Shown: one piece after another, positions 1-64,000 of the stretch
Layout of the letters: each line of letters starts with the position of its first letter
Numbering within the stretch: position 1 is the first letter of the stretch
Assembly (NCBI GenBank): GCA_003249555.1
Contig: QKIQ01000024.1
Location: 353-64,352 of the forward strand
DNA: 64,000 nt
Direction: 5' to 3'
Source of the DNA: Clostridia bacterium
Lineage (GTDB): Bacteria > Bacillota > Clostridia > Christensenellales > SZUA-584
The notes under the pieces: generated by a model
Database searches by the model: none
What the model was told of the DNA's origin: nothing
What the model saw: only the letters and a program-made list of their open reading frames with translations
Translations under genes and position numbers: made by a program

Positions 1-17
1 CCTCCCGGGCACGCCAC

Positions 18-56
18 AAAACCCCGATGAATACTGATGTTTCGGGGTTTTTTATT
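18..56 (+). terminator. Rho-independent terminator of a gene lying upstream of the window
   Basis: AAAACCCCGA (18-27) pairs with TCGGGGTTTT (42-51), followed by a T-run. Confidence 0.6.
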
Positions 57-250
57 ATTGGGGTAGCATCTGCTGTGTGAAGTGACGAATATAATCATAT
101 TATTCTTGATTGGGGAATGTACTGTAAACAAAACGATTTTATGCTATCATGGAAACGGATAGGCACGCCTATCAAATAGATGAAAGCGGTTGTCCGATCG
201 TCTGCATTGCTTCAACCTTGATATAACAAATAATAAAGCGGGTATAGCCA

Positions 251-1264
251 ATGAATAATAAAAAACGTATCAACAGAACGAGAAGCGGCTGGCTTATGGC
301 CTTCTCGCTTCTTTTCATGCTGCTGAGCGCGTGCGATACGAGCAGCAAAAGCGTATCGCCAACACCCACACAAGCGGTTTCTACTGTTGTCGTTTCACAG
401 ACGGTAACGCCTTTTACTGCGCCAACATCTACACCCGCGTCAACACCATCGCCGACACAAACGCCTGAACCGACATCAACGGTGGTATTTTTGGAGCAGG
501 CTGTCTGCACAGCCAATGAATATGTGAACATTCGAGAGCGTGCGGATAAAAACAGCAATGTCATCGGTACGCTGCCCGCTGGGGAGACTGCGGATGTGAC
601 TGCTTATGGGGATGATTGGGCCAATGTGTTCTATAACGGTATTGCGGGTTTTGTAAGTAAAGACTACCTGATACCCGTACGCAAACCAGATATCGATGTG
701 CCGAAGGGCGATTGGGCAGCGGTGCTGGTAAACCCCACTCATTTGCTGCCCGATTTTGAGGTGGAACTGGCTGATTTTGAAGGCGGACAAGTGGACGCAC
801 GTATATTCGACATATGCGCAGTGATGTTTGCCGACGCCAGGGCGGATGGCGTTGATTTTGTGCTTGTGGATGCGTACCGCAGCTATGAAACACAGAATAA
901 GCAATATCAAAAAAAGGTAGACAGCTATGTCGCCAAAGGCTACAGCGTGAAGGATGCGGAGGTTAAAGCCGCGACCATTACGGCGCGGCCCAATACGAGT
1001 GAGCATCAAACGGGGCTTGCGCTGGATATTGTGACGCCGTCCTATACCAAGAGAGACAAGGGATTTGCGAAAACGGACGCGTTCAAATGGCTTAATGCGA
1101 ACGCTCAGAATTACGGATTCACAATGAGGTATAAGGCGGACAAGCAGGAATATACAAAGGTGATTTATGAGCCATGGCACTGGCGGTTTGTTGGGGTCAA
1201 GGCCGCAAAAGCGATGAAGCAAAGCGGCGAGTGCTTGGAAGAATATTTGCAAGAACTTGAATAA
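251..1264 (+). CDS. Lipoprotein D-alanyl-D-alanine carboxypeptidase, VanY/peptidase M15B family, with SH3b domain
   Basis: Lipobox LLSAC. Thr/Pro-rich linker. SH3-like YVNIRERADKNSNVIGTLPAGE. VanY motifs YRSYETQ, SEHQTGLALDI, EPWHWRF. Confidence 0.85.
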   Translation: MNNKKRINRTRSGWLMAFSLLFMLLSACDTSSKSVSPTPTQAVSTVVVSQTVTPFTAPTSTPASTPSPTQTPEPTSTVVFLEQAVCTANEYVNIRERADKNSNVIGTLPAGETADVTAYGDDWANVFYNGIAGFVSKDYLIPVRKPDIDVPKGDWAAVLVNPTHLLPDFEVELADFEGGQVDARIFDICAVMFADARADGVDFVLVDAYRSYETQNKQYQKKVDSYVAKGYSVKDAEVKAATITARPNTSEHQTGLALDIVTPSYTKRDKGFAKTDAFKWLNANAQNYGFTMRYKADKQEYTKVIYEPWHWRFVGVKAAKAMKQSGECLEEYLQELE

Positions 1265-1343
1265 TAAGCGGAAAACATAGCCATGCATCAGTAAATATGT
1301 TATATTATCTACGAAATTTATATAACCAAAAGAGGTAATCATA

Positions 1344-1748
1344 ATGGAAATTGAAAGAACGTATGTTATGCTGAAACCTACCTGCGTCAAAAGAGGACTT
1401 ATTGGCGAGGTCATTTCACGTATTGAAAGGAAGGGGTACAAAATTATTGACGCGAAGATGATGTATTTGAATGAAGAGATTCTTCGTGAGCATTACGCGC
1501 ATCTTACCGATAAGCCTTTTTTTCCTCAGATTCTTGATAATATGACGTCCGGTCCTGTGCTGGGCTTGATCGTTGAAGGACGAAATGCTGTGCTGGGCAT
1601 GCGTATACTTATGGGCGCAACGAAGTTCGAGGAGGCTGCGGCCGGCACCATCCGCGGCGATTATGCGAGCAGCACGCGTGAGAATATTATCCACGGCTCG
1701 GATTCTTTGGAAAACGCTGAGATCGAGATAAAAAGATTCTTCAAATAG
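1344..1748 (+). CDS. ndk: Nucleoside diphosphate kinase
   Basis: ERTYVMLKP, GLIGEVISRIERKGYKI, NIIHGSDS active-site His region, 134 aa. Confidence 0.95.
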   Translation: MEIERTYVMLKPTCVKRGLIGEVISRIERKGYKIIDAKMMYLNEEILREHYAHLTDKPFFPQILDNMTSGPVLGLIVEGRNAVLGMRILMGATKFEEAAAGTIRGDYASSTRENIIHGSDSLENAEIEIKRFFK

Positions 1749-1876
1749 AGAATTCATGCTTTCGCTGACACATTTGAACCGTCACATACCATGTCGTATA
1801 TAGGCAAAATGATTGTTACAGGAATGAGTTGCGGGAGCTAAATTCAACGAGGTATTAAACAACTATAACCAAAACG

Positions 1877-1908
1877 AAACAACCGCTTATCGAACGGTTG
1901 TTTTTTGT
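1877..1908 (+). terminator. Rho-independent terminator after ndk
   Basis: AAACAACCG / CGGTTGTTT stem with 9-nt loop and T-run. Confidence 0.7.
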
Positions 1909-1952
1909 TTGTTAAAAAACATTATCGAATCATCATTTGCGTAAATTTGACG

Positions 1953-1981
1953 TTGACAACACACCAATCAACCAATACAAT
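1953..1981 (+). promoter_or_regulatory. Candidate sigma-A promoter of the DeoR sugar-acid operon
   Basis: TTGACA (1953-1958), 17-nt spacer, TACAAT (1976-1981). A second TATAAT lies at 2046-2051. Confidence 0.45.
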
Positions 1982-2111
1982 AATAAATGACAATAAACGA
2001 AAAAAAACGATAACAAACAGTAGAAAACAATAAACGTATATAGGATATAATGCCAATTGATATTCTTTTAGCGCATTATTAAGACTATAACAAGGGATGA
2101 GGGGTAAAGAT

Positions 2112-2900
2112 ATGGCAAAACAGCCGGACAGTATGTTCGCTCAGGTTCGCAAACAGGCCATAACAGAGATCGTCATTCAAAAAGGAAACGTGACAGTCGG
2201 GGAATTGTGTGAGCGTTTTGGGGTCTCGCCTGCTACCATCCGCAACGATCTGCGGGATTTGGAGGTAGCGGGAGCGATTGAGCGAACGCATGGCGGCGCC
2301 ATGAGCTGCCAAAAACCGTTATACGAGCTTAACACGTACCAAAAAGAAGACAGGTATGTACCGGAAAAGGAAGCGATCGCCAAAACAGCGGCGGAATTCA
2401 TACAGCCGGGTGACGCCATTGCATTGGATACCGGCACGACGACATTTCAGCTTGCGAAGCACCTTGTGGGTATTGATAATCTTACAGTTGTCACCTACGA
2501 TTTGGAGATTGCGTTATGGCTGGAACGGAACACGAATGTTTCCATTATTATGGCGGGCGGTCCGGTTCGCCGCAATTTTCATTGCACAGTTGGCATGACG
2601 GCGATTAACATGATTTCCAATCTGCGGGTTGACAAGCTCTTCACGGCGGCTAACGGCATCAGTGTGAAACACGGACTCAGCACACCCAGTATGGAAATGT
2701 CCAATATAAAAACGGTTTTGCTGGATAAGGCAGATAGGGTCTTTCTGCTTTCAGACAGCAGCAAAATCAATCGTGATGCCTTTGTGGTTTTTGCGCCTAT
2801 CTCAAAAGTCGATGTGATGATCACGGATGATAAAGCAAATGCCGAGTTCGTGGCTGCCGCGACGGAAGAAGGCGTGCATGTGATATGCGTACATGTTTGA
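2112..2900 (+). CDS. DeoR/GlpR family transcriptional regulator
   Basis: N-terminal HTH (VTVGELCERFGVSPATIRNDL) plus C-terminal DeoR sugar-binding domain. Start moved to the ATG at 2112, behind RBS GAGGGG. Confidence 0.85.
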   Translation: MAKQPDSMFAQVRKQAITEIVIQKGNVTVGELCERFGVSPATIRNDLRDLEVAGAIERTHGGAMSCQKPLYELNTYQKEDRYVPEKEAIAKTAAEFIQPGDAIALDTGTTTFQLAKHLVGIDNLTVVTYDLEIALWLERNTNVSIIMAGGPVRRNFHCTVGMTAINMISNLRVDKLFTAANGISVKHGLSTPSMEMSNIKTVLLDKADRVFLLSDSSKINRDAFVVFAPISKVDVMITDDKANAEFVAAATEEGVHVICVHV

Positions 2901-2927
2901 ATTTGATTTTTGGAGATTGAGGTAATA

Positions 2928-3869
2928 ATGATGATAAGAACGGTATTGGGCGACATTCCGCACACTCATTTTGGACATACGCAATGCCATGAACATCTGT
3001 TTCTGGAAAAGGGGAAGTCCTTCGAGATAAACCCTGCACTCTGCATGGAAGATCCGGAAAAAAGCAGCGCAGAGCTTGCAGACTACCGAGACGCGGGCGG
3101 CTCGGCGATTGTGGATGCACAGCCCGTCCGATGCGGACGCATGGAAGAAGCGTTGGTGACAGCATCATCCAAGACAGGTGTGCATATTATCGCGGTGACA
3201 GGTTTTCACAGAATGCTTTTCTATGAAGAAGGCAGTTTTCCTTGTTCATGGACGGAGCAGCAGCTTACCGACCTTTTTGAATGCGAAGTCACCAAAGGTA
3301 TGACATTGAAGGACGGACGGCGGATTACCGCGCGAGCGGGTATGATTAAAGCAGCCATAGAGACAGATGGTGTATATGCGGACAGCGCGAGTGAGATGCT
3401 ATTTGGAGCTGTGGCACAAGCAGCGGGCAGAAGCGGGGCTCCCGTATTGATCCATACCGAGCTGAATGCCGATATATTGGAGATGATTGAGTTTTTCGGG
3501 TCTGCGGGTATCTCGCCGCAGCGTTTGGTGATTTGTCATATGGACAGAACGCGATATGATATGGGGTATCACAGAGAAGTGCTTTCAACAGGTGCCAACC
3601 TGTGTTACGACAGTGTCAACCGACTAAAATACCTGAGTCATGAGAAAGAGATTGCGCTGATTTCAGCCATGATAGTAGCAGGATATGAAGAGCAGCTGTT
3701 GCTGTCCTTAGACACCACGAATCAGCGTCTGCGTGCGTATGGAGCGGATATGGGGCTCGATTATATTTTAAAAGATTTTATCACTATGCTGCGGGAGCAT
3801 GGGGTGCCGATGTCTGCCGTTGAAAACATGACGGTCAACAACGCCAAACAAGCCCTGCGGCTGAAATAA
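2928..3869 (+). CDS. Phosphotriesterase-family (PHP/PTE-like) amidohydrolase, probable sugar or phospho-sugar lactonase
   Basis: N-terminal metal motif HTQCHEHLF. TIM-barrel amidohydrolase length of about 313 aa. Start ATG at 2928 after GGAG...GAGG. Confidence 0.7.
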   Translation: MMIRTVLGDIPHTHFGHTQCHEHLFLEKGKSFEINPALCMEDPEKSSAELADYRDAGGSAIVDAQPVRCGRMEEALVTASSKTGVHIIAVTGFHRMLFYEEGSFPCSWTEQQLTDLFECEVTKGMTLKDGRRITARAGMIKAAIETDGVYADSASEMLFGAVAQAAGRSGAPVLIHTELNADILEMIEFFGSAGISPQRLVICHMDRTRYDMGYHREVLSTGANLCYDSVNRLKYLSHEKEIALISAMIVAGYEEQLLLSLDTTNQRLRAYGADMGLDYILKDFITMLREHGVPMSAVENMTVNNAKQALRLK

Positions 3870-3888
3870 CAGGAGGAAAGAAAGACTT

Positions 3889-4839
3889 ATGAATTTGAAA
3901 CCAGCAACGCAACCCACGATGTATTTTATCGGCGTGACAACGGGTCAATCTTCGATCATGAAGGTTTTTCCTGAATGGGCCAAGGCGCTTGGATTAAAGG
4001 ATGCCGTTATTAAGGGGATCGACATTGAGATCCACGCGCCAAGAGACGTTTACCGTGAAGTGGTCAGCTTTATCAAAAACGATCCGCTGTCGCTCGGTGC
4101 ACTGGTTACCACCCATAAGATCGACTTATACAATGCTGCCAGCGATCTTTTTGAGTATCTTGATCCATACGCACAGCGCTTCGGCGAGTTGTCATCCATT
4201 TCCAAAGACGGCAGTAAGCTTTGCGGACACGCAAAAGATCCCATCACATGCGGTCTTGCTATGGAAGAGTTCATCCCTGAAAACTATTGGAAAGAGCATC
4301 CGGAAGCCGGTGTGTTCATTATGGGGGCCGGCGGCAGTGCCATTTCCATGTGTTCGTATTTCATGCGCGAGGAATTCAAAGGCAACTATCCGTCCCATAT
4401 CGTCGTAGCTAACCGTTCGCAGCCGAGGCTGACGGAAATCGAAGAGATTAACAATACGCTCAATCCCGGCTTTGTCCGCTGCGAATATCATTTAACACCC
4501 GAGTTTGCGCAGAATGACATAGTGCTTCACACGATGCCGGAAGGCTCTTTGATTATCAACGCGACAGGACTCGGAAAAGACAGACCTGGCTCACCGCTGA
4601 CTGATGACGCAGTGTTCCCCCAAAATGCGATGGTGTGGGAAATCAACTATCGAGGCGATCTGCGCTTCATGCATCAGGCGCTTGAACAGAAGGACAAACA
4701 GAACCTCTTGGTTGAAGACGGGTGGATGTATTTTGTGTATGGCTGGACATCAGTGATATCAGAAGTGTTCCACATACCTATCGAAGGCGAAACACTCAAA
4801 GAGATGGACCGCATTGCAGCCGGCTTCAACGGCAGATAG
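3889..4839 (+). CDS. Shikimate/quinate dehydrogenase-like family oxidoreductase (divergent)
   Basis: GALVTTHK resembles NVTxPxK, a GHAKD segment resembles NTD, and there is a Rossmann GAGGSA motif. Confidence 0.55.
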   Translation: MNLKPATQPTMYFIGVTTGQSSIMKVFPEWAKALGLKDAVIKGIDIEIHAPRDVYREVVSFIKNDPLSLGALVTTHKIDLYNAASDLFEYLDPYAQRFGELSSISKDGSKLCGHAKDPITCGLAMEEFIPENYWKEHPEAGVFIMGAGGSAISMCSYFMREEFKGNYPSHIVVANRSQPRLTEIEEINNTLNPGFVRCEYHLTPEFAQNDIVLHTMPEGSLIINATGLGKDRPGSPLTDDAVFPQNAMVWEINYRGDLRFMHQALEQKDKQNLLVEDGWMYFVYGWTSVISEVFHIPIEGETLKEMDRIAAGFNGR

Positions 4840-4857
4840 CAGAAAGGATACATAATC

Positions 4858-5454
4858 ATGGCAGATTTTAATGCAGGTAAGCCGTTCGATTTTGAACGCG
4901 GCTTTACCATGGATTTTGATTTAAAGACTGGTTTTTCCACGATGCTGGACACCGGCAAGCGTTATCTTTCGCAGATGAAAGGCATGTTCGCGGACGATGC
5001 GGCATATGATGCTGCCTGTGACGGGCAGGATCCGCTGGTTTACGAGTTCCACGGCATGCCTGTGCCGGAGCATGAGGGAGACCTTGCGTTTGGCTGCAGC
5101 ATTGTCTATCCGGGAAAGGTCGGAAACGAGTATTACATGACCAAGGGGCATTTTCATACCATGCTGGAGACTGCGGAGATCTATTACTGTCTCGCTGGGC
5201 ATGGTTATATGCTGATGGAAAACCCCGAAGGCGACTGGCTTGCACTGGAGCTTGAGGCAGGCAAGGCTGTATACGTGCCCAAACGATATGCTCACCGCAG
5301 CATCTGCGTGGGCAACGAGCCGCTGCGTACGTTCTTTGTGTTCCGCGCGGATGCCGGCCATGATTACGGTACCATAGAAACAAAGGGATATCGCAAGCTG
5401 CTGGTCGAGGCAGACGGCAAACCAACGATTATTGACAATCCCAAGTGGAAATAA
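4858..5454 (+). CDS. Cupin-type glucose-6-phosphate isomerase family protein (cPGI-like)
   Basis: YYMTKGHFHTMLETAEIYYCLAG matches the TKGHYH...E.Y cupin metal motif of archaeal-type PGI. Confidence 0.7.
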   Translation: MADFNAGKPFDFERGFTMDFDLKTGFSTMLDTGKRYLSQMKGMFADDAAYDAACDGQDPLVYEFHGMPVPEHEGDLAFGCSIVYPGKVGNEYYMTKGHFHTMLETAEIYYCLAGHGYMLMENPEGDWLALELEAGKAVYVPKRYAHRSICVGNEPLRTFFVFRADAGHDYGTIETKGYRKLLVEADGKPTIIDNPKWK

Positions 5455-5467
5455 AGGAGTCAGACAT

Positions 5468-6421
5468 ATGAAACTATTGGTAACGCCGACTTCCTTTTTA
5501 AAGCCTGCGAACGAACAGGCGAAAGCCAAGCTGGAGGCTTTTTGTGACAGCATTGTGTATAATGACTTAGGCACGCCGCTTCAGGGCGATGAACTGCTTA
5601 AGCGTCTTGATGGTGTGGACGGCTACATTGCAGGTTTAGACTATATCACAGCCGAAGTCGTCAAGCGGATGCCCGGTTCACTCAAGGTAATCTCACGCTA
5701 TGGTGCAGGCGTTGACAGGGTGGATATCGACGCATGCAACGAGCGAGGCATCATCGTGACCAATACGCCGGGCGCCAACGCGACTGCGGTTTGTGAAATG
5801 GCTTTCGGGCTGATGCTGTGTGCGGCGCGCAACATACCGTCGCTGCATCAGGCTGTGGAAGCGGGTGAGTGGCCGAGAGCCAACGGTATGGAACTTGCGG
5901 GAAAAACACTGGGTATCGTGGGGCTTGGTGCGATCGGAAAACGGCTTGCCTTGCGCGCCAAAGCGTTCGAGATGGATGTGGTTGCGTTTGACCCGTATTT
6001 TGACGAGGAATTCGGCAAACAGCAAGGTGTGGCTAGGGTGGAATTGGATGACCTGTTTAAATCGGCGGATGTGGTGTCTTTGCATGTGCCGCTATCCGAT
6101 GCGACGCGCCATATGGTGAATGCTGACCGCATCAAGGAGATGAAACAGGGCGGTATATTGATCAACACAGCCAGAGGCGGCTTGATTGACGAGAAAGCGG
6201 CCGCGGAAGCGGTAAAGAACGGTCATTTGCGCGGACTCGGATTGGATGCGTTCGAGCAGGAGCCGCTTGTGGACTCGCCGCTCAAAGGCCTGCCGGGGGT
6301 GGTGTTTACACCTCATGCAGCCGGGCATACAGCTCAAGCCATATCGCGTATGGGCATGATGGCGGTGGATAATGCAATACAGGTGCTGTCGGGACAAAAG
6401 TGTCCTTACCAACTGAAATGA
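5468..6421 (+). CDS. D-isomer-specific 2-hydroxyacid dehydrogenase (PGDH/GyaR-like)
   Basis: GIVGLGAIGKRLA NAD fold, NTARGGLID, FTPHAAGHT. Start at the ATG at 5468, behind AAAGGAG. Confidence 0.85.
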   Translation: MKLLVTPTSFLKPANEQAKAKLEAFCDSIVYNDLGTPLQGDELLKRLDGVDGYIAGLDYITAEVVKRMPGSLKVISRYGAGVDRVDIDACNERGIIVTNTPGANATAVCEMAFGLMLCAARNIPSLHQAVEAGEWPRANGMELAGKTLGIVGLGAIGKRLALRAKAFEMDVVAFDPYFDEEFGKQQGVARVELDDLFKSADVVSLHVPLSDATRHMVNADRIKEMKQGGILINTARGGLIDEKAAAEAVKNGHLRGLGLDAFEQEPLVDSPLKGLPGVVFTPHAAGHTAQAISRMGMMAVDNAIQVLSGQKCPYQLK

Positions 6422-6435
6422 GAGGAGAAAAGACA

Positions 6436-7092
6436 ATGAACAAAATTGAAGTACTTAGGCGTTTGGAAGCGTGCGGCGTGGTGGCCGTGGTTCGCGCGGA
6501 AAACGAAGATCAGGCTATGAAGATTGTGGATGCCTGTATTAAGGCGGGTATCGTGGGCATCGAGATCACGTTCACGGTGCCTGGCGCGGCGGATATCATT
6601 AAAACGCTGAGCAAGAAGTATAAACCCGAAGATGTGCTCATTGGCGCGGGAACGGTGATTACGCCTGCAATGGCTCAGACGGCGATTCTCGCGGGAGCCA
6701 ACTATGTGGTGTCGCCCTACTTAGACGTCGAGACGGTTAAACTCTGCCTCAAGCATCAGGTTGCTTGTATGCCGGGCGCTATGACAGTGAAGGAAGCTGT
6801 GGAGTGCATGGAAGCAGGCGCTGACATCATCAAGATTTTCCCCGGCAATCTCTTCGGACCCAAGATCATCAAGTCAATCAAAGGGCCGCTGCCGCAGGCG
6901 CGCATGATGCCCACTGGCGGTGTCAATGTTGATAACATCTTTGAATGGATTAAAGCGGGGGCTGTCGCTGTGGGCGCAGGCAGCGATTTGACAGCGGGTG
7001 CCAAAAAGGGTGACTACGATTCCATCGTTGAGGTCGGCAAGAGAATGGTCGCCGAGGTCAAAAAAGCAAGAGAAGAGCTGGCGAGTCATTAA
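6436..7092 (+). CDS. eda: 2-dehydro-3-deoxyphosphogluconate / 4-hydroxy-2-oxoglutarate aldolase
   Basis: VVAVVRA, GIEITFT, IKIFPG (Schiff-base Lys region), PTGGV. Start at 6436, behind GAGAGGAG. Confidence 0.85.
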   Translation: MNKIEVLRRLEACGVVAVVRAENEDQAMKIVDACIKAGIVGIEITFTVPGAADIIKTLSKKYKPEDVLIGAGTVITPAMAQTAILAGANYVVSPYLDVETVKLCLKHQVACMPGAMTVKEAVECMEAGADIIKIFPGNLFGPKIIKSIKGPLPQARMMPTGGVNVDNIFEWIKAGAVAVGAGSDLTAGAKKGDYDSIVEVGKRMVAEVKKAREELASH

Positions 7093-7121
7093 CCAAAATA
7101 TATGACAAGGAGCAATATACG

Positions 7122-8063
7122 ATGTGTGAAATATGGACGATGGGTGAAATCCTGGTCGAGATCATGCGGCCCAAAGCCGGTATGGCGCTTAACGAGCCGG
7201 GTGAATTTGTCGGCCCGTTTCCCAGCGGCGCACCTGCCATATTCATCGATACGGTGGCACGTCTTGGACATACGAGCGGGATCTTTGGCGGTGTGGGCAA
7301 AGACGACTTTGGCAAGAACGTGCTCGAACGACTCAAAAAAGACGGCGTAAACGTGGATTATGTGTTCGAAGATGACACTTGCTCGACAGCTGTGGCATTT
7401 GTGACTTATTTCCAGGATGGATCCAGAAAGTTCATCTATCATATTGGCAACACGCCTGCTGTTCATCCCAAGGACTTTGATATGAAAGATATAGACAGCC
7501 CGAAGTTTTTTCATATCATGGGCTGCTCCTTGATGGCAGATGATGCGTTTCAGGAAAAAATCATGGACACAGCCGAGCTGTTTGCAAAGAATGGTGCGAA
7601 AATCTCATTTGACCCCAATATACGTCCCGAATTGCTGGTCGGAAAGACAGTTGACAAGGTGCTTAATAATGTGTTTCCCAACTGCTCCGTGATCATGCCG
7701 GGTATTGAGGAGCTAAAGGTGCTCACCGGCAAGGAGACGATTGAAGCTGGCGTCAAAAAGCTTTTCGAGTATGAGAAGATGGAAGTGGTCGCGCTTAAAA
7801 AGGGCAGCAAAGGCAGCACGATATACAGCCGGAACGAGAAGGCAGATTGCCCGCCATTTTGTGTGCGGCAGGTAGATCCCACAGGCGCTGGAGACTGCTA
7901 CGATGCGGCGCTGCTTTGCGGACTAATTGAAGGCTGCTCGCTCCATACGGCCGGAAACATGGCGTCTGCGGCAGGCGCGCTTAATGTGATGAAGCTGGGG
8001 CCTATGGAGGGCGATATCAATATGGACACTATCAGGAAGATGATTAAAGAACAAAGGAACTAA
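7122..8063 (+). CDS. kdgK: PfkB-family sugar kinase, 2-dehydro-3-deoxygluconokinase-like
   Basis: PfkB signature DPTGAGDCYDAA near the C-terminus. Lies next to eda. Confidence 0.7.
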   Translation: MCEIWTMGEILVEIMRPKAGMALNEPGEFVGPFPSGAPAIFIDTVARLGHTSGIFGGVGKDDFGKNVLERLKKDGVNVDYVFEDDTCSTAVAFVTYFQDGSRKFIYHIGNTPAVHPKDFDMKDIDSPKFFHIMGCSLMADDAFQEKIMDTAELFAKNGAKISFDPNIRPELLVGKTVDKVLNNVFPNCSVIMPGIEELKVLTGKETIEAGVKKLFEYEKMEVVALKKGSKGSTIYSRNEKADCPPFCVRQVDPTGAGDCYDAALLCGLIEGCSLHTAGNMASAAGALNVMKLGPMEGDINMDTIRKMIKEQRN

Positions 8064-8237
8064 AAAAGAGTCAGTGTTATGGCGAAATAATAGGGAGAGA
8101 TGAGGCTTTGCCGTTGCGCATAGTCTCATTTTATTTTTCATAAAAAAAGCATCGTTTTTTGCTGAGAGCCATAAAAAAGAATAAAAAAATAAAAGTGACA
8201 AATATAAACAAATAAAACCATTATGAGAAATTTATAT

Positions 8238-8264
8238 TAAGAAAAAGTCGAAATTTGTCGATAA
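8238..8264 (+). promoter_or_regulatory. Candidate sigma-D/FliA (sigma-28) promoter for the chemoreceptor gene
   Basis: TAAG, 15-nt spacer, GTCGATAA, compared with the consensus TAAA-N15-GCCGATAT. About 95 nt upstream of the MCP start. Confidence 0.4.
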
Positions 8265-8359
8265 TACATACAGACATACAAAAAAAGCAAATATTTTTTT
8301 GGAAATTATAAATTCTTTCGCTAAAAGACGAAGGATATCAAAATACGGGGAGGAATCAT

Positions 8360-10666
8360 ATGAAAAAGGGAAATGCTAAGCACAAAACAAAGTCGCTTAA
8401 GACGAGACTGATAATTTCGTTCATGGTTTTGGTTACAATCATACTGGTATTGCTGAGCGTGGTTACTGTTTATGGCTTGAGAAAAACGATTACACAGCTA
8501 AACGACAACCTGACACAACAAGTTGTTCTGGCGCGGTCTGCTGAAATTAGCAAGTACATGCACGACCTTGAGAATGAAGTCAAAATATGGTCGGAACGCA
8601 ATGTGATATCATCCAACGATATTGAAACGATCAGAGCGGACCTGATAAAAAGGCAGGAAGGGTTAAGAGCCGAATTTGAAATAACGCTTTATGCGGATAA
8701 GACGGGCGCGGCGGTGACATCTATTGACACGGAAGTGAACATATCCGACAGAGCGTATTTCGATGAGATCATCAACAAGGGTAAGGAATCTGCGGTAAGT
8801 AACCCGGTGGTGTCAAAAGCGACAGGTGAAACAATTCTTGTTATTGCGGATGCTGTCAAAAACAGCGATGGAGAGATAATTGGTTTATTTGCAGCGACTG
8901 TCACATTGGATACGTTTAACGAAATAATGGGCGACATCAACATTGGAGATAAGGGATACCCTTGGATTATTGACAACGCAGGCCTTGTCATCGCTCATAC
9001 CGACGAAAAAAGCAGAATGGATCTATCAATACAAAATTCTGTCGAACGCGGTTATAACGGGTTTAAAGAAGTCGGAGAAAAGATGCTGGCAGGTGAGGAG
9101 GGTATCGGCCAATATACAGATTCGACAGGCGAAAAATTTTACGCCACCTATGCGCCGATTTCCAATACCCCTGGATGGGCTATTGCTTATTCCATGACAG
9201 AAGCAGAAATGCTTGAGTCGGTAAACAGCTTGACAATGCTGATTATCATTATTGCGGCTGCCAGTATTCTGATTGTAGCAGTTGTCACATTTATTTTAGC
9301 AAGCGGTATTGTGAAGCCGTTGAAGGCAGCGGCAGATTTGGCGCAAGCTTTGGCGGCGGGAGAACTTGATAAAACAGTGAAGGTGCAAGCAGACGATGAA
9401 GTGGGGCAGCTTACAAAAATACTCGATAACCAGGTGCGTACGGCATTCAAGGACATTGAACAGGCGCGCGGTATCTCTGAAAAACAGGCTGCATATCAAT
9501 CATGTGAAGTCAGCAAACTTCTTAGCAGTCTTCAGCGTCTTGCGCGCGGAGAGCTTTTATGCGATATCGTTGTCGAGAAGGCTGATCAGGATACCGAGGC
9601 TTTGTATCAGGTGTATAATGAGATCACGTCAAACCTGTCTATTGGTGTCAGTGCGATAAAAGACTATATTGATGAGATATCTGATGTTCTTGGTGAAATG
9701 GCAAACGGCAATATGTGTGTCGGCATTTCCTCCGACTACAAAGGTGACTTTGTGACGCTTAAACAGTCTATCAATATGATCGTTGAGTCTTTGAATAACA
9801 CGCTAACGGAAATCAACAGCGCGACAGGTCAGGTGGCTTCAGGCACAATGCAGGTTTCATCTGGAAGCCAAACCATTTCGCAGGGCGCGACAGAGCAGGC
9901 AAGCGCGATCGAAGAATTGTCGGCATCCATTACACAAATTGCCGCTCAGACAAAGCAAAACGCTTTAAATGCAAATACGGCAAATAAGCTTGCTTTGGAT
10001 GCCCAATCTGAAGCTGTATCGGGTAATTCACATATGAAAGAGATGCAGCAGGCAATGCAAGAGATTAATGATTCCTCTCAGAACATCTCCAAAATCATTA
10101 AGGTTATTGACGATATCGCTTTCCAAACAAACATACTTGCACTGAATGCTGCGGTGGAGGCAGCAAGAGCGGGTGTGCACGGCAAGGGCTTTGCTGTGGT
10201 GGCGGAAGAGGTGAGAAACCTTGCTGCCAGAAGCGCGAATGCGGCCAAAGAGACGACGGAACTTATTGAAGGCTCTATCAGGAAGGTAGATGCGGGCACG
10301 AAGATTGCAGACCAAACAGCCGAAGCTTTGTCCAGCATTGTTTCGAGCGTGGAAAAAGCAGCAGATCTCGTCGCACAGATTGCCGCGTCATCAAACGAGC
10401 AGGCCACAGGTATTTCACAAGTAGATCGCGGGATTGAACAACTATCTCAGGTGGTGCAGACAAATTCTGCAACCTCGCAGGAAGCCGCGGCAGCAAGTGA
10501 AGAGCTGTCCAGCCAAGCCGATATGCTAAAATCACTGGTTAATCAATTCAAGCTAATAGACAGTGAAATCAGAATGCTGGATGATACCCAAAAACATCAT
10601 GCATCTGAGGAAGGAAAGAATACGCCAAAACTGAGTCTGGGTGATGAGGATTACGGAAAATATTAA
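8360..10666 (+). CDS. Methyl-accepting chemotaxis protein with periplasmic Cache-like sensor and HAMP domain
   Basis: Two TM segments flank a sensor of about 250 aa. Highly conserved signalling hairpin [33 protein letters not shown]. Confidence 0.95.
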
Positions 10667-10687
10667 TCTTCTTAAAATATTCAACCA

Positions 10688-10717
10688 AAAAAACCTGCCT
10701 TCATCGGTGGGTTTTTT
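10688..10717 (+). terminator. Probable Rho-independent terminator after the MCP gene
   Basis: 9-bp stem (AAACCTGCC/GGTGGGTTT, two G-U pairs) followed by a T-run. Confidence 0.5.
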
Positions 10718-10842
10718 GATGAAGCATAATAAATGAGAAAAATGTTTTATCGGGTGCATTTGTTGGTATCCTTCGTTGCTTCTTTTCTTGTTCGTGCGGA
10801 AATGGTATGATAAGGCTTGAATCCAAACAAAGGATAAAAAGC

Positions 10843-13173
10843 ATGGATCAAAAGGTACTCAATAAACTTGAATTTGATAAAATACGTGAAAAGTTAGCGG
10901 CGGGCGCGCTTTCGGACAGCGGCAAGGAAGCAGCGCTTTGCTTGCAGCCGCAGACTACCGTGGCGGCGACACGAAACCAGCTCAGCGAAACGCTGGAAGC
11001 GGAAAGTGTGCTGATGCGCGCCGCGTCTTCGCCCATGAGCGGCTTTTCGGATATTGCGTCTGAACTGGCGCGTCTCAAAGCGGGGGCAGACCTTGGGTGC
11101 AAAGAACTGCTAAGGGTTCTCGGGGTTTTTAAAGCGGCGCGGCGAGCACGAAACGGCCTAAAGGAAAGCGGTGCGGACAAGCTTTGGGATATGGCGCAGC
11201 AGCTGGAATACGACGAAAAGCTGATAAAGACTTTGGATGACGCGATAGAAAGCGAAACCATGCTTTCGGACAGTGCGTCGGCAGAGCTTGCTTCCATACG
11301 GCGACGTATGATCAGAGAGAACGAGGGTATTCGTGAAAAGCTTAGCGCCATTACACGCTCTGCAAAATATAAGGAATATTTACAGGACGCCATTGTGACC
11401 ACACGCGGCGGGCGTTTTGTGGTGCCCGTTAAGCAGGAACATAAAAGGCACATCAGCGGCCTTGTGCACGATCAGTCGGGGAGCGGACAGACGCTTTTTA
11501 TTGAACCGATGGAGGTTGTGGAGGCAAATAACCGCCTGCGCGAGATGGAGCTTGCCGAAGAGGCGGAGATTGAGCGCATCCTGCATGTGTTCAGCGAGCA
11601 GCTTCGTGAGTTCGTGGACGCGCTGAAGCTGGATTTGGAGATACTTACCGGACTGGATTTGATTTTTGCCAAGGCACACCTTGCGTATATCATGAAAGCG
11701 TCACTGCCCAACATCAGTGAGGACGGCACGCTTGTGATTAAAAACGGTCGTCATCCGCTGATCGATCCCAAAAAGGTGGTGCCTGTGTCGCTTGCGATCG
11801 ACAACGGCTACAGCGGACTCATCATCACGGGGCCCAACACGGGCGGGAAAACGGTGACGCTCAAGCTGACGGGACTGCTGTGCCTTATGGCGCAGTGCGG
11901 CCTGTTTGTGCCATCCGACGGAGGCACGGTACTGCCTGTTTACAGCTCGGTGTTTGCGGACATCGGCGATGAGCAGAGCATCGAACAAAGCCTCAGCACG
12001 TTTTCCTCGCACATGGCGAATATCACGCGCATTGTGAGCCATGCGGGATGCCGTTCGCTGGTGCTGCTTGACGAGCTGGGTGCGGGTACAGACCCCGCCG
12101 AAGGCGCGGCGCTTGCGATGGCGATACTTGAAGCGCTCGAACGAAAGGGCAGCACGGTGCTTGCGACGACGCACTACAGCGAAATCAAAGCGTTCGCGAC
12201 CGCAAGCGTGTATTATCAGAATGCGTGCATGGCCTTCAGCCTAAAAACGCTGAGTCCCACGTATCAGCTCATCATGGGCGTACCCGGCGTATCCAATGCA
12301 TTTGAGATATCAAAAAAGCTGGGTCTGGACGATGCGATTATATCGCGCGCGAAAGAACACATGTCTGAAGAGACGATTAAATTTGAGCAACTGATCGGTG
12401 AGGCGGCGCGCCAAAAGGAGAGCGCAGAGCGCAAGGAGCAGCAAGCCGAGATGAACCGCCGTACGGCGCAGTCTATACGAGACAAGAGCGATACTGAACT
12501 CAAAAAGGCGCAGGATAAGGCGAAAAGCATTGTGGATCGTGCGCATGAGCAGGCGATGGAGATTCTTCGGGACGCGCGAGACGAAGCGGAACATGTGATT
12601 ACGGAACTCAAACAGGCAAAATCCGCGCGGCAGGAGGAAATCAACGCGTCGCGCAAAGCGCTGTCGGATAAAATCGGAGAAGCGGCGGCACAATTGCGCA
12701 AAAAGCCGGAAAAGAAAAGCGGCACGCGCCCGGAGGATATCAATGCAGGCGATACGGTGCAGCTGTTAAGCCACAATGTGAACGCAACAGTGCTCAAAGC
12801 GCCCAAGGACGGCAATGTCTACGTACAGGCGGGCGCGCTCAAGCTGACCGTGCCGTTAAGCGATGTGGCGCCTGTGAAGGCTGAGAAGAAGGTTAAGTCC
12901 GTCGGCGGCTTTAAGCGCAGCGGGCAAGCACCAGGCATGTCGGTGGATCTGCGAGGCATGACGCTGGACGAAGCCATAATGGAGGCGGATATTTATTTGG
13001 ACGAGGCGTTTCTGGCGGGGCAGACCGAAGTGATGCTGATTCACGGCAAGGGAACCGGTGTGCTGCGCAGCGGTCTTCGCCAATACTTGAAAAGCCACGC
13101 GCATGTCAAAAGCTTTCGTGCCGGTCAGTATGGCGAGGGCGAGGACGGTGTGACAGTGGTGACACTCAAATAA
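10843..13173 (+). CDS. mutS2: Endonuclease MutS2
   Basis: Walker A GPNTGGKT, DELGAGTDP, C-terminal Smr domain (VDLRGM..IHGKGTGVLR). Start at MDQKVLNKLEF. Confidence 0.95.
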   Translation: MDQKVLNKLEFDKIREKLAAGALSDSGKEAALCLQPQTTVAATRNQLSETLEAESVLMRAASSPMSGFSDIASELARLKAGADLGCKELLRVLGVFKAARRARNGLKESGADKLWDMAQQLEYDEKLIKTLDDAIESETMLSDSASAELASIRRRMIRENEGIREKLSAITRSAKYKEYLQDAIVTTRGGRFVVPVKQEHKRHISGLVHDQSGSGQTLFIEPMEVVEANNRLREMELAEEAEIERILHVFSEQLREFVDALKLDLEILTGLDLIFAKAHLAYIMKASLPNISEDGTLVIKNGRHPLIDPKKVVPVSLAIDNGYSGLIITGPNTGGKTVTLKLTGLLCLMAQCGLFVPSDGGTVLPVYSSVFADIGDEQSIEQSLSTFSSHMANITRIVSHAGCRSLVLLDELGAGTDPAEGAALAMAILEALERKGSTVLATTHYSEIKAFATASVYYQNACMAFSLKTLSPTYQLIMGVPGVSNAFEISKKLGLDDAIISRAKEHMSEETIKFEQLIGEAARQKESAERKEQQAEMNRRTAQSIRDKSDTELKKAQDKAKSIVDRAHEQAMEILRDARDEAEHVITELKQAKSARQEEINASRKALSDKIGEAAAQLRKKPEKKSGTRPEDINAGDTVQLLSHNVNATVLKAPKDGNVYVQAGALKLTVPLSDVAPVKAEKKVKSVGGFKRSGQAPGMSVDLRGMTLDEAIMEADIYLDEAFLAGQTEVMLIHGKGTGVLRSGLRQYLKSHAHVKSFRAGQYGEGEDGVTVVTLK

Positions 13174-13183
13174 GGAGCACAAT

Positions 13184-13618
13184 ATGGATATCGCAAGCGC
13201 GTGTCTGGTGGGGCAAAAATGCCGTTATGATGGCAAGGCCAATGAAGACGCAGATGTTAAAAAAATGTACGAGCAAGGCTTGGTTGAACCCGTGTGTCCG
13301 GAGCTGCTGGCGAAGTTGGCTGTGCCGCGCTGTCCGTCCGAGATCGTAGGCGGAGATGGGAAAGACGTGCTGGCAGGCCGCGCGCGTGTGATGGCGCAGG
13401 ACGGTGCTGATATCACGCAGGAATTTATAGAAGGCGCACAAAAGACATGGCAAATCGCGCAGCAATGCGGCGCGAAGCGCGCGTATTTGAAATCGAAAAG
13501 CCCCTCGTGTGGTTGCGGGCATATATACGACGGCACATTTTCCGGTGTGATGATGGAAGGCGACGGCGTGACAAGCGTGCTGCTTAAAAAGCACGGCTTA
13601 GAAGTGATCGAAGTATGA
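13184..13618 (+). CDS. DUF523 domain protein (TudS-like Fe-S family)
   Basis: SACLVGQKCRYDG and CPE motifs typical of DUF523, 144 aa. Confidence 0.7.
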   Translation: MDIASACLVGQKCRYDGKANEDADVKKMYEQGLVEPVCPELLAKLAVPRCPSEIVGGDGKDVLAGRARVMAQDGADITQEFIEGAQKTWQIAQQCGAKRAYLKSKSPSCGCGHIYDGTFSGVMMEGDGVTSVLLKKHGLEVIEV

Positions 13619-13747
13619 CGTATTTATGAATAATCAGTGAAAAGTGAATAAGCTGTATTGGTTTGCGCTGTGAAATTGGTCTATAATAGTAAAAAGCCTA
13701 AATTAATAATGTGAGTGTTACCATAAATAACGGTGAGGTGAAGGGTT

Positions 13748-14428
13748 ATGTCGAAGGAAATACTGGTCGTAGACGATGATAAGAATATTTGTGAGGTCAT
13801 CAAACTCTATCTTCAAAAAGAGGATTTTAAGGTGACGCTGGCCTACGACGGGCAGGCGGGCATTGAGGCATTTGAACGCAATACGCCCGCGCTGGTTGTG
13901 CTCGACATCATGATGCCGCGCAAGGACGGCTGGGAGGTATTAAAACAAATCCGCAAATCCAGCTCTGTGCCAGTGATTATGTTAACCGCTAAGGGCGAAA
14001 CGTTCGATAAGGTACTTGGTTTGGAGCTTGGCGCGGACGATTATATTGTAAAACCTTTTGACCCTAAAGAGTTTATTGCGCGTGTTAAAGCGGTCACGCG
14101 CCGCGCGGGCATGCAGGAGGAAGAGAACAAACAGATCAGCTACGAGGGCCTGACCATCGATATATCCAACTACACCGTGACATATAAGGGAGAGGTTGTA
14201 GAAATGCCGCCCAAGGAAATTGAACTTCTGTTTTTTCTTGCGTCTCATCCCAATAAGGTTTACACGCGTGAGCAGCTGTTGCAGCAGGTATGGGATTTTG
14301 AGTTCTTCGGTGATTCGCGCACCGTGGACGTCCATATCAAGCGCCTGCGCAAAAAGCTTTACGACCAGGGAGAAAACTGGGAAATCAAGACGGTCTGGGG
14401 CGTGGGCTATAAGTTTGAGGTTCGGTAA
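13748..14428 (+). CDS. OmpR-family response regulator
   Basis: Receiver domain (VVDDD...VLDIMMP...LTAKG) plus winged-helix output (VWGVGYKF). Confidence 0.95.
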   Translation: MSKEILVVDDDKNICEVIKLYLQKEDFKVTLAYDGQAGIEAFERNTPALVVLDIMMPRKDGWEVLKQIRKSSSVPVIMLTAKGETFDKVLGLELGADDYIVKPFDPKEFIARVKAVTRRAGMQEEENKQISYEGLTIDISNYTVTYKGEVVEMPPKEIELLFFLASHPNKVYTREQLLQQVWDFEFFGDSRTVDVHIKRLRKKLYDQGENWEIKTVWGVGYKFEVR

Positions 14429-15880
14429 ATGGCAAAATCGCTTTTTGCCCGTATGCTGGTTGTTTATCTGCTAATAATCTTTATTGCGTTTGCGCTACTG
14501 GGCGGAATTTTCTTCGAGACGCTTAAAAGCCAGTTCTTGGATTCCCAGATGAACATAATGAAGGAAAATGCGAAGATCATAAATGACTGGTATACACTGA
14601 ATTATTACGGTCAAATGTCCGACGACGAATTCTTGGCGAAGCTGCTTATTAAGGCTGCCAATGAGCACACTGTTATTTGGATAGTGACGCCGCTAGGTGA
14701 GCTAAGGTTTAATGCCGATCCAGAAGACAAAAGCAATATCGAAGATGTGTATTCTGCCGGTAATTCATTTGATTTTCTTTCCGATACAATGAAAGGGATT
14801 GAAGTTAAGCGCGTATCAGACTTCAACAATTCGTTTAAAGACACGGTGATGTCCGTGGCTGTTTCGCTAAAGGCAGACGATACCATACACGGCGCGATCG
14901 TTGTCCATAAAGCGGTGAAAGATGTCGGTGTGGGAATCAATGCGATATACCGGCAGGTTTTCATACCGCTTTTGATTTCCGTGGCCATTGCGGCTATACT
15001 TGTTTTTATACTTTCAAGGTATATTGTGAGTCCCATTAAGGATATTTCGTATGCGGCAGGAGAACTGTCGCGCGGGAACCTTGATTGGCGCGTGAAGTCC
15101 AAAACGCAGGACGAAATTGGGGAACTGGCCGAAGCGTTTAATAAAATGGCTGAGGAGCTGAAGATGCAGGACGGCCTGCGCAATACGTTTATTGCCAACG
15201 TGTCGCACGAGCTGCGTTCTCCTCTTGCTTCGGTGCAAGGCTTTGTGCAGGGTATGCTCGATCGCGCCATAGAGGAGAACGACCGCGATAAATATCTGGA
15301 AATCGTGCTGGGCGAAACCAAACGCATGAACACACTGATTTCTGATTTACTTAATCTTGCGAAGATTGAATCCGGTAAGTTCCCGATCGAATACAGCCAA
15401 TTTGATATCAACGAATTGATTCGCCGCAGCATTCTCGCGTTTGAAAAGCGCATTGAGGATAAGCAGCTGGAAGTGAATATTCGTCTCGCTGATGAAAAAC
15501 TCTTTGTCTGGGCAGACGAAGATCGTATTTCTCAGGTCATTACCAATCTTGTAGACAACGCGGTTAAGTTTACGCCTTCGGGCGGGGAGCTTAAGGTTTG
15601 GACGCATGCCGCAGACAACAAAGTTTACGTCAGTATTGCAGATACGGGCGAGGGTATTCCGGTGGAAGACCAGCCGTACGTTTTTGAACGCTTTTTCAAG
15701 GTGGACAAATCTCACAGCCAAAGCACACCGGGCACAGGGATAGGGCTGTCTATCGTCAAGCGTATCATTTCTCAGCACGGTGAGAAAATAACGCTGCAAT
15801 CGGTGCCGGGCAAGGGAACCACGTTTACGTTTTCCTTGACGCGCACCTTTGAAGGTGCATCGCCAAACCCTCGGGTATGA
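14429..15880 (+). CDS. Sensor histidine kinase (TM, extracytoplasmic domain, TM, HAMP, HisKA, HATPase)
   Basis: H-box FIANVSHELRSPL, N-box DNAVKFT, G-boxes DTGEGI / GTGIGLSIV. Confidence 0.95.
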   Translation: MAKSLFARMLVVYLLIIFIAFALLGGIFFETLKSQFLDSQMNIMKENAKIINDWYTLNYYGQMSDDEFLAKLLIKAANEHTVIWIVTPLGELRFNADPEDKSNIEDVYSAGNSFDFLSDTMKGIEVKRVSDFNNSFKDTVMSVAVSLKADDTIHGAIVVHKAVKDVGVGINAIYRQVFIPLLISVAIAAILVFILSRYIVSPIKDISYAAGELSRGNLDWRVKSKTQDEIGELAEAFNKMAEELKMQDGLRNTFIANVSHELRSPLASVQGFVQGMLDRAIEENDRDKYLEIVLGETKRMNTLISDLLNLAKIESGKFPIEYSQFDINELIRRSILAFEKRIEDKQLEVNIRLADEKLFVWADEDRISQVITNLVDNAVKFTPSGGELKVWTHAADNKVYVSIADTGEGIPVEDQPYVFERFFKVDKSHSQSTPGTGIGLSIVKRIISQHGEKITLQSVPGKGTTFTFSLTRTFEGASPNPRV

Positions 15881-15981
15881 AAGTAACGTTTTGTTTACGG
15901 CTTGTTTGCACTTTGTTAAAAATAGGTGTATATAATGTCACGTATACAGCAATAATGTTCCTATAAGAAGGAGGTTTTTAT

Positions 15982-17370
15982 ATGAATGATGAACTGAGAC
16001 CCCAAGGCACCGCCGGAGACGAGAAAATACCTGAAAGTGTCAGGGAAGAAGAACAGCACAGGACCAACGAACAACAGCAGACCGCACCTCCGGGCGGATA
16101 TGGCTATTACGGGCAGCAGAATCAAAACTGGGGGCAGGCATGGCAGCAGCCACCCTATTCCTCCGTTCCTCACAAACCCAAAAAATCAAAGGGGGCGCTC
16201 ATTGCGCTTCTTGTTGTGGTGTGTTTGCTCGGCGGTGTTGCCGCCGGTACGTTTCTTGTTGCGCCGGGTATTGGCAACATACAAAAAACACTTCCGGGCG
16301 GTCTTTCGATGCTGCCTGACGAAAATGCAATGGAAACAAAACCCTCGATCGGCGCTCAGACGACAGATGTCCCTGAAATCGGCGGTGTTGATCCCAATAT
16401 CGATGCGAAAACGAGCCCCATTGTACAGATTGCCAAGGAAGTCGGGCCGTCTGTTGTGGGCGTTGCTGTCAGCGTGAATCAGCCTGTTCTCGGTCAGCAG
16501 GAAGGCGCGGAGCAGGAAAGCGGGTACGGCACTGGCATTATCATCACACAGGACGGTTATATTGTGACGAATCATCATGTGGTGGATGGCAGTGATTCCG
16601 TTAAAATCACGCTTTTTGACGGCGCAGAATATTCGGCCGCCATCGTCGGCACCGATGCCACGACCGATCTCGCAGTGCTCAAGATCGACGCAACCGGACT
16701 GATACCGGCGGCTCTTGGCGATTCGGATGCGCTTGAAGTGGGTGAAACGGTGGTGGCCATCGGCAATCCCTTGGGCGCTTCGCTTGCGGGTAGTGTGACT
16801 TCGGGCATCGTGAGTGCGCTTAACCGCAACATCAGTCCCAACGGATTCAGCCAAAAATACATACAGACAGACGCTGCGATTAATCCAGGCAACAGCGGCG
16901 GTGCACTTGTGAACATGAAAGGACAAGTCATCGGCATCAATACATTAAAAACCTATTTGGCCGGTTATGATGACTATGGCGTGCCGATTGGCACAGAAGG
17001 TATCGGGTTCGCCATTCCGATTAATTCTGCCAAGCCTATCGTTGAGCAGCTTATTGCCACAGGCAGCGTGCAGCGCCCTGGTATCGGCATTATGTGTTTT
17101 GTTGATGAGACAAACCAATACAACGCGGCCGGTGCGCCTGCAGGCGTAACGGTGATGGACGTAACGGAAAACGGCCCTGCTGCGCAGGCCGGTCTTGAGG
17201 CTTATGATATCATAACCAGTATAGACAAAACAGCGGTGGATTCGGTGGAGACACTCACTTCTGTGATTCAAAGCCATAACATCGGTGATCAAATTGAGCT
17301 TTCCGTATGGCGCAACGGACAGGAATACAAGGCTGTTGTGACCGTTGGAGACCTAAACAATATGGGATGA
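15982..17370 (+). CDS. HtrA/DegP-family serine protease with PDZ domain, membrane-anchored
   Basis: Triad contexts TNHHVV, DLAVLKI, GNSGGALVN. TM at residues about 72-92. C-terminal PDZ. Gln/Pro-rich N-terminus. Confidence 0.9.
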   Translation: MNDELRPQGTAGDEKIPESVREEEQHRTNEQQQTAPPGGYGYYGQQNQNWGQAWQQPPYSSVPHKPKKSKGALIALLVVVCLLGGVAAGTFLVAPGIGNIQKTLPGGLSMLPDENAMETKPSIGAQTTDVPEIGGVDPNIDAKTSPIVQIAKEVGPSVVGVAVSVNQPVLGQQEGAEQESGYGTGIIITQDGYIVTNHHVVDGSDSVKITLFDGAEYSAAIVGTDATTDLAVLKIDATGLIPAALGDSDALEVGETVVAIGNPLGASLAGSVTSGIVSALNRNISPNGFSQKYIQTDAAINPGNSGGALVNMKGQVIGINTLKTYLAGYDDYGVPIGTEGIGFAIPINSAKPIVEQLIATGSVQRPGIGIMCFVDETNQYNAAGAPAGVTVMDVTENGPAAQAGLEAYDIITSIDKTAVDSVETLTSVIQSHNIGDQIELSVWRNGQEYKAVVTVGDLNNMG

Positions 17371-17410
17371 CGGCCCAAAATACGATTTGCTTTTCGGGTA
17401 TGCAGAAAAT

Positions 17411-17455
17411 GAAGAAGCAGACTGGCGGAATTCGCAGTTCTGCTTCTTATTTTCC
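17411..17455. terminator. Strong hairpin terminator after htrA, possibly bidirectional
   Basis: AAGAAGCAGA/TCTGCTTCTT outer stem plus an inner CTGCG/CGCAG stem, then ATTTT. Confidence 0.65.
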
Positions 17456-17509
17456 CCAAAAGTATATCTTTGAGAATTGTGGGGTGCTAAAAACGAATCT
17501 GGCTGCGTA

Positions 17510-17626
17510 TTAAAGCTCTGAGTCTTTCATCGAACAGTTTTCTTTTTCATCGCGCTTTACCATTTTGCATTCCGTATCGTTCATGTTTTTGAAAGGCTGC
17601 TTGGCACGCACTTTTCGATTCTTCAT
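17510..17626 (-). CDS. Unlisted 38-aa small hydrophilic protein (hypothetical)
   Basis: ATG preceded by GGAGGTGA at 8-nt spacing. Product is MKNRKVRAKQPFKNMNDTECKMVKRDEKENCSMKDSEL, below the ORF-track cutoff. Confidence 0.35.
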   Translation of the reverse strand: MKNRKVRAKQPFKNMNDTECKMVKRDEKENCSMKDSEL

Positions 17627-17834
17627 TACCGTCACCTCCGCCTATATTTTGCCCTGCATTCAGGCATAATATCATTTAAGCCGGAGCGAAAAGCAATATC
17701 TCGCCGATAATGCCGATTTATCAGAATAATTATCTCTTTTTATTTATAAAACAGCCATTTTGTTATGAAAAGGATTATGATATGATAATTAACATTCACA
17801 TATACAAAAGACACTCAAGAATGTGAGAAGACAA

Positions 17835-18668
17835 ATGAGCGAATTTTTAAGTTTTGGTTTGGTCGGGGAGGATATATCTCACTCCTTTTCGCCGTCTATA
17901 TACAACACAATCTTTGATACGCTTAAATCTAAGGCAGTTTATTTTCCGTTCCCTGTCTCTCAAGATAAGCTTTTGTCCGCGCTTCCCATATTGCGCATGG
18001 AATTTGCTGGGTTTAATACCACTGCGCCGTTTCGGCGCGATATTTTGCCGCATTTGGATGAAATTGATGTCACTGCGGAAAAGGCAGGGACAGCCAACAC
18101 AATTGTTGTGAAAGATGAGAAGCTGATTGGATACAACACAGAAACAGAAAGCTTCAGACGCAGTTTGATCGGTTTTTCGGGAGGCCTTCACGATAAAGAT
18201 GTGTTGCTCGTGGGCGCGGGCGGCGTCGCGAGATCGGTGGCCGGCGTATTGCTGGATAAAGGCGCTTTTATTACGTTGGTTTCACGCAGCGAACAGCACG
18301 CGGCAGCGCTCAAAGAGAGTTTGCAGACCAAATACCACAAAAACAGAATCAGAACGCTTAAAGGACTATCGGAGCCGGATGAGTTTTACGCCGTATTTAA
18401 CACGGCCAAAGTGGATATTGGGAGCAAAGACTCCGAGATATACATCCATCCGCACACTTATCAAGGCTTTAAGTACGCCTACGACACGTCTTATGTGCCC
18501 ACGGAGTTTTTAAAAAGAGCGAAAAGCTACGGCGCAAAAACAAAAAACGGATTGGACATGCTTTTTTATCAGGCTGTGATTTCAGTAAATATATGGATGG
18601 GACAGGAGATGGAGACAAAGGCCATTGAAGAGGCTCATCACAGCGTCATCCAGTTGTTTAAACAGTAA
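17835..18668 (+). CDS. Shikimate dehydrogenase family protein (AroE-like) with atypical catalytic residues
   Basis: GEDISHSFSPSIYN, GFNTTAPFR (Arg where the Lys is expected), GYNTETESF (Glu where the Asp is expected), VGAGGVARSV. Confidence 0.7.
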   Translation: MSEFLSFGLVGEDISHSFSPSIYNTIFDTLKSKAVYFPFPVSQDKLLSALPILRMEFAGFNTTAPFRRDILPHLDEIDVTAEKAGTANTIVVKDEKLIGYNTETESFRRSLIGFSGGLHDKDVLLVGAGGVARSVAGVLLDKGAFITLVSRSEQHAAALKESLQTKYHKNRIRTLKGLSEPDEFYAVFNTAKVDIGSKDSEIYIHPHTYQGFKYAYDTSYVPTEFLKRAKSYGAKTKNGLDMLFYQAVISVNIWMGQEMETKAIEEAHHSVIQLFKQ

Positions 18669-18697
18669 ACAAATCATGAAAGTCAGAAAAATATCAG

Positions 18698-19618
18698 CTA
18701 GTCGCCGATATTGACTTGCAGATGATAACCGTCTGATACAAAATCCACGTCGCCTAAAATATCGGTGCGCAGCGTATCAATGCCGTATTTGTTAAGCAAG
18801 TCTAGCGTTTCTTCATGCGGATGGCCGTATTTGTTATCAATGCCGCAGCTGATAATCGCATAATCGGGAGTCACGGCTTGAAGAAATGCTTCGGACGTGC
18901 CGGTGGATGAGCCGTGATGAGCGACTTTTAAAACATCGGCATCGATATGGTATCCTGCACCCAAAACCTCGTTTTCCGCCCATTCTTCCGCGTCGCCGGT
19001 AAACAAAAATTCGCTGTCCAGATAATCCAGCAGCAGCATGACACTTTCGTTATTTGCGTCCTTATTGTCGTCTTTATCGGGGGAAACGATGGTGCATGCC
19101 GCACCGCCTAGTTCAAACGATTCGCCCGCATAGGCTTCAATGAGCAAAACATGATGATTTTCTATGCTGTCTCTTAGGTTCTGATATGTCTTGGAGTCGC
19201 TTTGCATATCGGGCATGTATACGCGGCCCACTTCGAATGCGTCAATCATTTCAGTGATGCCGCCGATATGATCGGCATGGGGGTGCGTGGCCACTATCAC
19301 GTCAATCTGAGTGATGCCGCGCTCATCAAGCTCGTCTTTTACCGCCTGTACATTCTTCGCTTCTCCCGCATCGATCAGCATAACGTCGTCTTCGCCGCAG
19401 GTGACAAGAATGCTGTCTCCTTGGCCGACATCGATAAACGTAACATGAAGAGTGCCGTTTGCGGTATGTACAGGCATGATATGATTCGCCTCGGCAGGCG
19501 CACTGTTTGTGATAGCCACATAAAGTACAGCACACAGAACAAAGGCCAAACTGAAAACAAGAACCAATCGATTTATTCTTCTTGCTCTTTTTGTGTTTTG
19601 TGAACGTTCTTGTCTCAT
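18698..19618 (-). CDS. Membrane-anchored ComEC-type MBL-fold metallo-hydrolase (stand-alone)
   Basis: N-terminal TM, VTFIDVGQGDSILV, THPHADHIGG, KVAHHGS. RBS GGAGGAAAC. Confidence 0.85.
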   Translation of the reverse strand: MRQERSQNTKRARRINRLVLVFSLAFVLCAVLYVAITNSAPAEANHIMPVHTANGTLHVTFIDVGQGDSILVTCGEDDVMLIDAGEAKNVQAVKDELDERGITQIDVIVATHPHADHIGGITEMIDAFEVGRVYMPDMQSDSKTYQNLRDSIENHHVLLIEAYAGESFELGGAACTIVSPDKDDNKDANNESVMLLLDYLDSEFLFTGDAEEWAENEVLGAGYHIDADVLKVAHHGSSTGTSEAFLQAVTPDYAIISCGIDNKYGHPHEETLDLLNKYGIDTLRTDILGDVDFVSDGYHLQVNIGD

Positions 19619-19759
19619 CTCTGTTTCCTCCGTTTTCTGCTCGATAAGATTCTAGCGCCCGGAAAACTCGTCTGTCAACACAATGGTGCTGTTTTGTATA
19701 TTCTTTCATCAATCTGCACAAAAAGAGAATACGTATGGCATATAACATGCATAATTGAT

Positions 19760-19788
19760 GTTGTGCTAAAATTTCAAATGCGGTATAA
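19760..19788 (+). promoter_or_regulatory. Candidate sigma-A promoter of ppdK
   Basis: TTGTGC (19760-19765), 17-nt spacer, TATAAT (19783-19788). Confidence 0.5.
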
Positions 19789-19849
19789 TTTTTTGGCTGG
19801 AGTTTGACAAAGGCAAAATGCCTTAAAAAAAGTTGAAGGAGTTGTATTA

Positions 19850-22474
19850 ATGTCAAAAAAGTATGTGTATCTTTTTAGTGAAGGAAATGCCTCGATGAAA
19901 AACCTTCTTGGGGGCAAGGGCGCCAACCTGGCAGAGATGACAGGGCTTGGGCTGCCTGTGCCTCAGGGTTTCACAGTCTCGACAGAAGCGTGTACGCGCT
20001 ACTACGAAGACTGCAAAATGATCGCGGACGATATTATCGGACAGATCAATGAAGGCATGGTTAAGATGGAGGAGATCAACCAGAAGAAGTTTGGTGATCC
20101 TGTCAATCCCCTTTTGGTATCTGTCCGTTCGGGAGCCAGAGCTTCAATGCCCGGCATGATGGACACGATTTTGAACCTCGGTCTTAATGACGTGGCGGTG
20201 GAAGGCCTTGCAAAACTTACGCAGAACGAACGTTTTGCATACGACAGTTACAGACGCTTCATCCAGATGTTTTCAGACGTCGTGATGTGTATTCCCAAGG
20301 CCAAGTTCGAAGAAATTCTGGACTGCGTCAAGGAAGAAAACGATGCCAAGAACGACACCGATCTGACAGCTGAAAATCTGAAGACCGTTGTGCAAAGATA
20401 TAAAGCGTTGTACCTCGTTGAGATGGGAAATGAATTCCCGCAGGAACCCAAAACGCAGCTCATGGAAGCCATTAAAGCTGTTTTCCGCTCGTGGGACAAC
20501 CCCCGCGCTATCGTATACCGCCGCATGAACGACATCCCCGGCGATTGGGGCACAGCCGTTAATGTACAGGCCATGGTGTTCGGCAACATGGGTAACGATT
20601 CGGGAACAGGCGTGGCATTTACACGTAATCCTTCAACAGGCGAGAAAAAGCTTTACGGTGAGTTCCTGATGAACGCACAGGGCGAAGACGTGGTGGCCGG
20701 TATCCGTACTCCCAAGGCAATTTCGGAGCTCAGCGACACCATGCCCAGTGTATATAATCAGTTTGTGACCATCGCGCAGACGCTTGAAGACCACTATCGT
20801 GACATGCAGGATATGGAGTTTACCATCGAAAAGGGCAAGCTTTATATGCTCCAGACAAGAAACGGCAAGCGTACTGCTGCTGCTGCGCTTAAAATTGCCG
20901 TGGATTTGGTGGCGGAGGGCAAGCTGACAAAGGAAGAAGCGTTGCTTAAGGTTGAGCCCAAACAGCTTGACGCTTTGCTGCATCCCACATTTGATCCCAA
21001 GGCTATCAAGAACGCCAAGTCTATCGCAAAAGGTCTTGCGGCATCTCCTGGCGCGGCCTGCGGTAAAATATACTTTACGGCTGAGGAAGCCAAGGAAGCG
21101 GCTGACGCGGGCGAAGCTGTTATTCTTGTCCGTCTTGAGACATCGCCTGAAGATATCGAGGGCATGTACGCTTCTAAGGGAATACTCACGGCCAGAGGCG
21201 GCATGACATCTCATGCGGCAGTTGTTGCCAGGGGCATGGGAACATGCTGTGTATCGGGCTGCGGTGACATCATGATTGTTGAACATGCCAAGACGATGAG
21301 CGTGGACGGCAAGGTGTACCGCGAAGGCGACTACATCTCACTGGACGGCTCTACGGGTCAGGTTTACGGCGAACAGGTCGCGACGCTCGAAGCCGAACTG
21401 ACGGGTGATTTTGGCACCATCATGGAATGGGCTGACGAAGTAAGAACGCTTAAGGTGAGAACAAACGCGGATACACCCAATGATGCGTCTCAGGCCATCC
21501 GTTTCGGTGCGGAAGGTATCGGCCTTTGCCGCACGGAGCATATGTTCTTTGAAGAAGACAGAATTCCCGCTGTGCGTGAGATGATTGTTTCCAAGACAGT
21601 GGAACAGCGCGTACGTGCGCTTAACAAACTGCTGCCCATGCAGAAGAAGGATTTCAAGGGCATTTACGAGGCAATGGGCGAGCTGCCTGTCACTATCCGC
21701 CTGCTGGACCCGCCGCTTCATGAATTCCTGCCCTCGGATGAAGACGATATCAAAAAGCTTGCCAAGGAAATGATTATTCCGGTGGAAGAGCTTATGCTCA
21801 CCATCTCCAATCTGCACGAGTTCAACCCGATGCTGGGTCACAGAGGCTGCCGTCTGGCGGTTACGTATCCGGAAATTGCGGAAATGCAGGCGCGGGCCAT
21901 CATGGAAGCGGCTATCGAAGTGTCGCAGGAAAAGGGCGTCAGCATTAAGCCTGAGATCATGATTCCGCTCGTCGGCGAAATCAAAGAGCTCAAATATGTG
22001 AAGGATGTTGTTGTGAAGACTTGCGAAGAGGTCATCTGCGAAAAAGGCGTGAAGGTTGCCTACATGGTGGGCACCATGATCGAAGTGCCGCGCGCGGCGC
22101 TTACGGCCGACGAAATTGCGGAGGAAGCGGAATTCTTCTCGTTCGGCACCAACGACCTGACACAGATGACATTCGGCTTCTCGCGTGACGACGCGGGCAA
22201 GTTCTTAGACGACTACTATTGCAAGAAAATATACGAATCCGATCCGTTTGCGAAGGTGGATCAAAAGGGCGTCGGCAAGCTCATGAAGATGGCAGCCGAG
22301 CTCGGCAGAAAGACGCGCCCGAACATAAAGCTCGGCATCTGCGGCGAGCACGGCGGCGAGCCCAGCTCGGTCAAGTTCTGCCACGACATCGGCCTGCAGT
22401 ACGTATCCTGTTCACCGTTCCGTGTGCCGATTGCAAGGCTTGCTGCGGCTCACGCGGCGATTCTTGCCAAATAG
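19850..22474 (+). CDS. ppdK: Pyruvate, phosphate dikinase
   Basis: 874 aa. LGGKGANLAEM, phospho-His region GGMTSHAAVVARGMG, C-terminal PEP-utilising GICGEHGG. Confidence 0.97.
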   Translation: MSKKYVYLFSEGNASMKNLLGGKGANLAEMTGLGLPVPQGFTVSTEACTRYYEDCKMIADDIIGQINEGMVKMEEINQKKFGDPVNPLLVSVRSGARASMPGMMDTILNLGLNDVAVEGLAKLTQNERFAYDSYRRFIQMFSDVVMCIPKAKFEEILDCVKEENDAKNDTDLTAENLKTVVQRYKALYLVEMGNEFPQEPKTQLMEAIKAVFRSWDNPRAIVYRRMNDIPGDWGTAVNVQAMVFGNMGNDSGTGVAFTRNPSTGEKKLYGEFLMNAQGEDVVAGIRTPKAISELSDTMPSVYNQFVTIAQTLEDHYRDMQDMEFTIEKGKLYMLQTRNGKRTAAAALKIAVDLVAEGKLTKEEALLKVEPKQLDALLHPTFDPKAIKNAKSIAKGLAASPGAACGKIYFTAEEAKEAADAGEAVILVRLETSPEDIEGMYASKGILTARGGMTSHAAVVARGMGTCCVSGCGDIMIVEHAKTMSVDGKVYREGDYISLDGSTGQVYGEQVATLEAELTGDFGTIMEWADEVRTLKVRTNADTPNDASQAIRFGAEGIGLCRTEHMFFEEDRIPAVREMIVSKTVEQRVRALNKLLPMQKKDFKGIYEAMGELPVTIRLLDPPLHEFLPSDEDDIKKLAKEMIIPVEELMLTISNLHEFNPMLGHRGCRLAVTYPEIAEMQARAIMEAAIEVSQEKGVSIKPEIMIPLVGEIKELKYVKDVVVKTCEEVICEKGVKVAYMVGTMIEVPRAALTADEIAEEAEFFSFGTNDLTQMTFGFSRDDAGKFLDDYYCKKIYESDPFAKVDQKGVGKLMKMAAELGRKTRPNIKLGICGEHGGEPSSVKFCHDIGLQYVSCSPFRVPIARLAAAHAAILAK

Positions 22475-22498
22475 GTGTAACAAGCGCCAAAGCATTTG

Positions 22499-22531
22499 AA
22501 AGGGCGGGGCATATGTTCCGCCCTTTTTTTG
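22499..22531 (+). terminator. Rho-independent terminator after ppdK
   Basis: AGGGCGG/CCGCCCT stem followed by T7. Confidence 0.85.
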
Positions 22532-22634
22532 CTCTTTGTGAACAGACTGCAAACAATGAGGTGTTAAGATGCCTCTTGTCGAAAATTTGTCCGCCTTCGG
22601 CAGGACTTTTTCAATATTTGTATAAATAATATGT

Positions 22635-23642
22635 ATGGATATGAACGGTTTGTCTTTTCGCGAAATCAGCGAGCAAAACGAGATAAAGCGGCTGTCGCCG
22701 TATGCGGCCAAAGCGGCGAAGTCTAAGGGGCGTGAGCATCCCTTAACACCCTGCCCGCTGCGCACGGCTTTTCAGCGCGACCGCGACAGGATTATCCACT
22801 GCAAATCTTTCCGGCGATTGAAGCACAAAACGCAGGTGTTTCTCTCGCCCGAAGGCGATCACTATCGCACGCGCCTCACACACACGCTTGAGGTCTCACA
22901 GATTGCAAGGACGATTTCGCGTTGTCTCGAAATCAATGAGGATTTAACGGAAGCCATTGCGCTGGGGCATGATCTTGGACACACGCCGTTTGGTCACGCG
23001 GGAGAACGCGTGCTGCAAAAGCTCACGGGTCGCTTCAAACACAACGAACAGAGCCTTCGTGTGGTGGAGCTTCTCGAAAACGGAACGGGGCTAAACTTGA
23101 CATACGAGGTTAGAGACGGTATACTCAACCACCGCAAATCCAACACACCCAATACCTTAGAAGGCATGGTTGTCAATTTTGCGGACAGGATCGCATATAT
23201 AAACCATGACATCGACGATGCTCTGCGTGCGGGCGTGATAAACAGTATTCCCAAAGAGTGTGAGGAAGGGCTGGGGCACACGCACGGAGAACGTATCAAC
23301 ACCATGATTACGGACATTGTGTTTAGCAGCGTGGGGAAACCGCAGATATTTATGTCTGACGGTGTTGCGGATTATACCGAAAAGCTGCGGCAGTATATGT
23401 TCGACCATGTGTATTTGGGTTCGGTCGCAAAGACAGAAGAAATCAAGGCAGAAAAGATGCTGGAAATGCTTTTTGAACTGTTCATGAAAAAACCCGGCAT
23501 GATGGGTGAAGACGCAGCGCGGCGCGTGGAGGCTTACGGTCTTCAAACCACGGTCGCTGACTATATTGCCGGTATGACCGACCGATACGCGGTGGCGCTG
23601 TTCAGGGAAATCTATATACCGAAAGGCTGGTATAAGTATTAG
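22635..23642 (+). CDS. dGTP triphosphohydrolase-like HD-domain protein
   Basis: FQRDRDRIIHCKSFRRL, RLTHTLEVSQIAR, LGHDLGHTPFGHAGE. Confidence 0.9.
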   Translation: MDMNGLSFREISEQNEIKRLSPYAAKAAKSKGREHPLTPCPLRTAFQRDRDRIIHCKSFRRLKHKTQVFLSPEGDHYRTRLTHTLEVSQIARTISRCLEINEDLTEAIALGHDLGHTPFGHAGERVLQKLTGRFKHNEQSLRVVELLENGTGLNLTYEVRDGILNHRKSNTPNTLEGMVVNFADRIAYINHDIDDALRAGVINSIPKECEEGLGHTHGERINTMITDIVFSSVGKPQIFMSDGVADYTEKLRQYMFDHVYLGSVAKTEEIKAEKMLEMLFELFMKKPGMMGEDAARRVEAYGLQTTVADYIAGMTDRYAVALFREIYIPKGWYKY

Positions 23643-25399
23643 TGGCAAGATTCAGCGATGTCTGGTTGTCTGAGCTGTACACAAAAAGCGACATCGTGGA
23701 CGTCATTTCCGAATACACGACGCTTAACGAACGCGGCGGTAACTATTGGGGATTGTGTCCGTTCCACCATGAAAAAACGCCGTCTTTTTCCGTGAACCGT
23801 GAAAAACAGCTTTATTACTGCTTTGGCTGCAAACAGGGCGGGAACGTGGCCAATTTCATCATGAAAATAGAAAATCTGACTTTTGGTGAATCGGTGGAAT
23901 TGCTGGCACGGCGCTGCGGTCTGCCAATGCCGCAGATGATCGATGATAAGCAGTATCGGCAAGTCAAGGAAAAAAAGCAGCAGATTGCCGCAATGCACAA
24001 GCTGGCCGCAAGGTTTTATCACGATACGCTGATGGCACCGGAGGGAAAAACGGCACTGGGTTATTTGAAAAGGCGCGGTATCGGTGAGGACGCTATCAAA
24101 CGTTTTGGCCTTGGCTATTCGCCGGATAAGTGGGATAGCGTGGCGTCATTGCTTGCAAAAAACGGTTATTCTGCCGCGCAGATTAACGAAAGCGGCCTTG
24201 TGACGGCAAAGAACGATAAGGTGTTTGACACGTTCCGCAACCGCGTAATGTTTCCTATCATCAATGTGTTCGGCGAGGTTATCGCTTTTGGTGGTCGTGT
24301 GCTGGACGACTCTACCCCCAAATATCTGAATACGAGGGAAACCACGCTTTTTAACAAACGGCGCAACTTATATGGAATCGACCTGCTTCGTCGGCAGCGC
24401 AGCATCAAAAGCGCTGTGATCGTTGAAGGGTATATGGATGTGGTCTCCATGTACGCCCATGGCGTTAAATCTGTGGTGGCGTCGCTGGGTACCGCGCTTA
24501 CAAAGGAGCAAGCCGTATTACTGAAACGCTATACAAACGATGTGTTTATCGCGTATGACGGAGATGAGGCGGGCGAGATCGCGACGGGCAAAGCGATGGA
24601 CATACTCGAAGCGGAAGGCCTGAGTGTGCGCGTGATCCGTTTTGACGAAGGGCTCGACCCGGACGACTTTATCCGCAAATTCGGCATGGCCGGTTTTGCC
24701 AAAAAAGTGAAAGCGGCACCAACGACCATTGGCTACCGGCTGGAAATGAAAAAGCATGAGTTTCTGCTGGATACAGAGGACGGCCGCGAGGGATATGCCA
24801 TTGAGGCGGCGAAGGTTATCGCGCGTATCGATAGCCCGATACGGCGCGAGAGATACGCCGAGTCGGTTGCGGATCAGACGGGATACAGCGTTGCTTCGAT
24901 TTTAAGCCAAATGCATAAGAAGAATTCAAATGAGAATACTAATGCCAATTATAGGTATAATAAGACTGAAAAAACCGCTGCAGACGGATCTCAAAGCGCG
25001 TTTCTAGCCTGCGCAATGGCGGACGTCAGGCGTTTTGCAGACGTTGCGGATGATATCAGTGCGGAAGAATTCCCGCTTAAATCGCATAAAAATTTATTTT
25101 CTGCGTTATATGACAGCGTAAAAAGAGGAATTCAGCCTACAAATGCCGAACTATTATCGCAGCTTGAGGACGAAGCGGATCGAAATGAAGCAGCGAGGCT
25201 TATGGGTATAAAGGCCGCGGTCGATAATCCACTGGTTTTTCTAAAAGACTGCATTGAAAAAATGCGCGTTGAAAGGCGTGAGAGAGAGAGAGAGGCGCTC
25301 AAAGAAGCGCTGCGAGGCGCACCGGTGGACGAACAGCGTAAACTGCTTGCCGAAATCGGTGAGATAGATAAAGAATTGAACCAAAAAAGGTTTGAGTGA
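23642..25399 (+). CDS. dnaG: DNA primase
   Basis: Zinc finger CPFHHEKTPSFSV..YYCFGC and TOPRIM EGYMDV...YDGDEAG. The GTG start overlaps the upstream stop. Confidence 0.95.
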   Translation: MARFSDVWLSELYTKSDIVDVISEYTTLNERGGNYWGLCPFHHEKTPSFSVNREKQLYYCFGCKQGGNVANFIMKIENLTFGESVELLARRCGLPMPQMIDDKQYRQVKEKKQQIAAMHKLAARFYHDTLMAPEGKTALGYLKRRGIGEDAIKRFGLGYSPDKWDSVASLLAKNGYSAAQINESGLVTAKNDKVFDTFRNRVMFPIINVFGEVIAFGGRVLDDSTPKYLNTRETTLFNKRRNLYGIDLLRRQRSIKSAVIVEGYMDVVSMYAHGVKSVVASLGTALTKEQAVLLKRYTNDVFIAYDGDEAGEIATGKAMDILEAEGLSVRVIRFDEGLDPDDFIRKFGMAGFAKKVKAAPTTIGYRLEMKKHEFLLDTEDGREGYAIEAAKVIARIDSPIRRERYAESVADQTGYSVASILSQMHKKNSNENTNANYRYNKTEKTAADGSQSAFLACAMADVRRFADVADDISAEEFPLKSHKNLFSALYDSVKRGIQPTNAELLSQLEDEADRNEAARLMGIKAAVDNPLVFLKDCIEKMRVERREREREALKEALRGAPVDEQRKLLAEIGEIDKELNQKRFE

Positions 25400-25415
25400 A
25401 TAGGGTGATTGTATT

Positions 25416-26696
25416 TTGAACAAAAAAACGACGGCGAAGCCGAAAGTGACGGGTAAACCCGCCGTTAAGAGCGAACCGTCCAAGTCTGCTCAGCAGACGT
25501 GTAAACCGGAGACAAAACAGAAAACAGCCGTCAAAGATGAACGGCCTGCAAAAAAGAATAAGGCTGACATCACGTTGTCCAAAGAGAATCTGGCCAGACT
25601 ACAGGCTCTGAGTGTTATTTCTCAAACGGACAAAGAAGAAAAGCTCAAAGACATTATTGAATCAGGCAAAAAGAAGGGCGTGCTGACATACAAGGAAATC
25701 AACGATGCCTTGGACGGTGCGGAGATCGACGCAGAGAATCTCGATAAGCTTTTGGGTGCGCTCGAAGAGATGAAGATCGATGTGATCGACGCCGAGCTTG
25801 AAAAAGATGTTTCGGATGACGACGAGGATACGGATTCAGATATTGATCTCTCGGTGCCCGAAGGTATCAGCATTGACGATCCCGTCAGAATGTACTTAAA
25901 GGAAATCGGCAAGGTGAACCTTTTGTCTGCAGACGAAGAGGTAGATCTTGCTAAACGCATGGCTCAGGGAGACGATGAGGCAAAGCGTAAGCTTGCCGAA
26001 GCGAATCTGCGCCTTGTGGTCAGTATTGCCAAACGCTATGTGGGGCGGGGTATGCTGTTCCTCGATCTGATTCAGGAGGGAAATCTCGGGCTGATAAAGG
26101 CCGTTGAAAAGTTTGATTATACCAAGGGATATAAGTTTTCGACTTATGCCACGTGGTGGATACGTCAGGCGATTACGCGCGCCATCGCAGACCAGGCGCG
26201 TACTATCCGTATTCCGGTGCATATGGTGGAGACCATCAACAAGCTGATTCGCGTATCGCGGCAGCTGCTTCAGCAATACGGGCGCGATCCGCTGCCCGAA
26301 GAGGTGGCGCGCGAAATGGACATCAGCGAAGACAAGGTCAGAGAAATCATCAAGATTGCTCAGGAACCTGTGTCTCTGGAGACGCCGATCGGCGAAGAGG
26401 AAGACAGCCATCTTGGCGACTTTATCCCCGACGATGACGCTCCCGCGCCTGCGGAGGCGGCTGCATTTACGTTGCTAAAAGAACAACTCATGGATGTGCT
26501 CGATACACTGACGCCACGTGAGGAAAAGGTGCTGCGTTTGCGTTTCGGTCTGGACGACGGACGCGCGCGTACGCTCGAGGAGGTCGGCAAGGAGTTCATG
26601 GTGACAAGAGAGCGCATTCGCCAGATTGAGGCCAAAGCACTAAGAAAGCTTCGCCATCCAAGCCGCAGCAAAAAGCTGAGAGATTTCTTGGATTAA
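25416..26696 (+). CDS. sigA: Primary RNA polymerase sigma factor (sigma-70/SigA)
   Basis: Regions 1.2-4.2: [62 protein letters not shown] start. Confidence 0.95.
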
Positions 26697-26720
26697 CGCT
26701 GATCCACAATAACATGTCAA

Positions 26721-26752
26721 AAAACGAGGCAGCCGGGGGCTGCCTCTGTTGT
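26721..26752 (+). terminator. Hairpin after sigA (weak U-tract)
   Basis: GAGGCAGCC/GGCTGCCTC 9-bp stem followed by TGTTGTG. Confidence 0.45.
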
Positions 26753-26769
26753 GCATAAGGGGGGGAACT

Positions 26770-27450
26770 ATGCTGTCTTTCAGGCTTAAGGCCATCGTAT
26801 CGATGGTGCCCGAATCGGAAACAGTGGCGGATATCGGCTGCGATCACGGAAAAGTTGCCGTATGGCTGCTGAAAAACGGAAGGGCAAAGTATGCGATCTG
26901 CGGAGACTTAAGCGGACGCTCGCTGGACAAGGCGAGGAAGCTTGCACGGTCTAAAGGGCTTTGTGATGCCGTGTCGCTTCGGGAGGGAAGCGGCTTTGAT
27001 GTCCTGGAAATGGGTGAGGCTCAGACTGCAGTTGTTGCAGGTATGGGCGGAGAGCTTATCGCGTCGATTCTTGAAAAAGGAAAGAACAAGCTGCCCGAAA
27101 CGCTTGTGCTGTCTTGCAACAAGGGCTCCGGTTTGATGAGAAAGTGGCTCAGCGAAAACGGGTTTGCCATAGAGGACGAAGATTTGGTGCTGGAGAACCG
27201 GCATTATTATCCTGTTATCCGCGCGCGGCGCGGTGATAGCAAACCGCTTAACGATATGGAACTGGAATTTGGTCCTGTGATGCTGCAAAAGAAAACAAAA
27301 CTGCTAAAATATTATGTGAACCACCGCATCGACCAGACAAAGACAATACGCGCCAAACTGCAAAAAACGAAAGCAGAGAGGAAAGAAAAGCTGATTGATG
27401 AAATAGACGAGAGACTAAATGCGTATGCGAAGGTGTTAAAATGTCTGTAG
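26770..27450 (+). CDS. trmK: tRNA (adenine22-N1)-methyltransferase
   Basis: VADIGCDHGK SAM motif and the conserved sigA/trmK/nif3 synteny. Start ATG behind GGGGGGA. Confidence 0.8.
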   Translation: MLSFRLKAIVSMVPESETVADIGCDHGKVAVWLLKNGRAKYAICGDLSGRSLDKARKLARSKGLCDAVSLREGSGFDVLEMGEAQTAVVAGMGGELIASILEKGKNKLPETLVLSCNKGSGLMRKWLSENGFAIEDEDLVLENRHYYPVIRARRGDSKPLNDMELEFGPVMLQKKTKLLKYYVNHRIDQTKTIRAKLQKTKAERKEKLIDEIDERLNAYAKVLKCL

Positions 27451-28229
27451 CGACGGATGAATTTGTCCGTATTGTGGAGCATATTGCGCCGCGTGAGCTC
27501 GCTTACGACTGGGACAATTCTGGTCTGCTGCTGCGTTGCGGCGATACGGTGAGCCGCGTGCTTATCGCGCTGGATGCAACGCCATTCGTTGCAGAGGAGG
27601 CGAAGCGCAGAGGCTGTGATATGATATTTGTGCATCATCCGTTGCTTTTTTCTCCTGTCAAGTCACTTAACTGTCATAAACCGCAGGACGCTGTGCTCAT
27701 GAAGCTCATACGCGCGGGCATATCGCTATACGCCGCGCACACCACGTTCGACCGTGCAAACGGCGGCATCAACGATGTGCTTGCAAAGAATCTTGGTTTA
27801 CGTGATGTTATCGTGACGCCGGACGCTGGCGAGATGCTGATGCGCGTCGGGAACTTGCCGGAGGCTATGGAGAAAAATGTGTTATTTGCTCGTGTTAAGG
27901 ATTCGCTTGGCGTGGAATCATTACGCGTATCTCAAACAGAGTGCGGTAAGATAACGCGTGTGGCAGTCGCGGGCGGAAGCGGCGGTGATTTCGTGGCGGC
28001 GGCAAAAATGCAAGGTGCGCACGCGCTGGTAACAGGTGAAGTGAAGCACCATCATTTTCTTGAGGCGGCGGCTTACGGTATCGTGCTTATCGAAGCGGGG
28101 CATTATGATACGGAATGCGCGTTCGTCGATGCGATATATATGAGTTTACAATCACGCTTAAATGAGTTACAATTAACGTTAGGTCTTAAAAAGACTGAGA
28201 ATGAAAAGGCACCATACGTATTTGAATGA
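27441..28229 (+). CDS. Nif3-like dinuclear metal centre protein (GTP cyclohydrolase 1 type 2 family)
   Basis: DNSGLL, VHHPLLF, GHYDTE motifs. Confidence 0.85.
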   Translation: MSVATDEFVRIVEHIAPRELAYDWDNSGLLLRCGDTVSRVLIALDATPFVAEEAKRRGCDMIFVHHPLLFSPVKSLNCHKPQDAVLMKLIRAGISLYAAHTTFDRANGGINDVLAKNLGLRDVIVTPDAGEMLMRVGNLPEAMEKNVLFARVKDSLGVESLRVSQTECGKITRVAVAGGSGGDFVAAAKMQGAHALVTGEVKHHHFLEAAAYGIVLIEAGHYDTECAFVDAIYMSLQSRLNELQLTLGLKKTENEKAPYVFE

Positions 28230-28232
28230 TGA

Positions 28233-28982
28233 ATGCGTGAAGTAGGGAGGATCGTATATTTGGATAAGCTGGCATTACTATATGAGTACCAGCAGGCAGA
28301 TGCCGAGCTCGAGGCTTATGAGAAGAAACTGAAAAGTACGCCGACAAGGAAGCAGCTGATCAAACTGCAGAACTATCTGAAAAAGCAGCAAGCTGTGCTT
28401 CGTGATATGGAAAACAAGGCACTGGTCGAGCAGAACGCGCTTTCTGAAATAGATTCGCAGTATGAACGAATGATTGAGCTTTTAAACAAAAAGCACAAAA
28501 ACATCGGTGAGTATGAGAAGATGGATCCGGAAGAGCTCGATTATAACGTTGTGCGCGACCTCGTTCACGAATATGAGGTCACTTATGAAAATATCGTTAA
28601 GCAAAAAAGCCGCGCGGTCGCTGTACAGAAAAAAGCAGATGAGACGCAAGCGCGCCTGAATGATATTCTTGTACACGTGAGCAAGGCACAAAAGGATTTT
28701 GCCGCGCTGAAAAAACAGCATGAGGAAGAACTGCGTGCGGGTGCGGATACGCTGGATAAGCTGAGAAAGGCTGCCGAACTGGCCGCATCCAAAGTGGAGC
28801 CGGCGCTGCTTGAACGCTACAACCGCATCAAGCAAAACAAACCCATGCCTGTGACGTTCTTAAAGGAAGGCCGCTGTACAGGCTGTAACATGGAACTTCC
28901 TTCAAGAGATCTCGCAAAATTAAAGAAAGACGGTGCAATTGTTGAATGTGAGAATTGCGGCCGCATACTTTATCTGATATAA
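28233..28982 (+). CDS. Coiled-coil protein with C-terminal C4 zinc ribbon (DUF164-type)
   Basis: Long coiled coil, then CTGCNM...CENCGRIL. The start is uncertain: ATG at 28233 or TTG at 28260 behind GGGAGGA. Confidence 0.75.
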   Translation: MREVGRIVYLDKLALLYEYQQADAELEAYEKKLKSTPTRKQLIKLQNYLKKQQAVLRDMENKALVEQNALSEIDSQYERMIELLNKKHKNIGEYEKMDPEELDYNVVRDLVHEYEVTYENIVKQKSRAVAVQKKADETQARLNDILVHVSKAQKDFAALKKQHEEELRAGADTLDKLRKAAELAASKVEPALLERYNRIKQNKPMPVTFLKEGRCTGCNMELPSRDLAKLKKDGAIVECENCGRILYLI

Positions 28983-28990
28983 TAGAATTT

Positions 28991-29325
28991 GAGCAAGCCG
29001 AACGGTCGCCCGTCACGAGAGTGATGGGAGGAAAGTCCGAGCTCCGCAGGGCAGGACGCCGGGTAACTCCCGGTGGAGGCGACTCTAAGGAAAGTGCAAC
29101 AGAGATAAACCGCCAGAATTATTCTGGCAAGGGTGGAAAGGTGAGGTAAGAGCTCACCAGAGCCTTGGCGACTTGGCTGCTATGTAAACCCCGTCCGGTG
29201 CAAGATTGATAGTGGGCATGAAAGCGGTTGCCCGCCGCGCCCCATGTAATCGCAGGAGCCTGCTGGCAACTGCAGGCGTAGATAGATGGCCGTTCTCGAC
29301 AGAACTCGGCTTACAGGCTTGTCTC
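28991..29325 (+). ncRNA. rnpB: RNase P RNA (bacterial, class-A-like)
   Basis: P1 pairing GAGCAAGCC / GGCTTGTCTC, P4 strands GGAGGAAAGTCCGAGC and ACAGAACTCGGCTTACAG, GGTAAGAGCTCACCAG. Usual position after the zinc-ribbon gene. Confidence 0.9.
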
Positions 29326-29338
29326 AACAACTTGATTT

Positions 29339-29369
29339 AAAAAGAAGCTTTAAACGGCTTCTTTTTTTG
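29339..29369 (+). terminator. Rho-independent terminator after rnpB
   Basis: AAAGAAGC/GCTTCTTT stem followed by T7. Confidence 0.8.
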
Positions 29370-29428
29370 TATTTATCGATTGCCGCAAGACAATAATAGA
29401 TTTAAGAATCATATGCAACGGAGGGTCT

Positions 29429-32400
29429 ATGCTGGGCAAATACGGCAATCACATACTAGACGACTTTACGCTCTCACGGCAGGAACTTCTCAAAGTTGCC
29501 GCTGACTTATCGCTCAATGATAAGGTTTATACAAGAAAGGTAGAGGAAAAGCTTTTTAATTTATCAGAAGAACGGCGCCAGATCGAGAGCGCCTATTTGG
29601 CCGCACGTCAGAGAAAATATAAAGGCATGGAGCTGCCGCCGCTGTCGGAATGGTTTTACGATAACCGTTTTTTGTTTATGGAGCAGATCAAACAGCTCGA
29701 AACACAAAAAAGTGGCTGCCGGCTGCCTCATTTCAGATCCGGCCGTTTTGCGCATACGCCGCGAAGCCTTGTTCTTGCAACGCTTCTATTGGGGCACAGT
29801 GCGCTTCATGTATCAGTCGGCAGCATGCAAGAATTCATTGAGGTCTATCAGAAGGAAGCTGAGCTTAACTGGGGAGAGCTTTGGGCGTTTATCGATATGC
29901 TCAAAGTAGCGCTGCTGCGTGCCGTGGCCGTGCTTGCCAACGAAAGTGTCAAGACAATCGCAATGTGGAACCGCGCGGACAGATTTTGCGGACTCGTGGA
30001 AAACGATATGATGGCAGAGCAGGGGAGCCTTAATCAGTATAGAAGCGTGCTTGCCAATCAAGATTTTCTTGAACATTTGATGGTAATGTTGCGCGATAGC
30101 CCGCATGCCGCATCCGTGATGGCTCGTATAAACGACAGGCTCTGGCCTCAAGGTCAAAAGGCCGAGCATTTGATAAAAAAGGCACATGCTGCGCAAACAC
30201 ATCACATACACCATATCTCCAATGCTATTGCATCGCTTCGCATGCTTGCCAAGGTGAATTTTGAGCCTGTATTTGAAAGCATATCGGCTGTTCATAAGTA
30301 CTTAAGCGCAGACTCCGATTATAAGGGGATGGATTCTCATTCGCGTGAGTTCTACCGCAAAGGTATATCAGCGATTGCCGCTGCGCTTCACGCGCCTGAA
30401 CCCGCGGTGGCAAAGGCCGCGGCAGACCTTGCCGCCCACACGGGCGCCCATGTGGGCGAGTACATAGTCGGTTCAAAAAAACGTGAGATGTACGCAAGAT
30501 TCGGCAGGATGCCATTCAAGGTGCGTTTTAATGAATTTTTCAGAAGACACATGCTGCTGCTATATGTGGGCGGCGCGGCCGTTTCGACGCTTGTGAGCGC
30601 TGTGCTTCTCACACTGCCGTTGTTTTTAAAATATCCTCCTGTATACGGCATCATCGGATTCATCATCAGCCTGATTCCTATATATACCGTTGCCATTGCG
30701 ATCAGCAATCGCTTGTTAACGCTGATTAACAAACCGACGCTGATACCAAAAATGGCGCTTAACGAGGGTATTCCTGACGACTGTGCCACGATGGTGGTGA
30801 TTCCCGCACTTGTTACAGGCGAAGAGGACGGGAAAGAACAGCTTGAAAAAATGGAGGTTTACTGGGCGGCAAACCAGCAAAACAACCTGTATTTCACGCT
30901 GCTGAGTGATTTCAAAGAAGATAAGAATGAAATTGCGGCGCAGGATGAGCAGATGATCGAAAGCATGGAACGCATTATCAGCCGTCTAAACGAACAATAC
31001 GGCAGGACGCTTTTTTTCTATGCGCAGCGCAAACGAACGCTCATTAAGGAAAGCGGACGGTACGGCGGCTACGAGCGCAAGCGCGGCGCACTGATGGATT
31101 TTTGCATGATGCTGGATGGAGACCCGTCGGCATTTATTCATGTGACCAAGGGTTTACCTGTACACATAAAATACGTGATTACGCTGGATTCGGATACTGA
31201 GCTTGGGCGTGACGCCGCAGTTAAACTGGTGGGTGCCATGGAGCATCCGCTGAACAGACCTGTGATTGACACGGAGACGAACACCGTCAAAACGGGATTT
31301 GGCATTATGCAGCCGCGTATCGGAGTGGATGTGGTAAGCGCCGCAAAGACGCGATTCTCTTTAGTGTTTTCCGGCAAGGGCGGCCTGGATACGTATGCGA
31401 GCGCTGCTTCGGACGTTTATCAAGACGGCTTCGGCACCGGTATATTCACAGGCAAGGGTATATTCAACAAAGATGTGTATGTGAGCGTGCTTAAAGACGC
31501 GTTTCCCGACAATAGCATATTAAGCCATGATCTGCTGGAGGGCAGTTATATTCGCTGTGGGCTGCTGACGGATGTGGTGCTGATGGACGGATGCCCCGCA
31601 CGGTACACGGCGTGGGCGAGCCGGCAGCACAGATGGGTGCGGGGCGATTGGCAGCTGCTGCCGTGGCTGCGGCGAACGGTACCCACCAAGATTGGCAAAG
31701 CCAAGAATCCGCTCTCAAAGCTCGCAAAGTATCAGATGTTCGACAACATGCGGCGCAGTCTATCGGTGCCGCTTAGCTTTTTGGTGATTTTGCTGTCACA
31801 GACCGCATTTTATAGCTCGGCAATATTTTGGTTCATATCGGGTATTTTGCCGCTTTTCATTGACGGCATACTCGATTTTTTGTTGCGCATGCTGACGCTT
31901 ATCAGAAACGCGGGCAAAGGTTCTACGTTTAAAGACGTATGGTATGAAACCAAAACCATGTTTGAGCAGGCGTTTTACAAATTCGCGTTTCTGCCATATG
32001 AAACCTATCTCATGCTTGATGCGGTAATCCGCAGCCTTGTCCGTCTTGTGACGAGACGCCATCTTTTGGAGTGGGTAACGGCTGCCGAAGGCGACAGAAA
32101 AGCCAAGATGGGAGTCGCACATTATTGGAAAAACATGGCCGCGGCGCCCTTGCTGGCTGCTGCTTTGTATACGCTGTCTATCGCGACCACCCATAGCTTT
32201 TCGCTTATCGCGTTTTTGGTATCCGGTGTGTGGTTTTTCGCGCCATCAATTGCCCTTGCGATCAGCCGACCCCGCCACGTTAAAATTTATGCGCTGGATG
32301 TTGCTCAAAAGGCATATCTTGAGGGTGTGGCGCTTAAGACTTGGCGTTTTTTTGAGGAAGTCTCTGAGGAAGATGAATATTACTGGCCGCCGGATAATTA

Positions 32401-35400
32401 TCAGCAAAGCCCCTCAAAGGGCATCGCTAAAAGGACATCGCCGACCAATGTGGCATACGGGATGGGTGCCGCCATATGCGCTTATTATTTTGGCTTTATC
32501 ACGTTGGCAGAAGCGGTTAAAAGGCTCGAAAGAATTGTGGCGGGCATTGAAAAAGCAGACAAGTGGCAGGGGCATCTTTATAATTGGTACGATATCGAAA
32601 ACTTAGAGCCACTTGAGCCACGGTATGTATCATCGGTGGACAACGGCAATTTGATCTGTTATCTCGTGGTGGCGGACGAGGCGCTCAAAGAGATGCTGGC
32701 CTCGCCACTGTCGTCATATATGCATCTGGGCTTGCAGACAATCTCTCGTGAATCCGGGCGTGAGCTGTCATTTAATATCAATAACGACATATTCAATGCG
32801 GTGAATGTGCTGGAACTGATCGGTGAAGGTGAAGGCGATGTATTTACGTTAAAGAGGCAGATCATATCGCTGTTTTCGCGTTTCGCATCTTGGGCAGGCG
32901 TGATGGATGCTTTTCCCTCGAAAAGGGTGCATGAATATGTTGAGCCGACACGTGCAATGCGTGAAAAGCTGCGGCGTGTGTCCGTTATCGGATACGCTGA
33001 CGTTTTTCACAGTGTGCTCGAACCGCTGTCCGAAATTTTCGAAAAGGCCAAGCTGAATGAACACAACGACGTTCTTGAGTGGATCACGCGTATGGAGACG
33101 GCGCTTGGCGAAAGCTATGTGGCATGCCGAAGGCTGACGCAGCGTGTGAACCGGCTGCGCCGAAGGATTGCGGCACTCATTGACACCACGGATTTTTCAC
33201 ATCTTTATGACGAGGAAAAAGGTCTTTTCTCAATCGGGTTTGATATTCGGAACGGCATACTCAGTGATTCGCATTATGATCTGCTGGCATCCGAAGCGCG
33301 GCAGACAAGCTTTATTGCGATCGCAAAAGGGGACGTACCCGAAAAGCACTGGTTCCGACTATCTCGTCCACTGACCATTGCGGGAGAAAGCCGTGTGCTG
33401 CTCTCATGGAGCGGCACGATGTTTGAGTATCTGATGCCGCTTATCATCATGAAAAGCTACGACAACACGCTGCTCGCGGAGACATACAAGTCCGTAGTGG
33501 ATATGCAGCAGAATTACGGCGAACAGCGGCGTGTGCCGTGGGGTGTATCCGAATCGGGGTACTATGCGTTTGACATGCACATGAATTATCAGTACAAGGC
33601 GTTCGGCGTACCGGGCCTTGGGCTCAAATCCGGTCTTGTGCGCGAATCTGTAATTGCTCCTTACGCCACGGTGCTTGCGCTCAATGTGAACCCAAGGGCG
33701 GCGCTTGCCAATATGCTGCGGCTGGAGAAGATGGACGCGTACGGACGCTACGGCTTTTTTGAAGCGATAGACTACACGACATCGCGGATGCACAAAGGTA
33801 AGAAAAAACACATCATAAAGAGCTATATGGCGCATCATCAGGGCATGATTCTCTCGTCGATGCTCAATAGCCTGCAAGATGGACGCATGCAGAAGCTTTT
33901 CCACAGCGCCACCTGCGTGAAGGCGACGGAACTGCTGCTTAAAGAAAAGGTGCCGCCGCGCAGTGTGACGTTGAGCCTCGGTGAGAAGCCAAACGAGACG
34001 CAGGCGTTTGCGGAGGAAATTCAAGCGACGCGTATTTATAAGTCGTTTTCGAAGTATCCCGAAGCACATTTTTTATCCAATGGCAGTTATACTGTCATGC
34101 TCACGCAATACGGCACAGGCTATTCGATGTGCAGGGGACGTATGGTTACACGGTGGGAAAGCGACGTACTGCGCCGCGCGCCGGGTATCCATACATACAT
34201 AAAAAATATGGATACAGGTGCGGTTTGGTCGGTGGCGTTTCTGCCCACCTGTATGCAGGCAGATCAGGAGCGTGTGCAGTTTGAACCTTACAAAGCGTCA
34301 TTTTTCCGTCAGGTTGGCGGCATTGAAACAACGCTTGAGGTTTGCGTATCACCCGAATGCGATTTGGAGATTAGAAATCTGGAAATAAAGAACAACACCG
34401 ATACAGCTTTAAACCTTTCGGTGCTTTGTGTGTATTCACCTGCGATGTCGCCGGATAAGGATTTTGAGGCGCATCCTGCGTTTGCGGAGCTGTTTATCGA
34501 CACAATTGAAGATATGGACAGCCGTACGGTATTTGCACGGCGCAGGGGAAAACCTGTTTGCAGTGCGATGAAAGCGTGTTTCGACGGTAATATCGAATTC
34601 TTAACGGATAGAACATACATATTCGGACGACGAAATGTGTTTGGCGTCCCCTCGTGCATGGCCGAGCAGCCCTCGGAGCACGATGTTTCCCGTGCTGTAG
34701 GTATTTGCGGACACATGAGAATACCCTCAGGGAAGATGGCTTTTGCCGCGTTTGCCATAGCGATGGCCGACAGCAAGAAACGAGTTTCGGAGTGCCTTGC
34801 GGATATCACGGGGGAAGAGGATATCAAACGTGTTTTCCATCTGGCGTGGACGCACGCGCAGGTAGAGATGCGATTCTTAAAGCTCAAAAACATGCAGGCT
34901 AATCTGTTCCAGCAGATTGCTTCGCGTACGGTGATCCGTGTGCCGTCCGTCTGCCCGATGGACGAGCAAGCAGGAGGGTTGTCGTCGCTCTGGAAATTCG
35001 GCATTTCGGGCGATCTTCCGATTATCTGTCTCTTTGCCGGCAGCTTCGACCATATAGATACCGTCAAAACGGTGGCTAAAGCAGTGGAATACATGAGTCT
35101 TAAGCAAATTGCCGCAGAACTCGTGATTTTCTACAGCCATACCGGCGCGTATATTGACCCACAACGCGACATGATCAAAGAACTGGAACAAGCCGCGGCG
35201 GGACGACCACATAACCGTGTCTATGCGCTCAATGCCGATGAAATAGATACGGGGGATAAATCGGCCATTGCAACGGCGGCCTGTCTTGTGCTCTATGACG
35301 ATACGTCACTTTCAGAGCAATTAAAGCTGCCCGTTCTGACACGTCCATACTGGGTGTTTGAAAAAGCCGCTGAGGACCGGTCCCGCAGCCGACCGGTTAG

Positions 35401-37753
35401 GATGCTCAAGGCGTTTGACAATACGCAAGGCGGCTTTATCCGAAACGGTACCGAATATTGCATCGATGTGCATGGCAACACGCCGCTGCCATGGAGCAAT
35501 CTGTTGGCGGGGCGTACACTGGGCAGCTTAATCAGTGCGGGCGGCGGTGGCTACACATGGGCGGAAAACGCGCGTATGCTGCGGCTGACGCCTTTTCGAA
35601 ACGACGCGCTGACGGATGTACCCGGAGAAGGCGTGCTTGTGAGAAGCGACAGGACGGGTAAAGCGTTCAGTATGGCGCCGGATATGTACGCCGAGGGCAG
35701 ATACCGCGTGATCCACGGTTTCGGTTATACGATATTTGAACGATACGGTGGCATCGAGACGCGTATTGCATATTTTGTGGATGAGAAATTGCCGGTGAAA
35801 GCAGGGCTTATTAGCCTTATTAACACCACGGAACGGGAAGAGACGCTTTCCGTATACTGCTATGCCGAACCTGTGCTTGCCGCAAAGGAATCCGGCGGAA
35901 TCCGCGCACGTTATAAGGGAGACCGTCTTGAAGCGTTATCGCCGTTTTCTTCGGCATGTCGGGCGATGTTCCTCGCGATGCCGGGTCAGAAGGTGAATTA
36001 TACGGCATCGGCACGCGAGTTTTTCGGCGTACCGGGGCATAACATATGGCCCGAAACGCTGAAAACGCAGGCTTTGTCCAATAGCGACGGCTGTGGTGCT
36101 TCGCTGCTTGCTCTTCAGGCGCATGTCACACTAAAGCCCGGAGAAAGCCAGATGCTGACGATCCTTACGGGTTATGGTGATGAGCAGGCTATCACGCATG
36201 TGCTGGAGACATATGGCTCAATGCCAAAGGCGCAGGGTAAGCTAGAAGCAACAAGAGCACATTGGGAAAGCCTCGTTGGCAGTATCAAGGTAACATCGCG
36301 CAATAAATCGTTTGATATGATTACCAATGGCTGGCTTCTGTACCAGACGTATGCCTCGCGGCTTTGGGGACGTACGGGCTATTATCAATCCGGCGGCGCT
36401 TTCGGATTCCGCGACCAGCTTCAGGATGTGCTGGCCATCATGTATACCGATTCGTCTGAGGCAAGCGCGCATATTATTAAATGCGCACAGAGGCAGTTCT
36501 TTGAAGGCGATGTGCTGCACTGGTGGCATGAGCCCGCCAACGGTGTGCGTACATATATTACGGACGATAAGCTGTTTCTGCCATACGTCGCCTGCGAATA
36601 CGAGCGTATTACGGGCGATATGAGTCTATTTGATGAAAGTGTGCCATATCTTGTAAGCAAGCCGATACCCGAAGGCCGCCACGATCTTTACGAAGCGTTT
36701 GAGCCAAGTGATACGAGCGAAAGCATATTCTTGCACTGCGCGCGCGCTATCGATTCGGCACTGAAATTCGGGGAGCACGGTTTGCCGCTTATGGGCGCGG
36801 GCGACTGGAACGACGGTATGGATAAGGTGGGCATCGGGGGCAGGGGAGAGAGTGTCTGGCTCGCGTTTTTGCTTGTGGAAGTACTGCGGCTCTTTTCTGA
36901 TCTATGCAGACTTCGGAGTGAAACGGCGCTTGCGGAGCGATATGATGCGACAAGGCAAGAGCTTATGCTCAATGTTGAGCGCAATGCGTGGGACGGCGAA
37001 TGGTATATGCGCGCGTTCTTTGACGACGGCACGCCTCTCGGAAGCAGTACATCGCCTGAATGCCGTATCGATATTATATCGCAGGCCTGGGCCGTATGGG
37101 CGGGTGCTGTGCGTGCGCGCCGTGCGTTTGCGTCTGCGGAGGAACATCTTGTGATGCGCGAGGAGGGCATCATCCGTCTGCTCGCGCCGGCATTTGACAA
37201 ATGGGACAAAGACCCAGGTTACATTAAATCGTATCTGCCGGGTGTACGGGAAAACGGCGGACAGTATACACACGCGGCAGTCTGGTTCGTGATCGCGGCG
37301 GCAAAGCTGCGGCGCAAGGACGACGCGATGGCGCTTTTCCAAATGCTTAACCCGATCAACCACACGCGTACGCCCGAGGGCGTGGCCAAGTATAAAGGCG
37401 AGCCGTATGTCATGGCGGCGGACGTTTATTACACGGACGGGCACCACGGACGCGCGGGTTGGACGTGGTACACAGGCAGCGCAGGCTGGATGTATCAGGC
37501 GGCTGTCGTTTATCTGCTCGGAATGCGCATAGAACGCGGGATGCTTTCCGTATATCCTTGTGTCCCCGATGACTTTGGGCGGTATACGATCACGTACAAA
37601 AAGGACGGTGCGCAGTATATCATCACGGTGGATGTGACGCCGGGCTATCAGGGCAGCGCGTCGCTGCGTATGGATGGCAGCCCTGCCGTCAAAACGCTTC
37701 TGCTCGATAAGAAGGATGGTGTTCATCAAATTGACGCTTGTTGGCAGACATGA
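29429..37753 (+). CDS. cgs: Cyclic beta-1,2-glucan synthase-like giant protein (GT84-type glycosyltransferase, central alpha-barrel/cyclisation-like region, C-terminal GH94 phosphorylase-like domain)
   Basis: 2774 aa. TM clusters at residues about 373-432 and 780-945. GT motifs ITLDSDTE and QHRWVRGDWQ. Central WSGTMFEYLMP. C-terminal GGGYTW, YYQSGGAFGFRDQLQD, GAGDWNDGMD, GGQYTHAAVW. Confidence 0.85.
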   Translation: MLGKYGNHILDDFTLSRQELLKVAADLSLNDKVYTRKVEEKLFNLSEERRQIESAYLAARQRKYKGMELPPLSEWFYDNRFLFMEQIKQLETQKSGCRLPHFRSGRFAHTPRSLVLATLLLGHSALHVSVGSMQEFIEVYQKEAELNWGELWAFIDMLKVALLRAVAVLANESVKTIAMWNRADRFCGLVENDMMAEQGSLNQYRSVLANQDFLEHLMVMLRDSPHAASVMARINDRLWPQGQKAEHLIKKAHAAQTHHIHHISNAIASLRMLAKVNFEPVFESISAVHKYLSADSDYKGMDSHSREFYRKGISAIAAALHAPEPAVAKAAADLAAHTGAHVGEYIVGSKKREMYARFGRMPFKVRFNEFFRRHMLLLYVGGAAVSTLVSAVLLTLPLFLKYPPVYGIIGFIISLIPIYTVAIAISNRLLTLINKPTLIPKMALNEGIPDDCATMVVIPALVTGEEDGKEQLEKMEVYWAANQQNNLYFTLLSDFKEDKNEIAAQDEQMIESMERIISRLNEQYGRTLFFYAQRKRTLIKESGRYGGYERKRGALMDFCMMLDGDPSAFIHVTKGLPVHIKYVITLDSDTELGRDAAVKLVGAMEHPLNRPVIDTETNTVKTGFGIMQPRIGVDVVSAAKTRFSLVFSGKGGLDTYASAASDVYQDGFGTGIFTGKGIFNKDVYVSVLKDAFPDNSILSHDLLEGSYIRCGLLTDVVLMDGCPARYTAWASRQHRWVRGDWQLLPWLRRTVPTKIGKAKNPLSKLAKYQMFDNMRRSLSVPLSFLVILLSQTAFYSSAIFWFISGILPLFIDGILDFLLRMLTLIRNAGKGSTFKDVWYETKTMFEQAFYKFAFLPYETYLMLDAVIRSLVRLVTRRHLLEWVTAAEGDRKAKMGVAHYWKNMAAAPLLAAALYTLSIATTHSFSLIAFLVSGVWFFAPSIALAISRPRHVKIYALDVAQKAYLEGVALKTWRFFEEVSEEDEYYWPPDNYQQSPSKGIAKRTSPTNVAYGMGAAICAYYFGFITLAEAVKRLERIVAGIEKADKWQGHLYNWYDIENLEPLEPRYVSSVDNGNLICYLVVADEALKEMLASPLSSYMHLGLQTISRESGRELSFNINNDIFNAVNVLELIGEGEGDVFTLKRQIISLFSRFASWAGVMDAFPSKRVHEYVEPTRAMREKLRRVSVIGYADVFHSVLEPLSEIFEKAKLNEHNDVLEWITRMETALGESYVACRRLTQRVNRLRRRIAALIDTTDFSHLYDEEKGLFSIGFDIRNGILSDSHYDLLASEARQTSFIAIAKGDVPEKHWFRLSRPLTIAGESRVLLSWSGTMFEYLMPLIIMKSYDNTLLAETYKSVVDMQQNYGEQRRVPWGVSESGYYAFDMHMNYQYKAFGVPGLGLKSGLVRESVIAPYATVLALNVNPRAALANMLRLEKMDAYGRYGFFEAIDYTTSRMHKGKKKHIIKSYMAHHQGMILSSMLNSLQDGRMQKLFHSATCVKATELLLKEKVPPRSVTLSLGEKPNETQAFAEEIQATRIYKSFSKYPEAHFLSNGSYTVMLTQYGTGYSMCRGRMVTRWESDVLRRAPGIHTYIKNMDTGAVWSVAFLPTCMQADQERVQFEPYKASFFRQVGGIETTLEVCVSPECDLEIRNLEIKNNTDTALNLSVLCVYSPAMSPDKDFEAHPAFAELFIDTIEDMDSRTVFARRRGKPVCSAMKACFDGNIEFLTDRTYIFGRRNVFGVPSCMAEQPSEHDVSRAVGICGHMRIPSGKMAFAAFAIAMADSKKRVSECLADITGEEDIKRVFHLAWTHAQVEMRFLKLKNMQANLFQQIASRTVIRVPSVCPMDEQAGGLSSLWKFGISGDLPIICLFAGSFDHIDTVKTVAKAVEYMSLKQIAAELVIFYSHTGAYIDPQRDMIKELEQAAAGRPHNRVYALNADEIDTGDKSAIATAACLVLYDDTSLSEQLKLPVLTRPYWVFEKAAEDRSRSRPVRMLKAFDNTQGGFIRNGTEYCIDVHGNTPLPWSNLLAGRTLGSLISAGGGGYTWAENARMLRLTPFRNDALTDVPGEGVLVRSDRTGKAFSMAPDMYAEGRYRVIHGFGYTIFERYGGIETRIAYFVDEKLPVKAGLISLINTTEREETLSVYCYAEPVLAAKESGGIRARYKGDRLEALSPFSSACRAMFLAMPGQKVNYTASAREFFGVPGHNIWPETLKTQALSNSDGCGASLLALQAHVTLKPGESQMLTILTGYGDEQAITHVLETYGSMPKAQGKLEATRAHWESLVGSIKVTSRNKSFDMITNGWLLYQTYASRLWGRTGYYQSGGAFGFRDQLQDVLAIMYTDSSEASAHIIKCAQRQFFEGDVLHWWHEPANGVRTYITDDKLFLPYVACEYERITGDMSLFDESVPYLVSKPIPEGRHDLYEAFEPSDTSESIFLHCARAIDSALKFGEHGLPLMGAGDWNDGMDKVGIGGRGESVWLAFLLVEVLRLFSDLCRLRSETALAERYDATRQELMLNVERNAWDGEWYMRAFFDDGTPLGSSTSPECRIDIISQAWAVWAGAVRARRAFASAEEHLVMREEGIIRLLAPAFDKWDKDPGYIKSYLPGVRENGGQYTHAAVWFVIAAAKLRRKDDAMALFQMLNPINHTRTPEGVAKYKGEPYVMAADVYYTDGHHGRAGWTWYTGSAGWMYQAAVVYLLGMRIERGMLSVYPCVPDDFGRYTITYKKDGAQYIITVDVTPGYQGSASLRMDGSPAVKTLLLDKKDGVHQIDACWQT

Positions 37754-37773
37754 TCTGATGGTATACTTCACGT

Positions 37774-39597
37774 ATGAACAATGATTTTTTACCGATGTCG
37801 CTGGAGGAATCCGGCGGGGAAATGTTTGATTATATTGTGGTGACGCCTGATGCTTATGTGGATCATCCGTCTTTCGCTGCGGCCATTATCGGGCGCTATG
37901 TGCAGAGCCTGGGATTTAAGGTTGGGGTCATTGCCCAGCCAGACTGGTGCAGTGATGCCGACTTTCGCAAGCTTGGTACGCCGCGCTATGCATTTTTATT
38001 AAGCGGCGGCAACATGGACGGCATTGTGAATATGTACACGGCAGCCAAGAGGCTGCGCAGTGGTGACGCGTATTCGCCGGGCGGCAAAACGGGGCTGCGT
38101 CCACCGCGCCCAACCATCGCCTATACAGCGCGGTTGAAGCAGGCTCATAAAGACACGCCGGTGATTATCGGCGGTGTAGAGGCCACGCAGCGGCGTTTTG
38201 CGCATTATGACTATTATGAGGACAAGGTGCGTCGTTCGTATCTTGTGGATTCCAAGGCGGATATGCTTGTTTATGGTATGGGTGAGCGTCCGCTTGCCGA
38301 CATCTGTACGCGGCTCAGGGACGGAGAAAGCCTGTCTGATATAACAGGTATTCGCGGCACATGCATATTGCGCCATTCGCTGGACGGCATCGGCGATCAT
38401 ATTAAGCTGCCTTCATATGAGCGCGTTGCGGCAGACAAAAACGCTTTTGCAACGGCTTTCAAGACGATTCATAGGAACAGTGTTCCAGATGGAAAAACGC
38501 TGGTTCAGCCGCACGACGACCGTATGCTCATACAGTTCCCACCTTCCTTGCCGCTGTCCACACCCGATATGGATGAAATTTACGGATTGCCTTTTACAAA
38601 ACGTGCGCATCCGTTTTACAAAGAGCCCATTCCCGCGTTGGCTGAGGTGCAGTTTGGCATCACAGCGCTGCGCGGATGCCCGGGCATGTGCGCGTTTTGT
38701 TCCATTTCCGCCCATCAGGGAAAAAGTATACAAAAACGTTCTAAAAAGTCCATTGTGGAAGAAACACGCCGTATTACGCAAATGAGCGAATTCAAGGGCA
38801 ACATATCCGATGTCGGTGGTCCCACGGCGAACTTCTATGATGCTATCTGTACGGCGAAAAACTCAAAAAGCTGTACGCGTACGTGTCTCTCACCCAAAAT
38901 ATGTCCGAATCTCAAAATCAGCCACAAGGGTATCTTTGAGGTGCTCGAAGCAGTTGAACGTGTGCCCAAAGTGAAACGCGTTTTTATCCGTTCCGGACTG
39001 CGCTTTGATTACATGATGGCAGACAAAGACGGGCGTTTTTTTGACCGGCTCGTAAAGAAACACGTGAGCGGTCAGCTTAAAGTGGCGCCTGAGCACGTTT
39101 GCCCCGATGTGCTGGCACTAATGAACAAGCCGCATTATGGGGTTTACGAGCGCTTCGCGCGCCGCTTTGAAAGCACGACCAAGCGCGCAGGCAAGCCGCA
39201 GTATCTGCTGCCATATTATATATCCTCCCACCCTGGCAGCACGCTTTTGGATGCCATTGCGCTTGCGGTGACGCTCAAAAAGCAAGGCTTTGTACCCGAT
39301 CAGGTGCAGGATTTTTACCCGACGCCGGGTACACTTTCCACTTGCATGTATTACACGGGAATGAACCCGCTGACAGGTAAGCCGGTGTATGTGGCGGTTA
39401 CGCAAAATGAAAAAGCGATGCAGCGCGCGCTGCTGGCTTTTGAAAACAAGCGAAACTGGCCGCTGATACGGAAGGCGCTCATGGAAGCAGGTCGCGAAGA
39501 CCTGATCGGATACGGCAAAGACTGCCTTGTGCCGCCTGAAGGCCCGAAGCAACATGCGCGGGTCTCAAAGAACGCAAAATCGAGACAGAGAAAATAG
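37774..39597 (+). CDS. ygiQ: YgiQ-family radical SAM protein (UPF0313)
   Basis: N-terminal FLPMS...DAYVDHPSF domain, CPGMCAFC cluster motif, basic C-terminal tail. Confidence 0.85.
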   Translation: MNNDFLPMSLEESGGEMFDYIVVTPDAYVDHPSFAAAIIGRYVQSLGFKVGVIAQPDWCSDADFRKLGTPRYAFLLSGGNMDGIVNMYTAAKRLRSGDAYSPGGKTGLRPPRPTIAYTARLKQAHKDTPVIIGGVEATQRRFAHYDYYEDKVRRSYLVDSKADMLVYGMGERPLADICTRLRDGESLSDITGIRGTCILRHSLDGIGDHIKLPSYERVAADKNAFATAFKTIHRNSVPDGKTLVQPHDDRMLIQFPPSLPLSTPDMDEIYGLPFTKRAHPFYKEPIPALAEVQFGITALRGCPGMCAFCSISAHQGKSIQKRSKKSIVEETRRITQMSEFKGNISDVGGPTANFYDAICTAKNSKSCTRTCLSPKICPNLKISHKGIFEVLEAVERVPKVKRVFIRSGLRFDYMMADKDGRFFDRLVKKHVSGQLKVAPEHVCPDVLALMNKPHYGVYERFARRFESTTKRAGKPQYLLPYYISSHPGSTLLDAIALAVTLKKQGFVPDQVQDFYPTPGTLSTCMYYTGMNPLTGKPVYVAVTQNEKAMQRALLAFENKRNWPLIRKALMEAGREDLIGYGKDCLVPPEGPKQHARVSKNAKSRQRK

Positions 39598-39674
39598 CGT
39601 TTGTGTTTATTACATATCATGGTCATATTCAAACCTGACTGGCTGCTCTAACAAATGAGCTTTTTCGCATAGGA

Positions 39675-39703
39675 TTTTACTATTTTTTATATTGTGGTAT
39701 AAT
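39675..39703 (+). promoter_or_regulatory. Candidate promoter of the second two-component operon
   Basis: TTTTAC, 17-nt spacer, TGgTATAAT (extended -10) at 39695-39703. Confidence 0.45.
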
Positions 39704-39751
39704 CTAATCCGGTATTATTTATTTGTATATAGATATAAAGGAGACAAGTAT

Positions 39752-40441
39752 ATGAAACGTATACTGATCGTTGATGATGAGCCGAGCCTTATTAAGGGCC
39801 TCCGGTTCAATCTCGAACAGCAGGACGGCTACACTGTGGATGAAGCGCTTGACGGTGAGCAGGCGCTGGAAATGTTTCAGGCGGGTCAATATGATTTGGT
39901 GCTTTTAGATCTCATGCTTCCCAAGATCGACGGCATGGAGGTTTGCCAGCGTATTCGCAGTATGTCTAACGTTCCCATCATCATGCTGACGGCCAAGGAT
40001 GACGACATGGATAAAATCATGGGGCTTGAATTCGGCGCAGACGATTATATGACAAAGCCTTTCAACATGCTGGAATTAAAGGCGCGTATCAAGACCATAT
40101 TCAGGCGCGTGGAAGGTACTGAAAAGGCCCGTGAACCGCAGGTTATCCGTGCACGGAACATGACGGTTAATCTGGAAAACCGAAGCGTGGAGATAGACGG
40201 GCAGGATGTGGCGCTTACCGCCAAGGAGTTTGACTTATTGCAGCTGTTTATCACCAATAAGGGCAAGGTGTACGACAGAGAAAAGCTGCTTGAGCTTATA
40301 TGGAAATATGAATACCTGGGTGATCTTCGAACGGTGGATGTACATATTCGCCGTCTGCGCGAAAAAATCGAGCATAACCCGGCGAAGCCCGAGTTTATAC
40401 TAACCAAGTGGGGAGTGGGGTATTATTTCTCGGATAAATAA
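39752..40441 (+). CDS. OmpR-family response regulator
   Basis: MKRILIVDDEP, LLDLMLP, LTAKD, winged helix KWGVGYYF. ATG at 39752 behind AAAGGAG. The track start at 39692 lies within the promoter. Confidence 0.95.
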   Translation: MKRILIVDDEPSLIKGLRFNLEQQDGYTVDEALDGEQALEMFQAGQYDLVLLDLMLPKIDGMEVCQRIRSMSNVPIIMLTAKDDDMDKIMGLEFGADDYMTKPFNMLELKARIKTIFRRVEGTEKAREPQVIRARNMTVNLENRSVEIDGQDVALTAKEFDLLQLFITNKGKVYDREKLLELIWKYEYLGDLRTVDVHIRRLREKIEHNPAKPEFILTKWGVGYYFSDK

Positions 40442-40487
40442 TCCGCTGTATTCCATACGGTGGCGTTTTGTATTTATTTATCTTATT

Positions 40488-41855
40488 GTGACTGCCGTCG
40501 CTTTTGCGGCGGTCACTTTTGTCATATCCTATCTTGCAGAAGACTATCTGGTCAGTATACGCGTGCGTGACCAGCTAAAAAACACGAACAACATCGCCGT
40601 GAGTATGGCACCGTATTTGAGCAGCGCCAACGCCAAGAAAATGTATGAGATGGCGGAGCAAAGCTCCAAAGAATTTGGTGGGCGGTTTTTGGTGCTCAAT
40701 AAATCGGGCATTGTGCAGATAGACAGCTTTTCGTTGCTCAACGGCCAAAAGCTGGATCATAAGGAGATTTCGGACGTGCTATTAGGCCCTCTTGATACGT
40801 CGTACGGCTTTCATAAAATAGACGACGGGACTGGAGAGCCTTTTTATGCGGTTTATTACACATCGGCCATCGTGTCGGAATCCGAGACAATCGGGGCGGT
40901 GCTGTATGCCGCCGATATCCAGGATGTCGCAGATTTGACGCATCAGTTCATCAATATTGTCTTTTTAATTGTGGCGGGTGCAAGCTTGCTTGTGATTATC
41001 ATTAGCGTGATTTTCTCAGGCTACATCACCAGGCCGATCAATGAACTTAAATCCGTCGCACTCTCGATATCTCGGGGAAATCTGCATCAGCGTATCAAGG
41101 TGTCGGGCAGAAACGAAATGGCCGCTCTGGCCGATACGTTTAACACCATGAGCGAAAAGCTTGAGAACATGGACAGAAAGCGCAGCGAGTTTGTGAGCAA
41201 CGCTTCGCATGAATTAAAAACGCCTTTAAGTTCAATGAAAATACTGATAGAATCCCTACTGTATCAGGATGGCGTCGATGAGAAGATATACAAGGAATTC
41301 TTGGGCGATATCAACAACGAGATTGACCGATTAACAGATGTGATTTCTGGTCTTTTAACGCTCGCAAAGACGGACAGCGAAACGCAGGTGCTGAAAATAG
41401 AGAAGATACTGTTAAGTGAACTCGTCAACAAAACGGTGAACTCACTTAAGCCCATTGCCCATGAAAAAAATATCGCGCTGATATACACTGTCAATAATGA
41501 TCTTGAGGTGAATTGCGACGCAGTAAAGGTGATGCAGGCCGTCATGAACCTTATTGATAACGCAATCAAATATACGGATAAGGGCGGTCATGTGTGGGTG
41601 ATGCTGCAGAAATCTGGCGCAAACGCCGCTATTATTGTGAAGGACGATGGATGCGGGATTCCCGAAAGCGATGTGCCGCATCTGTTCGATCGTTTTTACC
41701 GTGTGGATAAGGCGCGCGCAAGAGGAACGGGTGGAAGTGGCCTGGGGTTGTATATTGCGCGCACGATCGCGCTGCTGCACGGCGGCAGTATAGAAGTGCA
41801 AAGCGAGGAAGGTGTGGGCACGGTGTTCACGCTTTATCTGCCTATAAAGGGATAG
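40488..41855 (+). CDS. Sensor histidine kinase (start codon uncertain; the frame is open from 40404)
   Basis: HAMP, H-box FVSNASHELKTPL, DNAIKYT, DDGCGI, GSGLGLYIA. The first TM helix extends upstream of the GTG at 40488. Confidence 0.85.
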   Translation: MTAVAFAAVTFVISYLAEDYLVSIRVRDQLKNTNNIAVSMAPYLSSANAKKMYEMAEQSSKEFGGRFLVLNKSGIVQIDSFSLLNGQKLDHKEISDVLLGPLDTSYGFHKIDDGTGEPFYAVYYTSAIVSESETIGAVLYAADIQDVADLTHQFINIVFLIVAGASLLVIIISVIFSGYITRPINELKSVALSISRGNLHQRIKVSGRNEMAALADTFNTMSEKLENMDRKRSEFVSNASHELKTPLSSMKILIESLLYQDGVDEKIYKEFLGDINNEIDRLTDVISGLLTLAKTDSETQVLKIEKILLSELVNKTVNSLKPIAHEKNIALIYTVNNDLEVNCDAVKVMQAVMNLIDNAIKYTDKGGHVWVMLQKSGANAAIIVKDDGCGIPESDVPHLFDRFYRVDKARARGTGGSGLGLYIARTIALLHGGSIEVQSEEGVGTVFTLYLPIKG

Positions 41856-41865
41856 GAGTCTATAT

Positions 41866-42822
41866 ATGTCTAGGATGAAAATTATTGCGGGGCTTTTGGC
41901 ATTGGTCATAGCCGTTTCCGGATGCGAGGTTATAGATAAAGAAGCACCTGCAAAAAATACCCCGGAAATCAACCCCAAAGCGGAATCGGCAAATAAGGAT
42001 ACGTCCAAGGTGACGCTATATTATTCTTATAAAGGTCAGCTGCTGCTTGCGGGGGAAACGCGTTCAATCGATGTGCCTGTCAGCGAAAAGCCCGAGAATG
42101 CAGTGATTCGCGCGCTTATCGGTGGCCCTTCGGCAGACCGCAGCCAGCTTGTGGGGTTGTTCTGGGATGGCGTGGAGCTTGTCAATGTGAAAGACAATGA
42201 AGACATATTGTTTGTGACGCTCAGTGAAGAGTTTACCACCACAGAGCCGGAGACGCCAGTATTGGGTGAAGGAACGGCGGCGGATCGCAAAAAGCTTGCG
42301 ATATATTCTATCGTCAATACGATCGTAGAAATGGGCAAGTATTCCAGTGTGCAGTTTTATATAGATTACGACAGCGGCACCCAGCGTATCACGGAAAGCG
42401 GCGCTGGCTTTGAAGACAGTCCGGATCCACTTGCCCCGCAGAGCTGGGAGGATAAGTACATTCTGACTCCCGAGAATACATTGAAAGAAGCGCTGGATTC
42501 CTATAACAAGAAAAACTGGACGGAGCTTTATGACTATACGGCCTATATGAACCCGGACGGCACCGTCAAGCCGGACAGCGACGATTTTAATGCGGCGCTT
42601 GGGGAAACCGGCAATGCAGGCAATACACTCGAATCAATAAATCCAATAGGCGTGAACGTGGCAAACGATGGACAGTCTGCCGTGGTGGTGCTGGACTATA
42701 CCATCAAAACGCGCAACGGGGATATCAAGAAGAATAAGAGCCCTGTTATACTTGTGAGAGAAGAGGAAATATGGAAGATTTCCTATTCATCCGTGGTTAA
42801 TTTGCTGATCAATGTGGGGTAA
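41866..42822 (+). CDS. GerMN-domain lipoprotein
   Basis: Lipobox AVSGC. GerMN pattern VTLYYSY...ETRSIDVP...AVIRALIGGPS...VNTIVE. The C-terminal half looks NTF2-like. Confidence 0.75.
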   Translation: MSRMKIIAGLLALVIAVSGCEVIDKEAPAKNTPEINPKAESANKDTSKVTLYYSYKGQLLLAGETRSIDVPVSEKPENAVIRALIGGPSADRSQLVGLFWDGVELVNVKDNEDILFVTLSEEFTTTEPETPVLGEGTAADRKKLAIYSIVNTIVEMGKYSSVQFYIDYDSGTQRITESGAGFEDSPDPLAPQSWEDKYILTPENTLKEALDSYNKKNWTELYDYTAYMNPDGTVKPDSDDFNAALGETGNAGNTLESINPIGVNVANDGQSAVVVLDYTIKTRNGDIKKNKSPVILVREEEIWKISYSSVVNLLINVG

Positions 42823-42826
42823 AAAG

Positions 42827-44374
42827 ATGAAACGACTGCTGCTCGCCGTCTTGGCTGTGTGCATATTGTTTTCAGGATGCGGCGTCATACATGACTCGCA
42901 AGGTGCGAGCCAGCAAGTGCCTGCCAGTGAGCTTGATTTAAACGGCATTGATATGTTGGGCAGTACCAAAAAGGCGGCGGTTTATTTCCTTAACGGCGCA
43001 AACGGAACATTGACCGCTGATCCTCGCACGCTCAGAGTTCAGCAGGATACAAACCCTGCTGAAGCGGCGATTAAGGCGCTGCTTGATGGACCGTCTAATA
43101 ATACTTTAACCCCAGTCGCTCCCGAAGGCATGTCACTGGATTCTATTGAGTTTTCCAACGGCGTGGCAAACATCTACATTGGTTATGACGGAATGCCCAT
43201 GGAATCGGCGAGTAAATATACCATGGAGCTTGCGATTGCTAATACCGTTTCGGATCTGCTCGGAGCGACTGCTGTGAACATCTTTTACAACGGTTTGCGT
43301 GAAGGCTTTGACAGATACCCGTCCGCGCCGCTTAAAAAGCAGACGGGAACTGTGACTGAGGCATATAACAATGCAAGGGCAAAATATGTGCCGGCTGAGC
43401 CGGTTGGAACCGAAAATGGGGCAGGTCCGGCGCAGACACCGATAACAGACAGCGAAGCTCCCATTGAAGCAACGGTCAAACAGAATACGATCTCCACAGT
43501 GCTGTATTTTGTATCGGCCAGTGGAGATTACATTTTACCCGAAGTGAGGGATATTTCTTATACCACCGCAGCTACGGACGATGATTATAAAGCTTATGTG
43601 AAGACGATTCTCAATGAGCTCAAGGTACAGCCGCTGAATACGACGACCATGGAAAGCCCAATAAAATCGAACGCTTCGTTGATTAGAGACCCGGAAAAAA
43701 TTGATAACGGGGACGGTACGTTCGATATTGCGCTATACTTTGACATGCTGCCTGCCGGCGTCTCGTACACGGTTCCCAATCAAATACAGCCTTCATATGC
43801 CGCGATGGTTTATTCCATCACCGGTTTTTTACCGTATGTCAGAGCTGTCCGTTTTTACGTGGATGATACGCCTGTTATGCAGTTAAACGGCGCGATGGCG
43901 GCGACACGCAGAAGTGACTTGGGCGGATATATCGGCAGCAGTGCACCGCTGTATTTGCAATATACGGGATCGGGTCTTCTTATTGAGGTATCGCGAAGCA
44001 TGGAGCAGGGAAAGATTTGGAGTGCGCTTGAACGCGCTCGTGCCATCCTTAAGGGCCCGCAGTTGGGCGACGGCGGAAATGTCAGCACTGTTCAATTCGA
44101 AGGAATGACAGAGGAAGATATCCTTGCTGTCGACGTTTATAACGACACGGCTTATGTCAATTTATCTGATAATTTTAAAGAGGCATGTAAGAACCATACA
44201 GCTCAAGACGAGATGCTGCTTGTTTATTCCATTGTGAACACCGTCACGGCGATGGATGGAATTAATAAGGTTCAGTTTCTGGTGGAAGGCGCACAGACGG
44301 ATACCCTTGGAGGCCATCTGTGCATTTCCGACCCGTTTCTTAGAAACTACGGCATTATTAAAAACGGCAGTTAA
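42827..44374 (+). CDS. Lipoprotein with about three GerMN domains
   Basis: Lipobox LFSGC. Repeated GerMN-like units (AAVYFLNG..AAIKALLDGPS; VLYFVSASG; LYLQY...ILKGPQ...IVNTVTAMDGINKVQFLVEG). Confidence 0.75.
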   Translation: MKRLLLAVLAVCILFSGCGVIHDSQGASQQVPASELDLNGIDMLGSTKKAAVYFLNGANGTLTADPRTLRVQQDTNPAEAAIKALLDGPSNNTLTPVAPEGMSLDSIEFSNGVANIYIGYDGMPMESASKYTMELAIANTVSDLLGATAVNIFYNGLREGFDRYPSAPLKKQTGTVTEAYNNARAKYVPAEPVGTENGAGPAQTPITDSEAPIEATVKQNTISTVLYFVSASGDYILPEVRDISYTTAATDDDYKAYVKTILNELKVQPLNTTTMESPIKSNASLIRDPEKIDNGDGTFDIALYFDMLPAGVSYTVPNQIQPSYAAMVYSITGFLPYVRAVRFYVDDTPVMQLNGAMAATRRSDLGGYIGSSAPLYLQYTGSGLLIEVSRSMEQGKIWSALERARAILKGPQLGDGGNVSTVQFEGMTEEDILAVDVYNDTAYVNLSDNFKEACKNHTAQDEMLLVYSIVNTVTAMDGINKVQFLVEGAQTDTLGGHLCISDPFLRNYGIIKNGS

Positions 44375-44380
44375 GCATAC

Positions 44381-46216
44381 TCAGATTTCAATTCCCACTT
44401 TGTATTCTTCCAGCCACATGTTAAGCTGTAGCAGGAATGCAAAAAGCTGAGGCCCTGTCATGAGTTGGCCGAACCAAGGCGTGACAAGGCTTAGAGAGTC
44501 AAGCATATCCTCCAAGGATGATTTATCGACCAGTGCGTGTATGGGCGCTTTGGGGTCTGCCAGTATGACCTTGAGTGCGTTTGTAACAAGCCTAGTGTAT
44601 TCGGGGTGGTGCGTTTTGGGATAGGGGCTTTTTTTGCGGTTATAGATACTTTCGGGAAGAAGGTCTTTTACGGCGAGCCGCAGTATGCCTTTTTCCATAC
44701 CGCCTAAGTTTTTTATGCTCCAAGGAATATTCCAGGCGTATTCGGCAATGCGGTGATCGCAGAACGGCACGCGCACCTCAAGGCCGCATGCCATGCTCAT
44801 CCTGTCCTTGCGCTCAAGCAGATTCGCCATAAACCATTTGATATTCAGATAGAACATCTGGCGTCGGCGGCGCTCAAGCAGCGTCTCATTGCCGAGCAAC
44901 GGCGTCTCTTCTATGGTGTCAAAATATCGGCTTTTTGCGTAGCCTTCAATGTCCAGCCTCGAAAGCGCGCGAGACATGACGCTGCGCCGGAGGTCCAGTG
45001 AATTGGCCCACGGGAAAATATCCAGATTCAGCAGCTCTTCACGGTAGAACCACGGATACCCACCGAATATTTCATCGGCACACTCCCCTGACAGCGCCAC
45101 GGTGGCGTGCTTTTTGATTTCGCGGCAAAACAGCAGCAGGCTGGAATCCACATCTGCCATGCCCGGCAAGTCGCGTGCGATCATCGCATCGCGCAAAGCG
45201 CCCACCAATTGATTCGAATCAAACAAGCATGACTCGTGTTCGCTGCCGATGTGGCGTCGCATGATGTCGATATAGTCGTTGTCGGGGCTGGGCTGAAACA
45301 CGCTGCGCGCGAAATACTTGTCGTTATCCGTAAAATCAATTGAGAAGGTACACAGCGTATCCCCTTTTTCCGCAGCTGTCTGCGCCGCGATGGCAGATAA
45401 TGTGCTCGAATCGATACCGCCCGAGAGGAAGGTACAGACGGGAACATCCGCGACCATCTGACGTTTTGCCGAGTCCACAATAAGGCTGTGCAGCTTTTCG
45501 GTTGTTTTGTGCAGGCTGTCAGTGTGCTCTGCGCTCACGAATTCCCAGTATTTATGCACATAGGTGCCAAGCGGAGAATAGGTCATACATTCGCCAGGCC
45601 GCAGCTCATCAATGCCCCTAAACAGCGTTTTTCCCGCCGTACGCGCGGGAGCCAGCGCGAACAGCTCAAGCAATCCGTTTTCGGCCAGCACGGGGGATAT
45701 ATCCGGATGAGCCAGGAGCGACTTGATTTCGGAACCGAAAAGCAGTGCATACCGTGTCCGTGCGATAAACAGCGGCTTCACGCCCATTCTGTCACGCGCG
45801 AGGCATATGCGTTGTTTTTTCTCGTCCCAGACAGCAAACGCGAAAATTCCGTTCAAACGCTCCACGCAAGAGGGACCCCACTCCACATAAGAAAGAAGAA
45901 GAACCTCGGTATCCGAATGAGAGAAAAAGCTGTGTCCCTTGTGGATCAGCTCGCGTCTTAATTCGGGCGTATTGTAGAGCTCGCCGTTGAATACGATTGT
46001 GTATGTGTTGGTGCCGATGCTGCGCGTCATAGGTTGGCTGCCGCCCGCCGGATCCACAACTGTCAGGCGGCGATGGCCCATTGCCACTTGATGTGTCATA
46101 AATGTACCGGCCGAATCCGGCCCGCGATGCACCACGGTATCCAGCATGGCCGAGAGAGTGCGGCTCTCCTTGAGTAAATCGTTTTCAAAATCCACAATAC
46201 CTACAATTCCACACAT
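44381..46216 (-). CDS. asnB: Asparagine synthase (glutamine-hydrolysing)
   Basis: N-terminal MCGIVG nucleophile Cys, SGGIDSS PP-loop, 611 aa. Confidence 0.95.
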   Translation of the reverse strand: MCGIVGIVDFENDLLKESRTLSAMLDTVVHRGPDSAGTFMTHQVAMGHRRLTVVDPAGGSQPMTRSIGTNTYTIVFNGELYNTPELRRELIHKGHSFFSHSDTEVLLLSYVEWGPSCVERLNGIFAFAVWDEKKQRICLARDRMGVKPLFIARTRYALLFGSEIKSLLAHPDISPVLAENGLLELFALAPARTAGKTLFRGIDELRPGECMTYSPLGTYVHKYWEFVSAEHTDSLHKTTEKLHSLIVDSAKRQMVADVPVCTFLSGGIDSSTLSAIAAQTAAEKGDTLCTFSIDFTDNDKYFARSVFQPSPDNDYIDIMRRHIGSEHESCLFDSNQLVGALRDAMIARDLPGMADVDSSLLLFCREIKKHATVALSGECADEIFGGYPWFYREELLNLDIFPWANSLDLRRSVMSRALSRLDIEGYAKSRYFDTIEETPLLGNETLLERRRRQMFYLNIKWFMANLLERKDRMSMACGLEVRVPFCDHRIAEYAWNIPWSIKNLGGMEKGILRLAVKDLLPESIYNRKKSPYPKTHHPEYTRLVTNALKVILADPKAPIHALVDKSSLEDMLDSLSLVTPWFGQLMTGPQLFAFLLQLNMWLEEYKVGIEI

Positions 46217-46424
46217 AAATGAACGCCCCCACGTTAAAATCTGTTACCATAAATACCCTGATTTTATCCGAGACCTGCGCTGCTTGGGAATGCTCCCGGC
46301 AACAATGTTTCCCTTAACAGTATATGAACACCCCTTCTGTGCGTGACTGACAGTGCCAAACAGGCTGTTGCATCGCTTTCCAAAATGCATTAGAATATTG
46401 AAAAAGAATAAGAGGAGAGCGAAT

Positions 46425-46928
46425 TTGACAAGGAAAAATCATACAAAAACGCTTGCGGTATCGGGCATCATGGCGGCGCTTATCTTTGTGTTTACGGCGC
46501 TTGTGCATATCCCCGTTCCAGGTAACACGTCAGGCGCTTACATGAACATTGGAGACAGCGTGATCTATTGCTCAGGGATGCTGGTGGGCGCTCCGTGGGC
46601 AGCGGCCGCTTCAGGCATCGGCAGCATGCTTGCCGATATTTTGCTCGGCGGCGGCATCTATATACCTGCCACATTGGTCATCAAGGCGCTTATGGGTCTT
46701 GTGTGTGCGCTGCTGATGAAAAAAGCGGGATTGCCGAAGTTTATATTGGCGTGCGTCTTGGGCGGCGCGATTATGGTTGCGGGTTACGGCATATTTGAGT
46801 GGGTAGCGTTCGGCTGGACGTATGCCGTCGGCACATTGGTGTTTAATCTAATACAATGGGCGGCGGGCGTCGCAGTGGCGGTTGCGCTCTACTATCCCGT
46901 AAATAGAACGAAGGGTTTATTGATATGA
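46425..46928 (+). CDS. ECF-transporter S component-like membrane protein (substrate unknown)
   Basis: About 5-6 TM helices in a small protein. TTG start at 46425 behind AGAGGAG. The upstream part of the track ORF is basic junk. Confidence 0.55.
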   Translation: MTRKNHTKTLAVSGIMAALIFVFTALVHIPVPGNTSGAYMNIGDSVIYCSGMLVGAPWAAAASGIGSMLADILLGGGIYIPATLVIKALMGLVCALLMKKAGLPKFILACVLGGAIMVAGYGIFEWVAFGWTYAVGTLVFNLIQWAAGVAVAVALYYPVNRTKGLLI

Positions 46929-47656
46929 AATTGACATGTATTGGCCGTTACGGGCCGTATCCGCGAGCAGGCGGAAGCTGTTCGTGCTATCTTCTTCGGT
47001 ATAACGGAAAAAACGTGGTCATTGATATGGGCTGCGGCTCATTGACAAAGCTGCTTGGATTGCTGCGGGCGGCGGATATCGACACCCTAGTGCTTTCACA
47101 CCTGCACGCCGACCACATGGGCGATGTCCTTACGCTGCGTTACGCGCTGGATGCGTCAAAAAAGATGGGGCAAAGGCAGCAGCCGCTAACCGTTTATCTG
47201 CCCGCACAACCGGAAACGGAATCCTCTCTGATCAGTGCACATGGCATGATTGATGCACATACCATTACGGATGATATGACAGCCAATATCTGCGGCATGG
47301 ACGTGACATTTTCACTGATGCCGCATGCGGTGCCGAGTTTTGCGATGAAATTCTGCGCGGATGGAAAAACATTTGTCTATTCGGGAGACACCAAAGAAAA
47401 CGACAAACTTGCTCCGTTCGCGTACGGCGCCGATTTACTGCTCATGGAAGCTGCGTATCTCTCGCGTGATAAAACGCCAGGTGCGCCGCACGTGGATGCC
47501 ATAGAAGCGGGACGAATTGCGTTGGACGCGCAGGTCAAGCGCATGTTGGTGACGCATATTTTCCCTGAATACAACGAGAACGACATTTTAAATGAGGTGA
47601 GGGAAAGCTTCCCGTCAGCCAAGCTGATCGAGGAAACACAGGTATACGAGGTCTAA
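46925..47656 (+). CDS. MBL-fold metallo-hydrolase
   Basis: SHLHADHMGD motif, 243 aa, overlaps the upstream stop. Confidence 0.8.
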   Translation: MKLTCIGRYGPYPRAGGSCSCYLLRYNGKNVVIDMGCGSLTKLLGLLRAADIDTLVLSHLHADHMGDVLTLRYALDASKKMGQRQQPLTVYLPAQPETESSLISAHGMIDAHTITDDMTANICGMDVTFSLMPHAVPSFAMKFCADGKTFVYSGDTKENDKLAPFAYGADLLLMEAAYLSRDKTPGAPHVDAIEAGRIALDAQVKRMLVTHIFPEYNENDILNEVRESFPSAKLIEETQVYEV

Positions 47657-47658
47657 CT

Positions 47659-49935
47659 GTGGGAAGCGCATTGCAGCCAAACCGTGTTTTCAACAAGCGG
47701 CCTCTCGTATGGCTCGCTATTTGCTTCGCGCCCGGTATCGTGCTGGGACGTTATTTTCATTTTACAGCCCTGTATCTGACAGCCGCTTTGGTCATCGCCG
47801 CAGCGGCTGTTTGTTTGCGTTTGCTATCAAAAAGCGGATGGAGCAGGACGGTGATGGTACTCGCGCTCGCCGCCTTTGCGTTATTAGGTTCGTTTCTATC
47901 CTCTTGTACAATCAGCGTTCCGTATCTTTCGGGCGGCACGCGGACGGTGACAGGGCATATTTACAGCACACCAATTGTGAATGAATACGGCAGTGTGGTG
48001 TGTTTGCTGGATAACGCTCAGCTTGACGGTCAGGATTGCGGCAATGTGAAGCTCTATTCCTCAGCATCCTCGTTGACGGCGCTCGAATGCGGGAATGTGA
48101 TTTGCGCCACAGCCGAGGTGGAAATTCCGGATGGCGTGCGTAATCCGGGCGGCTTTGACGAACGGCTTTATCTTCTGTCGGAGAACATACACTATAAAGC
48201 CTATGCCGATAACGTGATGGTGACGGGTGCACGCAAGACGCTTACAACGGTGCTGAACGATATCCGCGTATCCGTGGGTGATGTCATGGAACGGGTATTT
48301 GCCGCCGATACCGCGCCTTTGGCCAAGGGGATGCTGCTTGGGGATAAGCAATCCTTGGACGAGGATATCTATGGTGCGTTCAAGGACACAGGCATGGCGC
48401 ATGTGCTTGCTGTTTCGGGTCTGCACGCTGCCATACTCATCGCGGTGGTTTACGGTTTTTTTCGTCTGATTCGACTTGGCAGGATACCGACACTCGTTGC
48501 AACGCTTGTTTTCATTGCCGTTTACGCTTTGGTCACGGGGCTCACGCCCTCTATATTGCGCGCCTCCGTGATGGCGATCGTGCTGCTGCTCGGCAAGTAT
48601 TTTGGGCGCCAGACGGATACGCTGTCGAGTCTCGCGCTCGCTTTTATCATATCTTTGTTTATCCATCCTCTGGATTTGTTCATGGCTGGCTTTCAGCTTT
48701 CGTTCAGCGCGGTTTTCGGTTTGCTGACACTCGGTTCACACATAAATCGGATGCTCAAAAAAGCGCTTCCTTCGCGACTGTCCGATATGATATCCGCATC
48801 GGTTGGTGCCACGGCAGGTACAATACCGATTTTGGCCGCATCGTTCAACCGCCTGTCGGTACTCAGCGTCATTATCAACATTTTTGTGCTGCCGCTGGCG
48901 TCATTCGCGATTGTACTCACGTTTATCACGACATTTTTAGCGCTGTTCATCGGGCAAACGGCAGCCTGTATTGCATTTGCCGCCGATGCCGTGATTCGTT
49001 TTATGCTCACAGTTATCGAGGCGCTTGCCGTGCTTCCGTTTGCGGCGGTAAACGTGGCCACGCCGCCGTGGTTTTTAACGATCGGCTTGTTTTTATTACT
49101 GTTTATTGCGTCGAAATATTTGCTGGTGAGTACAAAGCTGAAAGCATTGCTCGGCGCAGGGCTGATGGCGGCGGTTCTGCTGGTTTTGCTTATCATACAG
49201 CCAGCTGGCATGACGATGACGTTTCTCGATGTGGGGCAGGGAGATGCCGCGTTTGTGCGCACGGCACAGGGGGGAGAATATTTTGTGGACGGCGGCCCGC
49301 CAAAATGCGCGGACGAAATTGTGGACTTTACCATACGAAACGGAATCACGCCGGATGCCGCTTTTGTGTCCCACACGGATGATGACCATTTTGCTGGTCT
49401 TGTCGCGCTCTACGAGCAGGGCATGCTGCAAAAAGTGTATTGTTCGGCGCAGGAAATGGAGACTGTGATGGCTGCAATGCCCAAGGCCGAGGTGGTGACG
49501 CTTTCGGTGGGAGACGCGGTTCTGCTGGACGATGAAACAAGAGCCGTGGTATTATACCCGTACAGTGATTCTGCGGCCGAGAACAAGAACGACCTTTCGC
49601 TGGTGCTGATGATGGAATATAAAGGACATCGTGCATTACTCACGGGCGATATATCGGGAAGGAATGAAACAGTCCTTTTTACAACGCTCTGTAGAGTGGA
49701 TATATATAAGGCGGCGCATCACGGCTCAAAATATTCATCGTATCGGTTGCCGCTCAGTGTGCTGGCTCCGAAATACAGCGTTGTCAGCGTGGGGGATAAC
49801 ACATTTGGGCATCCGCACGCGTGGGCGCTTAACAATCTGGAGGACTATAGTGATGCCGTATTTACAACATGGCAGAATCACGCGGTCGTGTTTTCCATAG
49901 ACGATAAAATCACAGTAAAGACTTATGGTGGGTAG
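47659..49935 (+). CDS. comEC: DNA internalisation competence protein ComEC/Rec2 with C-terminal MBL domain
   Basis: Polytopic competence domain (GMAHVLAVSGLH) plus C-terminal TFLDVGQGDAAFV...KAAHHGS. Confidence 0.9.
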   Translation: MGSALQPNRVFNKRPLVWLAICFAPGIVLGRYFHFTALYLTAALVIAAAAVCLRLLSKSGWSRTVMVLALAAFALLGSFLSSCTISVPYLSGGTRTVTGHIYSTPIVNEYGSVVCLLDNAQLDGQDCGNVKLYSSASSLTALECGNVICATAEVEIPDGVRNPGGFDERLYLLSENIHYKAYADNVMVTGARKTLTTVLNDIRVSVGDVMERVFAADTAPLAKGMLLGDKQSLDEDIYGAFKDTGMAHVLAVSGLHAAILIAVVYGFFRLIRLGRIPTLVATLVFIAVYALVTGLTPSILRASVMAIVLLLGKYFGRQTDTLSSLALAFIISLFIHPLDLFMAGFQLSFSAVFGLLTLGSHINRMLKKALPSRLSDMISASVGATAGTIPILAASFNRLSVLSVIINIFVLPLASFAIVLTFITTFLALFIGQTAACIAFAADAVIRFMLTVIEALAVLPFAAVNVATPPWFLTIGLFLLLFIASKYLLVSTKLKALLGAGLMAAVLLVLLIIQPAGMTMTFLDVGQGDAAFVRTAQGGEYFVDGGPPKCADEIVDFTIRNGITPDAAFVSHTDDDHFAGLVALYEQGMLQKVYCSAQEMETVMAAMPKAEVVTLSVGDAVLLDDETRAVVLYPYSDSAAENKNDLSLVLMMEYKGHRALLTGDISGRNETVLFTTLCRVDIYKAAHHGSKYSSYRLPLSVLAPKYSVVSVGDNTFGHPHAWALNNLEDYSDAVFTTWQNHAVVFSIDDKITVKTYGG

Positions 49936-50886
49936 ATGAAAAACGTATACATTTTTTCAGGCGAAAGCTATATGGTGCGCGACAGCCTAAAAAAGCTTAA
50001 GCAGGCATTGAATATTCCTTACGATATGCTCAACATCACAGAATACAAGACCATGCCAAAGGTCGATGAGCTGATTGCGGCTTGTGCGGGATATCCGTTT
50101 ATGGCAGATAAGCGTTTGCTTGCCGTGCTGGACAGCACGGTTCTCACGACAACCGGCAGCGCCGAAGAGGCAAAAAAGCTGGCGGCGTATATTGATAAGA
50201 TGCCCGAATCTACGGTGCTTGTGCTGTGTACCGACGGTGCGGCAGACAAACGCCGTGCGTTGTATAAGCGGATTAAGGAATTGGGAGAGGTTCGCGAATT
50301 TCCCGTGCCCACATCCGCTGTGTGCGCAAGCTTCGTGGTACAGCAGGCCAAAGCGCAAGGTGCACGGATATCGGCAAGAACCGCAGAGGAGCTTGTTGCG
50401 CTATCCGGTTGCGATTACTATTCGCTGGAAAATGAGATGGCCAAGCTTGCGGTTTACAGCGATTTTAACGAGATCACGTCCGCGCACGTGAAAGAATGCG
50501 CATCACGGTCTCTCGAATACAACGTGTTTGAAATACACAGGTTTTTTGTGCAAAGAAAAGCGGAGGAGGCGCAAAGCCTGCTTTTTGAGATACTTGAGTT
50601 CGAACGTCCCGAAGGCTTAATCGGTCTTTTTGCACGAAAGCTAAGGGATATGTATAAAACAAAAACGATGCTGGACGCAGGCTTTGGCTTGGAACGCATC
50701 GCGGCGCAGCTTAAGGTGAAAAGCTTTGCCGCACAGATGCTTTCAAAAGAGTGCGACCGGTTTTCAGCAAAGCAGCTTCGAGAGGGGCTCAAGCTGCTTG
50801 CTGATTTGGATTATGGCATCAAGTCCGGACAAATGGATTCAGACCTTGCATTAAGCGCCGCGCTTGTGCGCGTTTATGGCTTTTGA
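49936..50886 (+). CDS. holA: DNA polymerase III subunit delta
   Basis: Conserved comEC/holA synteny, 316 aa, N-terminal YIFSGESYMV and C-terminal DYGIKSG patterns. Confidence 0.85.
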   Translation: MKNVYIFSGESYMVRDSLKKLKQALNIPYDMLNITEYKTMPKVDELIAACAGYPFMADKRLLAVLDSTVLTTTGSAEEAKKLAAYIDKMPESTVLVLCTDGAADKRRALYKRIKELGEVREFPVPTSAVCASFVVQQAKAQGARISARTAEELVALSGCDYYSLENEMAKLAVYSDFNEITSAHVKECASRSLEYNVFEIHRFFVQRKAEEAQSLLFEILEFERPEGLIGLFARKLRDMYKTKTMLDAGFGLERIAAQLKVKSFAAQMLSKECDRFSAKQLREGLKLLADLDYGIKSGQMDSDLALSAALVRVYGF

Positions 50887-50900
50887 ACCCTGATAACACA

Positions 50901-50940
50901 AAAAAGCCCGTAAGGTTAAGCCTTAGGGCTCTACGTTTTC
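50901..50940. terminator. Bidirectional terminator between holA and rpsT
   Basis: 10-bp stem AGCCC(G)TAAGG/CCTTAGGGCT flanked by A5 upstream and TTTT downstream. Confidence 0.7.
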
Positions 50941-50954
50941 GTGTATAGGGCGCT

Positions 50955-51221
50955 TTAAGCGGTCAATGAAGACATCGCCTTGGTAATCTGCGCTTTCTTG
51001 CGGTTCACAGCGTTTTTGTGAAGCGCGCCCTTAAGAGCTGCTTTGTCAAGCGCACCAGTGTATTCTTTATACAGCGCAACAGCTGCATCCTTATCGCTGG
51101 CTTCGACAGCCGCAGCAAACTTCTTCGCTATTGTCTTAAGTTCGGATTTGACGATGCGATTTCTTAAATTGGCCTTGGCTTCAACTCTCATGCGTCTTTC
51201 CGCTGATTTGATATTAGGCAA
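50955..51221 (-). CDS. rpsT: 30S ribosomal protein S20
   Basis: TTG start behind GGAGG. Sequence (M)PNIKSAERRMRVEAKANLRNR..., 88 aa. The longer track ORF (to 51533) is an artefactual extension. Confidence 0.93.
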   Translation of the reverse strand: MPNIKSAERRMRVEAKANLRNRIVKSELKTIAKKFAAAVEASDKDAAVALYKEYTGALDKAALKGALHKNAVNRKKAQITKAMSSLTA

Positions 51222-51417
51222 GTGTCCAAACCTCCATTTGTTGATACTCGTTTTGATAACGAATCGTATTTTAACATAAGCATTCGCGTTTTGCAACTGA
51301 ATTATCAGGCGAATGCCAAAAGTTTTGCCTGTAATAACGTGGTTTTTATGAATTTTATGATAGCAGTGAAAAAACGAATATGATAGAATACTGCTAATAA
51401 ACAGGGGGAGGAAACAT

Positions 51418-51606
51418 ATGTATTGCAAAAAATGCGGGAAGGAATACCCGAAAACAAAAAAGATTTGCAGCGAATGCAAAATAGCATTGGTGAACGGCAC
51501 GGCGCCGAGCTCTAGAGAATATAAATTCAACAAGGTGCCTGTTGTTATTTTCAGCGTTATCGTTGTGGTTCTTGTTGCCGTCTTTTTGATTGTCGGTCTT
51601 AGCTAA
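51418..51606 (+). CDS. Small zinc-ribbon membrane protein
   Basis: CKKC-x11-CSEC then one TM. RBS GGGGGAGG. Confidence 0.6.
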   Translation: MYCKKCGKEYPKTKKICSECKIALVNGTAPSSREYKFNKVPVVIFSVIVVVLVAVFLIVGLS

Positions 51607-51706
51607 TTCTCTGCAAGAGCAGTTTTTACTGCTCTTATCATAGCATCTGAATCAAATGTGTACATATTAACAGATATAATCTATAAAGTCATAAAGGAGA
51701 TATGCT

Positions 51707-52681
51707 ATGTTTTGTACGAAATGCGGTCAAAGCAATCCTGAAGGCGCAGCTTTTTGTTCTTCCTGCGGCAACGCATTGTCGGCGGTGCCGGAAGCGGCTC
51801 AACAAGCGCCTATACCGCAGGAACAGAATGTGCCCGCCCCGCAGCCGCCCGAAGCGCCGCCGAATCAGCAGGGCTTTAATTATGTAGCGATGCAGCAGCC
51901 GTATCCGCCTCAGGGTGTTTACTTGAAGAAGAAAAGCCGTGCGGGTCTTATTGCCGGGCTCATTATCGGCGGCACCTTGCTAATCGCGGCAGTGGCTGTG
52001 CTGTTGTTTGTTTGGCCAGGGTTTCTCACACAAAGCCCACCGGTCAAAGGATTCTGGTACAGCGAAGACCGTGGAGAGGCGCTGGAATTTAAAAACAACA
52101 ACACGATACGTGTCTATACTGTTGATAATGAATTTAAGGGTGATTACACATATGAGAGCGCACAAGGTTTGGGTCGCATCACTGTGGAGGACAAAGACTA
52201 TCGGTTTGCAGTGACTGAGGACGGACTTTTTGTGGAGAGTATTGGCAACTACAAGCAAGCTGATGCTAACTTTGACGTCGATGATTTTGTTGGCGATATG
52301 TGGTCGGCATTTAATGAATATGATCTGAGCAATCAGGAGAATCATCTGCTGAACAGCGATCCCGTTGACAATCTGGATCCCGGCAATATGACTGATATTT
52401 CAGGCATTCAGGGGCTGTGGTATGAGACGACCGGTTATGGAGGGACGCTTGAGTTTTACAATGACGGGACATACGACATGACCATTGTGGGCTATGTTTT
52501 TAAAGGGACATACGACTATGATGCTTCTTTAGGAACAGGAACGCTCTATGAACATGATACGGGGGAAACTTATCCGCTAACCGTGTCAAACGGAATACTG
52601 GAAACGGATGGTTATCAGTATACGGCCGAGTATGTGGAGCAGTATGATTGGAGCAGCGACCCTGAAAACCTTCTAAGCTAA
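51707..52681 (+). CDS. Zinc-ribbon / single-TM protein with duplicated lipocalin-like ectodomain
   Basis: CTKC-x10-CSSC, Pro/Gln linker, TM, then two similar units (GFWYSE..LEFKNNNT..KGDYTY and GLWYET..LEFYNDGT..KGTYDY). Confidence 0.7.
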   Translation: MFCTKCGQSNPEGAAFCSSCGNALSAVPEAAQQAPIPQEQNVPAPQPPEAPPNQQGFNYVAMQQPYPPQGVYLKKKSRAGLIAGLIIGGTLLIAAVAVLLFVWPGFLTQSPPVKGFWYSEDRGEALEFKNNNTIRVYTVDNEFKGDYTYESAQGLGRITVEDKDYRFAVTEDGLFVESIGNYKQADANFDVDDFVGDMWSAFNEYDLSNQENHLLNSDPVDNLDPGNMTDISGIQGLWYETTGYGGTLEFYNDGTYDMTIVGYVFKGTYDYDASLGTGTLYEHDTGETYPLTVSNGILETDGYQYTAEYVEQYDWSSDPENLLS

Positions 52682-52713
52682 GACAATCGGATCATTAAGG
52701 TTAAGTTGTTTTT

Positions 52714-52760
52714 GCCCCGCTTCTATCCCAAACGCTTTGGGGTGTTGGCGGGGTATTTAT
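52714..52760 (+). terminator. Compound hairpin terminator
   Basis: CCCCGC/GCGGGG outer stem enclosing CCCAAA/TTTGGG, then a T-rich tract. Confidence 0.45.
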
Positions 52761-52793
52761 TGATTGGATATAAAAACAAAAGAGGAGGATGCC

Positions 52794-53654
52794 GTGAAGG
52801 CATTTATTGATTATATATCATCATATTATCCGGAAAATATGAGGCCGCTTTTTTTTTCGGGAAGGTCGGTAGCAATCACGCGTATTAATGCATTTCTTGG
52901 CGGGAACACCCTGAAAACCGGCCATTTTTACCACATTGTTTCGCTGACAGACAATGCGCCGCCATTAATTGACAGGGAGCAAGTTTTTCGGTACGGAAAA
53001 GAGTTTCTTGTGATGCTGCCGCCCGAACGGGAGTATACAATTCAAGGCGTGTTTGAATGCTGCGGCTGTCCGCAATACTATCTCATTGTTACAAAATCGG
53101 TGATGGAGCGTATTGCCAAAGAGTTTAACGGTGTTGGATTTGACGGGCGCATCATGGCCCGCAGCATTAAAAATCAGACAGCGGACATTATTCAAAGAAT
53201 TGAGGATGAGCTTGCTGGCAAGGCGTTTGGTTATGAAGCCGTTACGCATCATCTGGTTTCCGTTCTTGTGGCTCATATGCTTCGGGGCGATAATGCACAG
53301 TGTGCCTTGGCGGAAGATATGGCCATCAGTCAAGTGTGCGAATATATTCATGCGTACTTTGATTCGGTTATCAGCATAGATGAGCTTGCATCCATCGCCA
53401 ATATGAGCAAATACCATTTTCTAAGAGAGTTCAAGAAGGCAATGGGATTAACGCCCTACAGTTATATACAAGGCCAGAGATTAAACAAAGCAAAGGAACT
53501 GCTATTAAGCACAGACCATTCGGTTTCTGATATCGCGCGGCTGTGCGGGTTTGTGAATGCGTCACATTTTTCTTACGCCACCAGGAGACACTTCGGCAAG
53601 ACGCCGACCGAGCTGAGAATTTCAAAAAGCAATATCAAGACAGAAAATCGATAA
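52794..53654 (+). CDS. AraC-family transcriptional regulator
   Basis: C-terminal double HTH (SIDELASIANMSKYHFLREFKKAMGLTPYSY...SDIARLCGFVNASHFSYATRRHFGKTP). GTG start behind AGAGGAGG. Confidence 0.9.
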   Translation: MKAFIDYISSYYPENMRPLFFSGRSVAITRINAFLGGNTLKTGHFYHIVSLTDNAPPLIDREQVFRYGKEFLVMLPPEREYTIQGVFECCGCPQYYLIVTKSVMERIAKEFNGVGFDGRIMARSIKNQTADIIQRIEDELAGKAFGYEAVTHHLVSVLVAHMLRGDNAQCALAEDMAISQVCEYIHAYFDSVISIDELASIANMSKYHFLREFKKAMGLTPYSYIQGQRLNKAKELLLSTDHSVSDIARLCGFVNASHFSYATRRHFGKTPTELRISKSNIKTENR

Positions 53655-53726
53655 TATCAGGATAGAACTCTTCAGCTATAAATGGTAATATTAAAAACAT
53701 GATTTTAAAGTATATGCTGTAGCTTG

Positions 53727-53753
53727 AAAAGTGAAGCAATAATTCACTTTTTA
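53727..53753 (+). terminator. Rho-independent terminator after the AraC gene
   Basis: AAAAGTGAA/TTCACTTTT stem with 7-nt loop and a T-run. Confidence 0.75.
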
Positions 53754-53887
53754 GTTGATGAGAGGCTGTATTTATAATCTATCCCCATCTCCCTGGCAGT
53801 TTTCAGCTTGAAAGCCGCCATTCTTTTTTTGTAGGCAATTGTTTGTTGGCGTTGGAAAACAATGGCTCATTTGCAATGGTGTATCTG

Positions 53888-53916
53888 TTGTCTTTTACAT
53901 CTAAGCGTGGTACAAT
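53888..53916 (+). promoter_or_regulatory. Promoter of the CotH gene (twin of the promoter at 57087)
   Basis: TTGTCT, 17-nt spacer, TACAAT. Confidence 0.6.
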
Positions 53917-53978
53917 CAGTCGTGTTATCTGTACATATAAAGTCAGTTGCACTATTTTAAGCGGGGGGAGTGTGAGCC

Positions 53979-56900
53979 TTGAGAAGATTAAAAAACTTTG
54001 TAGTCATCATCATCGCGGCAGCTTTGTGCGCCGGGATTTTAATATTTGTGTTAAACGAACAGGGAAATGGCGGTACCGGTACTCCCGCTATATCTGGTTC
54101 TGTGGTTATCAATGAGTTTATGGCGTCCAACGGGGGATGCCTGATTGATGACAAGGGCGACAAAAGCGATTGGGTTGAAATATTCAATCCAAGCAGTGAG
54201 GCCGTTAATCTTTCCGGGATGGGGCTTTCCGATGATAAAACGGAAGTGAAATGGGCATTTCCCGGTGTGACATTGGAAGCAGGTGGCTACATAGTTGTTT
54301 TTGCGTCCGGCAATACGCAAACGGATACGAACGGTGTCTTGCATGCAAGCTTTAAACTGAGTGCGGACAGCGGCGGTGTTTATTTGACGGATACTGCGGG
54401 AAAGACCATTGATGAGGTCGAGTACAAAGAACAGGTAAAGAACGTTTCGGCAGGCAGGCAAGTGGACGATATGTCGGTATGGACCACCTTTGACAGCCCG
54501 ACGCCGGGTTACTCAAACGATGAGGCCGGTGCTCAGGCGTTTGAGTCGAGCCGTTATGCGCCGGATTCCGCATTGCTGATAACCGAGGTCATGGCGGCCA
54601 ATCAGACAACGCTGACAGACAACAACGGTATTTATAGTGACTATATCGAAATATACAACGCAGGTACAGAACCAGCGAATCTTGCAGGCTATGGTCTGTC
54701 GGACGATCCGCAAAATGTGCTGGATTGGAAATTCCCCGATGTAACGATACAGCCGGGGGCTTATCTCGTTGTGTTCGCATCCGGTGCGGACAAAAAAGCA
54801 ACAGACATTGAAAAGGGAGCGATTCATTCTAGCTTTGGCATCTCGTCCTACCAGGAAGTGATGACGCTGGCTTCGCCAACAGGACTGATACTCGACCAAG
54901 TGACAGTTTCGGAATCTCAGGCAGATATGGCATACGCGCGAACACTGGGGGAAGGCGGCCTATACATAGACGAATGGGGCTCGTCAAACAAACCGTCTCC
55001 GGGATATCCCAACACGGATGACGGGTATCAGCAGTTTATCGCAGCCAATCCCTTGGCGCTCGGAGACATCGTCATCAGCGAGGTGATGACCTCGAATTCG
55101 CAGTTTCTTACCGAAGATAACGGTGAAACATACGACTGGATCGAGCTTTACAACCGCGGCAGTCAAGCGGTCAATCTTGCGGGCTACGGGCTGACGGACA
55201 ACACGGGCAACCCTGCGAAGTTCCGCTTGCCAGACAAAACGCTGGCGCCGGGAGAGTATTATACGGTGCTCGCGTCAGGGCTAGCAGGCGATGAAAGCAT
55301 AAAAAAAAACTATGTACATACCAGCTTTAAGCTGAGCGCAAGCGGAGAAGTGCTCGCGCTTTTTAATGCTGACGGCGTATTGCAGGACAAGCTTACAATC
55401 GGCAGCTTGCCGCGCGGCTTATCAGTGGGCAGAATGGCGCAGCAGGACGGCGTTTTTTATTTTACCGAGCCGACGCCCGCGGCGGCGAATATTAACCCAA
55501 ACAGCGGCTTTGTGGCAACGCCCATGCCGAATATTCCGGCGGGAAGCTATCCATCCGCTCAGACGGTGACACTTTCAAACGGCACGCAGGACGCATCCAT
55601 ATATTACACCACGGACGGTACAGTTCCCACCACGAGCTCTACGCCATATACAGGGCCTATTGCAATGAACGAAACGGGCATGATTCGGGCGCGCGCGTTC
55701 AAGGATGGGTACCTCGACAGCGAAACACAGACGGCAACTTATGTCATAGGGGCAACGCATACGTTGCCCGTAATTTCACTTGTGACAGACCCCGATAACC
55801 TGGTTGATCCGGAAACGGGTATATATGTGTTAGGACCCAATGCTCAGCTGATAGAAGGCCATACGGAGCACTATCAAGTCGCTAACTATCTGGAGGAAGG
55901 CAGGGAATCCGAACGCCCTGCATCGTTTGAGGTTTTTGATGAAAGCGGTCACAGGGTGTTTGAACAGGATGTTGCCATCCGTATACAAGGCGGCTTCAGT
56001 CGAGACAATCAACAAAAATCCTTTGCTGTTTACGCACGCAGCGAGTATGGCAAGGGCTCGATGGCATACCCGTTTTTTGATAATTTGCCGTTTGAGGAAT
56101 ACAAATCGCTCGTGCTGAGAAACGGCGGGCAGGACCAGTGGTATGCCAAAATCAAGGAAGCGGTGATCCTCAACATCCTGAACGGAAAGACAAATTGTCT
56201 GACTCAGAGTTATAAGACGTATGTGGTGTATTTGAACGGTGAGTATTGGGGCGTTTATTTTCTTGAAGAAAAACGAAACGAAGATTTTATTGCTCAGCAT
56301 GAAGAGGTGGAAGAACCGAACGGCATCAATGTCCTGTCTGGTTCAGGTTTGAACTATGTGTTAAACGGGACGAACGAAGAATACAAGAAATTATATGAAT
56401 TCATAACCACGCATGATATGTCCGTGAAAGAAAACCATGAGTATCTGGCGGAGAGGTTGGATACCGACAGCTTTTTGGATCTGATGGTCAATCAGGTTTA
56501 TGTGGCGAACTCGGATTATTACAATCTGCAGTTTTATCAGGTGCCCGGTGGCAAATGGAAACAGATATTTTATGATATGTGCTGGGCATTTCGGGAGCCC
56601 GATCATTCGACATTATCGCGGCGCAGAGACTCTGATGTGGGCGGTTCCACGATGTTCAACGCTCTGTTGGCATACGAACCATGGAAAATGGCGTTTGTCG
56701 AGCGCTTTGCTTGGTCGATGGAAAATTTCTATACCACGGATAACCTCATCAGTGTGATTGACGAGGTGGCCGCTTCGGTGGCGGCGGAAATGCCTGTGGA
56801 GCGCGCTAAGTTCACCGATTATAAACGGGATTGGGATACGGAGGTGGAATCGATGCGCACGTTCGCCAAGGAGCGCCCATATCAGGTGCTGTTACAGATA

Positions 56901-57017
56901 AAAAGCGTGCTGGGCGTGTCGGGATCAACGCTTCGTGGTTACTTTAGTTTTACCGATGAACAGATGAAAAGCGGGTTTAATCTGTCGGACGAGCAGATGC
57001 AAAACCTTTTTGGTTAA
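53979..57017 (+). CDS. Membrane-anchored protein with three lamin-tail domains, a chitobiase/hexosaminidase-C-like Ig domain and a CotH atypical kinase domain
   Basis: Signal anchor FVVIIIAAALCAGILIFVL. Three LTD repeats (INEFMASN..DWVEIFN, ITEVMAAN..DYIEIYN, ISEVMTSN..DWIELYN). YYTTDG...ARAF. A CotH region of about 400 aa (IRIQGG..SF.., LRNGGQD, YWGVYFLEEK). Confidence 0.85.
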   Translation: MRRLKNFVVIIIAAALCAGILIFVLNEQGNGGTGTPAISGSVVINEFMASNGGCLIDDKGDKSDWVEIFNPSSEAVNLSGMGLSDDKTEVKWAFPGVTLEAGGYIVVFASGNTQTDTNGVLHASFKLSADSGGVYLTDTAGKTIDEVEYKEQVKNVSAGRQVDDMSVWTTFDSPTPGYSNDEAGAQAFESSRYAPDSALLITEVMAANQTTLTDNNGIYSDYIEIYNAGTEPANLAGYGLSDDPQNVLDWKFPDVTIQPGAYLVVFASGADKKATDIEKGAIHSSFGISSYQEVMTLASPTGLILDQVTVSESQADMAYARTLGEGGLYIDEWGSSNKPSPGYPNTDDGYQQFIAANPLALGDIVISEVMTSNSQFLTEDNGETYDWIELYNRGSQAVNLAGYGLTDNTGNPAKFRLPDKTLAPGEYYTVLASGLAGDESIKKNYVHTSFKLSASGEVLALFNADGVLQDKLTIGSLPRGLSVGRMAQQDGVFYFTEPTPAAANINPNSGFVATPMPNIPAGSYPSAQTVTLSNGTQDASIYYTTDGTVPTTSSTPYTGPIAMNETGMIRARAFKDGYLDSETQTATYVIGATHTLPVISLVTDPDNLVDPETGIYVLGPNAQLIEGHTEHYQVANYLEEGRESERPASFEVFDESGHRVFEQDVAIRIQGGFSRDNQQKSFAVYARSEYGKGSMAYPFFDNLPFEEYKSLVLRNGGQDQWYAKIKEAVILNILNGKTNCLTQSYKTYVVYLNGEYWGVYFLEEKRNEDFIAQHEEVEEPNGINVLSGSGLNYVLNGTNEEYKKLYEFITTHDMSVKENHEYLAERLDTDSFLDLMVNQVYVANSDYYNLQFYQVPGGKWKQIFYDMCWAFREPDHSTLSRRRDSDVGGSTMFNALLAYEPWKMAFVERFAWSMENFYTTDNLISVIDEVAASVAAEMPVERAKFTDYKRDWDTEVESMRTFAKERPYQVLLQIKSVLGVSGSTLRGYFSFTDEQMKSGFNLSDEQMQNLFG

Positions 57018-57086
57018 CGTCATATAGTTAATCGGGTAGGCAGGCCTTGCCTGATTACTTAATATGGAAATATACGTGTAAAATTG

Positions 57087-57115
57087 TTGTCTTTTGCAAG
57101 CAAGCGTGATACAAT
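57087..57115 (+). promoter_or_regulatory. Promoter of the VTC/DUF4956 operon (twin of the promoter at 53888)
   Basis: TTGTCT, 17-nt spacer, TACAAT. Confidence 0.6.
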
Positions 57116-57255
57116 CATTCGAGGTCATTTTACATGGCGTTAACAAAGCTTTTAGAGCAGAATTTTTTTGCGTTTTTTATAAGGCCGATCGGTAATGATG
57201 CATTGTAAAGCTTGCTGAACGCTAATAAACCAGCATTCGGGAATGCCCTAAAAGA

Positions 57256-58515
57256 ATGAAAGACGGAAAAATGTCAAGAAGAGATGAAGAGATTTTCAGA
57301 AAACTGAAGAAAGAAAAGCCGCTTTTAAAGCGCAAGAATATTCAGCCTTTGTCAGCTGGAGATTTCAGGAAAAGCGATTTATCGTTGGACAGACCGAAGG
57401 TTGCGTCAAAGCGCGTAGGGTCAAAGCCAAACGAACTCAATGTCTTTTCTGCTGTGTCAAAAAGTGCAGCCAGCCCTAAGCAGGCGGCCAAACGTGGGGC
57501 GTCGCTTGCCAGCCGTTATAACCGCACGAGGCAAAGCGACGAAACTCAGCCGGAGCTCAGCGTGTTCACCCAAGAGGAACGCTTGGAAAAACCTGCAAAT
57601 CCGGCTGTTAAGACGCGCGGACAAGCGCCGTCTGCCAAGCAGGCAAGAACAAGCAAAACGGCCGCTGCAAAATCGCCGCAAGCTGACGGACTCAGCATTT
57701 TTACTGAACAGACAGTAACAAAAAAGGCTCCGCAGGTGCTTCATGCCGACAGGGGATACAGCCCGTCTGCGCCGATGATGCGCGTTGACCAGCACGATTT
57801 TGATTATTTGCAGGTTAATGCGTCTCACGCAAAGCCGGATTTTCGTCATGAGCTGAAATACTATATCAACTATCATGATTATGTATTGTTAAAAAACACG
57901 ATTAAAGCGCTGCTGAGTATCGACCATAACGCGAACACAGATGGCCATTATCATATTCGCAGCCTTTATTTTGACGATGTGTATGAGACAGCGCTTAAAG
58001 ATAAGGTTGCGGGAACCGATGAACGCAGTAAATACCGTGTTCGGATTTACAATTACAGCGACAGCGTCATCAAATTTGAAAAGAAGATCAAGCGCGGGCA
58101 GTTTATTTCCAAAGTCAGTATCGGGCTTTCGCGCGATGAGTGCGACAGTATCATAGCCGGCAATTACGACTTTCTCGCTGTAAGACCTGAGCCGCTGGCA
58201 TCGGAAATCTATTTACAGATGAAAAACAATGCGCTAAAACCGCGCGTAATTGTGGATTACTGGCGCGAAGCGTATGTGTCGCCGTTTGAGAACGTTCGCG
58301 TCACATTCGACAAAGACATAAAGGGTGGGCTTTGGCTCACGGATATCTTTAACGCGAAAGCGCCCACGATGCCCATGCTGGATGAAGGTGTGATGGTGCT
58401 TGAGGTGAAGTTCAACCGCTATATGCCCGAGTTTATTAAAACCGTGCTCAGCAATGTAAACGCGGCGCAAAGAAGCGCGATATCAAAATATGTATTATGC
58501 AGAAAGTTTGACTAG
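57256..58515 (+). CDS. VTC-domain (triphosphate tunnel, polyphosphate-polymerase-like) protein with a basic disordered N-terminal extension of about 190 aa
   Basis: C-terminal strands RHELKY, IRSLYFDD, KYRVRIY, FEKKIK, VDYWRE, RVTFD, VLEVKF. The start is uncertain (weak RBS; an internal ATG lies at 57775). Confidence 0.75.
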   Translation: MKDGKMSRRDEEIFRKLKKEKPLLKRKNIQPLSAGDFRKSDLSLDRPKVASKRVGSKPNELNVFSAVSKSAASPKQAAKRGASLASRYNRTRQSDETQPELSVFTQEERLEKPANPAVKTRGQAPSAKQARTSKTAAAKSPQADGLSIFTEQTVTKKAPQVLHADRGYSPSAPMMRVDQHDFDYLQVNASHAKPDFRHELKYYINYHDYVLLKNTIKALLSIDHNANTDGHYHIRSLYFDDVYETALKDKVAGTDERSKYRVRIYNYSDSVIKFEKKIKRGQFISKVSIGLSRDECDSIIAGNYDFLAVRPEPLASEIYLQMKNNALKPRVIVDYWREAYVSPFENVRVTFDKDIKGGLWLTDIFNAKAPTMPMLDEGVMVLEVKFNRYMPEFIKTVLSNVNAAQRSAISKYVLCRKFD

Positions 58516-58530
58516 GAGGATATATAAAAA

Positions 58531-59202
58531 ATGGGTGACATTATCAAGCAAAGCGTCTGGGAAAAGTTTCAATTGGCTGGAGATATAACGCTTGCCGGTA
58601 TACTGATTACTGTTGGGCTTGCGTTTGTACTGGGGCTGTTCGTTTACTTTATTTATAGGTTGACCTTTTCTGGTGTGATTTTAGTAAAAAGCTTTGGGAC
58701 GTCCTTGGTCATGCTGTCTATGGTGACGTCAATGATTATCTCGGTGGTATCTTCAAGCATTGCGCTGACATTCGGTATGGTCGGCGCGTTGTCTATCGTG
58801 CGTTTCAGAACGGCGGTGAAAGATCCGATGGATACCATTTACATGTTTTGGGCAATTGGCTGTGGTATCACACTGGGAGCGCAGTTTTATACGCAGGCGC
58901 TTGTCGGCTCTGCAATCATCGGCGTTTTTCTTCTGGTATGGAATCTGTTCAAGTCCAAAAAGAATTTTCCGTTCATGTTTGTCATCCGTTTTGATGAAGC
59001 TTGCAAGAAAGAAGTACAGGCTGTGCTGCGCAAAATGCCTGCGGGCAGGCTGAAATCAAAAATCGTGTCTGAAGGCATGGTTGAGCTGACCATAGAAATG
59101 AACATCAAGGAAAGCGAAGCGGGCATGATCGATGCATTTTCCTCTATACCCGGCGTACATAATGCGTCTTTGATCAGCTATAAAGGCGACGTGGTGTCGT
59201 AA
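58531..59202 (+). CDS. DUF4956-family membrane protein
   Basis: Four predicted TM helices, conserved LSIVRFRTAVKDPMD segment, cytoplasmic C-terminal alpha/beta domain. 15 nt downstream of the VTC gene. Confidence 0.75.
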   Translation: MGDIIKQSVWEKFQLAGDITLAGILITVGLAFVLGLFVYFIYRLTFSGVILVKSFGTSLVMLSMVTSMIISVVSSSIALTFGMVGALSIVRFRTAVKDPMDTIYMFWAIGCGITLGAQFYTQALVGSAIIGVFLLVWNLFKSKKNFPFMFVIRFDEACKKEVQAVLRKMPAGRLKSKIVSEGMVELTIEMNIKESEAGMIDAFSSIPGVHNASLISYKGDVVS

Positions 59203-59220
59203 AATCAGACGTATCGCATA

Positions 59221-59252
59221 TTTTAAAACCGCTCTATGTAGGGCGGTTTTTG
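59221..59252. terminator. Bidirectional Rho-independent terminator
   Basis: AAAACCGC/GCGGTTTT stem flanked by TTTT on the left and T-runs on the right, between convergent genes. Confidence 0.75.
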
Positions 59253-59271
59253 CGTTTGGGGGATATATTTG

Positions 59272-59943
59272 TCATTTAGAAAGCTCGGCGGTATATTGAA
59301 AATCCTCGGTCTGCCTGATGATTATTTTTTGAGTGTACGCTTCATCGTTACCGGTATACCCCGTAACGATCATTTCACAGCGGCGGATGGCTGCGCCCTG
59401 TTTGTCCAGCGGTGACCAATATATCGTATCGCCATTGGATAAGATATAAGTCTTGCCTCTTTCCTTTACCGTATAGTCGGGAGGCTCCCATGTGATAATG
59501 GATCCGGTGTCTACATCGATGCGTATGGCGTCTGCATTAATGCCTGCATTGCTTTTAGGTACGGATATTACAAAAGGGAACCCAGGCACATCGCTTTGCG
59601 CAGATGAGTATTCGTTTAGCGTAAAAGCTTCTCCGGGCTGAAGAACAGTCTCTTCCCACTGCGCTCCGTATGCAGTCACGGCTAAGATACCTGTCGTGGA
59701 TGCGTGTGCGGCGGTTGTGACAACGGATGGAGCGTCGTCGGTGTGAAGCCCGGTTTCGGCGGGAACGGCTGGGCTAATCGCATTTAGAAGCATGGGCAGT
59801 GTCAGCCCAAGCACACAAATCAACACGGCGGCCGCAACACCCATAACAAGCCTTGTTCTTATGCTCATGGGCTCTCCTTGAGGTTCTTTGGTATAGCCTG
59901 ATTCATTTAAGTCCGTAAAATCATTATAATCATCCTTTTTCAT
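59272..59943 (-). CDS. Hypothetical single-pass membrane protein
   Basis: ATG at 59943 behind GGGAGGA. One TM (LVMGVAAAVLICVLGLTLPMLL) then an ectodomain of about 150 aa with no motif I recognise. Confidence 0.6.
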   Translation of the reverse strand: MKKDDYNDFTDLNESGYTKEPQGEPMSIRTRLVMGVAAAVLICVLGLTLPMLLNAISPAVPAETGLHTDDAPSVVTTAAHASTTGILAVTAYGAQWEETVLQPGEAFTLNEYSSAQSDVPGFPFVISVPKSNAGINADAIRIDVDTGSIITWEPPDYTVKERGKTYILSNGDTIYWSPLDKQGAAIRRCEMIVTGYTGNDEAYTQKIIIRQTEDFQYTAELSK

Positions 59944-60218
59944 GTGACATCCTCCCTGCCTCAATTCTATATGTCCCGCTGTGTTGTTGCAAGCCTTGCA
60001 TTTTTTCTCATGACAATCATCCCGGCGCACCAATGTATTTGCGCAGGGATATGTCTATTCTATATACGGTGATTTTCACACGATATACAAACACATATAC
60101 GCGCAAATAAATGTTCCCCACCATATATTGTATTGTGAAGAATGGCACATACAATTTTTATTTTTTTCTTGAATCAATATGCAAAAATAAGCAGGAATTA
60201 TTGAATTGACAACGAATA

Positions 60219-60276
60219 GTGATAAACATGTGGGGAAAAGTGGGTAACAATGGTGAGGAAAACATACTAAGTGGTG
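60219..60276 (+). promoter_or_regulatory. Candidate MraZ operator (phased GTGGG-like direct repeats)
   Basis: GTGGGG at 60230, GTGGGT at 60240, GTGAGG at 60253, GTGGTG at 60271, about 75-120 nt upstream of mraZ. Confidence 0.45.
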
Positions 60277-60349
60277 AAATGTAGCAGCCAAGCCCAACGT
60301 CCACAAACAAAGCAGCAATGATCTCAAAAAAGCTGCCGGGGGAGAAACA

Positions 60350-60787
60350 GTGAAAGGATCGCTGATTGGAACATACGTCCATAGCGTCGATGAAAAAGGC
60401 CGGCTCGCGGTCCCTTCAAAGCTAAGAGTCGAGCTTGGTGATCCGTTCTACATCACCTGCTTAAACGCAGATTGCCTGAGCGTTTATTCTGAGGAAGAAT
60501 GGTGCAAGTTCGCGGATAAGCTTAACGCCATTCCGCAGACTGATACCAAAGCGCAGCGCTATGTACGCATGATTTTCTCCAGCGCATGCAAATGTGAGCC
60601 CGATAAACAGGGGCGTGTGCTCCTGCCGCAGCTGCTCCGAGAAAAAGTGGGTATAGACAAGGAAATTGTGATGATTGGCGCTTCATACAGAGCAGAGATA
60701 TGGGCCAAAGAAAAATGGCAGGCGTTTATGGAAATGCCCGAAGATGAGGGCGACGCCATGGCGGGGCTCGCTGCTTACGGGGTATAA
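60350..60787 (+). CDS. mraZ: Transcriptional regulator MraZ
   Basis: Two SpoVT/AbrB-like repeats (DEKGRLAVPSKLR and DKQGRVLLPQLLR), GTG start behind GGGGGAG. Confidence 0.93.
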   Translation: MKGSLIGTYVHSVDEKGRLAVPSKLRVELGDPFYITCLNADCLSVYSEEEWCKFADKLNAIPQTDTKAQRYVRMIFSSACKCEPDKQGRVLLPQLLREKVGIDKEIVMIGASYRAEIWAKEKWQAFMEMPEDEGDAMAGLAAYGV

Positions 60788-60789
60788 GC

Positions 60790-61722
60790 ATGGCGCATAC
60801 AACGGTAATGCTTCATGAAACAGTAAGTGCGCTGAACTTGCGTCCGGGCATGACGGTGGCAGACGGCACGCTGGGCGGCGGCGGACATTCTCTGGAGATA
60901 TTAAAGCAGATTACGCCGGGCGGCCGGCTGATCGGGATTGACAAAGACACGTACGCGTTGGATATGGCGAAGCAGCGCCTTGGCAGCTATACGGATGAAG
61001 CGGTTTTTGTCCACGATGATTTTCGGAATATCAAAGACATACTGAGTATGCTTGATATAAATGGGATAGACGGAGCGGTGCTAGACCTCGGTGTCTCATC
61101 GTTTCAGCTGGACCAATGTAACAGGGGGTTTTCATATCATTTAGATTCAAGGCTTGATATGCGCATGAACAGAGAAGATAAAACATGCGCGGCGGATATT
61201 CTAAACAGCTATTCGCAGCAGGACCTTGAACGAATACTTCGGGACTATGGTGAGGAAAGATGGGCCGCAAGAATCGCGTCGTTTATTGTGAGGGAACGAA
61301 GTGACAAGCCCATAGAGACCACCGGACATCTCGTTGAGGTCATTAAAAAGGCGGTTCCGAGCGGAGCGCGCAAAGACGGGCCTCATCCGGCGCGGCGAAC
61401 GTTTCAGGCGCTTCGGATAGAGGTAAACGGAGAACTCGATGCGGTCAAAACCGCACTTCTCCATTTTGTGCAGGCTTTAAGGCCAGGCGCTCGGATCGCC
61501 GTGATAACCTTTCACTCCCTGGAAGACCGAATTGTCAAACAGGAGTTCAAACGCTTTGAAAATCCTTGTGAATGCCCGGTTGAGTTTCCTGTTTGCGTTT
61601 GCGGCAAAAAGCCGATGGGCAAGGTTGTGACGAGAAAGCCGATACTGCCGTCAGCGCAGGAGGTTGAGCAAAACAACAGGTCAAGGAGTGCAAAGCTTCG
61701 CGTTTTTGAGGCGCGCGGTTAA
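60790..61722 (+). CDS. rsmH: 16S rRNA (cytosine1402-N4)-methyltransferase
   Basis: HETVSAL, DGTLGGGGHS, DLGVSSFQLD, ITFHSLEDRIVK. Confidence 0.95.
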   Translation: MAHTTVMLHETVSALNLRPGMTVADGTLGGGGHSLEILKQITPGGRLIGIDKDTYALDMAKQRLGSYTDEAVFVHDDFRNIKDILSMLDINGIDGAVLDLGVSSFQLDQCNRGFSYHLDSRLDMRMNREDKTCAADILNSYSQQDLERILRDYGEERWAARIASFIVRERSDKPIETTGHLVEVIKKAVPSGARKDGPHPARRTFQALRIEVNGELDAVKTALLHFVQALRPGARIAVITFHSLEDRIVKQEFKRFENPCECPVEFPVCVCGKKPMGKVVTRKPILPSAQEVEQNNRSRSAKLRVFEARG

Positions 61723-61735
61723 GGGAGCGAACACT

Positions 61736-62248
61736 ATGCAATCAGCACAAAGAAAATTTGAATATGATGAGTCCATATACGCTGCAAAAAAAAGAGTTGT
61801 CAAGATGCAGGGTAATGTCGCATATATTAATACCGATCCTGTCAGTCCTGTGAGAAAAGCCCAACCGAGCACACAGTCGCGTCCGGTACGCAAAGTGCAG
61901 GATAAGCCGGCTGTTAAAAGCAAAGCAAAAGCGGCCACCAAAGCGGCTGCGATACGGCGTGAAAGAGCCGCTACAAGGAGGGGGCTTGCATCCACACTGT
62001 TTGTTATCTTTCTGGCTTTTTGTGCATTGTCTTTGCTCATTTCGCGTTATGCTGCGCTTTGCTCAATCGGTGTGCAAAACAACGAAATTAAGCAAGACAT
62101 CGCAATGATTGAGGGAGAGATCGACAAGCTTGAGCTGGATATGGAACTGCGCGACAGCGTTGAATATATTCAGGATATCGCGCAGAACGATCTGAAAATG
62201 GCTTATCCGACACGGGATCAAAAGATTACAATTAATATGAGCGGCTGA
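61736..62248 (+). CDS. ftsL: FtsL/DivIC-like cell division protein
   Basis: Basic N-terminus, single TM, coiled coil, in the position between rsmH and the PBP. The ATG at 61736 is preferred over the track start that overlaps rsmH. Confidence 0.6.
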   Translation: MQSAQRKFEYDESIYAAKKRVVKMQGNVAYINTDPVSPVRKAQPSTQSRPVRKVQDKPAVKSKAKAATKAAAIRRERAATRRGLASTLFVIFLAFCALSLLISRYAALCSIGVQNNEIKQDIAMIEGEIDKLELDMELRDSVEYIQDIAQNDLKMAYPTRDQKITINMSG

Positions 62249-64000
62249 TGACCAGAAAAACAAATAAAAAAAGAATTGTGAAAAAGGAGAGCGCGAAAAC
62301 CTCGCAAACCTCCTTGAAATCAAAAAAGAGACTGCTGTTTTTAATGACGGTGGTCGTTGTGCTTTTCGTTGCACTCGCTGTCAAAATGGGCATCGTCATA
62401 TTCGTACAGGGCGACATGCTGCGCGAGAAAGCGCTCATTCAACAAACGCGCGACTTGGTGGTCAGCGCCAAACGCGGCAGTATACTCGATTGCAACGGCA
62501 ATGTATTGGCGCAGAGCGCCAATGCCGAAACCGTGGTGCTGCGCCCTTCTGAAGTGAGCAAAGGCAACGTGGACACCATTGTGCAAAAGCTTGCCGACAT
62601 GCTCGGCATGGACGTGGAGGAAGTCAGAAAAAAGGCCACGGATGAAAAAAAGTCCGAGGTTTGGCTCAAACGGCAGGTAGACAATGCAATAGCCGACGAG
62701 TTGAGAAAGCTCAATCTCCCGGGTGTATACTTCACGATAGATGTAAAACGGTATTATCCAAACGGTGCGTTTCTAACGCAGACACTCGGCTTTACGTCGG
62801 TGGACGGCAATGGCATTGAAGGGCTCGAGGCATATTTGAATAAGTACCTGTCCGGACAGAACGGAAAAATTATCTCGGAAGCAGACAACAAAGGGCGTGA
62901 ATTGCCGTTAAGTGAAAAACAGTACATTGCGCCTGTGGACGGCTATAACGTTGTATTGACAATCGATGAGGTCATACAAAGCTTTCTCGAAAAATCACTT
63001 GAAGAGGCATACCTCCAACAGAACGCGATTGGCGCGTGGGGCATTGTGATGGATCCCAAGACGGGTGGTATACTCGCGATGGGCAGTTGTCCGGATTATG
63101 ACTTAAACGATCCGCCGCGTGACGACATTGAAGCGCTTACGCAGCTCACGCGCAACAAAGTGATTACAGACGTTTATGAGCCGGGTTCAACGTTTAAAGC
63201 TGTCACATGCGCATCCGCATTGGACAGCGGCGCCGTCACCACGGATGACACATTTGATTGCTCGGGTTCATATCCGGTAGACGGTCAGCCCATAAAGTGC
63301 TGGCGTTACCCCAGAGGCCACGGCCTTCAAAGCCTTTATGAAGCGGTACAGAATTCGTGTAATGTGGCGTTTATGAAAATGGGGCTCGCGATGGGCACCG
63401 AGACGTTTTACGATTATATCTATAAGTTTGGCTTCGGCCAGCAAACGGGCATCACATTCCCTTCTGACCAAGGCGGTATCGTCATGGGAGAAAAATATGT
63501 GCGAAACAGTGACCTCGCCCGCATCGCGTTCGGGCAATCTATAGCCGTAACACCATTGCAATTGATTTCCTCATTCAGTGCGGTGGTGAACGGCGGTTTT
63601 TTATACAAACCGATGCTGGTCAAGGGAATCACCGACAGCGACGGTAACTATATAAAGGAATACGAGCCCACGGTCGTGTCTCAGCCCATCAAGGAAGAGA
63701 CGTCGGCAACGATGCGCAGCATACTGGAAAGCGTTGTGACGCTTGGCAGCGGCAAAAACGCCTATATCGAGGGCTACCGTGTGGGCGGCAAAACGGGTAC
63801 GGCGCAAAAGTATGACGAAGACGGCAAGGTCATGACCGGCAAGCACATCGCGTCGTTTATCGGTTTTGCGCCCGCAGACGATCCTCAGATTGCTGTGCTG
63901 ATTATTGTCGACGAGCCCAATGTGGCTGTCGATTTCGGCAGTATCGTGGCGGCGCCGTATGTGAAAAACGTCCTCGAAGAATCACTGCAGTACATGGGCG
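62248..64000 (+). CDS. Class B penicillin-binding protein (FtsI/SpoVD-type), 3' partial
   Basis: Not in the ORF track (no stop in the window). The ATG overlaps the ftsL stop (TGATG). RGSILDCNGNVLA dimerisation domain, SxxK = STFK (about 63190), KTGTAQK (about 63790). Confidence 0.9.
   Translation, partial: MTRKTNKKRIVKKESAKTSQTSLKSKKRLLFLMTVVVVLFVALAVKMGIVIFVQGDMLREKALIQQTRDLVVSAKRGSILDCNGNVLAQSANAETVVLRPSEVSKGNVDTIVQKLADMLGMDVEEVRKKATDEKKSEVWLKRQVDNAIADELRKLNLPGVYFTIDVKRYYPNGAFLTQTLGFTSVDGNGIEGLEAYLNKYLSGQNGKIISEADNKGRELPLSEKQYIAPVDGYNVVLTIDEVIQSFLEKSLEEAYLQQNAIGAWGIVMDPKTGGILAMGSCPDYDLNDPPRDDIEALTQLTRNKVITDVYEPGSTFKAVTCASALDSGAVTTDDTFDCSGSYPVDGQPIKCWRYPRGHGLQSLYEAVQNSCNVAFMKMGLAMGTETFYDYIYKFGFGQQTGITFPSDQGGIVMGEKYVRNSDLARIAFGQSIAVTPLQLISSFSAVVNGGFLYKPMLVKGITDSDGNYIKEYEPTVVSQPIKEETSATMRSILESVVTLGSGKNAYIEGYRVGGKTGTAQKYDEDGKVMTGKHIASFIGFAPADDPQIAVLIIVDEPNVAVDFGSIVAAPYVKNVLEESLQYMG

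Follow-up and report, generated by a model that had tools for sequence, protein, structure and literature searches.

What would connect a kinase-like protein outside the cell membrane with a polyphosphate polymerase-like enzyme in the cytoplasm and a membrane protein of the DUF4956 family? The three genes concerned lie side by side on the forward strand of the window, the 64-kb stretch of clostridial DNA analysed here. Their open reading frames, sizes and the 15-nt gap between the last two are as originally described, as is their setting between the rpsT side (holA, rpsT, a zinc-ribbon protein gene and an AraC-family gene upstream) and the dcw cluster (mraZ, rsmH and ftsL downstream). A Pfam profile search likewise upheld the assignments to CotH/LTD/CHB_HEX_C, VTC and DUF4956. 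The trio is real and widespread, a known but uncharacterised module for which a sharp hypothesis can be offered. Its first gene comprises the following features.

53979–57017, + strand: cotH-family gene, 1012 aa, TTG start (ORF and Pfam)
54003–54062, + strand: predicted N-terminal hydrophobic signal anchor of the CotH protein, ~aa 9–28 (sole hydrophobic segment)
54096–55400, + strand: three lamin-tail domains of the CotH protein, ~aa 40–474 (Pfam LTD)
55755–56945, + strand: CotH atypical-kinase domain, aa 593–989 by local HMM or aa 667–967 by Pfam

The TTG start is preceded by a GGGGGGAG ribosome-binding site. Pfam found LTD in three stretches (E = 7e-54), an Ig-like CHB_HEX_C_1/Fn3_assoc domain (aa 520–588) and CotH (aa 667–967, E = 3e-31). 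The only strongly hydrophobic stretch is N-terminal, centred on aa 12–20; a comparable stretch starts every full-length CotH partner in related loci, and the outside partner carries an N-terminal anchor wherever the contig includes its N terminus. The CotH protein is predicted to lie outside the membrane, held by this helix, in agreement with its original placement. The kinase-domain profile matches B. cereus CotH (5jd9, E = 9e-30). Residues N844, D846 and D866 are invariant, and the two aspartates align with D228 and D251 of B. subtilis CotH, which have a catalytic role (PMC7821199); the catalytic Asp residues are intact. The ectodomain is strongly acidic (pI 4.4, net charge −67). In five related genomes, a two-LTD anchored protein without the kinase domain stands in place of CotH.

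The second gene encodes the putative polymerase.

57256–58515, + strand: VTC-domain gene, 419 aa, named 'polyphosphate polymerase domain-containing protein' by NCBI (ORF; Pfam VTC, E = 7e-40)
57256–57825, + strand: lineage-specific N-terminal extension of the VTC protein, aa 1–190 (low pLDDT, charge, conservation in relatives)
57841–58500, + strand: triphosphate-tunnel (VTC/TTM) catalytic domain, aa 196–415 (Vtc4 residue map)

The Pfam VTC match covers aa 196–415 (137 bits, cut-off 23), and more than 4500 homologues were found. No segment of the protein is strongly hydrophobic, and a cytoplasmic location is predicted; going by relatives, translation may instead start at the second ATG (57271). 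The extension is disordered (pLDDT <50 over most of aa 1–190) and basic (net charge +17, pI 10.2), and it contains a conserved helix at its N terminus besides three L-x-[VI]-F motifs (LNVF 61, LSVF 101, LSIF 146); it is kept in relatives P0005–P0118 and missing from most other loci.

The 13 best Foldseek matches of the catalytic domain are all VTC-complex structures, with Vtc4 on top (E ~1e-12) and hydrolase-type tunnel enzymes ranking after them (E ~1e-7); a bacterial VTC-domain profile matches Vtc4 at E = 5.8e-7. Ten residues map onto Vtc4 (window/Vtc4: R197/R196, K201/K200, R261/R264, R263/R266, K277/K281, Y335/Y359, R337/R361, R348/R373, E383/E426 and K385/K428), and all ten are invariant in the bacterial VTC family. 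Every alignable Vtc4 triphosphate or Mn ligand is retained, which bears out the expected conservation of tunnel residues; their roles and importance in Vtc4 come from mutagenesis (bioRxiv 10.1101/2023.01.27.525886). Residue conservation and modelled fold suggest an active enzyme of the Vtc4 type. Further invariant charged tunnel residues have no Vtc4 counterpart (E199, R235, D241, R257, K259, D334 and E338), the acidic E199, D241 and E338 standing against T, N and T in Vtc4. The ExExK motif is typical of hydrolytic CYTH/TTM tunnel enzymes, and E199 restores half of it.

The third gene begins 15 nt beyond vtc, and its ribosome-binding site, GGAGGA, shares bases with the vtc stop codon; the two genes are probably translationally coupled.

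58531–59202, + strand: DUF4956 gene, 223 aa, with ~5 membrane helices (aa 21–140) and a C-terminal ACT-like domain (aa 145–216) (Pfam, AF2 model)
58774–58866, + strand: DUF4956 family signature hairpin, aa 82–112 (conservation across 116 representatives)

Pfam assigns the protein to DUF4956 (40.4 bits, cut-off 30.6), a family of 6241 clusters at 50% identity. The original prediction had the family right, with a topology in need of correction: instead of four membrane helices, the AF2 model has about five, followed by a predicted cytoplasmic beta-alpha-beta-beta-alpha-beta domain (aa 145–216). Across 116 representatives 30–51% identical to the window protein, the residues conserved in at least 95% are Y42 and a hairpin set only (G82, GALSI 85–89, R91, R93, K97, D101, F106, W107 and G112), which is also invariant in A2. 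The charged residues of the hairpin (R/R/K/D), three of them basic and one acidic, are all near-invariant, unlike the ACT-like domain, which is poorly conserved at family scale. Foldseek ranks the C-terminal domain of MgtC first (2lqj, E = 0.011), with ACT domains after it, and E. coli YhiD has a motif that lines up in register; the Pfam MgtC match is below threshold (E = 0.006, 17 bits against 31), and hhalign gives a probability of 2% for the MgtC/YhiD family. Neither Pfam nor Foldseek detected a relationship to Vtc1 or the VTC transmembrane domain; with its MgtC-like architecture of ~5 helices plus an ACT-like domain, DUF4956 is not Vtc1-like. The notion that it supplies the channel in trans is analogy, not homology, because DUF4956 resembles MgtC/YhiD rather than Vtc1.

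Candidate regulatory elements flank the genes.

53886–53936, + strand: promoter-like box copy 1, TTGTCT-17-TGgTACAAT with extended −10 (direct repeat, promoter scan)
57085–57135, + strand: promoter-like box copy 2 (direct repeat, promoter scan)
59225–59250, no strand assigned: hairpin with flanking A-tract and U-tract (folding)

The boxes, ~60 nt upstream of cotH and ~140 nt upstream of vtc, form a 51-nt direct repeat with 76% identity. The window contains two copies of their 33-nt core pattern, where chance alone would give 0.00, and a promoter scan recovers both boxes. Related boxes precede cotH in L003, L005, L010, L013 and L014, and vtc is preceded by the same box in L001, L003 and L005. 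Judging from these repeats, one copy of the promoter-like box would drive cotH and the other vtc–duf4956, so that both should be co-regulated. The hairpin (−23.9 kcal/mol, z = −3.8) sits between the convergent duf4956 and 59272–60033 (− strand) genes and is likely a bidirectional terminator closing the three-gene unit.

The comparison covered 80 related genomes or loci. VTC is adjoined by DUF4956 in all 77 evaluable for this adjacency, across Clostridia and Bacilli and in both orders (VTC-DUF and DUF-VTC), while a membrane-anchored extracytoplasmic CotH adjoins the pair in at least 61/80 and an LTD-only remnant in 5/80, so the neighbourhood expected in the original prediction is borne out for these groups of Firmicutes. 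The gene order of the module varies, with at least four arrangements. The VTC–DUF4956 pair is also found on two plasmids, one being the Planococcus plasmid locus (VTC-DUF4956-CotH-hypothetical-HEAT-GT); L063 has a fourth gene, DUF4832, and in other genomes the module is found in surface-glycan or exopolysaccharide clusters. Because seven loci (L050, L054, L066, L069, L070, L075 and L076, the first two being short contigs) carry the pair without adjoining CotH, the outside protein would be dispensable for the core function.

The module is not, as first supposed, undescribed. Whitfield et al. (2020; PMC7112168, bioRxiv 10.1101/768473) described accessory genes that accompany the pel operons of Gram-positive bacteria, namely cotH, 'poly-phosphate polymerase', DUF4956 and DUF4832; the set lies beside pel in streptococci as well as in clostridia and bifidobacteria. 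The S. intermedius copies (SIR_1594-1592) were modelled and deleted in a 2024 preprint (10.1101/2024.04.20.589940), which found no Pel phenotype and no clear phenotype in rich medium, argued that polyP, if made, stays in the cytoplasm, and reported no occurrence of the trio outside pel. Here, neither the annotated large ORFs of the 64-kb window nor the genes adjoining the module in the 80 related loci include a pel gene; in both, the module stands apart from pel. Biochemical characterisation of any bacterial member was not found in the literature.

The explanation we put forward, tentatively and as possible more than probable, is that the three genes form a self-contained envelope module in which VTC and DUF4956 make and deliver polyP as a membrane-coupled pair serving the outside CotH/LTD protein. 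Because a cytoplasmic enzyme appears functionally tied to an outside protein, something would have to cross the membrane. The VTC protein would bind a nucleoside triphosphate and a metal ion in the cytoplasm and most likely build polyphosphate, or a short oligophosphate, from the gamma-phosphate. DUF4956, its obligatory membrane partner, would dock the VTC tunnel at the membrane and pass the product across as an oligomer, with the R91/R93/K97/D101 hairpin as the anion path. The CotH protein would then use the product, either by capturing it or as a phosphoryl donor for modifying surface proteins or glycans. We infer these activities, from polymerisation through complex formation and translocation to use by CotH; what counts for them is the Vtc4-like domain with its ligands kept, a VTC without a membrane segment of its own and with DUF4956 adjoining in all 77 evaluable loci, the window's overlapping ribosome-binding site, the near-invariant charged hairpin, and the anchored outside partner with intact CotH Asp residues, twin boxes and surface-glycan settings. 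Against them count the MgtC-like DUF4956, unrelated to the Vtc1 channel, the lack of any VTC–DUF4956 fusion among the best 150 DUF4956 family representatives, acidic tunnel residues (E199, D241, E338) recalling hydrolytic enzymes, an ectodomain acidity that would suit a polyP binder only with bridging cations, the seven loci with the pair and no adjoining CotH, and the S. intermedius deletions without clear phenotype, with polyP argued to be cytoplasmic (10.1101/2024.04.20.589940).

In a somewhat unlikely alternative, polyP made by VTC would remain intracellular, where it stores phosphate or energy or serves as a stress chaperone; DUF4956 would tether the enzyme and regulate it by ligand sensing in the ACT-like domain, and CotH would only be co-regulated and work independently at the surface. 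The MgtC-like architecture from Pfam and Foldseek, the motif in register with YhiD and the loci without CotH all suit this account, which is also the position of the S. intermedius preprint. It leaves unexplained a consistently extracytoplasmic third partner, the LTD-only anchored protein retained after loss of the kinase domain and the recurrence in exopolysaccharide clusters, and an ACT-like sensor fits poorly with a domain far less conserved family-wide than the charged hairpin.

Less likely again is that the VTC-like domain is no polymerase but a tunnel-type hydrolase or transferase (a tri- or polyphosphatase), or charges a lipid carrier, handled by DUF4956, with phosphate or pyrophosphate, so that a lipid-linked donor reaches CotH. 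Extracytoplasmic transferases in general use lipid-linked donors, and the seven extra charged tunnel residues, the half-restored ExExK motif and the good Foldseek scores of other TTM folds, though below Vtc4, are consistent with such chemistry here. The firm Pfam assignment, the Foldseek E-values, in which Vtc4, Vtc2 and Vtc3 lead every hydrolase by some five orders of magnitude, and the retention of all aligned Vtc4 catalytic residues argue for a polymerase. That the genes are mere syntenic neighbours in one lineage is effectively refuted: the holA-to-dcw region is syntenic throughout the closest relatives, so adjacency there is inherited, but the genes also adjoin in Clostridia, Bacilli and plasmids, in several orders amid otherwise unrelated neighbours, and the same set was found independently beside pel operons (PMC7112168). 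Overall, the observation behind the original prediction is confirmed and its interpretation partly supported; polyP synthesis and export are what we infer.

The pel-linked trio has the same three Pfam families in the same order, and the predictions there are a secreted CotH, a cytoplasmic VTC that has its catalytic residues, and a DUF4956 membrane protein that includes an ACT domain. It differs in the FN3 domain of its CotH, where the window protein has three LTDs and CHB_HEX_C, and the 190-aa basic disordered extension belongs to the window VTC. C. perfringens NELoc-2 (a CotH kinase, two VTC-domain proteins, a HEAT-repeat protein, a glycosyltransferase and a deacetylase) also joins CotH and VTC-domain genes with surface-glycan genes, and the Planococcus plasmid locus is similar in layout; the glycan genes of NELoc-2 are absent from the window, and the NELoc-2 description consulted makes no mention of DUF4956. 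PPK1/PPK2 presumably share the product, polyP from nucleoside triphosphate, but have an unrelated fold and are not known to have a dedicated membrane partner or outside kinase.

The yeast VTC complex (Vtc4/Vtc3/Vtc1; PDB 3g3q, 8i6v, 7ytj) has the same catalytic-tunnel fold, with equivalents of Vtc4 K200, R264, R266, K281, Y359, R361 and E426 kept in the window, and its polymerase needs a membrane component, as proposed here. In contrast, the window VTC domain (~21% sequence identity) has neither an SPX domain nor a fused C-terminal 3-TM domain, its tunnel holds extra acidic and basic residues, and its membrane partner comes from a family unrelated to Vtc1, of which no homologue is present. MgtC/YhiD/SapB proteins share with DUF4956 the ~5 N-terminal membrane helices, the C-terminal ACT-like cytoplasmic domain and a GxxGA...R...W motif in register, and some DUF4956 proteins are labelled 'YhiD' by JGI; only DUF4956 has the R-x-R-xxx-K-xxx-D signature. 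MgtC-family proteins are known as regulators that bind other membrane proteins, not as channels. Finally, the Bacillus CotH spore-coat Ser/Thr kinase (PDB 5jd9) has a homologous kinase domain with both catalytic Asp residues kept, but it acts on coat proteins in the mother-cell cytoplasm, where ATP is available, whereas in the window CotH, LTD and Ig-like domains stand between the kinase domain and an anchor predicted to hold the protein outside the membrane.

ORF calling recovered three co-directional ORFs at the coordinates of the original prediction. These comprise a cotH-family gene, a VTC-domain gene (vtc) and a DUF4956 gene (duf4956), together the module, and are listed here with associated and neighboring features of the window:

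29429-37753 (+), 2774-aa ORF with GH94 catalytic, GH94 supersandwich and glucoamylase-like domains
51707-52681 (+), gene for a zinc-ribbon, proline-rich, single-pass membrane protein
52764-53654 (+), gene for an AraC-family regulator, directly upstream of the module
53886-53936, first copy of a 51-nt direct repeat
53979-57017 (+), cotH-family gene
57085-57135, second copy of the 51-nt direct repeat
57256-58515 (+), vtc
57256-57825 (+), part of vtc encoding an N-terminal extension (aa 1-190)
58531-59202 (+), duf4956
59225-59250, hairpin downstream of duf4956
59272-60033 (-), convergent ORF, 253 aa with one internal hydrophobic segment

The vtc and duf4956 genes are separated by 15 nt, with the GGAGGA ribosome-binding site of duf4956 overlapping the vtc stop codon, and the unit is closed by the hairpin (-23.9 kcal/mol, z=-3.8), which a simple terminator scan missed and folding detected. 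As predicted, the module lies between rpsT and the dcw cluster; both flanks are core chromosome, with PPDK, dnaG, rpoD, comEC, holA and rpsT upstream and mraZ, rsmH and ftsL downstream. A recent horizontal insertion was dropped as an explanation because the GC content of the module is that of its flanks and the holA/rpsT-mraZ position is common to relatives. The closest genomes, with identities of up to 75%, are MAGs of uncultured Bacillota/Christensenellales. The two repeat copies are 76% identical and carry the same extended -10 promoter-like element, one before cotH and the other before vtc. A 33-nt core pattern derived from the repeat occurs twice in the window versus zero occurrences expected by chance, and related boxes lie at matching positions in close relatives. 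The long vtc leader, checked as a possible riboswitch or other RNA, has no Rfam match near threshold.

Four flanking ORFs were considered separately. The AraC-family gene, which lacks a counterpart in close relatives and whose sole match, a weak one, is in a Paenibacillus locus (L041), may be a local acquisition; it was rejected as a regulator of the module, and left out of it, because it is not conserved among the related loci. In 10 related loci the zinc-ribbon protein gene keeps its syntenic place upstream of the module, and a homologue of the convergent ORF lies just downstream of the module in nine. The product of this ORF has no Pfam or PADLOC match; a lineage-specific protein, secreted or anchored, seems probable. 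The product of the 2774-aa ORF resembles giant cyclic beta-1,2-glucan synthases or phosphorylases, which would be unusual for a Christensenellales-like Firmicute.

Single-sequence phmmer searches of the three module proteins against the PDB returned nothing relevant, so profiles were needed, and NCBIfam holds no model for any of them. The VTC family assignment, originally made from sequence alone, was borne out by Pfam (PF09359, aa 196-415, E=7e-40, 137.5 bits versus a cut-off of 23), the match spanning profile positions 1-230 of 235. More than 4500 homologues of this protein were found, under the NCBI name 'polyphosphate polymerase domain-containing protein'. The predicted structure (AF2) is confident over aa 190-400 (domain pLDDT 80-93) and disordered over aa 1-190. 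With this model as query, the 13 best Foldseek matches were all Vtc4, Vtc2 or Vtc3 chains of the VTC complex (E 1e-12 to 3.5e-10); Vtc4 led (E ~1e-12), and the hydrolytic tunnel enzymes ygiF/CYTH trailed at ~1e-7. A profile of 18 bacterial VTC domains also matched Vtc4 by sequence (E=5.8e-7). Residues were then paired as follows.

Table. Residues of the window VTC protein and their Vtc4 counterparts, corrected for construct numbering via the R264/R266 and K200 anchors.
Window R197, Vtc4 R196
Window K201, Vtc4 K200
Window R261, Vtc4 R264
Window R263, Vtc4 R266
Window K276, Vtc4 R280
Window K277, Vtc4 K281
Window Y335, Vtc4 Y359
Window R337, Vtc4 R361
Window R348, Vtc4 R373
Window E383, Vtc4 E426
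Window K385, Vtc4 K428

All 11 window residues are invariant in two independent alignments, and the proposed likeness to a triphosphate tunnel extends to its individual ligands, with K201, R261, R263, K277, Y335, R337 and E383 as invariant counterparts of the Vtc4 triphosphate/Mn ligands. By cryo-EM, the triphosphate in Vtc4 is held by K200, R264, R266, K281, R361, K458, S457 and Y359 and Mn2+ by E426, and mutation of the triphosphate ligands lowers cellular polyP (bioRxiv 10.1101/2023.01.27.525886). An invariant S410-K411-Y412 (SKY) motif lies 27 residues after E383, versus 31 in Vtc4, and S410/K411 probably correspond to S457/K458; the equivalence rests on position and invariance because a C-terminus-only profile found no match in the PDB. 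That the VTC protein handles a triphosphate or polyphosphate substrate is among our firmest inferences. Because the bacterial tunnel also contains invariant charged residues absent from Vtc4 (E199, R235, D241, R257, K259, D334 and E338), polymerase chemistry appears likely but not certain.

The N-terminal extension of the VTC protein is basic (net charge +17, pI 10.2) and predicted to be disordered. Its conserved N-terminal helix has the motif R-x-D-D-D-I-F-K-K-L-K-K-E-x-P-L, and L-x-[VI]-F occurs three times, at aa 61, 101 and 146; conservation of the extension is confined to the close lineage. Since relatives begin 'MA..RRDDEIF', the second of the two candidate ATGs in the window (57256 and 57271, the latter encoding M6) may be the true start, giving 414 aa instead of 419; neither is preceded by a strong ribosome-binding site.

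The 223-aa product of the third gene was likewise assigned as predicted (Pfam PF16316, 40.4 bits versus a cut-off of 30.6). PF16316 is present in all 120 listed homologues, and the family comprises 6241 clusters at 50% identity, nearly all of ~225 aa. The protein had been described as a 4-TM protein; its membrane nature stands, and the plain 4-TM topology gives way to an AF2 model (mean pLDDT 71) with a short N-terminal helix, ~5 membrane helices (aa 21-140) and a C-terminal beta-alpha-beta-beta-alpha-beta domain (aa 145-216). Foldseek yielded weak matches only, the best being the MgtC C-terminal domain 2lqj (E=0.011), along with 7qa5 and ACT domains; no match reached E<=0.001, and no Vtc1 or other VTC-complex membrane chain was among the 50 listed. 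No DUF202-type Pfam match was found either, and a relationship to Vtc1 was rejected for want of both structural and profile signal. The Pfam MgtC model scored 17.3 bits (E=0.006), below its cut-off of 31.4, and hhalign against E. coli YhiD gave E=0.024 at a probability of 2%, with motifs in register.

Across 116 DUF4956 representatives 30-51% identical to the window protein, residues at least 95% conserved are Y42 and those of a hairpin, namely G82, G85-A-L-S-I89, R91, R93, K97, D101, F106, W107 and G112. This hairpin, the obvious functional-site candidate, would lie at the cytoplasmic face, assuming a cytoplasmic C-terminal domain as in MgtC. A Rosetta-stone fusion was sought among the 150 best DUF4956 representatives, where none of the few long proteins carries VTC. 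One of them, P0338 (386 aa), joins DUF4956 to a C-terminal citrate synthase fragment; a genuine fusion is less likely here than an error of gene calling or assembly.

The domain content foreseen for the 1012-aa CotH protein was recovered by Pfam as three LTD stretches, CHB_HEX_C_1/Fn3_assoc at aa 520-588 and CotH (PF08757, 109 bits) at aa 667-967. The kinase-domain profile matches B. cereus CotH 5jd9 (E=9e-30). D846 and D866 (columns D254 and D274 of alignment A4) are invariant, align with the B. cereus NFD and WD motifs, 23 residues apart, and pair with D228 and D251 of B. subtilis CotH, the catalytic Asp residues of that enzyme (PMC7821199). The window protein has the single N-terminal hydrophobic anchor expected of it, followed by a very acidic ectodomain (pI 4.4). 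Full-length CotH partners in related loci also start with a hydrophobic anchor and are therefore considered extracytoplasmic. In five related loci (L007, L009, L011, L012 and L016), an anchored two-LTD protein replaces the CotH protein upstream of vtc. The example in L007 (L007:8827-9900, 358 aa) has neither the Ig-like nor the CotH kinase domain, and since the others are 47-62% identical to it, we judge the LTD-only protein to be a stable truncated form and not a sequencing error. Such reduction of the outside partner to LTDs goes beyond earlier reports.

To establish distribution, one genome per species was scanned, revealing a relative in at least 591 genomes; the best 80 loci were kept and searched with local HMMs, followed by Pfam scans of neighboring genes. 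The co-occurrence suggested in the original prediction proved strict for VTC and DUF4956, which adjoin in 77 of the 80 loci, the contig ending there in the other three. At least 61 of the 80 clusters include CotH, and the orders CotH-VTC-DUF, VTC-DUF-CotH, CotH-DUF-VTC and DUF-VTC alone all occur. Among the taxa represented are Clostridia and, from the Bacilli, Paenibacillus, Cohnella, Psychrobacillus, Salinibacillus and Jeotgalibacillus. Clustering of the flanking ORFs of the 80 loci gave no further conserved partner, the neighborhoods being variable apart from the trio. No Pel-type family turned up among the 20 largest upstream ORFs, the genes flanking the module or the top neighbor families of the 80 loci. 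Overall, the gene module is genuine, well supported and widespread, and the window contains a stand-alone variant of it; VTC-DUF4956 as its invariant core, and the commonness of pel-independent copies, go beyond earlier reports.

Some neighbors recur locally. Two plasmids carry the trio: in one it is embedded in a large exopolysaccharide cluster, and in the other it adjoins HEAT-repeat and glycosyltransferase genes. GT2-GtrA and NAGPA phosphodiester glycosidase genes lie downstream of duf4956 in a few close relatives (L008, L010 and L014; e.g., L008:12266-14481). A giant phosphodiester glycosidase (L084:1-2228) is encoded in the Pseudobutyrivibrio EPS plasmid cluster that contains the trio, and these genes hint at phosphodiester-linked surface glycans. 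Of 70 upstream-neighbor ORFs scanned, mostly the gene next to the module, three encode proteins with purple acid phosphatase N-terminal and Metallophos domains, a possible phosphate-related link. Anti-phage defense was also considered, and none of the three proteins has a PADLOC match.

The original prediction called the module undescribed, which it is not: two pel papers list the trio. Its statement that the function lacks experimental characterization stands, as our literature search turned up no biochemistry on a bacterial member and, besides the two pel papers, yielded only a genomics paper on C. perfringens and passing entries in transcriptome tables. For streptococci, clostridia and bifidobacteria, Whitfield et al. 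(PMC7112168) listed accessory genes directly adjoining pel operons, namely cotH, poly-phosphate polymerase, DUF4956 and DUF4832. The S. intermedius trio was modelled in a 2024 preprint whose authors did not find it outside pel: CotH was predicted to be secreted, the Vtc4-like enzyme to be cytoplasmic, and the third protein to have 4 TMs and an MgtC-type ACT domain. Deletion of each gene left Pel production and aggregation without clear change, and rich medium gave no phenotype (10.1101/2024.04.20.589940). CotH and VTC genes are also combined in NELoc-2 of C. perfringens (C. perfringens genomics paper).

That VTC and DUF4956 act as one unit at the membrane is the firmest inference regarding mechanism. 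We rank first, tentatively, a coupling of synthesis to delivery, in which VTC would make polyP, DUF4956 would pass it out and the outside CotH/LTD protein would use it, because such a partner is hard to explain unless the product of the pair gets out. Against export stand the lack of homology between DUF4956 and Vtc1, the absence of VTC-DUF4956 fusions among the 150 best DUF4956 representatives, the acidic CotH ectodomain and the occasional occurrence of the pair alone. Known MgtC proteins act as regulators, which also counts against export. One rival is cytoplasmic polyP under MgtC-like control. The preprint authors place any polyP in the cytoplasm (10.1101/2024.04.20.589940), but this reading leaves the outside partner hard to explain, and we regard it as somewhat unlikely.

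Non-polymerase chemistry, possibly with a lipid-linked donor, would accommodate the invariant tunnel charges absent from Vtc4; set beside the shared triphosphate/Mn ligands, it seems to us unlikely. Returning to delivery, one version of it would be a Gram-positive VTC-type machine, unrelated to PPK1/PPK2, in which a Vtc4-like enzyme on an MgtC-like DUF4956 oligomer threads polyP, or some other activated phosphate, through the cytoplasmic membrane. The product would serve as a high-energy phosphoryl donor for the anchored CotH kinase in an ATP-free compartment, with the LTDs holding the polyanion at the surface. We consider this machine unlikely as a whole.

PPK1 and PPK2 are the enzymes credited with bacterial polyP, and a working Vtc4-type polymerase in thousands of Firmicutes lineages would provide a third route. 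The threading machine, if true, would explain the fuelling of extracytoplasmic bacterial kinases and represent a second, independently assembled coupling of polyP synthesis to membrane transit, while cytoplasmic storage alone would still define a new, if less surprising, bacterial polyP enzyme family. That VTC pairs strictly with a membrane protein, and often with an outside kinase, offers a concrete, testable answer regarding the phosphoryl donor of extracellular CotH-type kinases. Since the module occurs in biofilm and exopolysaccharide loci, among them pel and rumen EPS plasmids, and in the C. perfringens pathogenicity locus NELoc-2, surface chemistry, biofilms and interaction with the host could all be affected by its product. 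The association itself was already noted in the literature, without explanation there; the value lies in a sharp, cheaply tested hypothesis.

Compared with the eukaryotic VTC complex, the window VTC protein lacks both the SPX domain (no Pfam match, with the N-terminal 190 aa disordered) and the fused C-terminal transmembrane domain (no hydrophobic segment), and the module shows no Vtc1-type channel subunit by Pfam or among the 50 listed Foldseek matches of the DUF4956 model. As in the pel accessory block (cotH-PPP-DUF4956), the three families are contiguous and co-directional in the window; here they do not adjoin pelDEADAFG among the ORFs scanned. With MgtC/YhiD/SapB, the DUF4956 model shares the succession of a membrane domain and an ACT-like C-terminal domain.
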